A stretch of DNA of 63,647 nt, counting the filler, from Octopus bimaculoides (Eukaryota), in NCBI RefSeq assembly GCF_001194135.2. It is 8 parts of 8 records of this genome, joined end to end, with 100 filler letters (N's around TTAATTAATTAA, not from the genome) between each part and the next. Parts side by side here need not be neighbours in the genome. Positions count along the whole stretch, not along the records: positions 6,723 to 20,196 come from NC_068988.1; 7 more parts are not named here. One strand, given 5' to 3'. Shown piece by piece: positions 1 through 63,647 of this stretch. Position 1 is the first letter of the stretch. Each line of letters begins with the position of its first letter. Under the pieces are notes generated by a model. The model was not told the origin of the DNA. It saw nothing but the letters and a program-made list of their open reading frames with translations, and ran no database searches. A program made the position numbers and the translations under genes.

Positions 1-60
<60 letters not shown>
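1..60. repeat. (CT)n microsatellite, representative of dozens of CA/TA/GA/TAC/TAA/CAGA/TATG arrays in the window
   Basis: Directly visible; most N gaps are flanked by such arrays. Confidence 0.95.
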
Positions 61-61
<1 letters not shown>

Positions 62-660
62 GCATAAGTGCAATCTGCTTGCTCTCCTTTGTGGCACTTT
101 GATAAGTATCTACTTACATAATCTCGAGCTGACCGAAGACTTGTGACGGTAAACGGTGTAGAAACCTACCTGTTGGATTTGAGAATTCAAACGACTCGTC
201 TCGTCACACACAATGTTACTCGTAACCTGTTCGGGGTTCCGTTAAAGATACATATACCTATGGTATATCCGACCACTTATTTTGTGTAACACAGTGATTG
301 ATTTTGTTGATTGAACTGCTACAATCACTGTCGAAATCGATGCAAGATCCGTCGTTCATCATTGTAGTTGAAGCAACGAAGATAAGTTTCAGCTGCAGCA
401 TGACCACAGTCGCGTGACTGATATAGGTTGACTGTTTTCCCCAATTTTTGCGAAACATGCACCGGAAATCTCATAATGGAAATAGCAGTCTAATCACTCT
501 AAACACGCACACACAACTGTCTTGAAAACAAAAAAAAACACAGACACTTTCTATAATATACTTTGTTGTCGGATACATTATACCTGAAAAACAAACGGTG
601 TAATCTAGCCTGCTCGATGAAGGTTGAAATGAGGCTAAACAACAATTTTAACTATTATAT

Positions 661-699
<39 letters not shown>

Positions 700-1369
700 T
701 TACTACTACTACTACTACTACTACTATGGTTGAGACTTTGCTTTAAAAGATCATCAGCAAATTTGCAGAGAAACGATGCAAAATCTTCGCCGATGCCTTA
801 AGTATGAAAACACTGGTAACGAACTACATCAAGGAATTATCCTTGACCAACGTGATTAACACAATTTTTTTGTATACTGTGTTGAGGTATTCATGTATCC
901 GTCAGCAATACTATAAGCAAGTTAAATAAAGTTTACAAGGCATCCCTACAAACTTCGCCTAAGCCCACACAATAATTCATTCCGATATCACCACAAAAGA
1001 ACATTACATCGCTTTCAAAACATATATGGAAATCGAAAAAATCAGGGCTCAAAGACAACGTTATGTAAGGCACATACTTTTAGATGCATTGAAACTCTAC
1101 ATCTTCTACCACACATACCCAATCTTAATTGAAAAGAATTGAACTAGTTTCGACCCATCAAAACATGACAAACCCTTTCTCAGGGGCTTCAAAGATTATT
1201 CCTCCCCAGCACCACCACTCCATGATGCATGTAAGATAACAGATGACACCAAGGATTTGCGCCACTAACTTTATATACAGCTCTGAGTATGCATGATCGA
1301 AGGGCCGATTAAACGTATGAGTGATTAGAAGAAAAATCACTATTTATCATACAAATAATCTGTGTGAGC

Positions 1370-1426
<57 letters not shown>

Positions 1427-3327
1427 TGTGGGTGTGTGTGTAAGTCTAAGATATATTTCTTTTATACACAATTGTATCTACGATTAGACTTTAATTCATA
1501 TTACACATACACACAAGCACATAGACACACATATACATATATATAATATTAATTATGTAATTATATACGTTATTATAAATAAATAATCATAATTATATGA
1601 TTACATAATTATATAAATATATATACGCATATATATAAAAGAACATAAGTATATGCAAACATATAAATGCATATGCATCTGTTTGTAAATATATATAGAT
1701 NNNNNNNNNNNNNNNNNNNNNNNNNNNNNNNNNNNNNNNNNNNNNNNNNNNNNNNNNNNNNNNNNNNNNNNNNNNNNNNNNNNNNNNNNNNNNNNNNNNN
1801 NNNNNNNNNNNNNNNNNNNNNNNNNNNNNNNNNNNNNNNNNNNNNNNNNNNNNNNNNNNNNNNNNNNNNNNNNNNNNNNNNNNNNNNNNNNNNNNNNNNN
1901 NNNNNNNNNNNNNNNNNNNNNNNNNNNNNNNNNNNNNNNNNNNNNNNNNNNNNNNNNNNNNNNNNNNNNNNNNNNNNNNNNNNNNNNNNNNNNNNNNNNN
2001 NNNNNNNNNNNNNNNNNNNNNNNNNNNNNNNNNNNNNNNNNNNNNNNNNNNNNNNNNNNNNNNNNNNNNNNNNNNNNNNNNNNNNNNNNNNNNNNNNNNN
2101 NNNNNNNNNNNNNNNNNNNNNNNNNNNNNNNNNNNNNNNNNNNNNNNNNNNNNNNNNNNNNNNNNNNNNNNNNNNNNNNNNNNNNNNNNNNNNNNNNNNN
2201 NNNNNNNNNNNNNNNNNNNNNNNNNNNNNNNNNNNNNNNNNNNNNNNNNNNNNNNNNNNNNNNNNNNNNNNNNNNNNNNNNNNNNNNNNNNNNNNNNNNN
2301 NNNNNNNNNNNNNNNNNNNNNNNNNNNNNNNNNNNNNNNNNNNNNNNNNNNNNNNNNNNNNNNNNNNNNNNNNNNNNNNNNNNNNNNNNNNNNNNNNNNN
2401 NNNNNNNNNNNNNNNNNNNNNNNNNNNNNNNNNNNNNNNNNNNNNNNNNNNNNNNNNNNNNNNNNNNNNNNNNNNNNNNNNNNNNNNNNNNNNNNNNNNN
2501 NNNNNNNNNNNNNNNNNNNNNNNNNNNNNNNNNNNNNNNNNNNNNNNNNNNNNNNNNNNNNNNNNNNNNNNNNNNNNNNNNNNNNNNNNNNNNNNNNNNN
2601 NNNNNNNNNNNNNNNNNNTCTTCAATGAGAATATTGACCAAGGTTACCGTGGTCTTTTCCGTAGGCTTTTCCTTCCACGGCTAAACCTAAACTGTCCTCC
2701 CCTCTTTTACACGAGAACATTACTGTGTGATACACGATCCCTATTGATCGGCCTTTCTTTTTTTTTTTTTCCGATCCCTTTTGATCGAACTCCCCCTTTT
2801 TCCCTTCCTACGATCCCTTTTGATCGACACCACCACTTTTTTTTTTCCTTCCTTCCCCCTCCCAAAAAGAAAAGCTCTACATTGTATTTGTCCCATCTTC
2901 GTTGAGCCCTGTGTGGCTAATAAAAGAAATGTATCTATCTATCTATCTATCTATAGATTTAACTATCTGCCAGTCCATCTTAATACTTATCTATATATCG
3001 TTCACTTTATCTCTATAACTATCAACCGTTCTTTCAGTTTGTCTTTATCTGTCCGTCCCTATCTATCTGCCTATTTATCTACCAGTCTGCCTGGTCAATC
3101 TATTCATCTCTGTGTCTTATATATGCGTGTGTATGCGTGTATGCGTGCGCGTGTGTGTGCGTGTGTGTGTATGTGTGTGTGCGTGTGTGTGTGTTTGTGT
3201 GCGTGTGTGCACCCGCTCATATGCTCGCACGTGTGCATATATGTATTGCCCTGTTTGTTGTCACTGCTCTCACTTTATCAGATAGCCTGTTTCTTATGTC
3301 TATTTCTCTCTATCTATCTATCTTTAC

Positions 3328-3430
<103 letters not shown>

Positions 3431-3972
3431 ACACACTCACTCTCTCTCTCTCTCTCATGCTTTCTTTCTTTCTCTCTTTCCCATCTCCGTCTTTCTCAAC
3501 TCCATTTTACACTCTCACATTTTTCTCTCTANNNNNNNNNNNNNNNNNNNNNNNNNNNNNNNNNNNNNNNNNNNNTTAATTAATTAANNNNNNNNNNNNN
3601 NNNNNNNNNNNNNNNNNNNNNNNNNNNNNNNGTATATATATATATATGAATATACATATATATATGAATATGCATATATATACATATCTATATATATGTA
3701 CATACATATATATATATACACATGTACATAAATATATATGTATATACATATGTATATATATATATATATATATATGTGCATACATATATACACACACACA
3801 CACATATATATATGAATATACATACATATATATATATATAAATATACATATATATATATATACATATATATGTACATATATATATGTACATACATATATA
3901 TGCATATATATATACACACATATATGCATACATATATATTTATACACACATATATACATATGTATATATATG

Positions 3973-4011
<39 letters not shown>

Positions 4012-4045
4012 ATGTATGTACATATATGTATAATGTATGTATGTG

Positions 4046-4100
<55 letters not shown>

Positions 4101-4262
4101 TTATTAATATTTCTAAGTCTCTCTAAAGGAGACTACGGCAGCGGTACTGGAAATTAATAGTTATCGCCAAGCCAACATGGCAGTCCCAAAATTAGGACGA
4201 AAGCTGCCGTGAATTAGCTCCAAGAAGCCATCGCCTCTAGCTAGCTATGTGACACACGAAAC

Positions 4263-4313
<51 letters not shown>

Positions 4314-5210
4314 ATCATATATATATATATACATACATACATACATACACAGACACAAATCCTTTTTACACTTTTACTGTTGTTCTGATTTCAAACAAAG
4401 AGTGGTGGCCATGCTGGGGCTCTAACTCATAGTGTCTTAGTGGATCCTATCCCTCTCCTTTTCCTCCTACCTTTCCCTTTCTTTCCTCCTCCTCCCCTTC
4501 CTCGTCGTTCTCCTTCGCCTCCCTCTTCTTGTCCCTCTCCGTCCCTCCTCTTCCTCCTCTCCTTCTTTCTTCCTTTCTTCCTTCCTCTCCGCCATCTCCT
4601 CATTCTACTCTCTTCCTACCCTTCTTATCCCTCCTCCTCCTCCTTCTTCATCCATCCATCCTAATCAACTCCCATGACAACCGAAATCCACCAATACCTG
4701 TGATCAAAGGGGTTCAATGACCGTCACCTTCCATTTTCTTTTAAAACATTTACCTGAGTTTTTTCCTTTTTTTTTTTTTGTCTTTTCCGTGTTTTTTGAG
4801 ATTTTCGCTGCTATTTCTACGAAGGTTGACGACCACGTAGAGGATTAGCTGAGACGGCTGAAATTTATGGCTGCTTACAATCTTCTCTTAACATGTTCGT
4901 ACATTAATTAATAAAGCAAGCTGTGTTTAAATTATATTTAGATTAAAATTTAATTAGTAGATTAAATGTGCAGGAATTAATCCTTCTGCATTTGGTTCAC
5001 ATGTAGCACAAGAAATGGTTTAGCATCGAAAATATTCACATAAAATCGTATGTATGTATGTATGTATGTATGTATGTATGTATGTACGTATGTATGTATG
5101 TATGTATGTATGTATGTACGTACGTACGTACGTATGTATGCATACTAGAAATCTTCAGACGTGAATGACTCGCGAAACAAATAACTCCAGTTTTAATAAC
5201 TCCGAAAATA

Positions 5211-5249
<39 letters not shown>

Positions 5250-5344
5250 GCACGCACACATGCACAGGCACACACACACACATCATTATTTAACTGAAAG
5301 CTAAATTGCTTTTGAAATGTCATTTGTCGTTTTATTTTAAGAAC

Positions 5345-5560
5345 CATCAAAAAAATGACGTAAAGCAGTTGAAACTGCTTGCGACATCAACGAAACGTTT
5401 AGTGAAGAAATAGCCAGTGAGTGGTCAGCTCGAAAATGGTCTAAACGATTTCGAAGTGGAGACATGAGCCTTGAAGATTGTGAGCGTAGTGGACGCCCAT
5501 CTGTCAATAATGACGGTCAATTAAAAACCGCCATTGAGAAAAATCCACGTAAAACCATTA
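5345..5560 (+). mobile_element. mariner transposase N-terminal (HTH) fragment, degenerate
   Basis: Translates as AVETACDINETFSEEIASEWSARKWSKRFRSGDMSLEDCERSGRPSVNNDGQLKTAIEKNPRKT, matching the mariner/Hsmar1-type 'W..RF..G..SLED..RSGRP' motif; no catalytic domain follows. Confidence 0.8.
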
Positions 5561-5662
5561 AAATTGAATAAATTTCTGTATTGTTGAATTATATTGTGAT
5601 GAATTTCATGTTTCAGAACGCTGCTCAGCCTGATATAAAATATGATTTCAGAACATCGTTCC

Positions 5663-5812
5663 CTGCGTTTCACTGGGACTTAATTTATCGACCCCGAAAG
5701 GATGAAAGGCAAAGTCAATCTCGGCGGAATTTGAACTCAGAACGTAAAGACAGACGAAATGCTGCAAAGCATTTTAGCCGGCGTACTAACGATTCTGCCA
5801 GCTCGCCGCTCT
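5663..5812 (-). mobile_element. tRNA-derived SINE (family A)
   Basis: Reverse complement of the recurrent 'gagctggcagaa..gttag..ttctgagttcaaattccgccgag..gactttgcctttcatcc..gtcgataaattaagt' element seen many times in the window. Confidence 0.75.
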
Positions 5813-7029
5813 AATAATAATAATAATGATAATAATAATTACAAAAATTATTATTATTTTACTTACAAGCAAAGCGACAAACATTTAAGGCGGGTTAATC
5901 TGAAATCATCGGGAGTAGGATGAAATCAATTTCATCCTAATACGCGATAATCTAAATGCGATTTCAAGTTACCCGGAGCTAAGCTGAAAGGGAGCGGGTA
6001 ATCTAACGTCGCAACAGCGGTGTCCCTTTCAGGAGCGAAACATTGTAATGTCAGTCATATATATATATATATATATACCATGGAGACAGGGTTAACCCCA
6101 GCCCTGTGAGTTGTGGGTGTCATGTCAGACCTAAGCCCGGGTCCCGCTGTTTTATATTTCTTTTGTTAAGTGTCTGCTTTGAACATGCAAACTCATGCAG
6201 CGAGAGTTTATTTGAATTTTCAAAGCGTTTTCGCTGAGTATATAAGACTGCATTCCCCTACAGCGCCCCCTGTGCGGGGGATGCTGGTCCTTCGTAAGAA
6301 TAGTCAACAGATTCCACTGTTACTAGAACAACCTGAAATGAAGTGCCTTGCCCAATGACACAACTCACCACCCGGTTCGAAAATTGAACCCACGATCAGC
6401 TGATCTTGAGTCCAACACTTAGATCACCAGCCTTACAAGCAATTAATACCCGACACTGTTGGCACTCGTGTTTATCTGAGTATACAGAAGAAGAAGGAGG
6501 AGGAGGAGGAAGAGGAGAAGAAGAAGAAGAAGAAGAAGAAGAAGAAGAAGAAGCAGAAGAAGAAGCAGCAGCAGCAGCAGTAGTAGTAGTAACAGCAGCA
6601 GCAGCAGCGGCAGGAGCAGCAGNNNNNNNNNNNNNNNNNNNNNNNNNNNNNNNNNNNNNNNNNNNNTTAATTAATTAANNNNNNNNNNNNNNNNNNNNNN
6701 NNNNNNNNNNNNNNNNNNNNNNGAGAGGAAGATCTGGGGGAATGGTAACGACAGGCTGAAGTGGAGAAGGGGTGGGTGGAATAGAAGTAGGAGGGGATGA
6801 AGTAGGGTTAGGAGGGCCGGTCGGGATGGTGGAGGGCTGGGAGGGAGGGGGTGGAGTGTGTGTATACATACATACATATATATATACATACATACATATG
6901 CTCATATGTAACTACGAGTATACACACATTCACACACACACATATACACACACAGACATACATATATGTACACTGAACCACAAAACAAACGCGAGACGTG
7001 TGTGACTGTGAAATATGTTTTAATTTCAT

Positions 7030-7601
7030 TATGTCAGATAAATTTTGATAAATCTGATAAAGTCAATTTCTTGGATGCACTCTGCCAGACCACAGTGGTT
7101 GGTTGTGATGTGTTCTGATAGTGGGCGGATCCAGCACATCGAAATTGTAGGGAGTGACATGTTCAATAGAATGTATGCCCTCCCTGAATGTTCAAAACGG
7201 CCATACATTGTCGGTACATGGAGTGCATAAGGTAGTTCACAAACGCCATTGGTCCCTGTTGGCACCATACCCTGAGGAAAGCTGCCTCTAGTTCCACCTT
7301 GAAAGCTGCCTCCAGTTCCGCCTCGAAACCACCTGGTTCAACCGTCTCTGGATTTCATCCCACAAGTGTTCAATTGGGTTCAAATCCGGGCTGAGAGAGC
7401 CGGTCATGGCATGGTTCCGATGTTGTGCTGATGCAAGAAGCCGATGGTGATTATGGCCGTGTGGGAGGGAGAATTGTCCTGCTGGTACATGTGGCTATAG
7501 TGAGGCGCTAAGATGGGCCCGATGTGAGGTCTTAGGACCTGGTCAACGTAGCACTGCGCTGTGAGGCCATTCCCTCTGCCTACACCAACATTTTGGAACA
7601 C
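7030..7601 (-). mobile_element. Tc1-family transposase C-terminal fragment, frameshifted
   Basis: Minus strand gives LTAQCYVDQVLRPHI..YQQDNSPSHTA followed by PALSPDLNPIEHLWDEIQRRL, the second D and the E region of a Tc1 DDE domain. Confidence 0.85.
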
Positions 7602-9897
7602 ATGGGGCTCAATTCTCTGATTCAGGCCTGTAGTACCTCAAACCATGATGCTTTGGTCACACCACGCGTCTGTGTCCATGACACATGCGTCTGTAGCGTT
7701 CACATCTCCTACGTCACACATTCACTCTGCCATTTACTCTGCCATACATATGTATGTGTGTGCGTGTGTCTTTGTTTCCCCCCCACCACCACCATTACCG
7801 CTCGTCAATCAGTGTTGGTGTGTTTAGGTCTCCGTAAGTTAGCAGTTCGATAGAATAAGTACTAGGCTTAAAAAAAAGTCCTGGCGTCGATTTGTTGGCC
7901 TAAAACCCTTCAAGCCAAGCTCCAGCATGGCTGAAGTCGAATGGCTGAAACAAATAACAGAATAAAAGAATAATAAGAAATTAAGCCAGAAGATGAATAA
8001 CACAATTCGCGAAGGAACAACAAAAGGTAATTTATCTAATATGAACTTTGCAATAACGAACGAATGTCATGCATGCTCTAATAACTACAACGGTATTAGT
8101 AATCTAAGAAAATACAGGGATAATACTGCTGACAGTAGGTACATTGAAAATTCTAATGTTCATATTATCCGTAACAACAGCGATGAACGTAACGAAAGAT
8201 ATTTAGGAAATACGAGAGATGGAAAGAAGAAGTATAAAGAATAAGGGTGCTGTAAATAGAGGACTAAAGAGAAATTGTACTTTCACAGACGAAAGAGTAT
8301 CTACTCTAGAAATTCAGTGCATGCATCGTATCTGAAGAAACAAGTATACAGTGAGTACCAAGGGAGGTGTGTACGAGTATATTGGGGCAGCTGTGGAGTT
8401 TTCTTCAGAATTCGATATCGGAACAATGTTGCCTGTTTCAGTTGAATTGATATAAAACAGTTAACCTCTCTAGCACGCTTCATATAGAGACAACAGGAAG
8501 ATGGAATTAGAAAATAGTGTTATATGATCCATAATAAAAAAGTGCACATCCGTATGATATATTGCTAGAACTTTTCCATTTAAGTTAAGAGTAATCTCTC
8601 TGCACTTTATTGTGATAAAATCTTAGTCAAGAGATGCTGCAAGACATAAGATGTAACCACAGACTCAAGTACACATGTTCCCGATATGATAGGGATATTT
8701 AATTATTCTGGCTATCAATAGTTCGCAAACATAATTTTTCTTTCCGTCGACATACATTGATACATCTCCCGACTGTGTAATATGGATAGCAAGGACGTGC
8801 CGCTTGGTTAGGTAATGTAGGCAGTGCCTGCTCTGAATGAAATAGATCGATAGTAACAGTTTCCTTTTATGGTAAAATATGCACACTATTCAATAAAACT
8901 ATGAAGGCTACTTTGATTAGCCCCTAACTTTCAATCGCAGTATTAAAGCTACGCATAATACTGCTGCAGTACACGTGCTACGTACATTCTTACAACAACG
9001 GGAGACATTTCGTAATTCGGTTGCAATTTATAGTGAACCGATTGACAACACAGCTTTCATTCTTTGGCGTAGCGTAAACATAGCTGTTATTCAGCACAAG
9101 ATAAGTCAAGACTGAATATACTTAAATAAATTGCGTTCTATTCTTGCCCACCACAAAAATCTATTCATATAGCAAGTTATTAATTTCCAATACGACCGTT
9201 ATGTTGGGTGACATGCTATGATTTGAGGGTTATATTTTGCCTAGAAATCTGTTTTCAACACCGAGATGAGGATTCATAATTTGGCAACATCTTCATGCGT
9301 ATGTAACGACGGAAATAGCGAATAGCGCTTTCAAAATCATTATACATTCACTCATACTCAACCATGCACACACACAAGCACAGTGGTTGCTGAGTATACA
9401 GTTATAGTTTATTATCGTTTAGTATTTGCTGAGATAAAATTCTATTAGAAGTTCTGCTTCTTATCGTTATATTTACATATAAATGCATCTATGTCATAAA
9501 GTATGTCCTGGAGATTTTGTTAATTGATTAATCCAGTATGATTATTATGATCAAATATATATAAAGGATTATATTTTACATTATATTAAGTAGTATTTAA
9601 GCCACTAGAAAAGTGATAACATATCCATTAATGAAAGGCGTGTTGTGATTTGATCACAAGTACACTCCCAGATATTAACGATTATATGTTAACGGTTTCT
9701 GCGAAAGAGTAGTGGGTAAAATGTTTTTATAGAAGCAGTTACACAATCACAAAACAGACACAAAGTTTATAAAAAAAAATTGCACACACTCAAAGTCGTA
9801 CATATGCAGGAGAGTATGTGAATCTTTGTACAAGAATAAACATTTATTTAACAAAGTTGAAAGATATTTACAAGGTTCATCAATCACTGTTTAATCT

Positions 9898-10956
9898 ATG
9901 GAATCACCAAATGAAGTAACCAAAATGTGGAAGACAAGTTCATGTAATATAGATATGGAAAGCACCTCTCTATCACTAAAAGCAGTAAAAGAAACCAGTC
10001 TAAATGGATATATACAGAAATGCAAACATGTAGCAATTGTATGCTATGTTCCTTCGAAATTTAACTTAGAAATCTGGAAAAAGTCTACCCTGAAAGCACG
10101 AATTTTTTATCTCTGTCTCCTTGTATTATATTTGGTTCCATCCTTTGATACATTTCGTCTTGCATGGTTCATAGTAGCAAATTTTTCATCAGAGAATAGT
10201 GGAGAGGTTTTAGCAAAACTTCTTGTTATGTTTATAAAATTATTCTCAACTGCAACTGCTCTAATCATTATCTGGAAACGAGATGATATAAATAACTTAA
10301 TCTAGGAATATGAAGACTATATACCAGTACATCAGGATGATGGATTTATGGAGAAATACTACAAAATTGGAATGCGTTCTCTCAAATCTACCGCCTGTTT
10401 AAATTTTCTGTCATCTTTTGTATTTCAAATTATTTTCCCCTTAGCTTTCCGGGACCCCCTTTATTTTCTGGACGTCTTAACTTTCCCTGTATCAGGAGAC
10501 AGCAATTTATATTTGCTTATGTTGACGATAAGTTTTCTAACTTCTACATTCAGCACATTTATTTTACTTCCTAGTATAACTCTAGTTGATACATTTGAAT
10601 CATTCTTCATTGATGAATATAATTATTTGTCAGAGATATTCAGAAACTTCATACACGAACATCAAGGTCATCAGAAACATATGTTCGAAGAACATGCAAA
10701 TCGCAGTGAAGGATTAATTGAACTAATTAACCAACATGCAAAACTTTGTCAATTATTAAATATTACAAACAAGGTATTTCAGATTGTCACTGCTGTGATA
10801 ATATTGCTGTACATGATAAACCTTTGTGCGATAGCATATGAACTTTCAAATAACCTAGTCACTGCCAAAAGCTATACATTCCAAATTGTTCCTGCAGCAA
10901 TGAGTGCAATATTTTGCTTATGTCGGCTCCATAAAGGAATGAAGGTTAATGTCAGT
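9898..10956 (+). pseudogene. Gustatory-receptor-like (GRL/7TM ion channel) large coding exon, copy 1, with one in-frame TAG at 10303-10305
   Basis: ORFs 9898-10305 and 10348-10974 are in the same frame (offset 450 nt) and align end to end with copies 2 and 3. About six hydrophobic segments; GR-like 'LINQHAKLCQLLNITNKVFQ' before TM5; ends at a GTAAGT donor (10957). Confidence 0.75.
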
Positions 10957-11330
10957 GTAAGTATTTCTTTGTAGCATTTTCTAATGAATAATTGTTTAAT
11001 GATTAAATATCTTCTCTATTTTTTATAAAATATGTATATTTAACGATATTCGCAGACATGTCTGTTTTGCTGAGATGGCCGCTCAGCGACAACGAAATTT
11101 CAGCTTCGCTCTCATACTGAGGTGCATCGGTCAAGTGTTTTCTACAGTAGCCTCATGCGGACTAATCCCTTGTGCGTAAATTTAGTAGACGAAAATCTTT
11201 GTAAAAACCGTGACAAACACATTTGTATACACACACAGACAGACATACAAAGATACACAGACACACACACATACACACATATACATACATATAAATATAC
11301 ATACGTATGTATATATGAATATAAACTCAG

Positions 11331-11383
<53 letters not shown>

Positions 11384-11835
11384 AAATTATGTATATGTGT
11401 AAATATAAACATAATTGTTAGTTTTATAAATGCGTTTGTGTGTAAGAAATCGCTTGCGATCATGTTTGAATATAAGCTATTCATTGATGGATTGACGAGG
11501 AACACTAATTAATCTTTAATAGAATCATAACATTAGCTAATTATATTGAATGTATGTATAAATGACATCATCCTGATATGACAATCACGCATGAAACTCA
11601 CTAATTATAAGCGCATTATATTAAAAGCTAACTGATTCTAAATGACATGCATTAAAAATATTGGAAGAATACATTAGGGCGTGGTAAACATTAGTGTATA
11701 GACAACCAGAGTTTATGTTGGATCAAAAATTATTTTCTTTATTTGCCACAGGATTTAATGTTAAACTATTATTCGGACGCTTAGTCCTACAAAATCTATG
11801 ATGAGATAATTCAATTTAAGCAGATACCAATTTTT

Positions 11836-12918
11836 ATGGCCTTATCATCTTTACCAAAAATTGTTTCAAACATGGAATTATTACATAGAAATGTGGAAGT
11901 AAGTGACTCTTACAATATAAATACCGATCAATCTAAATCAAATGCGATAAAAGATACTATTCTGAATTCATTTCTGCTAAAAATTAAAAAGCTTTCCATT
12001 ATGGGACTCTTTCCTTACGGGATAAATGTAGAAATGTGGAAAGTTTCTGGATTAAAGACACAAATACTTTATATATTAATCCCATTCGTGTATTTAATTT
12101 CTATGCTTGATATTATACGTTTGCCTTGGTTTATCATAATAAACCATTCGAAGGAAAATCTCGGGTCGCTCTTTGGGAAAAGTTTTCTTCTTTTGTTGAA
12201 GACATATCCATGTATAATTTCCATAAACATGTTTTGGAACAGATTTAATATCAACAGGTTAATTCACGAGTTCGGTACCTACATTCCAATAAACCAAAAT
12301 GCTAACTATATGGCTCGATATAACACCCTGGGTACATATTTTATCGTATATAACGCATGCTGTATTGTCGTGTTGACTTTTGCGGTCCACGTCATTTTAC
12401 CTATGACACTGGCAGATCCGGATTTCTTCTTTGATGTCATGGCTTTCCCGATATTACGTGGGAGCGAATTATTTTTAATTAGTTTGATAATTAATTGGAT
12501 GATAAATACATTGGTGACAATTCTCATTACACCAAATTATATCGTACTTGTTGGATTACAGTTAATCATGATAGATGAGTTTAAATTTTTATCACAGACA
12601 CTTCAAGTCTATTTTCCGGAAAACCAAGACGACCATACAAATATATCTGCCACCCAAACTCCTTGCGTTGATATATTAGATAAGATAATTAAGCAGCATG
12701 GTAAACTTTGTCGCTTACTTAAGATTAACAACAAAGCGTCTCATGTTACAGTCGCCATTACAGTTCTTCTGTTCATTATTACTTGTTGTGTACTAGCTCA
12801 TGAAATCTCCAATGGGTTAATAAATGAGAAGGGATATATAATCCAACTGATTTTTGGAATGGGAATAGCATCAGCTTGTTTCCTAATAATATCCAAAGGT
12901 CTTCAGCTCAATTTCAAT
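11836..12918 (+). CDS. GRL/7TM ion channel large coding exon, copy 2, intact; C-terminal exons not located
   Basis: Open 361-codon exon; paralog motifs DPDFFFDVMAFP, IDEFKFLS, IIKQHGKLCRLL, KGYIIQ; phase-0 donor AAT|GTAAGT at 12919. The ATG homologous to copies 1 and 3 is at 11872. Confidence 0.8.
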
Positions 12919-13493
12919 GTAAGTATTTAGTTTGCTATTTTTCCGCTTCAGTTATATTAAATGCCGATTCGTTCATAAATGCTGTTTAAATTCAAGTATT
13001 AGTCGTCATTTTTTTTAGTGGTGTTAGTGTGAGTTGTTACTGCACCTCTTTACCCAGAAACTCGAGTCTGTGCGTATCACGTCAGATCGACGATGGGAAG
13101 GATGACTTCCTTTTGCAAATACCGACAGGGTACAGTAAGTGTGTCAATAGCCAGCTGGAGGAGATGTTCTCCTGGGGCTAAAAGCAACAGTAGCATTCAC
13201 CCTTAGGGTCTAGTCGCATTTAAGTGGCAAATATACTTCACCTTGTCGTGCAGTTACGGTTAATACCTCTTTCAGAGATTTAACATTATATATATNNNNN
13301 NNNNNNNNNNNNNNNNNNNNNNNNNNNNNNNNNNNNNNNNNNNNNNNNNNNNNNNNNNNNNNNNNNNNNNNNNNNNNNNNNNNNNNNNNNNNNNNNNNNN
13401 NNNNNNNNNNNNNNNNNNNNNNNNNNNNNNTATATATATATATATATTCTTTGATATGTACTTTGATTGGTTTCGGTCAGTATTGGCGTACGC

Positions 13494-13740
13494 CATGTCT
13501 AACTTAATAGCACCGCTTGGCAAAGTCATTCGAATCAGAATTCGGACAACATGGCCCACATGAGGAGATAGTTATAATTTATGGTGACATATCCGGGTGT
13601 CGGAGGTTTACCAGGAGTTTTTGAAGGAATTTGTCCAAAGCCTTATCGAACTTTATTGGGCCTGTTTCTGCTTTAATGTATTTTGGTGTATTTAATGTAT
13701 TTAATATGATGGTTGGTTGTGAACTTAATGTGGCAGTCCC
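13494..13740 (-). mobile_element. CR1/L2-like LINE 3' fragment
   Basis: Minus-strand ..KFDKALDKFLQKL.. RT C-terminal remnant; shares 'gccatgtctaacttaatagcacc' with the LINE copy at 61952. Confidence 0.6.
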
Positions 13741-13753
13741 AGGAAAGGGAAGA

Positions 13754-13927
13754 ATGCTACTGCCATTTAGCCCCATGAAACACCGCTTCCAGTTGGCTAT
13801 GTGACTCAAGCGTTGTGTCCAGTTGGCTATGTGGCACAAGCGTTGTGTCCAGTTGGCTATGTGACACAAGCTTGTGTCACACAGCCAACTGGAAACGGTG
13901 TTTCCTGAGGCTACGTAGCAGTAGCAT
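13754..13927. repeat. Imperfect palindromic (MITE/foldback-like) element with internal 30-bp triplication
   Basis: Left arm atgctactgcc..gaaacaccgcttccagttggct pairs with right arm agccaactggaaacggtgtttc..gcagtagcat; centre AAGCTT (13868-13873); the unit ccagttggctatgtg.c.caagc.ttgtgt occurs three times. Confidence 0.8.
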
Positions 13928-14613
13928 AAATATATCATATTACTTGGTACGTCTCTGAAGCGGCCCGAAGATGGAATTAAAAAATTTTTGTATTATTTTC
14001 GTGGTATTTTAGTACGTCCTTTTAATGTTTTATCATCTCAAATTTTTATTACACCAAAGTATTATAACTTTCAAATGTAAATTCACTGTTTTATGTATCG
14101 CATCGATATTTATCCATTTATGTGCATTTTTATATTTATATTCTTGTATATGTTTCAGTCCAATGACAGTGGCCATGCTGGAGCACTTGGAATTTTTATA
14201 TTCGTTTTATAAATGTAGAAGAATATATGTATATATTTGATTTTCGAGTGTGGTTATTAATTACGTTCCTCTAGTTTTCGCTTGCATTGCCTCCATTGAA
14301 ATTATTAAGTGGTACACACACACATACACACACACACATATATATANNNNNNNNNNNNNNNNNNNNNNNNNNNNNNNNNNNNNNNNNNNNNNNNNNNNNN
14401 NNNNNNNNNNNNNNNNNNNNNNNNNNNNNNNNNNNNNNNNNNNNNNNNNNNNNNNNNNNNNNNNNNNNNNNNNNNNNNNNNNNNNNNNNNNNNNNNNNNN
14501 NNNNNNNNNNNNNNNNNNNNNNNNNNNNNNNNNNNNNNNNNNNNNNNNNNNNNNNNNNNNNNNNNNNNNNNNNNNNNNNNNNNNNNNNNNNNNNNNNNNN
14601 NNNNNNNNNNNNN

Positions 14614-14658
<45 letters not shown>

Positions 14659-15617
14659 GTGTATATGCATGTATATATAACAAAGCATTGAAACACCGAT
14701 TGAATTAGTATGTTAGCGGGGATGAAGCAAATCCCGTAAGGAGAATTGTTGTCAAATCATTATACATGATCGACTGAATACCCATAGAAAACTAAATGAT
14801 GTGCCGAACAAATGATTCAAATCTTGTGTCTTTGAAACTTCAAGTAAGCACTATGTGCCATTAAGCTATGTGAACATCCGCAACAGATACTATATTTATA
14901 AAAGCTAATATCTTAACATAGCAAAAATATTCTCATTCGACAATTAAAACAACACCACATTTTTGTAGCTGATATCTTTGGGCGAGATTTACACCGTAAG
15001 ATTCTTGTCATTGGTCTTTTTTCATTTAAATACAATAATTGCAGAGTTTTCTTTAAAAATGGCTTTAATATCTTGTCTCAATGTCAGTTCTGTGGGTTAC
15101 TTAACATTTGTTCCTCACTGGAACTCACACTAGGTTTTGAGAAACGTTGAATATATTCACCCACAGCCATTTATAAACGATAGATATACAGTACATATGT
15201 AAATATACTTTGACTAGTATCATTTTAATTACGAAACAAAATGTGCTTGTACGCGTGGATCGATGTATGTATGTTATTCGTATACTTATTAATTGTATTT
15301 GCTGAAAGAAACCTTATTAATTAGATGAATTATCGTTTATATCCTTAAGTAAATGTAAATCTTTTACATAGATGGAAAGTGGTAAAATAAATAAAGGCGT
15401 GATAATATTTTAATGGAAATTGCATTCATGGCTAATAGTATTTATTATACATCCACTGACGCAGTAAAGGCAGTTTTCAAAACATTGCGCAGTAGTTCAC
15501 ATGTAATCATTGAACCTAAGTTCAAATATAAATCTTCTGCCTAGTTTGTATTCAGGAGAATTTAGATATTCAAAATTTGTAATAACTTAGCAAGGTTTAT
15601 CAACGGCTGTTTCAATT

Positions 15618-16652
15618 ATGGAAACATCTGAAACAGTCACTAATATTTGGAAATCACATTCTGTTCAGATAAACATAAACCTCTCTCCCAAAACAGCAAA
15701 TGAGACCACATTCTTTGAATATCTGGAGAAAATAAGACGCTTTACAATTGTTTGTTCTATTCCTTCCAAAATGAATTTAGACATTTGGAAAAGAACTGAG
15801 CTGACAGCACGCATTTTTTACCTATGTCTCCCTGTCATCTATTTAATCTCAGCATTTGATATTTTACGGTTCATATGGTTTATTGTAGAAAGTTTCTCAT
15901 CAACGAATGATAAATATATTTTAGGTAAATGTTTTTTCTTTTTGATGAAAATACTACCAGAAATACTTGTACTAATCATTGTCTGGAAGCGAACGCACCT
16001 CAACGAAATGATCAGCGATGCTAAAACTTTTATTCCAATATGCCCAAAGAATATATTGATGAAGAGATATATTAGATTTAATTCACATTTTGTCGCAATT
16101 CATTTAGCCATTAATGTTGTTTTATCTACTATATTCCAAATTATTTTGCCAGTAGTTCTTGTTGACCCGGAATATTTTCTCGATGTGGCATTCTTTCCAC
16201 TGTCACGTCCGAAAAATTTCATTTTAATATTAAATTTCTTGACCGATGTATTCCATACGATACATATAGTACCATGTACCACATTTTCCACTATAATATC
16301 GGCAACTTGTATAGAAGAATTTAAATATTTATCACACAAGTTTAGAAACTACATGCAGGAATATGAAGACTGTGGACTCTTTCAGAAACCTATAAATCTC
16401 AATGAAAAGATAAGTGAAATAGTTAACCATCATACTAGACTACGTCAATTAACGAAACGCCTAAACTCGGTATTTCAGTTTTGGAATGGCACGACCGTAT
16501 TACTTTTCCTTATTATCTGTTGTGTCACAGCTTATCAAGTAGCAAATGGCTTAACTAATACAAAAGGTTACGTACTACAAATTGCCATTGGAATAATGAT
16601 TGCACTATCTTGTATACATGTGATAGTCAATGGACTGGTGTTTAACTCCAGT
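15618..16652 (+). CDS. GRL/7TM ion channel large coding exon, copy 3, intact; C-terminal exons not located
   Basis: Open 345-codon exon; closely paralogous to copy 1 (ARIFYLCL, DPEYFLDV..FP, IEEFKYLS, IVNHHTRLRQL, KGYVLQI); phase-0 donor AGT|GTAAGT at 16653. Confidence 0.8.
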
Positions 16653-17220
16653 GTAAGTACCTTTTTTCTTCTGTATATTTAATGAGAATTTGCTTCATGT
16701 TTTTCTTTTGTAGATTCTTAATGAAATATAAAATTGAGAGATGGTAAACAAAGAAATATCATTTGTACAAAATATTCAAGTAAACATATTTGTCGCTAGA
16801 ATCCCTACATCTACAAAAATTAAACACGTTTTTTACATACCATGATTAGTAGAATGCAACGATACTTGATCTACGTCAGAATATCCAGAGTTTAAGTGAT
16901 GAAGTGTTTGATAATTGTATAATATTTTAAGGCTATGAACATTGTAACAACAATGCAATCGGTAAATACAATAGTTTATATGATAATGTTTTTTATACAG
17001 AGTTCACCTTTTTGATCTAGATGTAACTTTGTTCATGCGTCTGATGTAATTATCGGTTAAATTCCATAAATTATTAAGAGAAACAGTGCATTTTATTAGT
17101 ACATACCAATTTTTAACCCGATTAAGGGAACAAGAAATAAGGTGATTAATTTACACAGAATTTGATAAGGGTCTAAAGTTCGGTCATATAATTTTTGTCG
17201 CATTATTTTTCCTGCGATGA

Positions 17221-17445
17221 AAGGCGGTGAGCTGGAAGAACCGTTAGCGCGCCGGGTAAAATGTTTAGCAGTATTTCGTTTGCCTTTGGGTTCTGAGTTC
17301 AGATTCCGCCGACGTCGACTTTGCCTTTCATCCTTTCGGAGTCGATAGATTAAGTACCAGTTGCGTACTGGGGTCGATCTAATCGACTGGCCTCCTCCCC
17401 GAAAATTTCGGGCCTTTTGTCTACAGTAGAAAATATTATTTCTTG
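17221..17445 (+). mobile_element. tRNA-derived SINE (family A)
   Basis: aaggcggtgagctggaagaaccgttagc..ttctgagttcagattcc (B-box-like)..aagtaccagttgcgtactggggtcgat; same family as 50331 and 56399. Confidence 0.8.
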
Positions 17446-19811
17446 CGATAAAGCAGACCTTCAATCCAACATTTATTTTGTGATTCATTTTTGAAACCTT
17501 CATTATTGAAGCTTCACACTGGGCCGATATTTTTTTTTTATTTAACTAAGTTTCTTAGGCACCACTGTAAGAAAGCATAATAGGTTTAGTATATGATAAT
17601 TAATATCTTTTCTGCTGTAGGCAACTGGTACTTAATTTATCGACCCCAAAAGGATGAAAGGCAAAGTCGACCTCAGCGGAATTTGAACTCAGAACGGAAA
17701 TATATGATGATTAATATTATCATAGCAAAAAAACATGGTACTTGCAGTGTGGTTTCTCGTTTGCTTCAATGAAGTTGAGAGATATTAGTGTCACACAAGC
17801 GGGGCAGGACAACAGATAAAGGCAGGGTTAATATGAACCACGTCTTTATAGCGGTGAAAATGAATTTGTTTATAAACAAAGCCTCTACAGAGAAAACAGC
17901 AAAGTTACAGACGCAGACGATGACAATTCAAAACAAAAACTAAAAACCCAGACAACGCTGGAGGTAACCTCTGGTCCGGGTGGAGGGAAGGGTTTTGATA
18001 AGTAATTATCATCATACCACTGAAGCTTAATTAAATGAAGTTATTTAGAAAAAGGTTTTTAATTTTAGCCGATGTTACTAGTTCTTGGATGGTAAGTGTT
18101 ATTGTCGAATACATATACAGTTTTGAATATATATATATATATATATATCTTCCATGAGGCACATAAAATATACGGTAACACATTTTCAGCTGATAGAGTC
18201 ATGATCACTATTCAGCTTGGTTGAACAATCAATCGGGATGTACAGTAAGGTTTGTACTATTCATATTTTCAAATGCTGAATGAAAGACATGGATCGTGAG
18301 ACCTGCATTTGGTTGATTTTCTTGAGCCACCATATCATCCTTGCAATGCCTTTCCGTCACAAGTTCATCCACTCACAGAGGAGTGGATTCAAGCAACGTG
18401 AAATGAAGGATTTTGCTCAACAACACAACGTACAGCCCGTTTATGAATCGAAACCGTGATCTTGCGATAGTGAGTGCAGCACCTAACCGTTTCGATGTTA
18501 CAGAAGGAGTCCTATAACGTTTAAAACACAAGCCCGGACTCACTCACACATATAAACACATGCATACATTCAGCCACAAGCACAAACACACTCATATATA
18601 ATAACACACACACACATACTTTTTTTTATATTAGAGCATTATGGAATACTTCAGAGAGAGCATAATCCATTTTTGCATTCATTACAATTTGAGAAATAGA
18701 AAATGACGTGGTGTGTTGTGTGGTTTTGAACAAGTGCCATGAATTTGAAATTACTTGCCCTATCGTTGATAATATGCACCCACACAGAAGTCATGAAATT
18801 GCATGTTGTTTAAGAAATACCAAGCTGAATCGAAGAGAGATGCCGGTCAACAAAGATCATGCAAATGTAGAATCCGGGACAACCGCCCACTAGACTGTAC
18901 CTAGCTCGCAAAATCGACAGTGCCTAGCACCAGCTTTGAGTCAAACAGCAGTGTTGAATATAAAACACATATATGAGCAACAGAATTCATGTTCACGTTC
19001 AAAAACAGTTATTACAAGCATAAATATTCTTTTGTCATCTCTGATAAAAACGAGCTACGGCTTTGTTGAATTTTATATGATTAATGCGTGTGACAAGTCT
19101 CACGAATTCAAAATTAACTGACATAGGAACGGGGTCTCCAAGCCAAAGATGCCGTTTGTTCTTTAAGCGAAAATTTTCACCCAAGGCAGTAACAGTTTGA
19201 ACAAAGGAATTGAAATGCTAGCACCTTGTATACACGCGGTTATGTATTTCTCATGTCAATAAATCCCCCCTTGAATTGCGTCGTTGCTATGAAAAAAAAC
19301 GTTGGTTCCGAAATATTTAATATGGTTTACTGATATTTGTTTTAAATGCATGGGGGTGCGTCTATGTGAGTGTATGTGTGTATATATGCATATGCGTATA
19401 TGTAACCATGCATGTAAAATTATCTGTATAATGTCTTGTGTAAGTATGAGTGTACTTATGTGAGTATGTATGTTTTGTAATTGATGTGCTTAATATCCGC
19501 TTAATTGACTCTATACCCGCTCAGCTTGATCCCTCTTATAGCATTTCTTTACTTTGTGGAATGATCCCCTATAAAGTTTGAATCTTATGAACACTATTCA
19601 GTGCCCATTATTTATATTATTTACATTTGACGTATATTTGTCCTCATCTTCTTTGTTGTTAACACAACGTTTCGGCTGATATACCTTCTAGCATCCATCA
19701 GGTGTCTTGAGGAAATTTCGAAACCTGGAATCTCATTCCTAAGGTTTTTTTCGATGTTATTATTATTACTATTATTATTATTATTATTGGCATGTAATTC
19801 CAGGCAATGAA

Positions 19812-19859
<48 letters not shown>

Positions 19860-19866
<7 letters not shown>

Positions 19867-20196
19867 CAAAAAACGACAAAGAGCTAGAAACACTACTACA
19901 GACAGTACACAGCTTTACCAAGGAAATAGAAATGAAATTCGGATTAGAAAAATGTGCCAAAGCAACCCTGAAAAGAGGAAAATTAGTTAAAAGTAGCAAT
20001 ATAACACTAAATAAAGCCAATGAAATAAGAGAACTAGACAAAAGCCAACCATATAAGTATTTAGGAGTCAATGAACTAGATAGGATACAACATACACAAA
20101 TGAAAGAAAAAATAAAGAAAGAGTACTATAGACGAGTTAGATCAATACTAAAAACAGAGCTCAATGCTAAAAACAAGATAATGGGTATCAACACTT
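19860..20196 (+). mobile_element. R4/Dong-like non-LTR retrotransposon RT fragment
   Basis: MKFGLEKCAKATLKRGK..YKYLGV..KEYYRRVRSILKTELNAKNKIMGINT is typical of the post-YADD region of R4-clade RTs; truncated by a gap. Confidence 0.8.
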
Positions 20197-20296
20197 NNNN
20201 NNNNNNNNNNNNNNNNNNNNNNNNNNNNNNNNNNNNNNNNTTAATTAATTAANNNNNNNNNNNNNNNNNNNNNNNNNNNNNNNNNNNNNNNNNNNN

Positions 20297-20345
<49 letters not shown>

Positions 20346-20979
20346 TCATATGTCCTTAAACACATAGATAGACACGCCGCTGGCATGGATATATATACAG
20401 TTAGCCTAGTTCATGATTCTGCGCTAAACTAAAGGGCATTGCTCTTTCACACCTTAACGTGATGAATGTATAGCTCTCGATGTCACAACCTGTCACCATC
20501 CGTGCAATATCAAGGATATCATCGTAGCAGGCTTCCATACGATGAAGTGATAAATTCATGTTAACAAACATGAAAGGTGAACGTTGCTCACACCTAAGCA
20601 TCCGTGCAGAGAAGACTATGATAATAATGTTGAAAGGCGAAACCGTCAGCAGTGACGTCATGCTGTAAGGCGAGGTAACCAGTATTGACGGCTTAGTTTA
20701 TAAATTTACCTGCTCATATGGAAATTTGCTTAAATATGATGTATATGTCACGCAGTCACGCAAATATATACACATGCGTACATACACGCAGACATACAAA
20801 CACACACACACACACACATACACACACACACACACACGTTTTCATCAGATTTAGATTCGGAGATGTGATGTTACTCGTATGCATAAATTTTATGTCAACA
20901 GGGTGTGACTATGTAAGTATACGTGAATGTGTGTGCGTGCGTGTGTAAAGATATATATACATATATATATAATATTAAT

Positions 20980-21019
<40 letters not shown>

Positions 21020-21609
21020 NNNNNNNNNNNNNNNNNNNNNNNNNNNNNNNNNNNNNNNNNNNNNNNNNNNNNNNNNNNNNNNNNNNNNNNNNNNNNNNNN
21101 NNNNNNNNNNNNNNNNNNNNNNNNNNNNNNNNNNNNNNNNNNNNNNNNNNNNNNNNNNNNNNNNNNNNNNNNNNNNNNNNNNNNNNNNNNNNNNNNNNNN
21201 NNNNNNNNNNNNNNNNNNNNNNNNNNNNNNNNNNNNNNNNNNNNNNNNNNNNNNNNNNNNNNNNNNNNNNNNNNNNNNNNNNNNNNNNNNNNNNNNNNNN
21301 NNNNNNNNNNNNNNNNNNNNNNNNNNNNNNNNNNNNNNNNNNNNNNNNNNNNNNNNNNNNNNNNNNNNNNNNNNNNNNNNNNNNNNNNNNNNNNNNNNAT
21401 ATAATTAAATGACATATGCTCATACAAACAGAACATATTATCATGTATATGTGTGTATGTGTGTGTGTGTATGTGTGTGTATGTGTGTGTGAGGTGTGTG
21501 TGTGTAAATATATACACATATATATAACGAGACAGTTAGATAAATAGATAGATTGATAGATAAAGATACATGCATACATACATTACATATATATGTATTT
21601 GTATGAATG

Positions 21610-21648
<39 letters not shown>

Positions 21649-21754
21649 GTATGTACGTATGTTTATATATATATTTATTCATATATACGGATATACATAT
21701 ATATATGTATATACACACATATATATACACACACATATACATATATATATATAT

Positions 21755-21791
<37 letters not shown>

Positions 21792-23683
21792 ATATATAGA
21801 CATAAAGTAACTTATACATGTGTGTGTTTATGTGTAAATGTATGTGAGTGTGTATGAATAAAATCTGTGTATGGATGAATGGGTTGATGAAGAACTGACA
21901 ATGCCACTGAATGCAACACAGACATTCATCAAATGTTGCCTGTCTGCCTGTCTGCTTGTTTGTCTGTCTGTCAGTCTGTCTGTCAGTCTGGCTGCCTGTC
22001 TGCCCTTTCAGACATGACAACAACAACAAAAAAATAGTATTACAGGAGAAAGGGAGAGAAGAAAGAAAAAGTATTTCGAAACCCTGCCAGAAACTACAAG
22101 GAACTAAGTTGGACGCCATTGTGCGTATGTATGTGTGCGTGCGCGATAGCGTGTGTGTGTGAATGTGTGTGTCTGTGTACGCGCGCGCGATGGGCAGATA
22201 TGTGTGCGTTAATGTTGTATGTTTATGTGCGTGAGCATGCGTCAGTTATTGTTCGTTATATTTCCGTTTTTGAAAAAAAAATGTGAACAACATTACATAC
22301 TCAAAATATTTTCTGCTGAGGTGAGTTTTTTTAATGGAAAAAAAATACTTCGTTTCGTGGTGTTTTTTTTTTTTTTGTATTTCTTTTAATTTTTCCTCTT
22401 TCTTCTCTCGTTTTATGTTCCTATGTTTAATGTCAATATCAATGCGTTTGCTTATATATGTGTGTGTGTTTGTGTCTACGTGTGTACGTGTAAGTATGTG
22501 TGTGTATGTATTTATATGTACACAAGTATATATATACATACANNNNNNNNNNNNNNNNNNNNNNNNNNNNNNNNNNNNNNNNNNNNNNNNNNNNNNNNNN
22601 NNNNNNNNNNNNNNNNNNNNNNNNNNNNNNNNNNNNNNNNNNNNNNNNNNNNNNNNNNNNNNNNNNNNNNNNNNNNNNNNNNNNNNNNNNNNNNNNNNNN
22701 NNNNNNNNNNNNNNNNNNNNNNNNNNNNNNNNNNNNNNNNNNNNNNNNNNNNNNNNNNNNNNNNNNNNNNNNNNNNNNNNNNNNNNNNNNNNNNNNNNNN
22801 NNNNNNNNNNNNNNNNNNNNNNNNNNNNNNNNNNNNNNNNNNNNNNNNNNNNNNNNNNNNNNNNNNNNNNNNNNNNNNNNNNNNNNNNNNNNNNNNNNNN
22901 NNNNNNNNNNNNNNNNNNNNNNNNNNNNNNNNNNNNNNNNNNNNNNNNNNNNNNNNNNNNNNNNNNNNNNNNNATATATATATATATATATAAGCGCAAG
23001 AGTATTTGTGTGATAAGTAGCTTGCTTACCAACCACATGGTTCTGGATTCAGTCTCACTGCGTGGCACCTTGTGCAAGTGTCTTCTAGTACAGCCTCGTG
23101 AGTGAATTTGCTAGACGGAAGCTGAAAGAAACCCTTCGTTTACGTGTGTGTGGGGAGGGGGGTGTTTCGCCTCCCCAACATCGATGCAGCGTGTTTACGT
23201 CCTTGTAACTTAGCGGTTTCGGCAAAAGGTACCAGTAGAATAAGTACTAGATTTTCAAAGAATAAGTGGGATTTATGGAGGGTTAAAGTTGGGAACAGAA
23301 ACAAGACATTGGAGACATACAAGGAAACCGAACGAAAACAAATATGGAAGGTCGTTAGACCAGAACGAGGGTAAAATAGCGAACGCTGGAGAAATATTTT
23401 CTTTGTCAAGGGAAAAGATAGAAGATAGAGATAGGTAGGATACGTCCAGTCTCTAGGACAGCCCTGAAAGAAAAGAAAGAGGATGACGTGAGGAAAAGAA
23501 AGATAGACGATGGTCACGTGTGAGCAACGAGAGAGACTAAAGGAGAAAGAAGCGGAAAGAGATAGAGAGTGAGAGAGAGGCAGATAGAAAACGGTGAAGG
23601 GGAGAAAAGGAATTAGAGAAAGGATGAGAGAGAAAACGATAGGGGGAGAGAGCAGTATAGGGTAGAGTCGCATATATGTATAT

Positions 23684-23782
<99 letters not shown>

Positions 23783-24089
23783 TAAATATATATATATACA
23801 TATATATATAATGTATTTAGCACAGCATTATTCAATCTAGCAGCTATTTTTTAAGAACACAAATTGTGATTCAGAGGTGATTTAATTGCTATTTCTTACA
23901 AGTGCGGCTTTTGTTAATGATACTGTTAGTAGTAATGATACCGTTAATGATACCGTTAGTTCAATGTGATGTTAATGTTGCTGATGTTGTTGTTGTTTAT
24001 ATTATTGAAATTTAGCCCTTGGTCAGCCCTGTTCAAGCAGATCTATGAATTAAGGGCGTTCCAGATATAACCGTCTCGTTTGCTACAAC

Positions 24090-25960
24090 TTGGAAAATGA
24101 TGTGTTTACAAAATGGAGACCTGTTTACAAGCAGGGTAAATATATTTACAAAAAGAGACGATGTGTTTACAAAATGCTGTTCTGTTTGCAAAGAGAGAAA
24201 TATATTTACAAAGAAAAAGTGATGTGTTAATAAAAATTTTGATGTATTTACAACCATGTCGTTATTTTTAGAAATAGTATTTACGAAAATGTCTGTACAA
24301 AATTTGTTTCTGGAAATATCTAAATGATTGATTAAATGTCGATGATTTTATAGAAATGTCATCGTGATTGTTAAAATGTCGCAGAAGTTGATGGATTTAT
24401 AAAATTCGACGTTTATAAAATATTGGTATACTTATAAAATGCTAATACGATATGTTTACAAAATGTTCACAAAAATGTTGATTCACATACAGAATATTAA
24501 TGTGTTTATATAATTGCCAAATTGTTTCCAAAAATGCCCGTGTGTTTACAAAATGTATACGGTTACACAAATTGGTATATTGACGAAAATGTCGATGAAT
24601 TTACAAAACTATTGATGTATTTTCGAAGTTGTTTATGTACTTGCGGAAATGTTGATTTCTGTATAAAATATTCCATTCATGTGTTTACGAAAATATCTAC
24701 GTGTTTACAACAGTATTGATGTTTCCAAAATAATATGTGTTTAGAAAACATTGATGTATTTACAAAACTAGCACTGTTTACAAATTGTTGATGTGATTCC
24801 TATATCTGCTTGTTTGCAGAAATGCTGAAAGATGTATAAATTCATATATTTATAAAATTTTGCTATATTTATAAAATATGATTATAGAATTCTGAGCGAT
24901 TATTAAATGTTTGTTTTTGTTTACATAAATGTTTATTTATTTATAAAATTCGATGTTTTTTTAATTTTTGGCGTGTATATAAATATTATTTCTTTATAAA
25001 AATGTTTACAAAAATGTTGACTATCAAAATGCTGATCTATTTATAAAATGCTTGGGGTCTTTAGTTACATGACCGCTTGTTTACAAAATGTTGCTATGAT
25101 TAAATAATATATTGACGCGTTTATAAATATATCAATGTGTTTACAAAAATATTGATATACTTTACAAAATTGACACGTGATTACAAAGAATTGGCGTGTC
25201 TACAAAACTTATTATGTTTACAAAATGGTTACATATTTAGGAAAACATCTATGAGATTACAAAAGAGCGATGACTTTACAAACATGTTTATAAAACTACT
25301 GATTTTTTTACAAGTATGTCGGTATATGCAAAATATTAAAGTGTTTTCAAATATATGTAAATATAGATGTAAAAAGAAGAAATGTTTATTATCTATAAAA
25401 TGTTGCATTAAAAAATGCCCATATTTCACAAAACATTTTATACTTTTTAATTTGTTTTAATGTTCATGTCTAAAGCCATGCTGAAATACCTCGTACAAAT
25501 TCATTGACAGTGTTGGTTTTCGACGACGTTGATAAGTTCACCAAAAAAGTGATACTCTTACAAAATACCGATATGCATTCAAAAATGCTAATGTAACTAG
25601 CGAGACATTGATCATCATCCGGTCGGACGACTTGCCCAGATCAATGAAACAATAGTGATTGAGAAGTGGTTCACATGCCTCGAAGCACTGGAAACCCTCG
25701 AAACAGGGCTCCTCTACCGGATACATTTAACGTTACGGGGATTTGAAACCGGCGAGATTAAATTTCTGTTAACTACAGCTAAATGCTGACATATTTAGGA
25801 AAACGTTGGCGAGTTTACAATAATATCGAAGTGTTTGTAAAATATTTACGTGATTATAAAATGTAAGTCTATATTTAAAATATGTTATATTCAAAAAAAT
25901 ATGGATATTTTCATAAAATTTTGACGCGTTTACAAAATTATATGTTTACAATATGTTCAT
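24090..25960 (+). repeat. Cryptic degenerate satellite rich in (g)tgtttacaaaat
   Basis: Recurring variants of gatgtgtttacaaaat at roughly 20-nt spacing over ~1.9 kb, interrupted by a more GC-rich segment near 25500-25760. Confidence 0.65.
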
Positions 25961-26696
25961 GTGATAACAGAGTGTTGAATTTTTTACAAAAATATGATTA
26001 CTTGATTGGATAGTTTCTCTCAGTCATCAGAGTAAAGTTCATGCTGGAGTTCCCTATCTATCGACGGTGTCGATTTTCGCAAATGCCAGTGAGTCTACAA
26101 AGCGGGAATGCGATTTCAAGAACGTGTGTGTATATGTAAATATTACAGTTATATACACAAAACTCTATGTATGTATTTATCTATATATGTATACATACTT
26201 ACGCTCATACATACATACATACATACATACATACGTACGTACGTACATACATACATACGTACATACATACATACATACATGCATGCATACATACATACAT
26301 ACATACATACATAATGTATATAAAAATGACAGAGACGGAATGTGGAATATTCGAGAAACTTTATTGCTCACAACAATCGCTTCAACCCATCCTGCATCGA
26401 CCTCTCGCGGGTGGGATACTGTACAACTGGTTGTGGTGCATCCCGCGGTGTAGACGCATCTCGTCAGGTTATGTTATAAGAGATATCTTGCTAGATAAAC
26501 CTTGTTTCGCTCGGTTTTGATACAACATTTTATCAGTAACCGTTATATACTCAACGTCCGCAGAGGAATTCCTGAGGTAGATCCAGCGACAATTGTGGAA
26601 ATACCGTGGATGATGTCTAGTAGCCATTGACAGTGAATGTGTTTCACTGGCTAACTACGAGGAACATATCCAATACTTAAGATAAATAGAGAGAGA

Positions 26697-26757
<61 letters not shown>

Positions 26758-26779
26758 TGAGTGAGAGAGACAGACAGAC

Positions 26780-26812
<33 letters not shown>

Positions 26813-27378
26813 GAGGCAGGCAGGCAGGCATACAGGCAGACAGACAGACAGGCAGGCAGACAGGCAGACAGACAGACAGACAGACAGGNNNNNNNNNNNN
26901 NNNNNNNNNNNNNNNNNNNNNNNNNNNNNNNNNNNNNNNNNNNNNNNNNNNNNNNNNNNNNNNNNNNNNNNNNNNNNNNNNNNNNNNNNNNNNNNNNNNN
27001 NNNNNNNNNNNNNNNNNNNNNNNNNNNNNNNNNNNNNNNNNNNNNNNNNNNNNNNNNNNNNNNNNNNNNNNNNNNNNNNNNNNNNNNNNNNNNNNNNNNN
27101 NNNNNNNNNNNNNNNNNNNNNNNNNNNNNNNNNNNNNNNNNNNNNNNNNNNNNNNNNNNNNNNNNNNNNNNNNNNNNNNNNNNNNNNNNNNNNNNNNNNN
27201 NNNNNNNNNNNNNNNNNNNNNNNNNNNNNNNNNNNNNNNNNNNNNNNNNNNNNNNNNNNNNNNNNNNNNNNNNNNNNNNNNNNNNNNNNNNNNNNNNNNN
27301 NNNNNNNNNNNNNNNNNNNNNNNNNNNNNNNNNNNNNNNNNNNNNNNNNNNNNNNNNNNNNNNNNNNNNNNNNNNNNN

Positions 27379-27454
<76 letters not shown>

Positions 27455-27459
27455 TGGGG

Positions 27460-28330
27460 ACATTATTGTGCATAATAGCCCTCTTTGACATTCCCACTGT
27501 CACTCGGACAGCCACTGTCACTAGCTATACCGATGATACAAAATTGTCACAGGCAGTAAAAAATCAAAATGACGTCACAAGCTAACAGCAGGACCCTGAA
27601 TTAGATATACAAGCGGGCCGAAGTAAGTAACATGCATTTTAATGCTGGAAAATTTCAAGCACTGCACTATCAACTCACTAATGTACTACAGCCTGTATAT
27701 ACACGACCCGAAGGCACTGCAATCCCAGAGTTACAGGCAGTGAAGGGGATCATATACACATTACCAAGATGGCAGTTAATTACAGCTGGCAGGATGGATA
27801 CTGAGGTCTTTCAAGACAAGAGACCAAGAAGCTATGTTGACCCTAGGGAGAATCTCTGTTCTCAACCACCTGGACAAATGCTCTCAGTTATGGTCACCAC
27901 ATAGTACCAAACTAAGAGCAGAGCTTCGAGCAGTCCAACGCCACTACACTGAAATGATTGAAACAGAGCAGCGGATGAGCTACAAGGATTGGTTGAGAAA
28001 ACTACAGCTTTACTCCCTGGAGTAAAGACGTGACAGATATGTAATAATCTACATATGGAAAACACCTGAAAGGCTAGTACCTAATTTTGGCATTCAGTGT
28101 TATACAAATGCCAGAAATGGCCGCCATTGCATTGTACCAAAGGTACGATCAACTCCATCTAAATTCGGGACCAGGTATTGCATTAGCCTAGGGTTCAAAG
28201 GCCCACAGCTCTTCAAAAATTAAGAAATCTTCATTAGGTGGAAGGAGATGTCTGCAAAAAGGAACTAGACATCCTGCTCTCCACAATACCGGATAAACCA
28301 ACAACAGCTCGACATGAGATACAAACGAGG
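27460..28330 (+). mobile_element. CR1/L2-like LINE reverse transcriptase remnant
   Basis: SYTDDTKLSQAV (YADD-type motif) and CSQLWSPH..AVQRHYT..MSYKDWLRKLQLYSLE; multiple stops and frameshifts. Confidence 0.85.
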
Positions 28331-30447
28331 GCAGCGGAATCTAACTCCCTTATACACCAAATGGGCCAACAGCTGGGGCAAAGGCACATACAGGAGTGGT
28401 GATGGTGAAATACCCCAGTCTGAGGAAATCAGAAAGACCACGGTGGTGTTCCAGCATGACCGCAGCCGCATGACTGAAACGAGTAAGGGAGTAAAAGANN
28501 NNNNNNNNNNNNNNNNNNNNNNNNNNNNNNNNNNNNNNNNNNNNNNNNNNNNNNNNNNNNNNNNNNNNNNNNNNNNNNNNNNNNNNNNNNNNNNNNNNNN
28601 NNNNNNNNNNNNNNNNNNNNNNNNNNNNNNNNNNNNNNNNNNNNNNNNNNNNNNNNNNNNNNNNNNNNNNNNNNNNNNNNNNNNNNNNNNNNNNNNNNNN
28701 NNNNNNNNNNNNNNNNNNNNNNNNNNNNNNNNNNNNNNNNNNNNNNNNNNNNNNNNNNNNNNNNNNNNNNNNNNNNNNNNNNNNNNNNNNNNNNNNNNNN
28801 NNNNNNNNNNNNNNNNNNNNNNNNNNNNNNNNNNNNNNNNNNNNNNNNNNNNNNNNNNNNNNNNNNNNNNNNNNNNNNNNNNNNNNNNNNNNNNNNNNNN
28901 NNNNNNNNNNNNNNNNNNNNNNNNNNNNNNNNNNNNNNNNNNNNNNNNNNNNNNNNNNNNNNNNNNNNNNNNNNNNNNNNNNNNNNNNNNNNNNNNNNNN
29001 NNNNNNNNNNNNNNNNNNNNNNNNNNNNNNNNNNNNNNNNNNNNNNNNNNNNNNNNNNNNNNNNNNNNNNNNNNNNNNNNNNNNNNNNNNNNNNNNNNNN
29101 NNNNNNNNNNNNNNNNNNNNNNNNNNNNNNNNNNNNNNNNNNNNNNNNNNNNNNNNNNNNNNNNNNNNNNNNNNNNNNNNNNNNNNNNNNNNNNNNNNNN
29201 NNNNNNNNNNNNNNNNNNNNNNNNNNNNNNNNNNNNNNNNNNNNNNNNNNNNNNNNNNNNNNNNNNNNNNNNNNNNNNNNNNNNNNNNNNNNNNNNNNNN
29301 NNNNNNNNNNNNNNNNNNNNNNNNNNNNNNNNNNNNNNNNNNNNNNNNNNNNNNNNNNNNNNNNNNNNNNNNNNNNNNNNNNNNNNNNNNNNNNNNNNNN
29401 NNNNNNNNNNNNNNNNNNNNNNNNNNNNNNNNNNNNNNNNNNNNNNNNNNNNNNNNNNNNNNNNNNNNNNNNNNNNTATATATATATATATTGGGGGCCG
29501 TATGTGTGTGTGCGTTTGAGTATACATACAAAGTTTCTTTTGTTCTTTTGTTTTACTAATTTTTTTTCTCTGTTGTCTATTAATGTTTTCCTTTGCTCCC
29601 GTTTTATTGTCATTTGGAGATTTCATTTAATCGTTCTAACCCTGAATTTAACATTATATACGTATGTACTTATGTATGTATGCACGTATGTATGTATGTA
29701 TGCATGTATGTGTATGTATGTATGTATGTATGTATTAACATACATATACGTATGTATGTTTATATGTATCTATGTCTCAATATATATACATATATATATA
29801 TATATATATNNNNNNNNNNATATATGCATATATATGTCTGTGCGTATACATATATATATGCATGTGTATATCCATATATATGCATACTCACAGACATGTG
29901 TATATATATATATATACAAGGATATACACTCATACACATATGTAATGTTAAATCCAGAGTTAGAACAATTAAATGAAATCTCCAACTGACAATAAAAAAC
30001 GAAAGCAAAGGAAAATGAAAATGAAAATGAAAATAGAAAAAAAGAATACTAGAATTGACAACAAAGAAAAAAAGAAAGTAAATTTTAGAAAAACAATAGC
30101 ATAAAAAGGAAAATATCGACCAAATATTTAAAAAACAAATATACATAGAGACAGTAAACAATAACAAGAACAACAAAGTCGATTTGAATAAGAACCCATA
30201 TATTTGTCGCTAGACAACAATGAGTAGATCAACAGGCAATATAGTGTTGATTATGCAGTAATGTAATAGCAATAAAGGAGAAACCTTAAATTTATATACA
30301 TACATATATATACATACATTTATATATATATATATATATATATATATNNNNNNNNNNNNNNNNNNNNNNNNNNNNNNNNNNNNNNNNNNNNTTAATTAAT
30401 TAANNNNNNNNNNNNNNNNNNNNNNNNNNNNNNNNNNNNNNNNNNNN

Positions 30448-30537
<90 letters not shown>

Positions 30538-30538
30538 T

Positions 30539-30576
<38 letters not shown>

Positions 30577-31955
30577 TATACTATAGGTACAAGACTTGAA
30601 GTTTTGGAGGTGGCTAGTCGATTACATCGACCTCAGTGTTCGACTGGCACTTATTTTATCGATCCCGAAACGATGAAAGAACGGAAGTTAACTTATATTT
30701 TATGAGTGAAATTAGGTAAACAGAAATTGTATAGAAGTCTCACAGTAGAATTGTACCTGTATTTCAAAGATACAGCATACGACAAAATGTTGAAGCTTAC
30801 AACAAAATGTATATGTGTCTGTGGAGTGCTCAGACACTTTCTAATCCAATGAGCAGGTAATTCCGTTAACCGGCCGAGTCCTCATTGTCGAAAACGACGG
30901 GGACACACACACACATACGAGAGGAAGTCAAAAATTAACCGCACTTTCGCCATAACAAAATTTGCTGATTGCATTCTGTGGTCTAAATGATGGGCTGAGA
31001 CATGTATGCTAGGAGGAACTGGGCCAAGTGACGTGAGTCATAGCATTCACAATATCTATTGGTATTCATTCGATTCGTGCTAGTTGTTAACTGTTGGCAT
31101 GTACGCGTGCTTCTTATCATAACTTCTTTTATCTGCAGGTTACCGATATTACCGTCTTTAGCTTTATTGGTAGCTGTGATATCTTTATTCATGTTCTTAC
31201 ATTTTCAGGTTGTTTTCTGAAAGATGAAGTGTATGTGAGAGATGCACTTTGATTCGGAAGTATATTGGCTGAATTGTTCTGCTGATTAAACATTCAATGT
31301 ATTTGGTGCATTGGATCTATTATACGACTTACGTACGCAGGCGCATGTCTATTTTGCGGGTGGAGCAGTAGGCAACATGCATAGATTTTTGTCGTTCGGA
31401 AGCCGTTTCTACAATAAATATTTCCATTCAAAAGGTCTTGACTGGATCATATGTATATCTAAGCTTTCCCTTTGAATGGTCGTGCAAATAGCAACAGTTA
31501 TATTGTCGCTGAAGTGTTGTAGATTCAACATACAGGTATTGGGAGTGTTCTTCCATTGAGCCTGTGAGCTTTGAACGTGAGTGGTAATGGATGCTGGATG
31601 TCTGTTGTTTGTAAAGCCAAACGAAATGCTGCTAAGTATTTCGTCCGGCATGCTGACAACTCTGCCAGCTCATCGCCATAAACCCTTTCTACTAAAGACA
31701 TAAGTCCTGAAATGTAAGGGAGAGGAGGGGAGAAGGGGCCAGTCGATTACATCAACTCCAGTACTCAACAAGTACTTTATTTTATTGACCCTGAAAGGAT
31801 AAAAAGCAAAGTCGACCTTGGCGGAATTTCAACACAAAACGTTCAGACAGACAAAATGCCACTAGATATTTTGTCCGGCATGCTGACAACTCTGCTAGCT
31901 CACCGTTTTAATAATAATGGTTTCAAATGTTGGTACCAGACCAGCAGTTTTTGAG

Positions 31956-32032
<77 letters not shown>

Positions 32033-32036
<4 letters not shown>

Positions 32037-33298
32037 TCCCAAAATTAAGGCAACCAACTTTTTTCACTTTTGCCAAAGCAAAATATTGTTATATTTCGAG
32101 TCTGAGCCTTTCAATGCAATGGTAAAAGAAACACAATTATGACATTACCATATTTATTCAATATGACCACCTCTGTTTCGAATCACAGCCTTAAGTCTAG
32201 GTGCGAATGCTTCACATACGGCACGCAGCTGTTCTTGTGGAATCGAAGCCCATTCCTTCGCAGTTTTGCCTTCAGAGCGTCGAGCGAAGCATGAGGAGTA
32301 TTCAAGACCCTCGGCTCCAAAATGGACCAAACAGAAAAATCCAGCGGGTTGAGATCGGGGCTTCTTGAGGGCCATACATCCTTGCCTATGAACGATGGAA
32401 TGTTTTTCTGAATCCAGTGTTGTATCTGCTTGGAGCAATGGGATAGTGTCGAGTCCTGTTGGAGACTCCACTGTGCGCCTGGAAAGTGCTCATTACCCAT
32501 GGATGCAGTTCAGCTTTAAAATGCCGCTAATGTATTGTTGGGTGTCAATTTTAACACCCGAGGACACAAAAACAAAGGGAGATCTTCCAGTGGCTGTCAC
32601 AGTCATCCAAACCATAACTGACTGTGGATTTTGGCGTCGATTTACGAGTCTACCCTCGACGGAGGCAGATACACTCCAAAGTCGGTCATTCTGGTGGCTT
32701 ATTGTCTGTTCGATGTTAAATTTCTTTTCATCAGTCAACACTGGGTTGGGCAGAGTGCCTTCAGCAATCTGACGCAGGATAAGGTGACTTCTCTCCAGTC
32801 TCATGGCCTTATACACTTGCATGAGGTCACGACAGCAGATCGTCTTGTAGGGGTGGGTCCTGATATCCTCCTTCAGCACCCGCTACATCAATATTTGGCT
32901 TATTTTTGCTGTGGTAACCAGTTTTCTGACAGTACGACGAGGATTTCGCTGTATCTTTTCTATGGTGCTTTTGATAAGCTGAGGGGTCTGCACACTTCTT
33001 TTTCGGCCACATCCAGGTCGATCAGCGGTGGAACCAACATCCTGAAATTTCTTGACCATTTTCCAAACTGTTGTTCAGTTAATTTTAAGCTTTTTTGCTG
33101 TAGTCGTATTATTTTCGCTTCCTTTGTGGATGGTTATGATTGTATTTCGGTCTATAGCCATTATCTAATTTATAAATCTGAATTTATTTAGCCTGAAACA
33201 AAAAGAAGACACACTAATGATGTATAATTTTCATATCTTATCAGATTAATTGTTATTAAAGTCCAAAACTTTGGTTGCCTTAATTTCGGGACATCCTG
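32033..33298 (-). mobile_element. Full-length but inactivated maT-type (DD37D) Tc1/mariner transposon
   Basis: TIRs gtgtcccaaaattaaggcaaccaa (32034-32057) and ttggttgccttaatttcgggacatcctg (33271-33298), followed by TA. Transposase pieces from ATG 33161 to 32154 contain TDEKKF, QQD and SPDLNPLD with 37 residues between the second and third D; several frameshifts. Confidence 0.92.
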
Positions 33299-34016
33299 TA
33301 TGTGCGTGTGTGCATGTGCACGCGCGCATTTATATATTTATTTGGTGTTTCATGTTAATTTATTTTGTTTGTGTTAAGCAGAAAAAATGAAAATATCAAA
33401 AAAAAAAAAAAAGCATGACTGAAAATCTGCACAAATAAATGAAATAGTTTTAACAAAACAATCAAGTTTGATAGATTGTGAGAAAATATTTCTTCACTGA
33501 GATATGTTTATTTCAAAAGAAACAAGTCAATTGAGGAACTATTTTTGTTATTTTTTCCATCTTTCCTTTCACATGCAAATACATGTACACATACTCACTC
33601 ACACACACACATTAATGGACGTCATTTGGAATTTAACAAAGACTGCTTTACATAGTCCTTTGCAACATCAGGCATTTGCAGCAATGCCAGGCAATGATCT
33701 GCGAAATTTCTCCAGTGAGATCTCTTTACAGTAGCTCTTGTAGAGCACTCCAGACTAAAATGTGCACTTAAGATATTAATAATATGTTTGACTTGAATTC
33801 TTGTCATAGGTATTCTATAAAGTTTTTATATACATCAGAAATACAAACAGGAAATATGACAATCTTAAGACAAAAAAACAAACAAAAAAATTACCTTCGA
33901 AACCATATCTGCATTTTACAAATATTTAACCCATTTTATTCATGTGGGCAAAATGAAAGTAAATTTTCTAAACAAACAATTGCTCACACATATGATCATG
34001 TGTGGGCAACTGACAT

Positions 34017-34047
<31 letters not shown>

Positions 34048-35288
34048 ACACACACACACACATGCACATTACACTCATAATGTACCAATAGAAGAGTTCA
34101 ATACTGGAAAGGTGTATCAATTCTTTAATGGAATTTAAATCAGTAATCCATTACCTATGGTTTCATATTGATGAATTAGTTATTTTTCATCTAACAACAT
34201 GACCAATACTCCACCATAGTGCTTCTTTGTGGCATGCCACATGTTTCTAATTAAAAAAATTAACTATACCATCAGCATGAAACCATTGGTACTTGATCAT
34301 TAATTCAAATTCATTCCATTAACACAGACATACATTTGTACATAACTGCGAACCAGACCCAGTTCTTAAAATAAGAACTAGTAATTAACTTTTAGCTATG
34401 TGCTGAGAGAGGTGTGATTTGGGGGTGTTTTGAAGTATGATTGACACCAAGACTTTTCCAAGTTAGTTAAAATGCTAATTACACCTCAAAACTGGTACTT
34501 TGTTCAGCAGTGGAAATTAATAAGGATTTGTTTGTGACATAAAATTTTCTTCTTTTAATGTGAAGTTCATAAGATTTATATAATTTATTTACAGTAAGGG
34601 AATATATGTGAGTGTATATATGTGTGTGCATATGTAATAACATCCCAGTGTAAATGTGTGTTTGTATATATGTTCCTACCTACATCATCTTCTACTTTAT
34701 CTCTGCCTCTATCATGCCAAATTTCCAAACACCAAAATATTCTAACAAGTCAACATAACTGAAATTGCATTTGTGGTTGTTTTATGTATTGTGCCTATCT
34801 ACTTTCTTCTCCTCCATCTTGTCACCACAATAACCTTTCTATTATAGGTACAAGGCCTGAAGTTTTGTGGGAGAGGACTAGTCAATTACATTGACTCCAG
34901 AATTTCACTGGTACTTAATTTATTAACCCCAAAAGGATGAATGGCAAAGTTGACCTTGGCGGAATTTGAACTCAGAACGTAGCGAGGGGTGAAATGCTGC
35001 TAGGTATTTTGTCAAGCTTGCTAATGATTCTGCTAGATCACTGCCTTCTTGTTGCCACAATAACAATATTTGTTTTTGTGGTTGCTTAATGGATCTAACA
35101 AGGCACCATCCAGTTCATTTTTTTGACACTTTTCCTTCGTCAACTGACCCCTTGACTTTCTCACCCCCTCATACCACTCCACTTGCTTCTATTTCAGGTT
35201 TAGTCTTAATTTCCTCATATTCAGGTGATGAATTAATGAGACTAAATACTATAATTTTCACAGCAAATAAACTTGTATAACAATATCA

Positions 35289-35356
35289 TCATCATCATCG
35301 TTTAACGTCCGCTTTCCATGCTAGCATGGAAAGCGGACGTTAAACGATGATGATGA
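35289..35356. repeat. Perfect 68-bp palindrome made from a SINE end
   Basis: 34-bp arms centred on CCATGCTAGCATGG; the left arm is the catcatcgtttaacgtccgctttccatgct terminus of the SINE at 37198, 41816 and 45237. Confidence 0.9.
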
Positions 35357-36120
35357 AGATGATGATATTGTTATATATATATATATGTANNNNNNNNNNN
35401 NNNNNNNNNNNNNNNNNNNNNNNNNNNNNNNNNNNNNNNNNNNNNNNNNNNNNNNNNNNNNNNNNNNNNNNNNNNNNNNNNNNNNNNNNNNNNNNNTATA
35501 TATAAGCAGTAGAAGCGCCATTGTAATGTATAAATAAAAAAATATGTACATATATGTATGAATGTATATAAGGACATGTATGCATGTGTGTGTGTGTGTG
35601 TGTGTGTAAGGATATTGTTTCCATGCATCTTCCTTATAAATGGTTGAGCATAAATAATGTTAAATTTTTCCAAGGAACAAAAGTCCTGTAGTTTCAGCAG
35701 CTTTGTCAGTTTTGATGTGTGAAGAAGAGTGGAATGAAAATGGCTTACTTAAGAAAGAGCTAATGAGCTGGTGTCAGAAAAGATGATCAGGCTAAGGAAA
35801 AATCTGTCATAGCATCTTTTGTCTAAACCACGCCAGCATGGAAATAATGACATGATAAAAATTATATATATATATACATATATAAAGATAGATAGATAAG
35901 CAGCCAGTACACTCTGTAAAGTGATTGGCTTTAGGAAGAGCATCATGCTATAGAAACCATGCCAAAGCTGACAGCAGAGCTTGGTGCAGTCTTCTGACTT
36001 GTCAGTTCCTGTGAAACCATCTAACCCATGCTAGCTTGGAAGAAGATTAAATAATGATGATGAGTGTCATCATCATCACTTTACATCCTCATTCATTCAC
36101 ACACACACATATATATATAA

Positions 36121-36208
36121 ATAAGGATTTACTTTGCGTAATGAGATAAAAGACCAAGGCTGTACACAGCCTTCGTCTTTTATCTCATTACGAAAAGTAA
36201 ATCCTTAT
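36121..36208. repeat. Near-perfect 88-nt palindrome/hairpin
   Basis: ataaggatttactttgcgtaatgagataaaagac-c-aaggctgt-ac-acagcctt-c-gtcttttatctcattacgaaaagtaaatccttat: 43-position arms with two mismatches and a 2-nt loop. Confidence 0.9.
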
Positions 36209-37194
36209 ATTCACACGTTGATATATGACCTACGTTGGACCTCTTATTCGCATAACCACCGAATCTGGAGCTTAACTGTGGTCTATCCATAGCACTTACT
36301 CAGCATTAGCTGAAACCTCTGGGTCTAATTGGCACCACTATCGCTCATAACCTATATATATATAAAAGCATTGTGAATGAAATCAGGTAGATGAAAATTC
36401 TAAGTCCATTTAATGGATTGTATCAGTAATTTGAAGGGGCCAACTTTGTCTTACAAACAGTGTCCTGTCTACTCTGTGAGAGAATTATGTTAAGGGTACA
36501 TGTGTCTGTGCAATATCCAGTCACATACCTATTTATTCAATGAGTAGTTTATAGTAGTTATAGTCTAATTATACTTTAGTATAATTAGTACAGACTGTAT
36601 AGTAGTTTACTTAACTGCACAAATGTAAACTCATGATCAGAAATTCCAAGCACATACATGTATATATACATATNNNNNNNNNNNNNNNNNNNNNNNNNNN
36701 NNNNNNNNNNNNNNNNNNNNNNNNNNNNNNNNNNNNNNNNNNNNNNNNNNNNNNNNNNNNNNNNNNNNNNNNNNNNNNNNNNNNNNNNNNNNNNNNNNNN
36801 NNNNNNNNNNNNNNNNNNNNNNNNNNNNNNNNNNNNNNNNNNNNNNNNNNNNNNNNNNNNNNNNNNNNNNNNCATGCTTGCATGGGTTGAATGGAGTTTA
36901 TTGGTGTAGATTTTCTTTGACCGGATGCACTTCCTGTTGCTAACGATGGTTTCCAAGCAAGCTAATATATCCCCATGTCCACACATCCTTTCGCAGAATA
37001 TTGGAAATAAAGGCCATTCATTTACCTCAATCATGTGATGTCAAAGACAAGGAGACACGAACAGACAGACAGAAACACACACATGTGCTTCTTTCAGTTT
37101 CCATCTACCAAATTCTCTCACAAGACTTTGACTGGCCCAGGGATGTTGTAGAAGACACCTAAGGTGCCATGCAGTGTAACCAAACCTAAAACTA

Positions 37195-37415
37195 CATCAT
37201 CATCATCATCGTCGTTTAACGTCCGCTTTCCATGCTAGCATGGGTTGGACAATTTGACTGAGGACTGGTGAAACCAGATGGCTACACCAGGCTCCAATCT
37301 GATTTGGCAGAGTTTCTACAGCTGGATGCCCTTCCTAACGCCAACCACTCCGAGAGTGTAGTGGGTGCTTTTACGTGCCACCGGCACGAAGGCCAGTCAG
37401 GCGGTACTGGCAATG
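37195..37415 (-). mobile_element. SINE with (GAT)n tail (family C)
   Basis: catcatcatc..gtttaacgtccgctttccatgctagcatgggttggac..ggatgcccttcctaacgccaaccactcc; near-identical copies at 41816, 43530 and 45237. Confidence 0.8.
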
Positions 37416-40400
37416 GTTTGGAAACAAGTTTCTCAACCATACAACCATGTTTATGCCATAAACAGGTAATACACCCCTCTTAGAGCTGTGACTATTACTT
37501 CACATTATAATTCAAAGGCTAAACTTTTGCCATCCAAGAGAAAGAGATTGCTGTTAATATCTGTTGAACAAAAGAGACAGTGAAGGCCTTAGAAGCTCTA
37601 GATGCACTTAAAATGCTAATTATATTACATATCTGTTAAAAACATTACACATGATCAGCAGCTGCCCCAAAATGTCAAGATTATTCCCTTCTTATGTGGC
37701 AGGATAATGTTGCATAAACAGCATATAATGCCAATTGCAGGAAGGGCTGCACCAGGACAAATATAAAAAAAAATATTTCTGGTTTTGAATTCACATATAC
37801 ATTCTAATATATGAAGAATAAATATTGATGGCTTCCACTAAATTCAAATAAAATAGATTTGATATAGTTAATTAGGACAGAAAACAAAAGTTAATGATCT
37901 GATGTAGAAATCAGATGTTCAGCAGATTATTCGAAATTAGTGAGATAAAGATCAAATATAGTCAATTCCCTCAAAACCTACCTTTACTCTGCCCAGATTT
38001 TGAATCTACATATACATCCATAATCATTGGGATTGTTTAAGTAATAATCTGGAAATGATGAGGTTTTCATACAAAGAAACCATCTAACTCATAACCTAAA
38101 AATTGAATCTATAAGCAGTACGGTGAAAAATATTCAAGACTTTTCTGAAATTCAAAATGATGGAGACTTGTAAGAAATCAACTCCTTCTTTACAGGAAGA
38201 ATTGAAAGAATTAAAAACGAAAGACACAAACCTACCCTCTATTTTAAATAATTCTAAATTGGTCTGGCAAAAGGGGTTGTGTCCATGGACTTCACAAGGC
38301 TTCCAAACAGACATAAATACATGACACATACACGCATATACAAACAAACACACACACACATGTTCAAGGAGGCCAAGAAAGACATGAGGTGAAAGGGTGA
38401 AGAATCTTAACAGACTGCATCTCACAAAGGACCATGACTTGGAGCAAAGTACTAGAGAGAACTCATCCAACCCATGCAGGCATGGAAAAACAGAAATAAA
38501 ATTGATGGCAGTGATGGAGATTGAGACTCTTCCTGACCATTATACTGCTCTATCCTTTTCTTTGATACTTTTCGATCTATCCCCCTCCTCCTCTTTTATT
38601 AATGCGTACTCCTGTTATTCTTCTATCTCCCACCACACAGCTGCTGTGTAGAGAGGTGGCACCTTGTTCAATAGACCCATCTGCCTTCAATCTTTACCCT
38701 TTTATGACTGACTTTCAGTCCCCCTTTTCTATCTATCAATCACTCTCAATTCTATTATTCCCGCCCTTCTCACTCAAAACTGACATTCTTCACACTCTTA
38801 CCATCACCCATCTTCATTGTTATCCATCTCCCTCTCTCTCACATCACTTCCTCCTCTATCTCACATTGTTAACATCCTTCACATTCTCTCTCTCCCAATT
38901 CCAGTACCTGCTCTTCTATCACTCCTACCACTCCCTCTTTATGCCACCCATGTTGTTTCTTTCTATTCAAACATCATGTGGTTGTGTATCACTACCTTCT
39001 TTTACTTTCTCTTCTATAATTCTCTCATCTCCTGTTCACCAACTTCTTTACAGAATTTACTGGAGAATGAACAAACAGAGACAATGTAAAATGGAAAGAA
39101 CTCTTTAGTGTGACAAGGAACAAGACAACCTTTACAGTTGGTGTCACAATAAAATACACCCAGTAAATTCTGTAAAGAAGTTGGTGAACAGAAGATGATA
39201 AAATAGGAGAGACAAACACTTTAATCAAGGACATGATTACCTCTCCAGTGTTGGTGGCATGATAAAATGCTCCCAGTATATTCTGTAAAGTGGTTGGTGA
39301 AGCCAAAGACAACTAACCATATAAAACATGTCAAAATGGAACGTACCAGTCAGAAATGGTTCATGACCAATCTAGGGTAGTCACACCAACCATTTGTCTG
39401 AATAAGGACCCAGTCTTAAGTGATCCACCCAACCTATACCAGTATGGAAAAACAGATGGAAAATGGCAAGACATACATGCCTCTTAATATCATGTGGACT
39501 ATGGGTGCCTTCAACAGAGTCAATTTTGCTACACATAAACCTATCAGGTCCCATGTCAGAGGAAAAACTTCCTCCCTTCCACACACTAGTCTTGAAGACC
39601 CAGAAAAAAGACCATAAACACTATCCTTTGTTTTAACCGGATTATAACAGAAAATACACATGTACACACACACACACACATTAACATAATCTGCATACAT
39701 ACACATCCAGACATATACATATATTAGAGTTATTTTCCTGCACACTACAGATGTGTTTCTATCTTCAAATATTATCAAGCAAATACTGAAATCAAACATT
39801 TTTTTTTAAATAATAAAATGGGTGGATGAGAACTGAGTAAAATTTACTGGAGCTAGTTACACAAAGACATTTTGAATAGAAATCTAGTAAGACAAAATTT
39901 TTTATAGAAGTCTAATAAGACGAATAAAAACTAGCATCTCCGTCTTGAATTTCTGAGAGTTACCATTCACCCATCTTGTAAAAAAAATATTTAAATTTTA
40001 GTATTTGCTTCATCACAATCCTCAAACTGAAACATGTCTGCAGTAAATTGCAAAATACCATAAATAATATTTCTAAGTGCCTAAACTCTTTGGTAGTTAC
40101 TTTGATAGTGCCTCTCTAGATTATGAACTAGAATACCCATTTATATAAATATATGTGTGCATGTGTGTATGTATATATATATATATGCATAGACAGCTGG
40201 ATACATATATGCATGCATGCACACATAAGAAAACATATATACATGCATGCACACATAAAAAAAACAATTTTCATGTGTCAGAAAACAACAGGCACTCGTA
40301 TATTAGGTAATAAAGTGAATATGTTATTCATCTGAAATTATAAATTTAATCTTATAACCAATTCATGTTACCAAAAGGTTTCATGTTGAAAAACATTCCG

Positions 40401-40960
40401 AGCGTGGAAAGATAAATCAACAATCATCAGACATGACTAAATAGAAGTGTATAGAGTGGGCTCTTTGTTATGGAAGGCCTGAAATTACATTTGGTTTATA
40501 GGTCTCAAAGGTGTTAAATAAGTCACATGACATGGGGTGGCTTCAAGTCTCCAGTAATAAAGAGTCCAAGCTATATTCTTCCAAACATTTATGTCCGATG
40601 AATGTTGATTTACCTTTCCACACTTGGAAGATTCTTCAACATGAAACCATTTGGTATTTTTAATTGACTGTTAAGAGGATAAATTTATAATATTGTATAA
40701 CACACACACACATACATAAATACACATGTGCAAACATTCATACCTTCAAAGATACATACATACACATATGATGACAGGTTTTACATTAAATCATAATTTC
40801 CTTTGTTATTTTGTAATTTGTACTTGGGAAAAATAAATTTGAACTGGAAATGTTGCAAAGGGCTAGAAAAAAGAACTCTACACAAATCACTTTTGTTTTC
40901 ACTATAGAGATTTCCTTGGGAAAATGTAAAAAAAAAAAAGAGAGAGAGAGAGAGGGAGAG

Positions 40961-41003
<43 letters not shown>

Positions 41004-41815
41004 NNNNNNNNNNNNNNNNNNNNNNNNNNNNNNNNNNNNNNNNNNNNNNNNNNNNNNNNNNNNNNNNNNNNNNNNNNNNNNNNNNNNNNNNNNNNNNNNN
41101 NNNNNNNNNNNNNNNNNNNNNNNNNNNNNNNNNNNNNNNNNNNNNNNNNNNNNNNNNNNNNNNNNNNNNNNNNNNNNNNNNNNNNNNNNNNNNNNNNNNN
41201 NNNNNNNNNNNNNNNNNNNNNNNNNNNNNNNNNNNNNNNNNNNNNNNNNNNNNNNNNNNNNNNNNNNNNNNNNNNNNNNNNNNNNNNNNNNNNNNNNNNN
41301 NNNNNNNNNNNNNNNNNNNNNNNNNNNNNNNNNNNNNNNNNNNNNNNNNNNNNNNNNNNNNNNNNNNNNNNNNNNNNNNNNNNNNNNNNNNNNNNNNNNN
41401 NNNNNNNNNNNNNNNNNNNNNNNNNNNNNNNNNNNNNNNNNNNNNNNNNNNNNNNNNNNNNNNNNNNNNNNNNNNNNNNNNNNNNNNNNNNNNNNNNNNN
41501 NNNNNNNNNNNNNNNNNNNNNNNNNNNNNNNNNNNNNNNNNNNNNNNNNNNNNNNNNNNNNNNNNNNNNNNNNNNNNNNNNNNNNNNNNNNNNNNNNNNN
41601 NNNNNNNNNNNNNNNNNNNNNNNNNNNNNNNNNNNNNNNNNNNNNNNNNNNNNNNNNNNNNNNNNNNNNNNNNNNNNNNNNNNNNNNNNNNNNNNNNNNN
41701 NNNNNNNNNNNNNNNNNNNNNNNNNNNNNNNNNNNNNNNNNNNNNNNNNNNNNNNNNNNNNNNNNNNNNNNNNNNNNNNNNNNNNNNNNNNNNNNNNNNN
41801 NNNNNNNNNNNNNNT

Positions 41816-42080
41816 CATCATCATCATCGTCGTTTAACATCCGCTTTCCATGCTAGCATGGGTTGGACGATTTGACTGAGGACTGGTGAAACCAGATGGC
41901 TACACCAGGCTCCAATCTGATTTGGCAGAGTTTCTACAGCTGGATGCCCTTCCTAACGCCAACCACTCCGAGAGTATAGTGGGTGCTTTTACGTGCCACC
42001 GGCATGAGGGCCAGTCACACGGTACTGGCAACGGCCACACTGAAAATGGTGTATTTTACGTGTCACCTGCACAGGAGCCA
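41816..42080 (-). mobile_element. SINE family C copy
   Basis: Near-identical to 37195-37415; the ORF track shows the same spurious peptide MKPDGYTRLQSDLAEFLQLDALP at both loci. Confidence 0.8.
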
Positions 42081-42478
42081 GTAAGCAATTCCAGCCTCCA
42101 CTCCTATATGATTCATCTTGCTGACTATCTCACACAATCTCACTCAGTTGATTTTCCACCCTTACTCCCTATATTACTCCTTCCTTTCAATTCCTTCGTC
42201 ATTTACTTACCCTCAACTCAAGAGACAACATCTCTCTCTCTCTCTCACCCTTACTCTCAAACTGATCAGATCCGATCTATTACACCTACCCTATGATTTC
42301 ATACTAAAAGTTAAACAATCACATCATTAAAATCTTGTAGCTTTATGGTAATGTGATCTCAAACCATTTCTGTGTAAATGCAACTGTAAATACTGTGAGA
42401 TCTTCAACAATATCTAGTTTTTAGTTTGTTTTTTTTTTGATATTTGAAATAGAAATTAATTATTTCGTAATTAGCAAC

Positions 42479-42745
42479 ATGGCTTCAGCAAGTAGTGGTT
42501 CTGCTTGGGAAGGATTTACACTTGAGGACTTGCAAAATGGAGAAGAAATAAAAGGAAAATAACAGTGACTTGTCTTTAGATGGACCAGATATAGATATTT
42601 CTGAATTTTTCATTCGATGAGGGAAGAGTATTTTGATAGCAAAAGTGATGAAGATTTTTGGGTTGCCATTCAAACTATTTACATTGACATGATCAAACAA
42701 TACAACACCAATACATGTTTGTGGCTGTATTGAAAACACATAAAT
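42479..42745 (+). mobile_element. Possible piggyBac-like transposase N-terminal remnant
   Basis: atggcttcagcaagtagt.. reads MASASSGSAWEGFTLEDL, followed by a broken acidic stretch (..EEYFDSKSDEDF), resembling acidic piggyBac N-termini; no TIR or catalytic part seen. Confidence 0.3.
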
Positions 42746-43529
42746 GTAAATCAGTGGCATTTAAACACTGACTGTTAAAATTTCAAGTTGGTATGTAAAA
42801 AATTAACTAAGTTACAAACAAATATTTTTGATATTCCTCATGAGCATGATTAAATCAAAACAATGTGAGTAAACAAGCATTTCATTTCACAGAGCAGTCT
42901 AAATGCTAAATGGTTAAATTAATAAAATGGAGTTATCTTAGCTTTCAGGTAATCTGTCTCATGGAGATTGGCAATCAAATGTCTTGAAAGAAAACCCACA
43001 CATCTATCAGTTCTAGGACCATGCAGTTCGTATTTCCGGGTTATAAGGAGATATGCAAACAGCCTGTTACACTTATATACATGCATTTTAATGCAAGGAA
43101 ATTAATTTAGTGTAGCAATGAAGATAATTAGGTTTAAACCCTAAGTTAATGAGAGACACATATGTAGCAACTACACAGTCACAATTTTGATATTCTTTCT
43201 ACTGTCTGGACAAGTCAGGTAACATCTCATTCAGATGTCTTATAAACTTTCTGTTATATAGGTGTGCATGTGGGGGAGGAGGTTAAGGTAAGTGTATCTT
43301 TTTTTATTGTGTGAATAAAACGAGGGGTTGTGTCCATAACTTTTGCAGACCCTCCAAGACTGATAAGATTAATGAAGTAGGTGTTAATTTGGAACATCTC
43401 TAGGTTGCAGTTGTTGTTTAGGCTGAAGTCTACTATCTAGTACACCTATGATCTAGGCTGTGGAGCCTGGTGGTCCACAAAGGTAGTGCGGGGGGAGGGG
43501 GGACCTCTGTGAACAAAATTCAAAATTTC

Positions 43530-43920
43530 ATCATCATCATCATTCAACGTCCGCTTACCATGCTAGCATGGGTTGGACGATTTGACTGGGGACTGGCGAA
43601 CCAGATGGCTACACCAGACTCCAATCTGATCTGGCAGAGTTTCTACAGCTGGATGCCCTTCCTAACGCCAACCACTCCGAGAGTATAGTGGGTACTTTTT
43701 ACGTGCCACTGGCACGAGGGCCAGTCCGGCGGTACTGGCAACGGCTACGCTCAAATGGTGTTTTTTTTTTATGTGCCACCTGCACAGGAGTCAGTCCAAT
43801 GTTTTGTTCACATGCCACCGGCACAAGTGTCAGTAAGGCGAAGCTGGAAACGATCGTGCTCAAATGGTGCTTTTTACGTGCCACCGGCACGGAAGCGAGA
43901 CCACTGCTCTGGCAGTGATC
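43530..43920 (-). mobile_element. SINE family C copy with tandem internal subunits
   Basis: Same terminus as 37195 plus repeated 'tttta(c/t)gtgccacc(g/t)gcac' units. Confidence 0.75.
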
Positions 43921-43921
43921 C

Positions 43922-43964
<43 letters not shown>

Positions 43965-45035
43965 TAAGGCTAAGTATATTAAAAAGGGTTCATTTAAATA
44001 AAAAGGGGCCTTGGTAGTGAAATGGTTGGGAACCACTTAGCTAAGCCTTCCAGCTATGACCATCCCAACTTTTAATGGGATATTTGACTACTATTTTCGC
44101 CAGGTTGAATGAGTGTTGAAAGGCTTTCTCATTGGTTGATACACCTATAGGTCAGAACCTTAGGGTAAGATGTAGGGAGGGAGAACCCAGAGAGTAACAA
44201 TTTGGGGAAGAAAGAATTTAGAAGTGCTTAATGCAGGGCCTAAGAAGTGATGCACAACAGGAGTGACGAAAGAAGAGACAGGTGGAAGAGGAAGATATGC
44301 AACTAACTAGTTCAGAGGACCAGTGCCTGTTGTAACAAATATACAGGAATCAGAGAAAGGAAGATATGTATCTCTGAACTAGAGGCACATTGATGAGTTA
44401 TACATCTTTTAGCATAACTTTAGTGAAAAAGACAACCGAGCTTAATACACACACACACTACCCAAGTGAATGTGTTTCTTTATGTCTGTCTATATGCGTT
44501 TTATAAATTGCTTCCACTTAACATTACAGTAACAATATTCTGATTTCCAAACATACATCATAATATATTAAGAAATTCCATCATCCTCCCTCGTGCTTCA
44601 TCTTGCTAACCCTCTCACACTATCCCTTTCTGTTGACCTTGCACCCTCACTCTCTACATCATTCCTTCACTTTGCTTCCTTTATCATTTCCTTACCATAT
44701 TTGATGGCATAAAAGGCACACACCAATTTCAACAGCACACATTCAGGAAGAAAAGATTTTTAGTGTTTTAAAGCAAGTAATATGCCATAAAAAACAGTAA
44801 CTTCAACCCAAAAGGTAACATCATTCTCGTTCTTTTACTCTCAGATATATTCTTCACTGCTCCCACTAATTAGACTTACCAAAACTCTTATGAACTAATG
44901 ATACCAGTATAAACCATCACCAGTGCCATAGAATTATAGACCTTGCCAAACACACATCAAGCTAAGTGGAAAGAATTATAATAGAATGAATGTAATATAC
45001 AACTGACTTTTTAAAGTGACTGAAAAGACACTTAC

Positions 45036-45197
45036 CTGTCCAATAAAAACTAAATACCCTGTTACATGTGAAGAACTGTTATTCCAAACTTCCTCCATAG
45101 ATCGGAATGTTGACCCAACATAGCAGTTCACAAGTGCTAAAGGCATCATTCCTATTACAGAAGCGATAGAGTAGACTGGCATTGAAACATGTGTAAG
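45036..45197 (-). CDS. TMEM64: Internal exon of a TMEM64/TVP38 (SNARE-associated Golgi protein family) gene
   Basis: 162 nt, phase 0/0, polypyrimidine acceptor ..tctcttcaacag| and donor cag|gtaagt. Peptide LTHVSMPVYSIASVIGMMPLALVNCYVGSTFRSMEEVWNNSSSHVTGYLVFIGQ matches the TMEM64 'Y..AS..G..P...N.Y.G.T.R.ME.V....GY.VF..Q' segment as recalled. Other exons not located. Confidence 0.8.
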
Positions 45198-45236
45198 CTG
45201 TTGAAGAGAAAGAAAGAGAGAAATAAAGAAATGCTT

Positions 45237-45467
45237 ATCATCATCATCATCATCGTTTAACGTCCGCTTTCCATGCTAGCATGGGTTGGACGATTTGACT
45301 GAGGACTGGTGAAACGGATGGCAACACCAGGCTCCAATCTAATTTGGCAGAGCTTCTACAGCTGGATGCCCTTCCTAACGCCAACCACTCAGAGACTGTA
45401 GTGGGTGCTTTTACGTGTCACCCGCACGAAAACGGCCACGCTCGAAATGGTGTCTTTTATGTGCCAC
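45237..45467 (-). mobile_element. SINE family C copy in the intron next to the TMEM64 exon acceptor
   Basis: Same sequence as 37195 and 41816; truncated by a gap. Confidence 0.8.
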
Positions 45468-46332
45468 NNNNNNNNNNNNNNNNNNNNNNNNNNNNNNNNN
45501 NNNNNNNNNNNNNNNNNNNNNNNNNNNNNNNNNNNNNNNNNNNNNNNNNNNNNNNNNNNNNNNNNNNNNNNNNNNNNNNNNNNNNNNNNNNNNNNNNNNN
45601 NNNNNNNNNNNNNNNNNNNNNNNNNNNNNNNNNNNNNNNNNNNNNNNNNNNNNNNNNNNNNNNNNNNNNNNNNNNNNNNNNNNNNNNNNNNNNNNNNNNN
45701 NNNNNNNNNNNNNNNNNNNNNNNNNNNNNNNNNNNNNNNNNNNNNNNNNNNNNNNNNNNNNNNNNNNNNNNNNNNNNNNNNNNNNNNNNNNNNNNNNNNN
45801 NNNNNNNNNNNNNNNNNNNNNNNNNNNNNNNNNNNNNNNNNNNNNNNNNNNNNNNNNNNNNNNNNNNNNNNNNNNNNNNNNNNNNNNNNNNNNNNNNNNN
45901 NNNNNNNNNNNNNNNNNNNNNNNNNNNNNNNNNNNNNNNNNNNNNNNNNNNNNNNNNNNNNNNNNNNNNNNNNNNNNNNNNNNNNNNNNNNNNNNNNNNN
46001 NNNNNNNNNNNNNNNNNNNNNNNNNNNNNNNNNNNNNNNNNNNNNNNNNNNNNNNNNNNNNNNNNNNNNNNNNNNNNNNNNNNNNNNNNNNNNNNNNNNN
46101 NNNNNNNNNNNNNNNNNNNNNNNNNNNNNNNNNNNNNNNNNNNNNNNNNNNNNNNNNNNNNNNNNNNNNNNNNNNNNNNNNNNNNNNNNNNNNNNNNNNN
46201 NNNNNNNNNNNNNNNNNNNNNNNNNNNNNNNNNNNNNNNNNNNNNNNNNNNNNNNNNNNNNNNNNNNNNNNNNNNNNNNNNNNNNNNNNNNNNNNNNNNN
46301 NNNNNNNNNNNNNNNNNNNNNNNNNNNNNNNN

Positions 46333-46391
<59 letters not shown>

Positions 46392-47899
46392 CTATGAAGA
46401 ATGAAGCCATTAGCTGGGAGTTTTACTATGGTAGTTTTTTTGAGGAATGAATAAAGAATAGAAATGACAGAAGAGAGAAAATAACAACAATAAGGACATG
46501 TTTAACATATGTCAAGCATTGAAAGAATTATGTTGGTATGTTATAGGCACAGACATGGCTTAGTGGTTAAGAAGCTTGATTCCCAACCATATGGTCTCGG
46601 ATTCAGTCACAGTGTGTGGCACCCTGGGTGAGTGTCTGCTACCATATCCTGAAAGAAACCTGTTGTATATGTATGCATATGTGTGTGTTTCTGTATAACC
46701 TTGTCAAGACATCATGTGATGGATGTAGATGAGCATCACTGTCATACAAGTAAGGCTGTTCATTACCAGACTTCCATAAAAACACATCTGACTATGAGAA
46801 AATATTACCCTGCTGGAAAACAGGTGAGGGTTGGCAACAGGGAAGGTGTCCAGCCATAGAAAATCTGCTTCAACAAATTCTGTCTGACCCATGCAAGCAT
46901 GGAAAAGTGGACATTAAATGATGATGATGATGACGACTGATGTATAAAAGAAAAATGCAGCAGTTGTTATTAAGTGGCGGTAGTGGTGGTAGTAATGATG
47001 ACAACAATGGTGGTTGTGGTGATGATAGTATTGGCAAGCTATGGCAGGAATTTTAACTGACAAATTAATTCAGATCTGCTGCTATAAAGACTCTTGATGA
47101 CATTTGACATTTCTTTTTAGGAATAGCTCTCCTATGACCTAACACGAGTTTAGCTCAATACAAAGACTAGAGAAGAACTACAACTTTATAAATGACAAAT
47201 AAGTGCTGAACTATGACAAATTTCTTACAGTACAAACTGTAAACTTTAACAATTATAACATTGAGCAAATTAAATTATTTCATCATCATTTTTACATCCA
47301 CTTTTCTATGCTGGCATGGGTTGGACATCTCCATTTCACTTGTTTTACTTCTCCACTTATTGTGGTCCTTCAATATCTCTTTTGTGAGGTCCAGTATTCT
47401 CGATCCTGGTTTCAGATCTCACTCATTCCCCCCATACACTCTCATAACCTCCATCTCCTAACACTCCAGGTCCCGCTGTCCCCCTTTCACTTCTCCTCAC
47501 CTCAAATCTTGAGGGTGTATCCAAATACCTCATCACCACTATTTCTATATCCTTCCACCACCACCTGATCACTCTAATCCTCTCTTCTAAAATGTGAGTC
47601 ATCATGTAGCTTCTCTACAGTAAAAAAAAACCTGTTCTGCTCTGGCCCCTTCTCACATATTTTAACACCTAATCTCCAAGCATAAAGCTGCCCCACCAGG
47701 GTTTGTAGTCTTACAGACTGTATGGTGACTAGCACTTTTGCAGGTACACACCAAAAAAAGCACCCAGTACACTCTGTAAAGTGGTTGGCATTAAAAGTGG
47801 CATCCAGTTGTAGAAACTACACCAAAGCATATACTAGAGCATGATGCAGTTTTTGAACCCAGTGAATCCTCTCAAACCATCCAACCTATATCAGTAAGA

Positions 47900-48287
47900 G
47901 TGGAGGCGCAATGGCCCAGTGGTTAGGGCAGCGGACTCGCGGTCATAGGATCGCAGTTTCGATTCCCAGAACGGGCGTTGTGAGCGTTTATTGAGCGAAA
48001 ACACCTAAAAGCTCCACGAGGCTCTGGCAGGGGATGGTGGTGAACCCTGCTGTACTCTTTCACCACAACTTTCTCTCACTCTTACTTCCTGTTTCTGTTG
48101 TGCCTGTAATTCAAAGGGTCAGCCTTGTCACACTGTGTCACGCTGAATATCCTCGAGAACTACGTTAAGGGTACACGTGCCTGTGGAGTGCTCAGCCACT
48201 TACACGTTAATTTCACGAGCAGGCTGTTCCGTTGATTGGATCAACTGGAACCCTCGACGTCGTAAGCGATGGAGTGCCAACAATACA
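47900..48287 (+). mobile_element. Complete tRNA-derived SINE with 12-bp target-site duplication
   Basis: A box TGGCCCAGTGG, B box GTTTCGATTCC, short (CAA)-like tail; ATATCAGTAAGA duplicated at 47888-47899 and 48288-48299. Confidence 0.88.
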
Positions 48288-50330
48288 ATATCAGTAAGAA
48301 ACCTGGATGTTAAACGATGAATTTTTTATAAATCTTATTTGCTAATGCAGGCTTCTAAGTTTCTCATGCATTACAGTTTAGTTGGTAGACCACCACTACT
48401 ATTCTATAATCTCAACCAGTTGCAATTCTCTTCTACCATATTGAATTTTATTGTATTCCCATCAGAGAAGTTCCTAGCACATATCTCCCATTTAACATCA
48501 AAACTGTTACAAGTACCGATCTGTTACATGACACAACAACCGACAAGTAAATAACAGGTGTCTTTTCATGATCATTTCTTTTTTACAACTAAGCATTTTA
48601 CATCTGCTATGTTAACAATGTGACATCAACTACCAGACATGGCTAAATTTATTACATCAGTCTAACATTCACTCAAGAAGAGTCACTTCAATATTTTAAT
48701 GACACAAACATGTGTGAATGAAACTACACTATGTCGACTTTTCAAACATTTTAATCTAATGTCAGTGTATCCAGAGTTATATTGAACAAACACACATTTT
48801 TTTATATACCTGGTAGACAGTCGGTTACTCAAAACTTGCTCAACATAAAAAATATCAATCAGCCATGGCCGTATGGTTAAGAAGTTTGCTTCCCAACAGC
48901 AGGGTTTCAAGTTCAATCCCACTGAACTTTTACATATACACATGTGCATATGACCCGTGAATNNNNNNNNNNNNNNNNNNNNNNNNNNNNNNNNNNNNNN
49001 NNNNNNTTAATTAATTAANNNNNNNNNNNNNNNNNNNNNNNNNNNNNNNNNNNNNNNNNNNNAATGAGAAAAACATTAGAGAGTCCTTAAAAAGTCAACT
49101 AAACCAGTGCACCAAAACAGCTGTACCAAAATGTCACTCATACCCTCCTATACTGAGGAATTTAGTTTCATGATCTTGGAGATGAGGTGAAATACAACAA
49201 CTAAATTAAAACAAATAAACATGAGTTAATAAGGGGGACTTTAAGCAGCCACTAGACCTGAGCCAAAAGTAGCAGCCAAAATCTTCCATATAATACAAGT
49301 ATAAAAGTGGCATGCTGGCAGAATTGTTAGCACACCAGGCAAAAAGCTTAGTGGATTTTTGTCTATCTTTACATTCTGAGTTCAAATTCCACCAAGATCA
49401 ACTTTGCCTGTCATTCTTTTGGGGTCAATAAAATAAGTACCAGTTGAGCACTGGGGTTGATGTAATCAACTTTCCCCCCTCCTCCGAAATTGCTGGCTTT
49501 GTGCCAAAATCTGAAACCAGTATAATACGCATATGCTTCCAAAACTATCTTCTCTGCTAAAATAAAGGTTAGCCTTGTGAGTCACTCAACAACCTTATTA
49601 ACATATTCATTGAAGGGTTTCCTGAATGAGTCAGTGTTTTACAGCCAGATACTCTTGCTGTTATTAACCTCTTTTAGTTACCTTCTATGACAAGAAGGGA
49701 TACAGTGTACATATTCTAAAACAGGGGTACACAAAGTAAAGTCTTCACTGTGTAATTAAGAAGCTTGCTTTGCAACCACATTGATTTGGGTTCAGTCCCA
49801 CTGTGCAGCACCTTGGAGAATTGTCTTCTATAACTCCAGGCTGACCAATGTCCTGTGAGTGAATATGGCAAATGAAAACTATTTGGAAGTCTATCATCAA
49901 TATGTGTATGTGTGTGTCTGTGTGGGGGGGTTGTTTATGAAACTTAAGCCCTATTGCTTCACAATCGGTGTTGGTTTGTTTACTTCCTCTGAACTTTGTA
50001 GTTCATCAAAGCAGACCAATAGAATACACGTCAGGTTTTAAATAAACATAAATACTGGGGCAATTTGTTTACCTAAAACCCTTCAGAGTATTGCTCCAGC
50101 ATGGCTGCAGTCCAATGACTGAGACAAGTAAAGGACAAAACATAAAAGACACTGTCTCTCAAAAATAACATGAGATCACAGCTGGAATTCTTTGACCACA
50201 TGTCTTCTGGATCAGAATTAGCTTGGAGTTTCAAATTTTGGCACAAAACCAATAATTTTCAGGGGAGGGCATAAGTCAGTTACATCGACCCCAGTACTCA
50301 ACTGGTACTTATTTTATCAACCCAGAAAAG

Positions 50331-50565
50331 GTGGTGAGCTGGCAGAAACGTTAGCACGCTGGGCGAGATGTTTAGCGGTATTTCGTCTGCTGTTACGTTC
50401 TGAGTTCAAATTCGCCGAGGTCAACTTTGCCTTTCATCCTTTCGAGGTCGATAAATTAAGTACCAGTTACGTACTGGGGTCAATGTAATCGACTTAATCC
50501 CTTTGTCTGCCCTTGTCTGTCCCCTCTATGTTTAGCCCCTTGTGGGCAATAAAGAAATAAGAAAC
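50331..50565 (+). mobile_element. tRNA-derived SINE (family A)
   Basis: ggtgagctggcagaaacgttagc..gttctgagttcaaatt..aagtaccagttacgtactggggtc..tttagccccttgtgggcaataaag. Confidence 0.85.
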
Positions 50566-51540
50566 AATGAAAGGCAAAGTTGATTTCAGTGGAATTTGAA
50601 CTCAGAATGTAAAAACGGACGAAATGTCACTAANNNNNNNNNNNNNNNNNNNNNNNNNNNNNNNNNNNNNNNNNNNNNNNNNNNNNNNNNNNNNNNNNNN
50701 NNNNNNNNNNNNNNNNNNNNNNNNNNNNNNNNNNNNNNNNNNNNNNNNNNNNNNNNNNNNNNNNNNNNNNNNNNNNNNNNNNNNNNNNNNNNNNNNNNNN
50801 NNNNNNNNNNNNNNNNNNNNNNNNNNNNNNNNNNNNNNNNNNNNNNNNNNNNNNNNNNNNNNNNNNNNNNNNNNNNNNNNNNNNNNNNNNNNNNNNNNNN
50901 NNNNNNNNNNNNNNNNNNNNNNNNNNNNNNNNNNNNNNNNNNNNNNNNNNNNNNNNNNNNNNNNNNNNNNNNNNNNNNNNNNNNNNNNNNNNNNNNNNNN
51001 NNNNNNNNNNNNNNNNNNNNNNNNNNNNNNNNNNNNNNNNNNNNNNNNNNNNNNNNNNNNNNNNNNNNNNNNNNNNNNNNNNNNNNNNNNNNNNNNNNNN
51101 NNNNNNNNNNNNNNNNNNNNNNNNNNNNNNNNNNNNNNNNNNNNNNNNNNNNNNNNNNNNNNNNNNNNNNNNNNNNNNNNNNNNNNNNNNNNNNNNNNNN
51201 NNNNNNNNNNNNNNNNNNNNNNNNNNNNNNNNNNNNNNNNNNNNNNNNNNNNNNNNNNNNNNNNNNNNNNNNNNNNNNNNNNNNNNNNNNNNNNNNNNNN
51301 NNNNNNNNNNNNNNNNNNNNNNNNNNNNNNNNNNNNNNNNNNNNNNNNNNNNNNNNNNNNNNNNNNNNNNNNNNNNNNNNNNNNNNNNNNNNNNNNNNNN
51401 NNNNNNNNNNNNNNNNNNNNNNTACAGACAAAGAGAGACAGAGGTGGGTGGGGGCTGGTAGCTATTATAGACCAGTTGCTATTGTAATCTGCTGCAGCTC
51501 AAATAGATGAACAGACATGTGTATACGTATATGTTTATAG

Positions 51541-51574
<34 letters not shown>

Positions 51575-52854
51575 ACGTGTGCTTATGAGCATAAGTACAC
51601 ATGTGTATGCATGTGTTCCTGTTTGCATAGGTACATACTAATGGGAAATACATTGTATTTGTTTTAGTCATTAGACTGTGTCCATGCTGGAGCATTGCCT
51701 CGAAGAAGTATTTTTTTAGTTGAATGAATCAACACGAGTACGTTTTTTTTTTTTAATAAGCTTGGTACTTATTTTACCATTCCCTTTTGCCAAACCACTA
51801 AGTTATGGGAACTTAAACACACCAACGCCAGTTGTCACACACACACACACACACACATACAATGGTCTTCTTTCAGTTTCTTATTTCTTTATTGCCCACA
51901 AGGGGCTAAACATAGAGGGGACAAACAAGGACAGACAAACGGATTAAGTCGATTATATCGACCTCGGTGGAATTTGAACTCAGAACGTAGCGGCAGACGA
52001 AATACCACTAAGCATTTCGCCCGGCGTGCTAACGTTTCTGCCAGCTCACCGCCTTCAATCAGTCTTCTTTCAGTTTCTGTCTACCAAATCCACTCACAAG
52101 GTTTTGGTTGGCTTGAGGCTATAGTAGAAGACATATGCCCAAGAAGCCACACAGTGGGACTGAACCCACAACCATGTGGTTGGGAAGCAAACTTCTCACG
52201 ACACAGCCACGCCTGCACCCACATGCTTGTATAGAATATTTAACAGCATGTATAACATATAGAGGGTGTCCACAAAGTCTGGGTACATGGGGATTAACAC
52301 ATACTTTAAGAAATTATTATTTCTTATATTTAATTGTTTATGTTATGATTTTATTTACTCCATGTACCCAGACCTTGTGGACACCCTGTATATTAGTGTG
52401 TGTGTGTTTGTGTGTCTTTGTCAATGTGTGTGCCACTGTCAGTATGTGTACATGTGTGTGTGTGCACATATGCATGTGTTTGTGTCAGTATGTGTACTTT
52501 GTTACTGATCTGTGTGTATGTATCAATTAGTATGTTTGAGTGAGATAATTCATTTTGGCTGTGTTGGCTTTACCTTGCTGTACCTTTTCCTGTATCAACC
52601 TTTCTCTAGTGACTTACACCTTCCAATCACAATGTGGTTAAGGGTGCATGAAAGGGTCTTCTTCTTTGCCCCATATTAAGTTTATTTGGGGTTGGCAAAA
52701 GGTCACTAATGGAATTAATTACTCGATTATAGAATTAAATATTACCCTCCAGTATTTGACTGCTGCTAAAAATACTGGAACTGATATAATCAACGATACC
52801 CATCTCTCTCACTTGAGGCCTTGGGTTAAATAAGACACCAATAGGCACAGGCAT

Positions 52855-53010
52855 GGCTGTGTGGTAAGAAGCTTGCTTCCCAACCACATGGTTCCAGATT
52901 CAGTCCCACTGTGTGGCACTTTGGGCAAGTATCTTCTACTATAGCCTCAGGCTGACCAAAGCCTTCTGAATGGATTTGGTTGACAGAAACTGAAAGAAGC
53001 CCATTGTAAA
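52855..53010 (+). mobile_element. tRNA-derived SINE (family B)
   Basis: gtggtaagaagcttgcttcccaaccacatggtt..cagtcccactgtgtggcactttgggcaagt..aaactgaaagaagccc; same family as 23010-23145 and 63478-63630. Confidence 0.8.
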
Positions 53011-53021
53011 TATATATATAT

Positions 53022-53060
<39 letters not shown>

Positions 53061-53488
53061 NNNNNNNNNNNNNNNNNNNNNNNNNNNNNNNNNNNNNNNN
53101 NNNNNNNNNNNNNNNNNNNNNNNNNNNNNNNNNNNNNNNNNNNNNNNNNNNNNNNNNNNNNNNNNNNNNNNNNNNNNNNNNNNNNNNNNNNNNNNNNNNN
53201 NNNNNNNNNNNNNNNNNNNNNNNNNNNNNNNNNNNNNNNNNNNNNNNNNNNNNNNNNNNNNNNNNNNNNNNNNNNNNNNNNNNNNNNNNNNNNNNNNNNN
53301 NNNNNNNNNNNNNNNNNNNNNNNNNNNNNNNNNNNNNNNNNNNNNNNNNNNNNNNNNNNNNTTCAGAGTGGTGGTGGTGGTGGTGGTGCTCCAGCATGGC
53401 TGCAGTCTAATGACTGAAACAAGTGAAAGATAGACAAATAATAGAATGAGAGATACATAGAAATTATAGAAGGTAGTAGTGGTGGTGG

Positions 53489-53529
<41 letters not shown>

Positions 53530-56105
53530 ATGGTGGTGGGGGTAGTAGTGGTGGTGGTGGTGGTGGTAGTTCACTTCCCGGTCTATTATCAAAGAGATTC
53601 CATCCATAACTAGTCCGTCTTTTCCTGACATACAGTATCAATGACTGCATTATCAAATGTGTCTTGCTTTCTTGTTCTACTTTAATTAAATTTCTTTTTT
53701 TCCTTTCTAGTAGTGTCTGTACTTTAAGGTACGTTTGGCTGCTATTTTTAGTAGGTCGAGTGAATGCAGTGAAACTTGCTCATTGGATCATATAAATAAA
53801 CAAGCATACACACATTCAATGATCACTCATTAATGATTAACGTATGCATTCACACAGACTTAAAACAACATAATTATGAAATATCACATATATATATACA
53901 TACATATGTATATATGTATGTATGTATGTATGTATGTGTGTGTGTATGAGACTTTGTTCGTTACTATATATATCTCATCTCGTGTAAACAGCTATCTATA
54001 AAATATGGAAATGATGTTCTTGTGTGTGTTTTTTGCTTGCAATGTTTCCATAGCAATGCAGCCTTATAAACGTTTTAAATACAACATTGAGATGAAAACA
54101 TCTTAACACGATCCAACAAGTGAGTTTCTATGTAGTCTCACAACCCGTTAAAAATAACAGCTAAATCCTTTCATATCAAACACAACTGTCTTAAAAAAAA
54201 AAAAAAAGGAAGGGCAGGATACATTGTATAATGTAGTCCTAGATACACTTTGCTTGAGAGAAAAAAAAAGATGGAATAGCTACAGCAAGAATATAGTTGA
54301 ACACAGAGCTGGCTTGAAGCTAAATAACATTTTAATAGCCAGAAAGGTGGAAGTTCATGGCTTAGTGGTTAGGCTGTTGGACTCATGATTGTAAGATTGT
54401 GGCTTCAGTTCCATGACCAGGTGATGCGTTGTGTTCTAGAGTGAAACACTTCATTCCACATTGCTCCTAAGTAAAGGTGCATGGCTTAGTGGTTAGGGTT
54501 TTGACTTGTGATCATAAGACTATAGTTTCAATTCCTAGACCAGGCAATGCATTGTGTCATGTTTCATGTTGCTCCAGTTCACTCAGCTGGCAAAAATGAA
54601 TATTCCTGAAAATGGACTGGCATCCCATCCAGGGGGAATGTATACACCACAGAAATCAGGAAACCAGTCCTGAGTCTATAGAACTCAAGAATGAGCTTCA
54701 ACGTTTTGATAGCCAGAAAGTGCAGAATTGTCAAACCACTTATTTTTAGAAATTTTACTTTCACCTCACATTGTGTTCGGAGCAGAAATGATCATTTCTG
54801 TTCTGAACATACACACACACAAACACACACATATATATATCCTACCAATCCAACAAAGAGAGAGAGGTGACTACCATTCCAGTGTATTCTGCCCCAGGAT
54901 CATTACATGAAGGCCAAGTATTTTATGGCACCTTACTGACCCCATAGAGTTATATAATTAGCCTCTAATGATAGTATTAGAGTGTACAAAGGCTAAAGCT
55001 GACATGTAATCAGGTTAGAACAATAACAAAACTCTTCAAATGAAACTTTAATAGTAATCTTTGTATCTTTGACTTGTTTCAATTATTAGATTGTGGCCAT
55101 GCTGGGGCACCATTTTGAAGAATTACTAGTCAAATTAATCAACCCCAGTACTTATTTCTATTGTTTTTTTTTTGGGGGGGGGGGAAGCTTGGTATTTATT
55201 CTATCCATCTCTCTTGCTGAACTGCTAAGTTATGGGGATATAAACACACTAACACCAGATGTCAAGCAGTGGTGGGGAACAAACATACACACAAAAACAC
55301 ACTTGCACACACACACACACACACACACAAAGACATACACTTGCACACACACACACACANNNNNNNNNNNNNNNNNNNNNNNNNNNNNNNNNNNNNNNNN
55401 NNNNNNNNNNNNNNNNNNNNNNNNNNNNNNNNNNNNNNNNNNNNNNNNNNCCATACAGTGGGACTGAACTGAAAACCACGTGGTTGCAAAGCAAGCTTTT
55501 TATTTCTTATTGCCCACAAGGGGCTAAACATAGAGGGGACAAACAAAGACAGAAAAAGGGATTAAATTGATTACATCGACCCCAGTATGTAACTGGTACT
55601 TAATTTATCGAAAGAATGAAAGGCAAAGTCAACCTCAGCGGAATTTGAATTCAGAACGTAAAGTCAGACGAAATACTGCTAAGCATTTCGCCCGGTATGC
55701 TAACGTTTCTGCCAGCTCGCCACACAGCCATGCCTGCTGTATGTATGTATGTATATGTATATGCCTATAAGATGACAAAAATAAAGTAGGAATATAATTA
55801 TGAATCAGACAAGGGTGTAATTACAGTCATTTTTTCTGGTGTTTTGATTCTATGTCACCTGTGATGTATCCCAACATTGTAATGGTCCTCCTTCAGTATT
55901 ACTTTTTTTACATTAAATGCTTAAATACCTGAAATGAGTAATTGTTAGTAAGAAGTACAGGTGTGGCTGTGTTGTAAGAAGTTCACTTCTCAATCACATG
56001 ATTTCAGGTTCAATCCCACTGTGTATCACTTTGGGGACTACTATCCTCTACTAAAGCCACAGACTAACCAACTTGGATTTGGTGGATGGAAACTGAGAGA
56101 AGCTC

Positions 56106-56166
<61 letters not shown>

Positions 56167-56398
56167 GTGCGTGCGTGTGTGTGAGACTGTCTCTTTGCTT
56201 CGACTGCTTGATAGCTGTAAACAAGTGTCACCATCATGCAAGCAGTGTCTTTTGTTTCCAATCTTCCCTGGTCATGGGAAAATATTATATTACCTGAAAA
56301 CAGGAGAGGGTTGGCAACAGGAAGAACTACAGAAAAATCTACCTCAACAAATTCCATCCTACCTATGCAAGAATGGGAAAGTGGAATGGGAAGGCTGC

Positions 56399-56605
56399 AA
56401 GCTGGCAGAAACGTCAGCACGCCAGGCAAAATGCTTAGCCATCAGCCGTTACGTTCTGAGTTCAAATTCTGCCGAGGTCGACTTTGCCTTTCATCCTTTC
56501 AGGGTCGATAAATTAAGTACCAGTTATGCACTGGGGTCAATGTAATCGACTTAATCCGTTTGTCTGTCCTTGTTTGTCCCCTCTATGTTTAGCCCCTTGT
56601 GGGGG
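56399..56605 (+). mobile_element. tRNA-derived SINE (family A)
   Basis: Matches the 50331 copy along its length. Confidence 0.85.
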
Positions 56606-56880
56606 CTAAATCGAATTAGAAATCCAACTGGTGAGTGTGATAAGTAATATGACACTAAAAGAGAATGACTCTCCCCAGACACAATAAGATATATATATAT
56701 ATATATATATANNNNNNNNNNNNNNNNNNNNNNNNNNNNNNNNNNNNNNNNNNNNTTAATTAATTAANNNNNNNNNNNNNNNNNNNNNNNNNNNNNNNNN
56801 NNNNNNNNNNNTATATATATATATAATATACATATAATATAATATATTATATATATAAATATATATATAATATACATATA

Positions 56881-56924
<44 letters not shown>

Positions 56925-59900
56925 CATCCGCAGAGTATCCGTCTACTAAGTTCATTCACAGTGCATTAGTTGGCCCAGAGCTACTGTAGAAGACACTTGC
57001 CCAAAGTTCCGCGCAGTGAGGCTGAACCTGAAATCATGTGGTTGCGAAGTGAACGTTTAAACCACACAGTCAGTCGAAGCTATATGAAAGGACGGGATGA
57101 TCACAGCTAGACCACCCTTGAATATAGGGCTGTTCCATGCGGGCTGACCTGTAGCTAAACAGCACAACAAAAGTAAATTATACATATAGCAGTATACATT
57201 TCTAGGGTTGGCATGGCGACCACACGTTTTTATTTGAGCAGATGTATTGCCAACCTAATCGCTGTTAATATTTAAATGGTATTTATATTTCATCCACATT
57301 GAAAGGACGAGAGTCAGCAATGACAATTCTTGCAGGATTTTTTTTTATCGCTTAGTAAAGAGGAGAGGGCATACCCCTGGAAATATATACAGGACTCCCA
57401 AAACTGTAGTGAAGAAAGGAGGATATTATTCTGACTCTAACATTTTGCAATAGAATGGATTCTGCTGCCCTGCTTAGCATCACCCACTGGTTATAAGGTT
57501 TAAGATGAAGACGTTCATTATGGCATCGGTTTAAGCCTACTATCCATGTAGACCACAGCAGGATTTGAATTTAGACTCAATGAGCAAGGGCAAACACAGT
57601 AAGCTAGCCTGTCCGACGCTGTTAACGATTCTGCCAGTCCACCATATTAAACTGGTAATTTATCTGCCTCGTGAGGATGAAAGGCAAAGTTTATCCAAGC
57701 TGGATTTAACTTAGAATAAGAACAGCATGAAATACAGCAAGGCATTTCGAATTATATTCCAATGATTCTGTCAGTTCACCGTCTGTATATTAATTCAAAA
57801 TATAGTGTCGTAATAAAATATTGCAAAGTGGTTTTTAGGGTACCTCGCTTATTCTTTATCTACCAGCCTCCTGTATATATGAATATAAACACAGATAAGG
57901 GTTTCTCTTCTCATTTATCTGTGATGTTAGAATATGAACTTTCCAGATACGTATCTATATATCTCTGAAGAACTACTATGAAGGGTTTTCTGAATTCTCC
58001 TGTTTCATATCTATAATAGAGTGTGAACTTTGCAGATATCTATCTATCTATGAAGAACTAAAATAGACTTGCATTTTTCAGCTTTCGCCACTCCTGTTTC
58101 TCTGCTAAATAATATTTATACTCACTTCGGTATAACTGATTTATAAATACTTTGATGCCTCAACAACCACCTCTCTATCTTTTATTTTATTGTTCATGAA
58201 ATATAGAAATTGGATTCAAAGTTAGTCTTGTGCTTACCACAGCAATATGACTTGATAGATTTAGATTTGAAAATATCCAGTAATTCATTATACATTCAAA
58301 TTAATTAAACGAGGCAAGGATACTTAAAGAAATCATTTAATACTTTTCGATTGGTGTATGAAGCAATGACAAGAGACCAGTAGTTTAACACGTTTGGGTT
58401 TTTAGTTTGGTATGGTCTTCAAATCCCGTCTGTATTGATTTTGATCTCTCAGTCTTTTGAAATCAATAAAATATGTATCTGTAAGTCATTTATAAAACTC
58501 TTCGCTGGATTAGGTAAGATTATCAGATTACATATGAGTGAATTTAAAAGGCTATCGGATCTACTTACGCAATTTCAATGGTTCAACAGGTATCAACTAG
58601 ACTATCCGACTATATCGTAAAAGATAAAATTATATCGTATTTTCATAAAGGATTATGAAGTTGGAAGATAAGTATACAAAGTAATAATATCTATCAATAT
58701 TTAAACTATAACTTTGAGATCTGCACGTTTAGCTGGTTAATTAAGACAAAGATCCAACTTAAGGAAATCTACTGGGATTGGATTACAGAATTTATGAAGT
58801 GATGAGAGAAATGGAAACATACAGATCAGATGGAAATTAGATTAACGTGGTTCACAGTACTATAGTTCAATAGAGCAGTGGCCGTTACTATTATGCTAGA
58901 ACAGGAAGTGGATACAGAACGAAGAGGTTTTAATGTATTATTTGTACGTGAACGGTTACCACTCACTCGGATTGAACTGTCTGTTTGCTGATCTATATTT
59001 CAGAATAGGACCCAGCAAATTGCTCCGTCCCAGATATTTATTCTGTACTGTAGTGTTTAGAGTTTCTAAACACAGACAGGATGTCTGACCCTTGAAATGC
59101 CGTTTTAGCCACGATGTAACTTTATAGTGACCATGAAATTTCATCAGAGATTGCGAAGGATTTAGTTGTGAGTTGCTAATGAGGGGAAATGGCATGATGT
59201 CACGTTTCCTTGATATATATAGTTACTACAGTTTGGCACTATTGAAGTAGATTCTATAGTCATTCCCCATGAAGGGATATTTTTCAGGCTTTATTCTCTG
59301 AAAGTAATGCTTGTCTAATATTAAATAATTATAATTCGTGTGGACGATGAGCAAATACGACAAATTTCTTCTCTCTGGGGTCGTTAAAATAAAGTACCAG
59401 TTTAGACCTGGGGGTCTATGTAATCAACTAACCCTTCCCTAAAATCTGCTGTTTTTGTGCCTAAATCAGAAACAATTATTATTTTTTAGTCGTATTAGGA
59501 TAGTAGATTGGTATATTCGTCAGAGCGTCAAACAAAATGCTTTACACTAAATCTTTTGAATTTTTACGCGCTGAGATCAAATATCGAAAATGTAATTTTT
59601 GCTCTTCATCTTTCCGGGTTCGAAAAAATAAAGTACCAGTCAAATATTGGGGTCGATTTAATTGACTAATCTCCCCCCATCCCAAATGCCTTGTCCTCTA
59701 CCTAAGTTAGAAACAGTTATTGTTAGTATTATCAATATTAGTAAAAGTCTTAGCTGGCATATTATCTTCGGCGAATTAGCGGTGAATTATCTGAATCATT
59801 CAAACAATGAATGGAATACGTCGAGGTACTTCTACCGTCGTGGTGTGTATGTGTGTATGCATGTGTCTAAATGTGAATTCAGTACACTACATTTGAAACC

Positions 59901-61951
59901 AAAATTAGAAAATGAGATAAGAAGAAAAAATTCAAGAAGGACTAAATAAATACTAGATTTTCTTTAAATCTCATTTTGCATTTCTCTTCTTTTTTTTCAA
60001 GTGTAGTAATAAATGTATTGAATATATATATATATATATANNNNNNNNNNNNNNNNNNNNNNNNNNNNNNNNNNNNNNNNNNNNNNNNNNNNNNNNNNNN
60101 NNNNNNNNNNNNNNNNNNNNNNNNNNNNNNNNNNNNNNNNNNNNNNNNNNNNNNNNNNNNNNNNNNNNNNNNNNNNNNNNNNNNNNNNNNNNNNNNNNNN
60201 NNNNNNNNNNNNNNNNNNNNNNNNNNNNNNNNNNNNNNNNNNNNNNNNNNNNNNNNNNNNNNNNNNNNNNNNNNNNNNNNNNNNNNNNNNNNNNNNNNNN
60301 NNNNNNNNNNNNNNNNNNNNNNNNNNNNNNNNNNNNNNNNNNNNNNNNNNNNNNNNNNNNNNNNNNNNNNNNNNNNNNNNNNNNNNNNNNNNNNNNNNNN
60401 NNNNNNNNNNNNNNNNNNNNNNNNNNNNNNNNNNNNNNNNNNNNNNNNNNNNNNNNNNNNNNNNNNNNNNNNNNNNNNNNNNNNNNNNNNNNNNNNNNNN
60501 NNNNNNNNNNNNNNNNNNNNNNNNNNNNNNNNNNNNNNNNNNNNNNNNNNNNNNNNNNNNNNNNNNNNNNNNNNNNNNNNNNNNNNNATATATATATATA
60601 TATACGTGTGTGTATGTGTGCATATATACATGGAAAAATACACGCATATGCATATATATGTGGTGTTCCTAACGAACAGAGTCGGAAATCCTTCTTGTGC
60701 ATCAAAAACTATCATTTCTTTTGATGTATGGTTAAGAATCGTAGATCAACATGTCCCTTGGGTTTATATTTCGCTAAGCCATTTTTCTGAAATTTTTTGA
60801 TTTCGGTTTTTTTTCGAAAATGATTTTAGATCTACGCTCTAAAATGTTAAACATATTTTTCATAATGACATAATCTCGCATGATAAAACATAAATCTGGA
60901 AAAAAATTTACAAAACAATCAAAACTAAAAAGAGGTGAAATCTCTCCGTTTCTCAAAACAAATGAATAATTTTGCTGAACTGTGATCGTTGTAATCTACG
61001 TTGCCACAACATGGACATACGAAGAAATTACAGCTTTTGGAGATCTAGAAAAATTTCTACTCTATTCTATATATACATGCATACAAGTGTGTATATATCT
61101 GCTACATGTGTATAAATATGGTTATATGTATATAAGTGCTAAAGTGAAGCTAAGTGTGTGGAAGTGGTGATATCGTGTGCATTATGTAAAAATAAAACAA
61201 AAGGATTTAGCAAACTAAAATGCAACTAAACACTAAAAAGCTATGAAGGAACAACCAACAGTTACCCATGTCACGGTGTCCATGTTACAGAGCTGCTGTG
61301 TAGAACAATAGTCACACAGCGGCGGTTAATGATAAGGTCTGATTGAAGTTTTTGACCATTGAGATCGACAAATTGTGAAGTGGGACAGAAATTACATAAG
61401 CGTGTATATATATATATATATNNNNNNNNNNNNNNNNNNNNNNNNNNNNNNNNNNNNNNNNNNNNTTAATTAATTAANNNNNNNNNNNNNNNNNNNNNNN
61501 NNNNNNNNNNNNNNNNNNNNNTATATATACATGTATACATATATAGCATAGATGGGGTTATAATCCAAACTGTGTTGTCTGTGGATTGTGTACGAAAGCA
61601 TAGTGCGAAAAAGATCCTGGAGATTGTGTAAGGATCCCCCAAAACATTTATTTGATCCAGTACTCCTGACTGTTGTGTTCTTGAGCAAGACACTTTGTTT
61701 CGTGTTGCTCCAGTTCACTCAGCTGTAAAAATGAGTTGCAACGTCACAGATGCCAAGCTGTATCGGCCTTTGCCTTTCACTGGTGGTGTGGCGTGGAGAG
61801 GGGAGGCCGGTATGCATGGGCGACAGCTGGTCTTCCATAAACAACCTTGCCNNNNNNNNNNNNNNNNNNNNNNNNNNNNNNNNNNNNNNNNNNNNNNNNN
61901 NNNNNNNNNNNNNNNNNNNNNNNNNNNNNNNNNNNNNNNNNNNNNNNNNNN

Positions 61952-62540
61952 GCCATGTCTAACTTAATAGCACCACCTGGTGAAGTCTTTTAGTCATATA
62001 TATATAGTGCACCATGGCCCACTATACCAAAGAGTTACTATTGTTGGAGACATATCCCGGTTTAGGAGGTTGTTCTGGGATTTTTGAAGAAATTTGTGCA
62101 GCGAACCTTTTAATTTTATGTGATCCGTTTCCGTTTTGAAGTATTTTGGTATGGTATTAAAGACAGCTGGACCGGTTGAAGTAAAGTAATCGTGACGTAA
62201 TGTTGCTATGTGTCCTGAGTTCGATTTTTTTAGTGGGCGGATAGCACGGGGCCAAGTCTTGAATGGATTTTAAAATTGATACCAACATCATTTGTGCAAT
62301 ATTGATGGAATATTTTCCACATCATTCAAATGATATAGCGCTCCCAGCGGCGTTGGAGAGTAGAAATTGAGCGTTTTTAGTCGACCCCCAATAGTCAATG
62401 CCTCTCATGCCGTTTATCTTTCTTGTTATTGACCTTTAAAGTACTTCCACTTTTCTTAAAGAGTTGCTTCGTATGGGGAGACCACAGTGGGTAACAGTAT
62501 TCAAGGTGGGGTCGGGCAAAAGTATGTTTCACTAGTATAC
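61952..62540 (-). mobile_element. CR1/L2-like LINE RT C-terminal remnant
   Basis: Minus strand gives HLEYCYPLWSPH..DYWGRLKTLNFYS..RRWERYII, homologous to the 27834-28065 peptide. Confidence 0.8.
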
Positions 62541-63477
62541 AACCATATTCAAACACAACTGAAACTAAGTCTGAAAGCTAATTCAGTGATACAGAGAAAA
62601 AAAAAACGAGTCAAGAATATATTTGAATCCCGCGGCTAAAATAGAATTGATATATCATTGTGTATTGTTCTATTATAACAATAGCGTATTTGAAGTAAAA
62701 TCTCTAAAAACAGTAGAGTGGAAGAAGCTTGATTAACAATAGAAATCAATCATCTAGATAAAGCATATGAAGCAAAAGTATACAATATGATAAAATGAAG
62801 ATATGAAAAGAGAGAATGAAAAGAAACATACATCAGTATAAGGATTCCAGCCTAGCTTCTGAATAATTTATCCAGACAATCAACAACACAGCTTACATTT
62901 GAAATTTTCTCGGCATAGGTCGGTTTTCTGATTTCTGATTAAAGTACTTAACCTCTATGTATAAAGTGACATTCTTGAGACATTCAATGAATGTCTCAAG
63001 TACTTGACCTCTATCTACAAAGAGAATGTCAATGAATGTCTCACCACCAACATCGGAATTGTAATGATGTTGATACAAATATAAAGCAACAATGTACTAG
63101 CAGCTACGCTGATAGAGTAGAAAGTAAATTAATTAATCCTAAAAGTAAGTGAGATTTATAGAAAGAAGGAAGAAATTAGAAAGAAACCATTCATGAAAGT
63201 ACTATGGATTTGATTAAAGTGAGGCGATATAACATGGCTTCAAAAAAATAAACGATTAAAACGATTCTTATGAAGGATACAAATAAACAGAAGAACCATA
63301 CTATTACACGTTGGGTGTGTAGGTCAATGATATCGAGTCTAAGAGTTCTGAGAGCTGGGACATAAAATAAAAGCATAAAAGAAAATAACATTATAAAGGG
63401 GAGAGATAACCAGCAAGGTTAAGTCATTTGAAACTATTATTGGGAGTTGTAAGGTTTTAGGAAAAAAAGTAAATAAA

Positions 63478-63630
63478 CTGTGTGGTAAGTAGCTTGCTTA
63501 CCAACCACATGGTTCCGGGTTCAGTCCCACTGCGTGGCACCTTGGGCAAGTGTCTTCTACTATAGCCTCGGGCCGACCAAAGCCTTGTGAGTGGATTTGG
63601 TAGATGGAAACTGAAAGAAGCCCGTCGTAT
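63478..63630 (+). mobile_element. tRNA-derived SINE (family B)
   Basis: gtggtaagtagcttgcttaccaaccacatggttccgggttcagtcccactgcgtggcaccttgggcaagtgtc..ggaaactgaaagaagcccg. Confidence 0.85.
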
Positions 63631-63647
63631 ATATGTATATATATATA

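What the first reader, a model, noticed from the sequence alone, without database searches (positions are those of the whole stretch)
9898..16652. Tandem cluster of three gustatory-receptor-like (7TM ion channel) genes in a probable cephalopod genome
Seen directly: three same-strand paralogous exons of 345-361 codons with about six hydrophobic helices and shared motifs DP.(Y/F)F(L/F)DV..FP, (D/E)E(Y/F)..LS, I..H..L..L and A(Y/H)(E/Q)..N.L...K.Y..Q. Established knowledge: the 'H..L...' helix before TM5 and phase-0 introns after TM6 are hallmarks of the insect GR/OR and animal GRL superfamily of ligand-gated channels. Well-known cephalopod chemosensing relies on nAChR-derived chemotactile receptors, so a locally expanded GRL family would be a candidate second, little-described chemoreceptor system (inference).
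Basis: partly seen in the sequence, partly recalled or inferred. Interest (0 to 1): 0.8.

Follow-up and report, generated by a model that had tools for sequence, protein, structure and literature searches.

The report
Octopus taste-receptor gene with alternative first exons
The three "genes" are the first three of about fifteen interchangeable first exons of one Octopus bimaculoides gene of the insect-type gustatory-receptor ion-channel family, all spliced to the same pore-forming tail about 50 kb downstream; the family and this gene layout are known from insects, but neither seems to have been described for cephalopods.

Summary
Three + strand paralogous reading frames of 353, 361 and 345 codons (9898-10956, 11836-12918, 15618-16652) each carry six hydrophobic helices and end in phase 0 at a GTAAGT donor. 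Both N gaps lie between exons 2 and 3, not in coding sequence.

The family assignment is supported. The deduced spliced proteins pass the Pfam 7tm_7 and/or 7tm_6 thresholds. AlphaFold models match only insect OR/Orco/GR structures (TM-score up to 0.72), and GPCRs score below 0.2.

"Three genes" is not supported. The piece is 100% identical to O. bimaculoides CM046608.1. No TM7 exon lies in it. RefSeq LOC106880487 joins exons 1 and 2 to the same three short phase-0 exons 57 kb downstream. About 15 variable exons, at least 9 of them intact, precede those constant exons. O. sinensis isoforms show the same pattern.

This is the Gr28b/Gr39a-type layout of tandem long first exons with shared C-terminal exons, here in a cephalopod. 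The likely product is a set of tetrameric ligand-gated cation channels with different ligand pockets and one shared pore helix. Function, expression and the way an exon is chosen are untested. I rate it a new member of a known kind, of moderate interest.

The parts
9898..10956 (+). Variable exon E1 (353 codons, TM1-TM6). It is the 5'-most variable exon of O. bimaculoides LOC106880487 and is 77% identical to the variable part of O. sinensis LOC118764605 isoform X2.
   Evidence: the deduced E1+constant product scores 7tm_6 37.2 bits and 7tm_7 30.1 bits
10303..10305 (+). In-frame TAG in E1 (Gln in the orthologues). It is a nonsense allele, a pseudo-exon or an assembly error. The RefSeq X1 model starts at the next ATG (10348).
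10957..10962 (+). E1 splice donor GTAAGT, phase 0
11836..12918 (+). Variable exon E2 (361 codons, intact ORF, TM1-TM6). Its last 117 codons are 100% identical to RefSeq LOC106880487 isoform X2 (P0030), which continues into the constant tail.
   Evidence: E2+constant scores 7tm_7 32.4 bits
12919..12924 (+). E2 splice donor GTAAGT, phase 0. The junction ...LQLNFN|AHQLADH... used in P0030 shows this donor in use.
13296..13430 (.). Assembly gap in the non-coding interval between E2 and E3 (intronic for E1/E2 transcripts). It does not touch coding sequence.
14347..14613 (.). Second assembly gap in the same interval, flanked by CA/TA microsatellites. It does not touch coding sequence.
15618..16652 (+). 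Variable exon E3 (345 codons, intact ORF, TM1-TM6). No public gene model was found for it. The AlphaFold model has pLDDT 78, and its top 15 PDB hits are insect OR/Orco/GR structures.
   Evidence: E3+constant scores 7tm_6 29.5 bits and 7tm_7 25.1 bits
16653..16658 (+). E3 splice donor GTAAGT, phase 0
16659..20196 (+). Start of the long intron that runs to the constant exons. It holds no variable or constant exon, only interspersed repeats. The next variable exon lies beyond the piece (L003 20646 = window-equivalent 23213), and the constant exons lie at L003 67322-73768.

Best explanation
The piece is the 5' end of one Octopus bimaculoides gene (RefSeq LOC106880487) of the gustatory-receptor / GR-like family of seven-transmembrane ion channels. 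The gene has an array of about 15 tandem long 'variable' exons, each with its own ATG, encoding the N-terminus and TM1-TM6. At least 9 are intact and several are degenerate. E1-E3 are the first three. After the array come three short constant exons (23, 30 and 17 codons, all introns in phase 0). These encode the end of the S6 extension, helix S7a and the pore-lining TM7/S7b with the motif TYSIVAYQ. Each mature mRNA joins one variable exon to the constant exons, and downstream variable exons are removed as intron. This part is shown for E1 and E2 by the RefSeq models and for the O. sinensis orthologue by its two isoforms. The rest is inferred from homology to solved insect OR/GR structures: the proteins form tetrameric ligand-gated cation channels. 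The variable exon supplies the ligand pocket (S2-S4, S6), and the shared tail supplies the pore helix and part of the cytoplasmic anchor. One locus would therefore yield about ten receptors with different tuning and identical pore and assembly surfaces. By analogy with Drosophila Gr28b/Gr39a, exon choice is most likely by alternative promoters. E1 as assembled is a null exon because of a premature TAG.
For: Identity and position: the piece is 100% identical to O. bimaculoides CM046608.1, with window coordinate = L003 coordinate + 2567.

Family: Pfam 7tm_7/7tm_6 hits are above the gathering score for the deduced E1/E2/E3+constant products and for P0001 and P0003. The profile's best PDB sequence hit is an odorant receptor, OR10. 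The AF2 model of the orthologue (pLDDT 77, pTM 0.74) gives 19 top Foldseek hits that are all insect OR/Orco/GR, with Orco 6c70 at TM-score 0.70/0.72; GPCRs have TM-score <0.2. The model of window exon E3 alone behaves the same way.

Architecture: no TM7-coding sequence lies anywhere in the piece. P0030 equals the last 117 residues of E2 plus the tail AHQLADH...TYSIVAYQTRS. The gene models 7781-73768 (273 aa = E1 from the ATG after the TAG, plus the tail) and 10001-73768 (187 aa) share one 3' end. There are 15 variable-exon hits between L003 7331 and 66919, followed by c1-c3 with AG/GT sites in phase 0. O. sinensis isoforms X1 and X2 are about 34% identical over the first 333 residues or so and 100% identical over the last 70, with a shared 3' coordinate. 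The neighbouring gene in O. sinensis has two variable exons and three constant phase-0 exons, and two species' annotations use different variable exons.

Constraint: dN/dS among the variable exons is 0.38-0.61.

Against: There is no transcript, expression or functional evidence. The RefSeq models are computational and N-terminally truncated (X1 starts after the TAG, X2 at an internal Met), so use of the full-length E1/E2 ORFs is inferred. E3 and the other variable exons have no model. A conserved YAG|G acceptor-like motif 9-89 nt upstream of many variable-exon ATGs suggests that the exons may not be true first exons, which leaves the choice mechanism open. The TM7 motif lacks the final F (TYSIVAYQT). 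Non-arthropod GRLs with a known role are not all chemoreceptors, e.g. Nematostella Grl1 in body patterning (Saina 2015, cited in PMC11526382).
Confidence: 0.85

Rival explanations
1. One reading: three independent tandem GRL genes, each with its own downstream TM7 exons.
For: Each ORF has its own ATG and its own donor. The E2-E3 interval contains two gaps of only estimated size that could in principle hide small exons.
Against: The 880 bp between E1 and E2 are fully sequenced and hold no TM7-like coding sequence, and nothing TM7-like lies anywhere else in the piece. The RefSeq models join E1 and E2 to the same constant exons. The O. sinensis isoforms share a 100% identical tail and a 3' coordinate.
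Confidence: 0.03
2. The exons in the piece are decaying relics: pseudo-exons that are no longer expressed or translated.
For: E1 has a premature TAG. About six of the roughly 15 variable exons in the array are broken by stops, frameshifts or gaps. No expression data exist, and the RefSeq models are truncated.
Against: E2 and E3 are intact over 361 and 345 codons with consensus donors. dN/dS is 0.38-0.61, below 1. E1 has only a single lesion and no frameshift compared with its orthologue. Arrays that mix intact and pseudogenic exons are normal for insect GR loci (PMC6175461).
Confidence: 0.1
3. The gene architecture is as in the best explanation, but the proteins are not chemoreceptors. They would serve another role known for this superfamily, such as developmental signalling, or light or temperature sensing as with Gr28b(D).
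For: Functions of GRLs outside arthropods are largely unknown. Nematostella Grl1 acts in body patterning, and Gr28b(D) is a thermosensor (PMC11526382). No tissue data exist here.
Against: Many rapidly diverging tandem variable exons (31-68% identity, dN/dS around 0.5) attached to an invariant pore are the pattern typical of environment-facing, ligand-diversified receptors. This is suggestive, not decisive.
Confidence: 0.25
4. The proteins are G-protein-coupled receptors or some other unrelated helical membrane fold.
For: They have seven hydrophobic helices. The Pfam scores are modest (25-37 bits).
Against: In the Foldseek searches GPCRs have E>0.4 and TM-score 0.12-0.17, against 0.5-0.72 and probability 1.0 for OR/Orco/GR. 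K+R residues are enriched in the N-terminus and in the TM2-3 and TM4-5 loops, which fits an N-terminus-inside topology (read directly from the sequence).
Confidence: 0.01

Closest known systems
Drosophila Gr28b / Gr39a / Gr23a and cockroach Gr60a-m type loci (insect GR/OR genes with tandem alternative long first exons and shared 3' exons)
   Same: Same protein superfamily. A long variable exon encodes the N-terminus to TM6. Three short shared final exons are separated by phase-0 introns and encode TM7. Arrays mix intact and pseudogenic variable exons (PMC6175461).
   Different: The host is a lophotrochozoan (octopus), not an arthropod. About 15 variable exons is at or above the largest insect example quoted there (13 in Gr60a-m). 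Sequence identity to insect GRs is only about 10-15%. The mechanism of exon choice is untested here, and there is a possible acceptor-like motif upstream of the ATGs.
Animal GR-like (GRL) proteins of Mollusca and other non-arthropods (Robertson 2015; Eyun 2017; Benton 2020)
   Same: 7TM with the TM7 motif and the conserved 3' phase-0 introns. The sequences pass Pfam 7tm_7.
   Different: I found no published description of cephalopod members or of their variable-exon arrays. At sequence level the family is very narrow: 17 clusters among 1.84 billion representatives.
Orco / insect OR and GR tetrameric cation channels (PDB 6c70, 7lic, 8v00, 8x82, 8uvt)
   Same: The predicted fold superposes with TM-score 0.5-0.72. 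The long S4-S6 cytoplasmic extensions and the S7a/S7b arrangement are present.
   Different: 10-15% identity. No experimental structure, stoichiometry or conductance is available. No co-receptor has been identified.
Clustered protocadherin and UGT1A loci (variable first exons plus constant exons)
   Same: The formal gene layout is the same: an array of variable exons, each joined to shared constant exons.
   Different: The proteins are unrelated. In those loci each variable exon has a demonstrated promoter of its own, which is not shown here.
Cephalopod chemotactile receptors (CRs, nAChR-derived)
   Same: They are the candidate ionotropic chemoreceptors of the same animals, and they are tandemly expanded (PMC11526382).
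   Different: They have an unrelated fold (pentameric Cys-loop). CRs have demonstrated ligands and sucker expression. The GR genes here have neither.

Membership tests
Gustatory receptor / GR-like family (Pfam 7tm_7, clan with 7tm_6; 7TMIC superfamily) | Significant match to the family profile over the whole protein | tested here: met
   Deduced spliced products: E1+constant scores 7tm_6 37.2 and 7tm_7 30.1 bits; E2+constant scores 7tm_7 32.4; E3+constant scores 7tm_6 29.5 and 7tm_7 25.1, the last just under the cut-off (cut-offs 25.8 and 26.6). The orthologues P0001 and P0003 score 35.1 and 33.8 bits on 7tm_7. The variable exons alone mostly fall below threshold.
Gustatory receptor / GR-like family | OR/GR fold: seven helices with long cytoplasmic S4-S6 extensions and S7a/S7b | tested here: met
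   AF2 models have pLDDT 77-78 and pTM 0.74. The top 19 (full-length orthologue) and top 15 (window E3) PDB hits are all insect OR/Orco/GR, with TM-score up to 0.72.
Gustatory receptor / GR-like family | TM7 motif TYhhhhhQF | tested here: inconclusive
   Constant exon c3 encodes ITYSIVAYQTRS. T, Y and Q are present, and the final F is replaced by T. The neighbouring gene has FTYVIVVLQTK.
Gustatory receptor / GR-like family | [quoted passage not shown] | tested here: met
   Three phase-0 introns are present: after TM6 (the GTAAGT donors of E1-E3), after c1 and after c2. Splice sites were read in L003 and, for the neighbouring gene, in L002.
Gustatory receptor / GR-like family | Intracellular N-terminus (topology inverted relative to GPCRs) | not testable with these tools
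   Only the positive-inside pattern of K/R read from the sequence and the fold match are consistent with it. No experimental topology exists.
Gustatory receptor / GR-like family | Forms a ligand-gated cation channel (tetramer) | not testable with these tools
   Inferred from homology only.
GR loci with alternative long first exons (Gr28b/Gr39a type) | Several tandem long 5' exons, each with its own ATG and donor, and no TM7 exon between them | tested here: met
   E1-E3 lie in the piece with no TM7 sequence. About 15 such exons lie in L003 before the constant exons.
GR loci with alternative long first exons (Gr28b/Gr39a type) | Different variable exons joined to the same C-terminal exons in mRNAs | tested here: met
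   Shown at the level of RefSeq models only. O. bimaculoides X1 (E1 part) and X2 (E2 part) share c1-c3. O. sinensis X1 and X2 share a 100% identical 70-aa tail. No cDNA was examined.
GR loci with alternative long first exons (Gr28b/Gr39a type) | A separate promoter for each variable exon | not testable with these tools
   No transcription-start data are available. An acceptor-like YAG|G motif upstream of many ATGs leaves a leader-exon model open.
G-protein-coupled receptors | GPCR 7TM fold | tested here: not met
   The best GPCR hits have E>0.4, probability about 0.1 or less and TM-score 0.12-0.17.

The most novel reading that the evidence does not exclude
Octopuses have a second ionotropic chemoreceptor system besides the nAChR-derived chemotactile receptors. 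It would consist of GR-family channels diversified by arrays of about 15 variable first exons on a common pore exon set, not by whole-gene duplication. Single sensory neurons in suckers, lips or the olfactory organ would pick one variable exon each, a protocadherin/Gr28b-like receptor-choice mechanism. This layout would be either inherited from the protostome ancestor or evolved convergently with insects.
Probability: 0.25. Interest if true: 0.75.

Novelty: new member of a known kind. Interest (0 to 1): 0.5.

Why it matters
Cephalopod chemosensation is currently explained by chemotactile receptors, IRs and GPCRs. I found no study of GR-family channels in these animals, even though the genes are present, clustered and partly intact. 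Three things make the question directly testable. The real gene structure is now clear: one gene, about 15 variable exons and one shared pore tail. Full-length coding sequences can be deduced for E2 (431 aa) and E3 (415 aa). The public models are N-terminally truncated. The full-length isoforms can therefore be cloned, localised and screened for ligands. The locus also extends the 'alternative long first exon' design of insect GR/OR genes to Lophotrochozoa. That bears on whether the design is ancestral, and it corrects how such loci should be counted, as isoforms and not genes, in receptor-repertoire surveys.

Tried and rejected
1. I searched the piece for the TM7/constant exons with tblastn (word size 2, E up to 100) and with all family proteins. 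Nothing credible turned up, which led to the shared-exon hypothesis.

2. The word-indexed protein searches returned only 2-5 hits. The exhaustive HMM search gave 17. Most of those are unnamed single-exon ORFs from read assemblies that run through the donor site, so they gave no taxonomy.

3. The O. sinensis orthologous locus could not be fetched because its range (162 kb) is too long. I used the neighbouring gene (L002) and the O. bimaculoides locus (L003) instead.

4. I looked for conserved promoter or leader blocks upstream of the variable exons by blastn. The hits were mostly microsatellites. V4 and V6 share 72% identity over 460 bp upstream, which is about the neutral level, so there is no evidence for a special element. 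A short YAG|G motif remains unexplained.

5. Pfam scans of the other ORFs in the piece, Rfam and tRNA scans found nothing.

6. The GPCR and other-fold readings were rejected by the fold search.

7. Literature searches for cephalopod GR/GRL and for the locus identifiers found no dedicated description. Robertson 2015 itself was not in the searchable library.

Full report
**What is in the sequence.** Between 9898 and 16652 the + strand carries three long paralogous reading frames.
- E1 is 9898-10956 (353 codons), E2 is 11836-12918 (361 codons) and E3 is 15618-16652 (345 codons).
- Hydropathy shows six membrane-spanning segments in each.
- Each frame ends in phase 0 at a consensus donor: AGT|GTAAGT, AAT|GTAAGT and AGT|GTAAGT.

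Two points need correcting or settling.
- E1 has an in-frame TAG at 10303-10305. Its closest relatives have Gln there, so this is a single CAG-to-TAG change. The frame is otherwise intact.
- The two N gaps (13296-13430, 14347-14613) lie in the non-coding stretch between E2 and E3, next to TA/CA microsatellites. They interrupt no reading frame.

**Source.** The whole piece is 100% identical to Octopus bimaculoides chromosome CM046608.1 (GCA_001194135.2). I fetched that region as L003; window coordinate = L003 coordinate + 2567. The gaps are the assembly's own. "Probable cephalopod" is therefore correct.

**Protein family.**
- The variable exons alone barely register in Pfam (E1: 7tm_6, 25.9 bits), and the match stops at profile position 246 of 313. 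That is what you expect when TM7 is missing.
- With the constant tail added as the gene models splice it, the scores rise. E1 scores 7tm_6 37.2 and 7tm_7 30.1 bits. E2 scores 7tm_7 32.4. E3 scores 7tm_6 29.5 and 7tm_7 25.1. The cut-offs are 25.8 and 26.6.
- The O. sinensis orthologue isoforms score 35.1 and 33.8 bits on 7tm_7.
- A profile of 18 family members has a mosquito odorant receptor as its only sub-0.01 hit among PDB sequences.
- An AlphaFold2 model of the full-length orthologue (pLDDT 77, pTM 0.74) was searched against the PDB with Foldseek. It gave 19 consecutive top hits to insect OR, Orco and GR structures at probability 1.0, with TM-scores of 0.5-0.72 in all but one entry (8x84, 0.42/0.44); Orco 6c70 scored 0.70/0.72. 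The first GPCR came at E=0.43 with TM-score 0.12.
- A model of window exon E3 alone (pLDDT 78) gave the same picture.

**Not three genes.**
- No TM7-coding sequence exists anywhere in the piece, including the fully sequenced 880 bp between E1 and E2.
- O. bimaculoides RefSeq LOC106880487 isoform X2 (P0030) consists of the last 117 residues of E2, 100% identical. Directly after ...LQLNFN it continues with AHQLADHIYAM...TYSIVAYQTRS. That junction is the donor I had predicted at 12918|12919.
- In L003 the two annotated products share one 3' end at 73768. One is 273 aa: E1 from the first ATG after its TAG, plus the tail. The other is 187 aa.
- tblastn and splice-site reading place the three constant exons at L003 67322-67390 (23 codons), 70320-70409 (30 codons) and 73715-73768 (17 codons plus stop). 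All are bounded by AG/GT in phase 0.
- Between E1 and c1 there are about 15 variable-exon copies on the same strand. At least nine are intact from ATG to a phase-0 GTAAGT-type donor: E2, E3, V4, V6, V8, V9, V12, V13 and V15. The rest are broken by stops, frameshifts or gaps.
- E1-E3 are the first three of this array.

**The same design in O. sinensis and in the neighbouring gene.**
- LOC118764605 isoforms X2 and X1 are about 34% identical over the first 333 residues or so and 100% identical over the last 70. Their ranges end at the same coordinate, and the start points are 57 kb apart.
- The adjacent gene LOC118764606 has two variable exons and three constant phase-0 exons. Its O. sinensis model uses the first variable exon. 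The O. bimaculoides UniProt entry A0A0L8FL56, auto-named "Gustatory receptor", uses the orthologue of the second.
- More GR-type exons flank the array in L003, so these genes form a cluster.

**How it most likely works.**
- Shown at the level of sequence and gene models: one variable exon (N-terminus to TM6) is joined to c1-c3.
- In the AlphaFold model the constant part forms the end of the S6 cytoplasmic extension, helix S7a and the last membrane helix S7b.
- Inferred from solved OR/GR channels: S7b lines the pore of a tetramer, S7a contributes to the cytoplasmic anchor, and the ligand pocket lies within S2-S4/S6.
- The locus would therefore make about ten receptors that differ in the ligand-binding body and share the pore and part of the assembly surface.
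- dN/dS among the variable exons is 0.38-0.61. That indicates constrained but fast-evolving coding sequence.
- Exon choice by separate promoters is an analogy with Gr28b/Gr39a, not a result. A YAG|G acceptor-like motif is conserved 9-89 nt upstream of many variable-exon ATGs. It may mean that short leader exons exist. I could not resolve this.

**Comparison with what is known.**
- Robertson and colleagues describe the same layout for many insect GR and OR genes. [quoted passage not shown] Arrays reach 13 isoforms, and some exons are pseudogenic (PMC6175461).
- GR-like genes are reported for Mollusca. Their defining features are the TM7 motif and conserved 3' introns (PMC7746228). Both features were examined here. 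The introns are met. The motif is partly met: T, Y and Q are present, and the final F is T.
- I found no paper that describes GR-family genes in cephalopods or these loci. Reviews of cephalopod chemosensation discuss chemotactile receptors, IRs and GPCRs (PMC11526382, PMC11886862).
- The genes are, however, already in RefSeq and UniProt with Pfam assignments.

**Verdict.**
- The "three tandem genes" reading is replaced by three alternative 5' exons, one of them nonsense-bearing, of a single variable-exon GR gene.
- It is a new member of a known kind, not a new kind.
- Its value is practical. It gives corrected full-length isoforms, shows that the public annotation is truncated and incomplete, and offers a clear and so far unexplored candidate receptor system in octopus.
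- Chemosensory function, expression and channel activity remain untested inference.

Noticed in passing
window 9808-9809 (E1, 89 nt before the ATG), 15554-15555 (E3, 63 nt before the ATG), about 11820 (E2, 'aagcag|atacc'); L003 upstream of V4, V6, V12, V13; L002 upstream of both variable exons: A YAG|G(A/T) splice-acceptor-like motif recurs shortly upstream of the start codons of many variable exons, e.g. 'ttgcattcag|g' in E3/V4/V6 and 'tttttgcag' in the O. sinensis neighbour. It may mark non-coding leader exons or a promoter-proximal element. It bears on how a variable exon is chosen.
   Followed up: partly
window 10348 and 12568 (L003 7781 and 10001): The RefSeq models of LOC106880487 are N-terminally truncated. 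X1 starts at the first ATG after the E1 nonsense codon. X2 starts at an internal Met of E2, although the E2 ORF is open from 11836. E3 and at least six further intact variable exons have no model in the index.
   Followed up: yes
L003 20646-66919 (O. bimaculoides, beyond the piece): Twelve further variable-exon copies follow E1-E3. Seven look intact: V4, V6, V8, V9, V12, V13 and V15. Five are broken or cut by assembly gaps: V5, V7, V10, V11 and V14.
   Followed up: partly
L003 142-228 (+), 77485-78492 (+), 81681-81785 (-): Exons of other GR-family genes flank the array: the last exon of the A0A0L8FL56-type gene upstream, another variable-like exon downstream, and a c2-like exon on the opposite strand. 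The family is therefore clustered.
   Followed up: no
L002 24278-24283 (O. sinensis LOC118764606, second variable exon): The homologous donor reads GCAAGT instead of GTAAGT. This is either a rare GC donor or an inactivated exon. The O. sinensis model does not use this exon, whereas the O. bimaculoides orthologue does.
   Followed up: no
window 6880-8192 versus L002 38522-47784: The DNA upstream of E1 is 81-94% identical to DNA just downstream of O. sinensis LOC118764606, with one block inverted. This shows conserved synteny of the two neighbouring GR genes between the two Octopus species.
   Followed up: partly
window 7744-8027, 17221-17432, 17617-17700; tandem repeat 13788-13878; microsatellites 11227-11379, 14314-14340, 14614-14679, 19757-19865: Short interspersed repeats have several copies elsewhere in L003 and L002. 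There is also a 30-nt tandem repeat (3 copies) and TA/CA/AAT microsatellites, some of which border the assembly gaps. The ORFs in these regions have no Pfam match.
   Followed up: partly
window 19932-20196 (+): An ORF that resembles the C-terminal part of a retroelement reverse transcriptase by eye (…KCAKATLKRGKL…YKYLG…) runs into the piece's edge. It had no Pfam hit at E<=1, so this is unconfirmed.
   Followed up: partly

What the first reader, a model, noticed from the sequence alone, without database searches (positions are those of the whole stretch)
10957..16658. Variable-exon array: identical phase-0 donors and no private TM7 exons suggest shared constant 3' exons
All three exons stop at the homologous codon just after TM6 (KGMKVNVS|, KGLQLNFN|, NGLVFNSS|) with GTAAGT at 10957, 12919 and 16653. 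This points to selection on the donor. GR-family proteins need further small exons encoding TM7 with the TY.....QF-type motif. The 880 gap-free nt between copies 1 and 2 contain no such intact exon, and I found none between copies 2 and 3 (only two short gaps flanked by TA arrays). The simplest model is alternative large exons spliced to one common C-terminus, as in Drosophila Gr28b/Gr39a and clustered protocadherins. This would give receptors with different ligand pockets on one shared pore and assembly helix. I could not locate the constant exons; they may lie in gaps between 20 and 30 kb.
Basis: partly seen in the sequence, partly recalled or inferred. Interest (0 to 1): 0.8.

Follow-up and report, generated by a model that had tools for sequence, protein, structure and literature searches.

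The report
Octopus taste-receptor-like gene, alternative exons

Summary
Three paralogous + strand exons (9898-10956, 11836/11872-12918, 15618-16652; 31-37% aa identity) each encode six hydrophobic helices. Each ends at the same codon with a phase-0 GTAAGT at 10957, 12919 and 16653.

No exon for the seventh helix lies in the 13.5-kb piece or in 23 kb of gap-free orthologous Octopus vulgaris DNA. The profile that failed to find one does find such exons at two paralogous loci.

The shared-3'-exon model is supported by the ortholog. Octopus sinensis LOC118764605 isoform X2 joins the copy-1 ortholog, at this same donor, to a 70-aa C-terminus. That C-terminus is identical to the one in isoform X1, which starts from a paralogous large exon more than 10 kb downstream. 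Both coding ranges end at one coordinate more than 105 kb away. Synteny places the window at the 5' start of this array.

Full-length proteins pass Pfam 7tm_7, carry TYhhhhhQT, and fold like insect OR/GR channels. The neighbouring gene shows the layout directly in DNA: two large exons, then three small phase-0 exons.

Caveats:
- Copy 1 has an in-frame TAG here and a frameshift in O. vulgaris.
- The donor position is family-wide, so it does not discriminate between models.
- I saw no transcript data for copies 2 and 3.

This is a known architecture (Drosophila Gr39a/Gr28b) in a new phylum, and moderately interesting.

The parts
9898..10956 (+). Variable exon 'copy 1' (N-terminus to TM6). It is the ortholog of the large exon of O. 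sinensis LOC118764605 isoform X2 (P0022, whose model starts at the Met at 9955). Here it is a pseudo-exon.
   Evidence: 77% aa identity to P0022 over 334 residues. Six hydrophobic segments. Pfam 7tm_6 E=6e-6. dN/dS against O. vulgaris is 0.86, not different from 1.
10303..10305 (+). In-frame TAG that disables copy 1.
   Evidence: O. vulgaris reads CAG and O. sinensis P0022 has Q at this site. O. vulgaris instead has a 7-nt deletion at the equivalent of about 10422.
10957..10962 (+). Phase-0 splice donor GTAAGT of copy 1.
   Evidence: P0022 is spliced at the orthologous position (..INDS|AHQLVDH..).
10963..11835 (+). Spacer between copies 1 and 2. It is gap-free, AT-rich and microsatellite-rich, and holds no TM7 exon.
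   Evidence: The O. vulgaris spacer is about 6.8 kb and also has none.
11836..12918 (+). Variable exon 'copy 2', intact. The real start is probably the Met at 11872, because ATG 11836 is TTG in O. vulgaris.
   Evidence: ORF. 86% aa and 92% nt identity to the intact O. vulgaris ortholog at L003 16966-18048. dN/dS 0.58, Fisher p=0.04. Start codon.
12919..12924 (+). Phase-0 splice donor GTAAGT of copy 2.
   Evidence: Identical in O. vulgaris.
13296..13430 (.). Assembly gap inside a (TA)n microsatellite in the copy 2 - copy 3 spacer.
   Evidence: TA repeats on both flanks; no coding sequence abuts it.
14347..14613 (.). Assembly gap inside a (CA)n/(TA)n microsatellite in the copy 2 - copy 3 spacer.
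15618..16652 (+). Variable exon 'copy 3', intact. Its closest annotated relative is the large exon of LOC118764605 isoform X1 (P0021, 50% identity).
   Evidence: Pfam 7tm_6 E=9e-5.
16653..16658 (+). Phase-0 splice donor GTAAGT of copy 3.
16659..20196 (+). Start of the long intron leading to further variable exons and the constant exons. It holds SINE-like and retroelement fragments and no family exon.

Best explanation
The piece is the 5' end of an octopus gustatory-receptor-like (GRL; 7-transmembrane ion channel superfamily) gene. It is orthologous to Octopus sinensis LOC118764605.

The gene is a tandem array of large alternative exons. Each has its own ATG, encodes the N-terminus through TM6, and ends in a strong phase-0 donor. 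Transcripts that include one large exon splice from its donor over all downstream large exons to a single block of three small phase-0 exons. In O. sinensis that block lies at the far end of a coding range of more than 105 kb. The small exons encode intracellular loop 3 and TM7 (..GISIGGCFVINPASVLTLIGSIITYSIVAYQT..).

Isoforms therefore differ in the part that forms the ligand pocket in insect OR/GR structures. They share the TM7 helix that lines the pore and holds the tetramer together.

In this genome copies 2 and 3 look usable. Copy 1 has been knocked out by a nonsense codon; in Gr39a, where each large exon has its own ATG and donor, such a loss leaves the other isoforms intact.

Shown:
- exon anatomy and donors;
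- absence of local TM7 exons;
- orthology and synteny;
- identical C-termini of the two annotated isoforms;
- family membership and fold;
- the same layout read directly in DNA at the neighbouring gene.

Inferred:
- that copies 2 and 3 are actually transcribed and spliced this way;
- that each exon has its own promoter;
- the functional roles of the two parts, taken from insect structures.
For: (1) Three paralogous 6-TM exons end at one codon with GTAAGT.

(2) There are no C-terminal exons in the piece or in 23 kb of gap-free O. vulgaris ortholog. The detection method works. A leave-one-out HMM built only from paralogous C-termini finds all three constant exons in L001 (E 2e-10, 7e-5, 3e-3) and two of three in L004.

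(3) P0022 (isoform X2) is the copy-1 ortholog joined to 70 aa that are identical to the C-terminus of P0021 (isoform X1). Both coding ranges end at the same coordinate. X2 starts more than 10 kb upstream of X1, and the range exceeds 105 kb.

(4) Synteny. L001 40593-47784 (O. sinensis, downstream of LOC118764606) aligns collinearly with L003 1-7385 (O. vulgaris) at 92-98% identity. Window 8043-11221 and 11358-13052 align to L003 at 87% and 92%. Window 8043-8192 aligns to the end of L001.

(5) The neighbouring gene, read in DNA, has large exon A (L001 10001-11002, GTAAGT) and large exon B (23267-24277). Three small exons follow at 27093-27161, 30166-30255 and 37719-37784, all phase 0. O. sinensis P0014 uses exon A. 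O. bimaculoides A0A0L8FL56 (P0015) uses the exon-B ortholog with the same small exons.

(6) Family. P0022, P0021 and P0014 score 35.1, 33.8 and 31.7 bits on Pfam 7tm_7 (cut-off 26.6). P0022 also scores 36.5 on 7tm_6. The AlphaFold model of P0022 has pLDDT 78 and pTM 0.76. Its top 19 PDB matches are all insect OR, Orco or GR chains, mostly TM 0.57-0.70 (three Gr43a chains 0.45-0.46).

(7) Copy 2 is intact in two species with dN/dS 0.58.

(8) The Gr39a precedent has four large exons of six TMs plus three small exons for TM7, with pseudo-exons in some species (PMC2204066).
Against: - No transcript data were available. X1 and X2 are automated NCBI models, and an intron of more than 100 kb is long.
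- Only the copy-1 ortholog and one paralogous exon are annotated as isoforms. The copy-2 ortholog is not annotated, and no copy-3 ortholog was found.
- Constraint on copy 2 is modest (omega 0.58, p=0.04).
- Copy 1 is disabled here and in the O. vulgaris assembly.
- The constant exons of this genome were not seen, because they lie outside the piece.
- AG sites that look like acceptors sit shortly upstream of several of the ATGs. The exons may therefore not be true first exons.
Confidence: 0.8

Rival explanations
1. Copies 2 and 3, like copy 1, are orphaned exon duplicates that are no longer used. Only some large exons of the array, those annotated in O. sinensis, make receptors.
For: Copy 1 carries a TAG here and a 7-nt deletion in O. 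vulgaris, with dN/dS 0.86. Constraint on copy 2 is weak (0.58, p=0.04). NCBI annotates no isoform from the copy-2 ortholog. No copy-3 ortholog lies within 5 kb downstream of copy 2 in O. vulgaris.
Against: Copies 2 and 3 keep open frames of 361 and 345 codons with six hydrophobic helices and consensus donors. Copy 2 is intact in two species at dS of about 0.11, with its donor unchanged. Chemoreceptor exons often evolve fast and are lowly expressed, so automated annotation misses them.
Confidence: 0.1
2. The 3' exons are shared, but the large exons are internal, mutually exclusive exons fed by one upstream promoter and 5' leader exon (Dscam-like choice). They are not alternative first exons with private promoters (Gr39a, protocadherin or UGT1A-like choice).
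For: Polypyrimidine-AG sites lie just upstream of the ATGs. Examples are tttaagcag| 12 nt before ATG 11836, and ttttgcag| 18 and 11 nt before the ATGs of L001 exons A and B. Similarity between paralogs starts only about 27 nt upstream of the ATG.
Against: Copies 1 and 3 have only weak sites (caag|g). No 5' exon was seen. Every large exon keeps its own ATG. In the known GR cases and other variable-first-exon clusters, each exon has its own promoter (PMC2204066 for the structure; promoter usage is from general knowledge).
Confidence: 0.12
3. Each copy is an independent gene with its own TM7 exons. These are hidden in the assembly gaps or are too diverged to recognise.
For: Two gaps of estimated length lie between copies 2 and 3. 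A family member with a private C-terminus exists (L004).
Against: The 880-nt spacer between copies 1 and 2 is gap-free and empty. The gap-free O. vulgaris ortholog has none in 6.8 kb after copy 1 or 5 kb after copy 2. The leave-one-out HMM detects diverged paralogous C-terminal exons elsewhere. Three exons would have to fit within about 400 nt of microsatellite gaps. The copy-1 ortholog is annotated as spliced to distant shared exons.
Confidence: 0.03
4. Transcripts are not spliced at these donors and give truncated 6-TM proteins. Read-through ends after 3-9 codons (VSISL*, VSI*, VSTFFLLYI*).
For: Stop codons follow each donor closely.
Against: Without TM7 the protein lacks the part that completes the Pfam domain and the channel fold. 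The consensus donor is conserved across paralogs and species. Stops soon after a donor are expected in 70% A+T intron sequence.
Confidence: 0.03

Closest known systems
Drosophila Gr39a (also Gr28b and Gr23a): alternatively spliced gustatory receptor loci
   Same: Several tandem large exons each carry their own start codon and 5' donor and encode six TM domains. Three small shared exons follow and encode TM7 and the C-terminus. No acceptor is used before the small-exon block. Exons are gained, lost and pseudogenised between species (PMC2204066). [quoted passage not shown]
   Different: The host is a cephalopod mollusc, not an insect. The scale is far larger: the coding range runs more than 105 kb past isoform X1's start codon. 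The TM7 motif is TYhhhhhQT rather than TYhhhhhQF. At least three such genes sit side by side (LOC118764605, LOC118764606, LOC118764607). Isoform use rests on gene models, not experiments.
Octopus sinensis LOC118764605 isoforms X1/X2 (NCBI 'uncharacterized protein')
   Same: This is the orthologous gene. X2's large exon is the ortholog of window copy 1 (77% aa) with the same donor position, and flanking synteny agrees.
   Different: The window comes from a different Octopus species, about 87-92% nt identical to O. vulgaris, the sister species of O. sinensis. It is possibly O. bimaculoides, which is my inference. Copy 1 is intact in O. sinensis but carries a stop here. Orthologs of copies 2 and 3 are not annotated as isoforms.
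Clustered protocadherins / UGT1A variable-first-exon clusters
   Same: An array of variable exons is spliced over long distances to a few constant 3' exons, so diversity comes from exon choice rather than whole-gene duplication.
   Different: The protein family is unrelated. Per-exon promoters, conserved promoter elements and stochastic choice were not tested here. The number of variable exons is unknown; at least four are implied.
Invertebrate GRLs outside insects (cited to Robertson 2015, Saina 2015, Eyun 2017 in PMC7746228 and PMC5850775)
   Same: This is a non-insect member of the GR-like family. Molluscan GRLs, for example in Aplysia, are already recorded.
   Different: In the searched library I found no description of cephalopod GRLs or of alternative large-exon arrays in molluscan GRLs. 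Robertson 2015 itself was not in the library, so I could not check it.

Membership tests
GR / GR-like family (Pfam 7tm_7; 7TMIC superfamily) | Significant match to the family profile (7tm_7 PF08395 or 7tm_6 PF02949) above the curated cut-off | tested here: met
   Window exons alone are marginal. Copy 1 scores 26.0 bits on 7tm_6 (cut-off 25.8), copy 3 scores 22.1, and copy 2 has no hit; the matches cover profile positions 4-246 of 313. With the constant exons attached the match is clear. Ortholog P0022 scores 35.1 bits on 7tm_7 (cut-off 26.6) and 36.5 on 7tm_6. P0021 scores 33.8 and P0014 scores 31.7.
GR / GR-like family (Pfam 7tm_7; 7TMIC superfamily) | Fold of the insect OR/GR channel subunit | tested here: met
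   The AlphaFold2 model of P0022 (copy-1 ortholog plus constant exons) has pLDDT 78.3 and pTM 0.76. The top 19 Foldseek PDB matches are all OR, Orco or GR chains (8z9a, 8v02, 6c70, 7lic, 8zdz, 8jme, 8uvu), with probability 1.0; most have TM 0.57-0.70, and three Gr43a chains have 0.45-0.46. The PDB sequence-profile top hit is OR10 8v00, E=0.0013.
GR / GR-like family (Pfam 7tm_7; 7TMIC superfamily) | [quoted passage not shown] | tested here: met
   The first intron is seen in all three window exons as phase-0 donors. All three are read in DNA at the paralogous neighbour L001, with exon boundaries 11002/27093, 27161/30166 and 30255/37719, all phase 0. The same pattern occurs in L004. The second and third introns of the window's own gene lie outside the piece.
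GR / GR-like family (Pfam 7tm_7; 7TMIC superfamily) | TM7 motif TYhhhhhQF | tested here: inconclusive
   The motif is not in the window. Orthologous and paralogous constant exons carry TYSIVAYQT, TYVIVVLQT, TYILVVIQT and TYAIVVLQT. This is TYhhhhhQ followed by T instead of F.
Alternatively spliced GR locus of the Gr39a/Gr28b type | Two or more tandem large exons, each with its own ATG, six TMs and a 5' donor at the homologous position | tested here: met
Alternatively spliced GR locus of the Gr39a/Gr28b type | No TM7-encoding exons between the large exons | tested here: met
   with positive controls at L001 and L004. The caveat is about 400 nt of assembly gaps inside microsatellites.
Alternatively spliced GR locus of the Gr39a/Gr28b type | One downstream block of small exons shared by all large exons | tested here: met
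   This was shown for the ortholog, not for the window itself. P0021 and P0022 have an identical 70-aa C-terminus and the same end coordinate. It is seen in DNA at neighbour L001. The window's own constant exons lie beyond 20196 and could not be fetched, because the gene range exceeds 100 kb.
Alternatively spliced GR locus of the Gr39a/Gr28b type | Transcripts joining each large exon to the shared exons | not testable with these tools
   Only automated gene models are available: NCBI X1/X2, and UniProt A0A0L8FL56 for the neighbouring gene. No RNA-seq could be accessed.
Variable-first-exon clusters (protocadherin / UGT1A type) | A private promoter upstream of every variable exon | not tested
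   Only a leader of about 27-30 nt is conserved between copies 1 and 3. AG sites upstream of some ATGs leave a shared 5' exon possible.

The most novel reading that the evidence does not exclude
The gene could be a very large array of many 6-TM exons spread over more than 100 kb. With the adjacent multi-isoform genes LOC118764606 and LOC118764607 it would form a super-cluster. Exon or promoter choice would then give each chemosensory cell one receptor isoform, with every isoform built on the same pore helix. That would be a protocadherin-style solution to receptor choice, arising in the GR-like family of cephalopods independently of the small insect loci.
Probability: 0.2. Interest if true: 0.65.

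Novelty: new member of a known kind. Interest (0 to 1): 0.4.

Why it matters
Octopus chemosensation research has centred on the nicotinic-receptor-derived chemotactile receptors (PMC11526382). The GR-like channels of cephalopods are essentially undescribed in the literature I could search.

This work shows that octopus GRLs keep the ancestral gene structure of three phase-0 introns. It also shows that several are organised as Gr39a-like alternative-exon arrays with shared TM7 exons. That gives a corrected gene model for loci that annotators truncate or mis-join; O. vulgaris CAI-type model P0005 is one example. It raises the true receptor count above the gene count. It also poses a testable question: is this architecture ancient in the family, or convergent between insects and cephalopods?

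The shared TM7 implies that isoforms could co-assemble through a common pore and anchor helix.

Tried and rejected
Searches that found nothing:
- The word-indexed protein search with copy 2 found nothing. The exhaustive representative search was needed.
- Exact look-ups of the window's own read-through ORFs for copies 3 and 2 found nothing. The source assembly and species of the window were therefore not identified directly.
- Look-ups of P0015 and P0020 found nothing.
- DNA of LOC118764605 could not be fetched because its range exceeds 100 kb. I could neither read its constant exons nor count its variable exons.
- A regex for TY.....QF-type motifs on both strands gave only implausible hits in repeats or inside the large exons.
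- The weak HMM hits in the window (8928-9074, E 0.7-1.2; 17779-17940, E about 3) were rejected as noise.
- Rfam and tRNA scans of the piece were empty.
- Pfam on the flanking ORFs at 7593, 7993 and 19932 was empty.
- Literature searches for cephalopod or molluscan GRL arrays returned nothing specific.

Ideas considered and rejected:
- That the identical donors are by themselves evidence for shared exons. The donor position is family-wide and also occurs in a gene with a private C-terminus (L004).
- That L003 could resolve the window's gaps. Alignment between the species stops at window 13052.

Full report
**1. What is in the sequence**

The piece (6723-20196) carries three paralogous open reading frames on the + strand. 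Copy 1 is 9898-10956, copy 2 is 11836-12918 and copy 3 is 15618-16652. They share 31-37% amino-acid identity. No further copy or fragment lies anywhere in the piece on either strand.

Each copy has six hydrophobic segments, with a long hydrophilic stretch between the fourth and fifth. Each ends a few residues after the sixth. The last codons, KGMKVNVS, KGLQLNFN and NGLVFNSS, align in one column. Each is followed at once by GTAAGT, at 10957, 12919 and 16653, in phase 0.

The 34 nt around the junction is the only stretch that the repeat finder pairs among the three copies.

GTAAGT alone is not rare here: there are 8 on the + strand against about 4.7 expected. What matters is its position at the homologous codon.

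**2. The assembly gaps**

The two gaps (13296-13430 and 14347-14613) lie in the spacer between copies 2 and 3. Simple TA or CA/TA repeats flank both sides of each. A fully read (TA)n sits between copies 1 and 2 and looks the same. No genuine reading frame touches either gap, so continuity or frame across them does not affect the three exons. They could in principle hide a very small exon.

**3.

Copy 1 has an in-frame TAG at 10303-10305. The O. vulgaris ortholog reads CAG there, and the O. sinensis protein has Q. The O. vulgaris assembly instead has a 7-nt frameshifting deletion further on.

dN/dS between the window and O. vulgaris for copy 1 is 0.86, not different from 1 (p=0.53). For copy 2, which is intact in both species, it is 0.58 (p=0.04). 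Copy 1 is therefore a decaying pseudo-exon in this genome.

The first ATG of copy 2 (11836) is TTG in O. vulgaris. The Met at 11872 aligns with the starts of copies 1 and 3 and is the likelier start.

**4. Family**

Alone, the exons give only marginal Pfam matches to 7tm_6. These cover profile positions 4-246 of 313, meaning the last 70 positions are missing.

A word-indexed search with copy 2 found nothing. An exhaustive HMMER search with a profile of the copies found 20 representatives. Most are read-through ORFs from short Logan contigs, and they continue '..VS..' at the very same column. This shows that the GT(A/G)AGT donor after TM6 is family-wide.

Four hits are spliced gene models carrying about 70 further residues of the type IHDIVEDLY...GISVGGFFVI.PSS.LT.FGS.FTYVIVVLQT.

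Full-length relatives pass the curated Pfam cut-off for 7tm_7, and P0022 also passes 7tm_6. An AlphaFold2 model of P0022 (pLDDT 78, pTM 0.76) retrieves only insect OR, Orco and GR chains as its top 19 PDB matches, most with TM 0.57-0.70.

The TM7 motif is TYhhhhhQT, against the canonical TYhhhhhQF (PMC9998090). The proteins are gustatory-receptor-like members of the 7TM ion-channel superfamily.

**5. No private TM7 exons**

All of the following were negative for the window:
- a motif regex;
- tblastn with five family C-termini;
- tblastn with P0021 and P0022, which carry this array's own constant region;
- a profile HMM against six-frame fragments.

The best E value was about 0.7-1.2. The same holds for 23 kb of gap-free orthologous O. 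vulgaris DNA (L003). That stretch includes 6.8 kb after copy 1 and 5 kb after copy 2.

The method is sensitive enough. A leave-one-out HMM built only from paralogous C-termini finds all three small exons at L001 (E 2e-10, 7e-5, 3e-3) and two of three at L004. L004 is a family member with one large exon and its own three small exons within 8.8 kb. A private C-terminus, where one exists, is therefore nearby and detectable.

**6. The orthologous gene**

A profile search and a follow-up search returned two NCBI proteins of Octopus sinensis. P0021 is LOC118764605 isoform X1 (421 aa) and P0022 is isoform X2 (403 aa).

The first 333 residues of P0022 are the ortholog of window copy 1. They are 77% identical to the window and 95-97% identical to O. 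vulgaris L003. P0022 is spliced at the same donor (..GIKINDS|AHQLVDH..).

The large exon of P0021 is a paralog, 50% identical to copy 3. The last 70 residues of the two isoforms are identical. Both coding ranges end at the same coordinate. X2 begins more than 10 kb upstream of X1, and the range exceeds 105 kb.

**7. Synteny**

- The 3' flank of the neighbouring gene LOC118764606 (L001 40593-47784) aligns collinearly, at 92-98% identity, with the first 7.4 kb of L003.
- Window 8043-11221 and 11358-13052 align with L003 at 87% and 92%.
- Window 8043-8192 aligns with the very end of L001.

The window is thus the 5' beginning of the LOC118764605 array, about 12 kb downstream of the stop codon of LOC118764606. 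The copy-2 ortholog lies inside the intron of isoform X2, on the same strand.

**8. The same layout read directly in DNA**

In L001, large exon A (10001-11002, donor GTAAGT) and large exon B (23267-24277, donor GCAAGT in O. sinensis) are followed by three small exons. These are at 27093-27161, 30166-30255 and 37719-37784, each bounded by AG/GT in phase 0.

O. sinensis P0014 joins exon A to these small exons, skipping B. O. bimaculoides A0A0L8FL56 (P0015, named 'Gustatory receptor' by UniProt) joins the exon-B ortholog to the same small exons.

A third adjacent gene, LOC118764607, has at least three isoforms (P0020 is X3). These three phase-0 introns are the ancestral GR gene structure (PMC9998090).

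**9. Interpretation**

The architecture matches Drosophila Gr39a. That gene has several large exons, each with six TMs, its own start and a 5' donor. Three small constitutive exons for TM7 follow. Large exons are gained, lost and pseudogenised between species, and each large exon has its own ATG and donor, so the authors expect the other isoforms still to be expressed when one large exon is mutated (PMC2204066).

By analogy with insect OR/GR structures (my knowledge of those structures), the variable part builds the ligand pocket. The constant part supplies TM7, which lines the pore and anchors the tetramer. In the model these are helices 351-366 and 381-402.

However, its argument from 'selection on the donor' is not diagnostic, because the donor is an ancestral, family-wide intron position. 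The constant exons are also not nearby: in O. sinensis the coding range runs more than 105 kb past isoform X1's start codon.

**10. What is not shown**

- I had no transcript data. X1 and X2 are automated models.
- Use of copies 2 and 3 is inferred from intact frames, conserved donors, modest purifying selection on copy 2 and their position in the array.
- It is open whether each large exon has its own promoter or is fed from a shared leader. AG sites with pyrimidine tracts lie just upstream of several ATGs, and similarity between paralogs begins only about 27 nt before the ATG.
- The window's species was not identified. Its divergence from O. vulgaris and O. sinensis resembles that of O. bimaculoides proteins (inference).

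**11. Novelty**

The kind of locus is well known in insects, and the ortholog already carries two isoforms in NCBI's automated annotation. In the searchable literature I found no description of cephalopod GRLs or of such arrays in molluscs. Robertson 2015 was not available to check.

I rate this a new member of a known kind, of moderate interest. The size of the array and the cluster of three such genes leave room for a more interesting protocadherin-like receptor-choice system. That would need the steps listed under next steps.

Noticed in passing
window 10303-10305; L003 about 9620: Copy 1 is disabled by different lesions in two species. The window has an in-frame TAG; O. vulgaris has CAG and O. 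sinensis has Q at that site. The O. vulgaris assembly has a 7-nt deletion. The exon is intact in the O. sinensis protein model. dN/dS is 0.86.
   Followed up: yes
window 11836 vs 11872: The first ATG of the copy-2 ORF is TTG in O. vulgaris. The Met 12 codons downstream aligns with the starts of copies 1 and 3 and is probably the real start.
   Followed up: partly
window 11815-11835, 9865-9897, 15585-15617; L001 9975-10000 and 23245-23266: Pyrimidine-rich AG sites that look like acceptors lie 11-33 nt upstream of the ATGs of the large exons. The one before copy 2 is in frame with the upstream donors. Similarity between paralogs starts only about 27 nt before the ATG. A 5' leader exon, shared or private, is possible.
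   Followed up: partly
L001 24278: Large exon B of the neighbouring O. sinensis gene has a GCAAGT donor instead of GTAAGT. It is either a GC-AG intron or a weakened exon. NCBI annotates only exon A there, while the O. bimaculoides model uses the exon-B ortholog.
   Followed up: no
L003 10001-13065 (O. vulgaris gene model P0005): The deposited O. vulgaris annotation joins the last 48 codons of the copy-1 ortholog to an unrelated 42-aa exon at L003 12937-13062. This is probably a mis-annotation caused by the frameshift and the distant constant exons.
   Followed up: partly
window 17225-17389 and 17617-17700: An inverted pair of SINE-like elements (84-nt arms, 89% complementary, 248 nt apart). 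Related copies lie in the introns of L001 (25001-25165, 29025-29181 and others). The 135-aa minus-strand 'ORF' at 17096-17503 runs through one of them. No tRNA or Rfam match.
   Followed up: partly
window 13754-13927: A palindromic element (58-nt arms, 86% complementary) containing three tandem 30-nt units at 13788-13877. It may be a MITE-like insertion in the copy 2 - copy 3 spacer.
   Followed up: no
window 19871-20196: This stretch is 87% identical, in inverted orientation, to L003 22206-21881. It holds an open frame (19932 to the end of the piece, MKFGLEKCAKATLKRGKLV...) that looks like a retroelement fragment. It has no Pfam hit and is cut by the edge of the piece.
   Followed up: partly
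window 6880-7733: This stretch matches L001 38522-39652 in inverted orientation, at 81-94% identity. That is the region just downstream of the last exon of LOC118764606. It includes the only GC-rich stretch of the piece (52% at 7223-7722). It is either an inversion between species or a transposed element.
   Followed up: no
window 6723-20196: GTAAGT occurs 8 times on the + strand and never on the - strand, against about 4.7 expected per strand. This strand asymmetry was not explained.
   Followed up: no
L004 (O. vulgaris OX597821.1:106245077-106273906): About 300 kb upstream on the same chromosome and strand lies another family member. It has a single large exon and its own three small exons (14528-14602, 17204-17299, about 18768-18830). 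The deposited model P0019 skips TM2-TM6, so it is probably mis-annotated. The GRL genes thus form a chromosomal super-cluster of at least 340 kb.
   Followed up: partly
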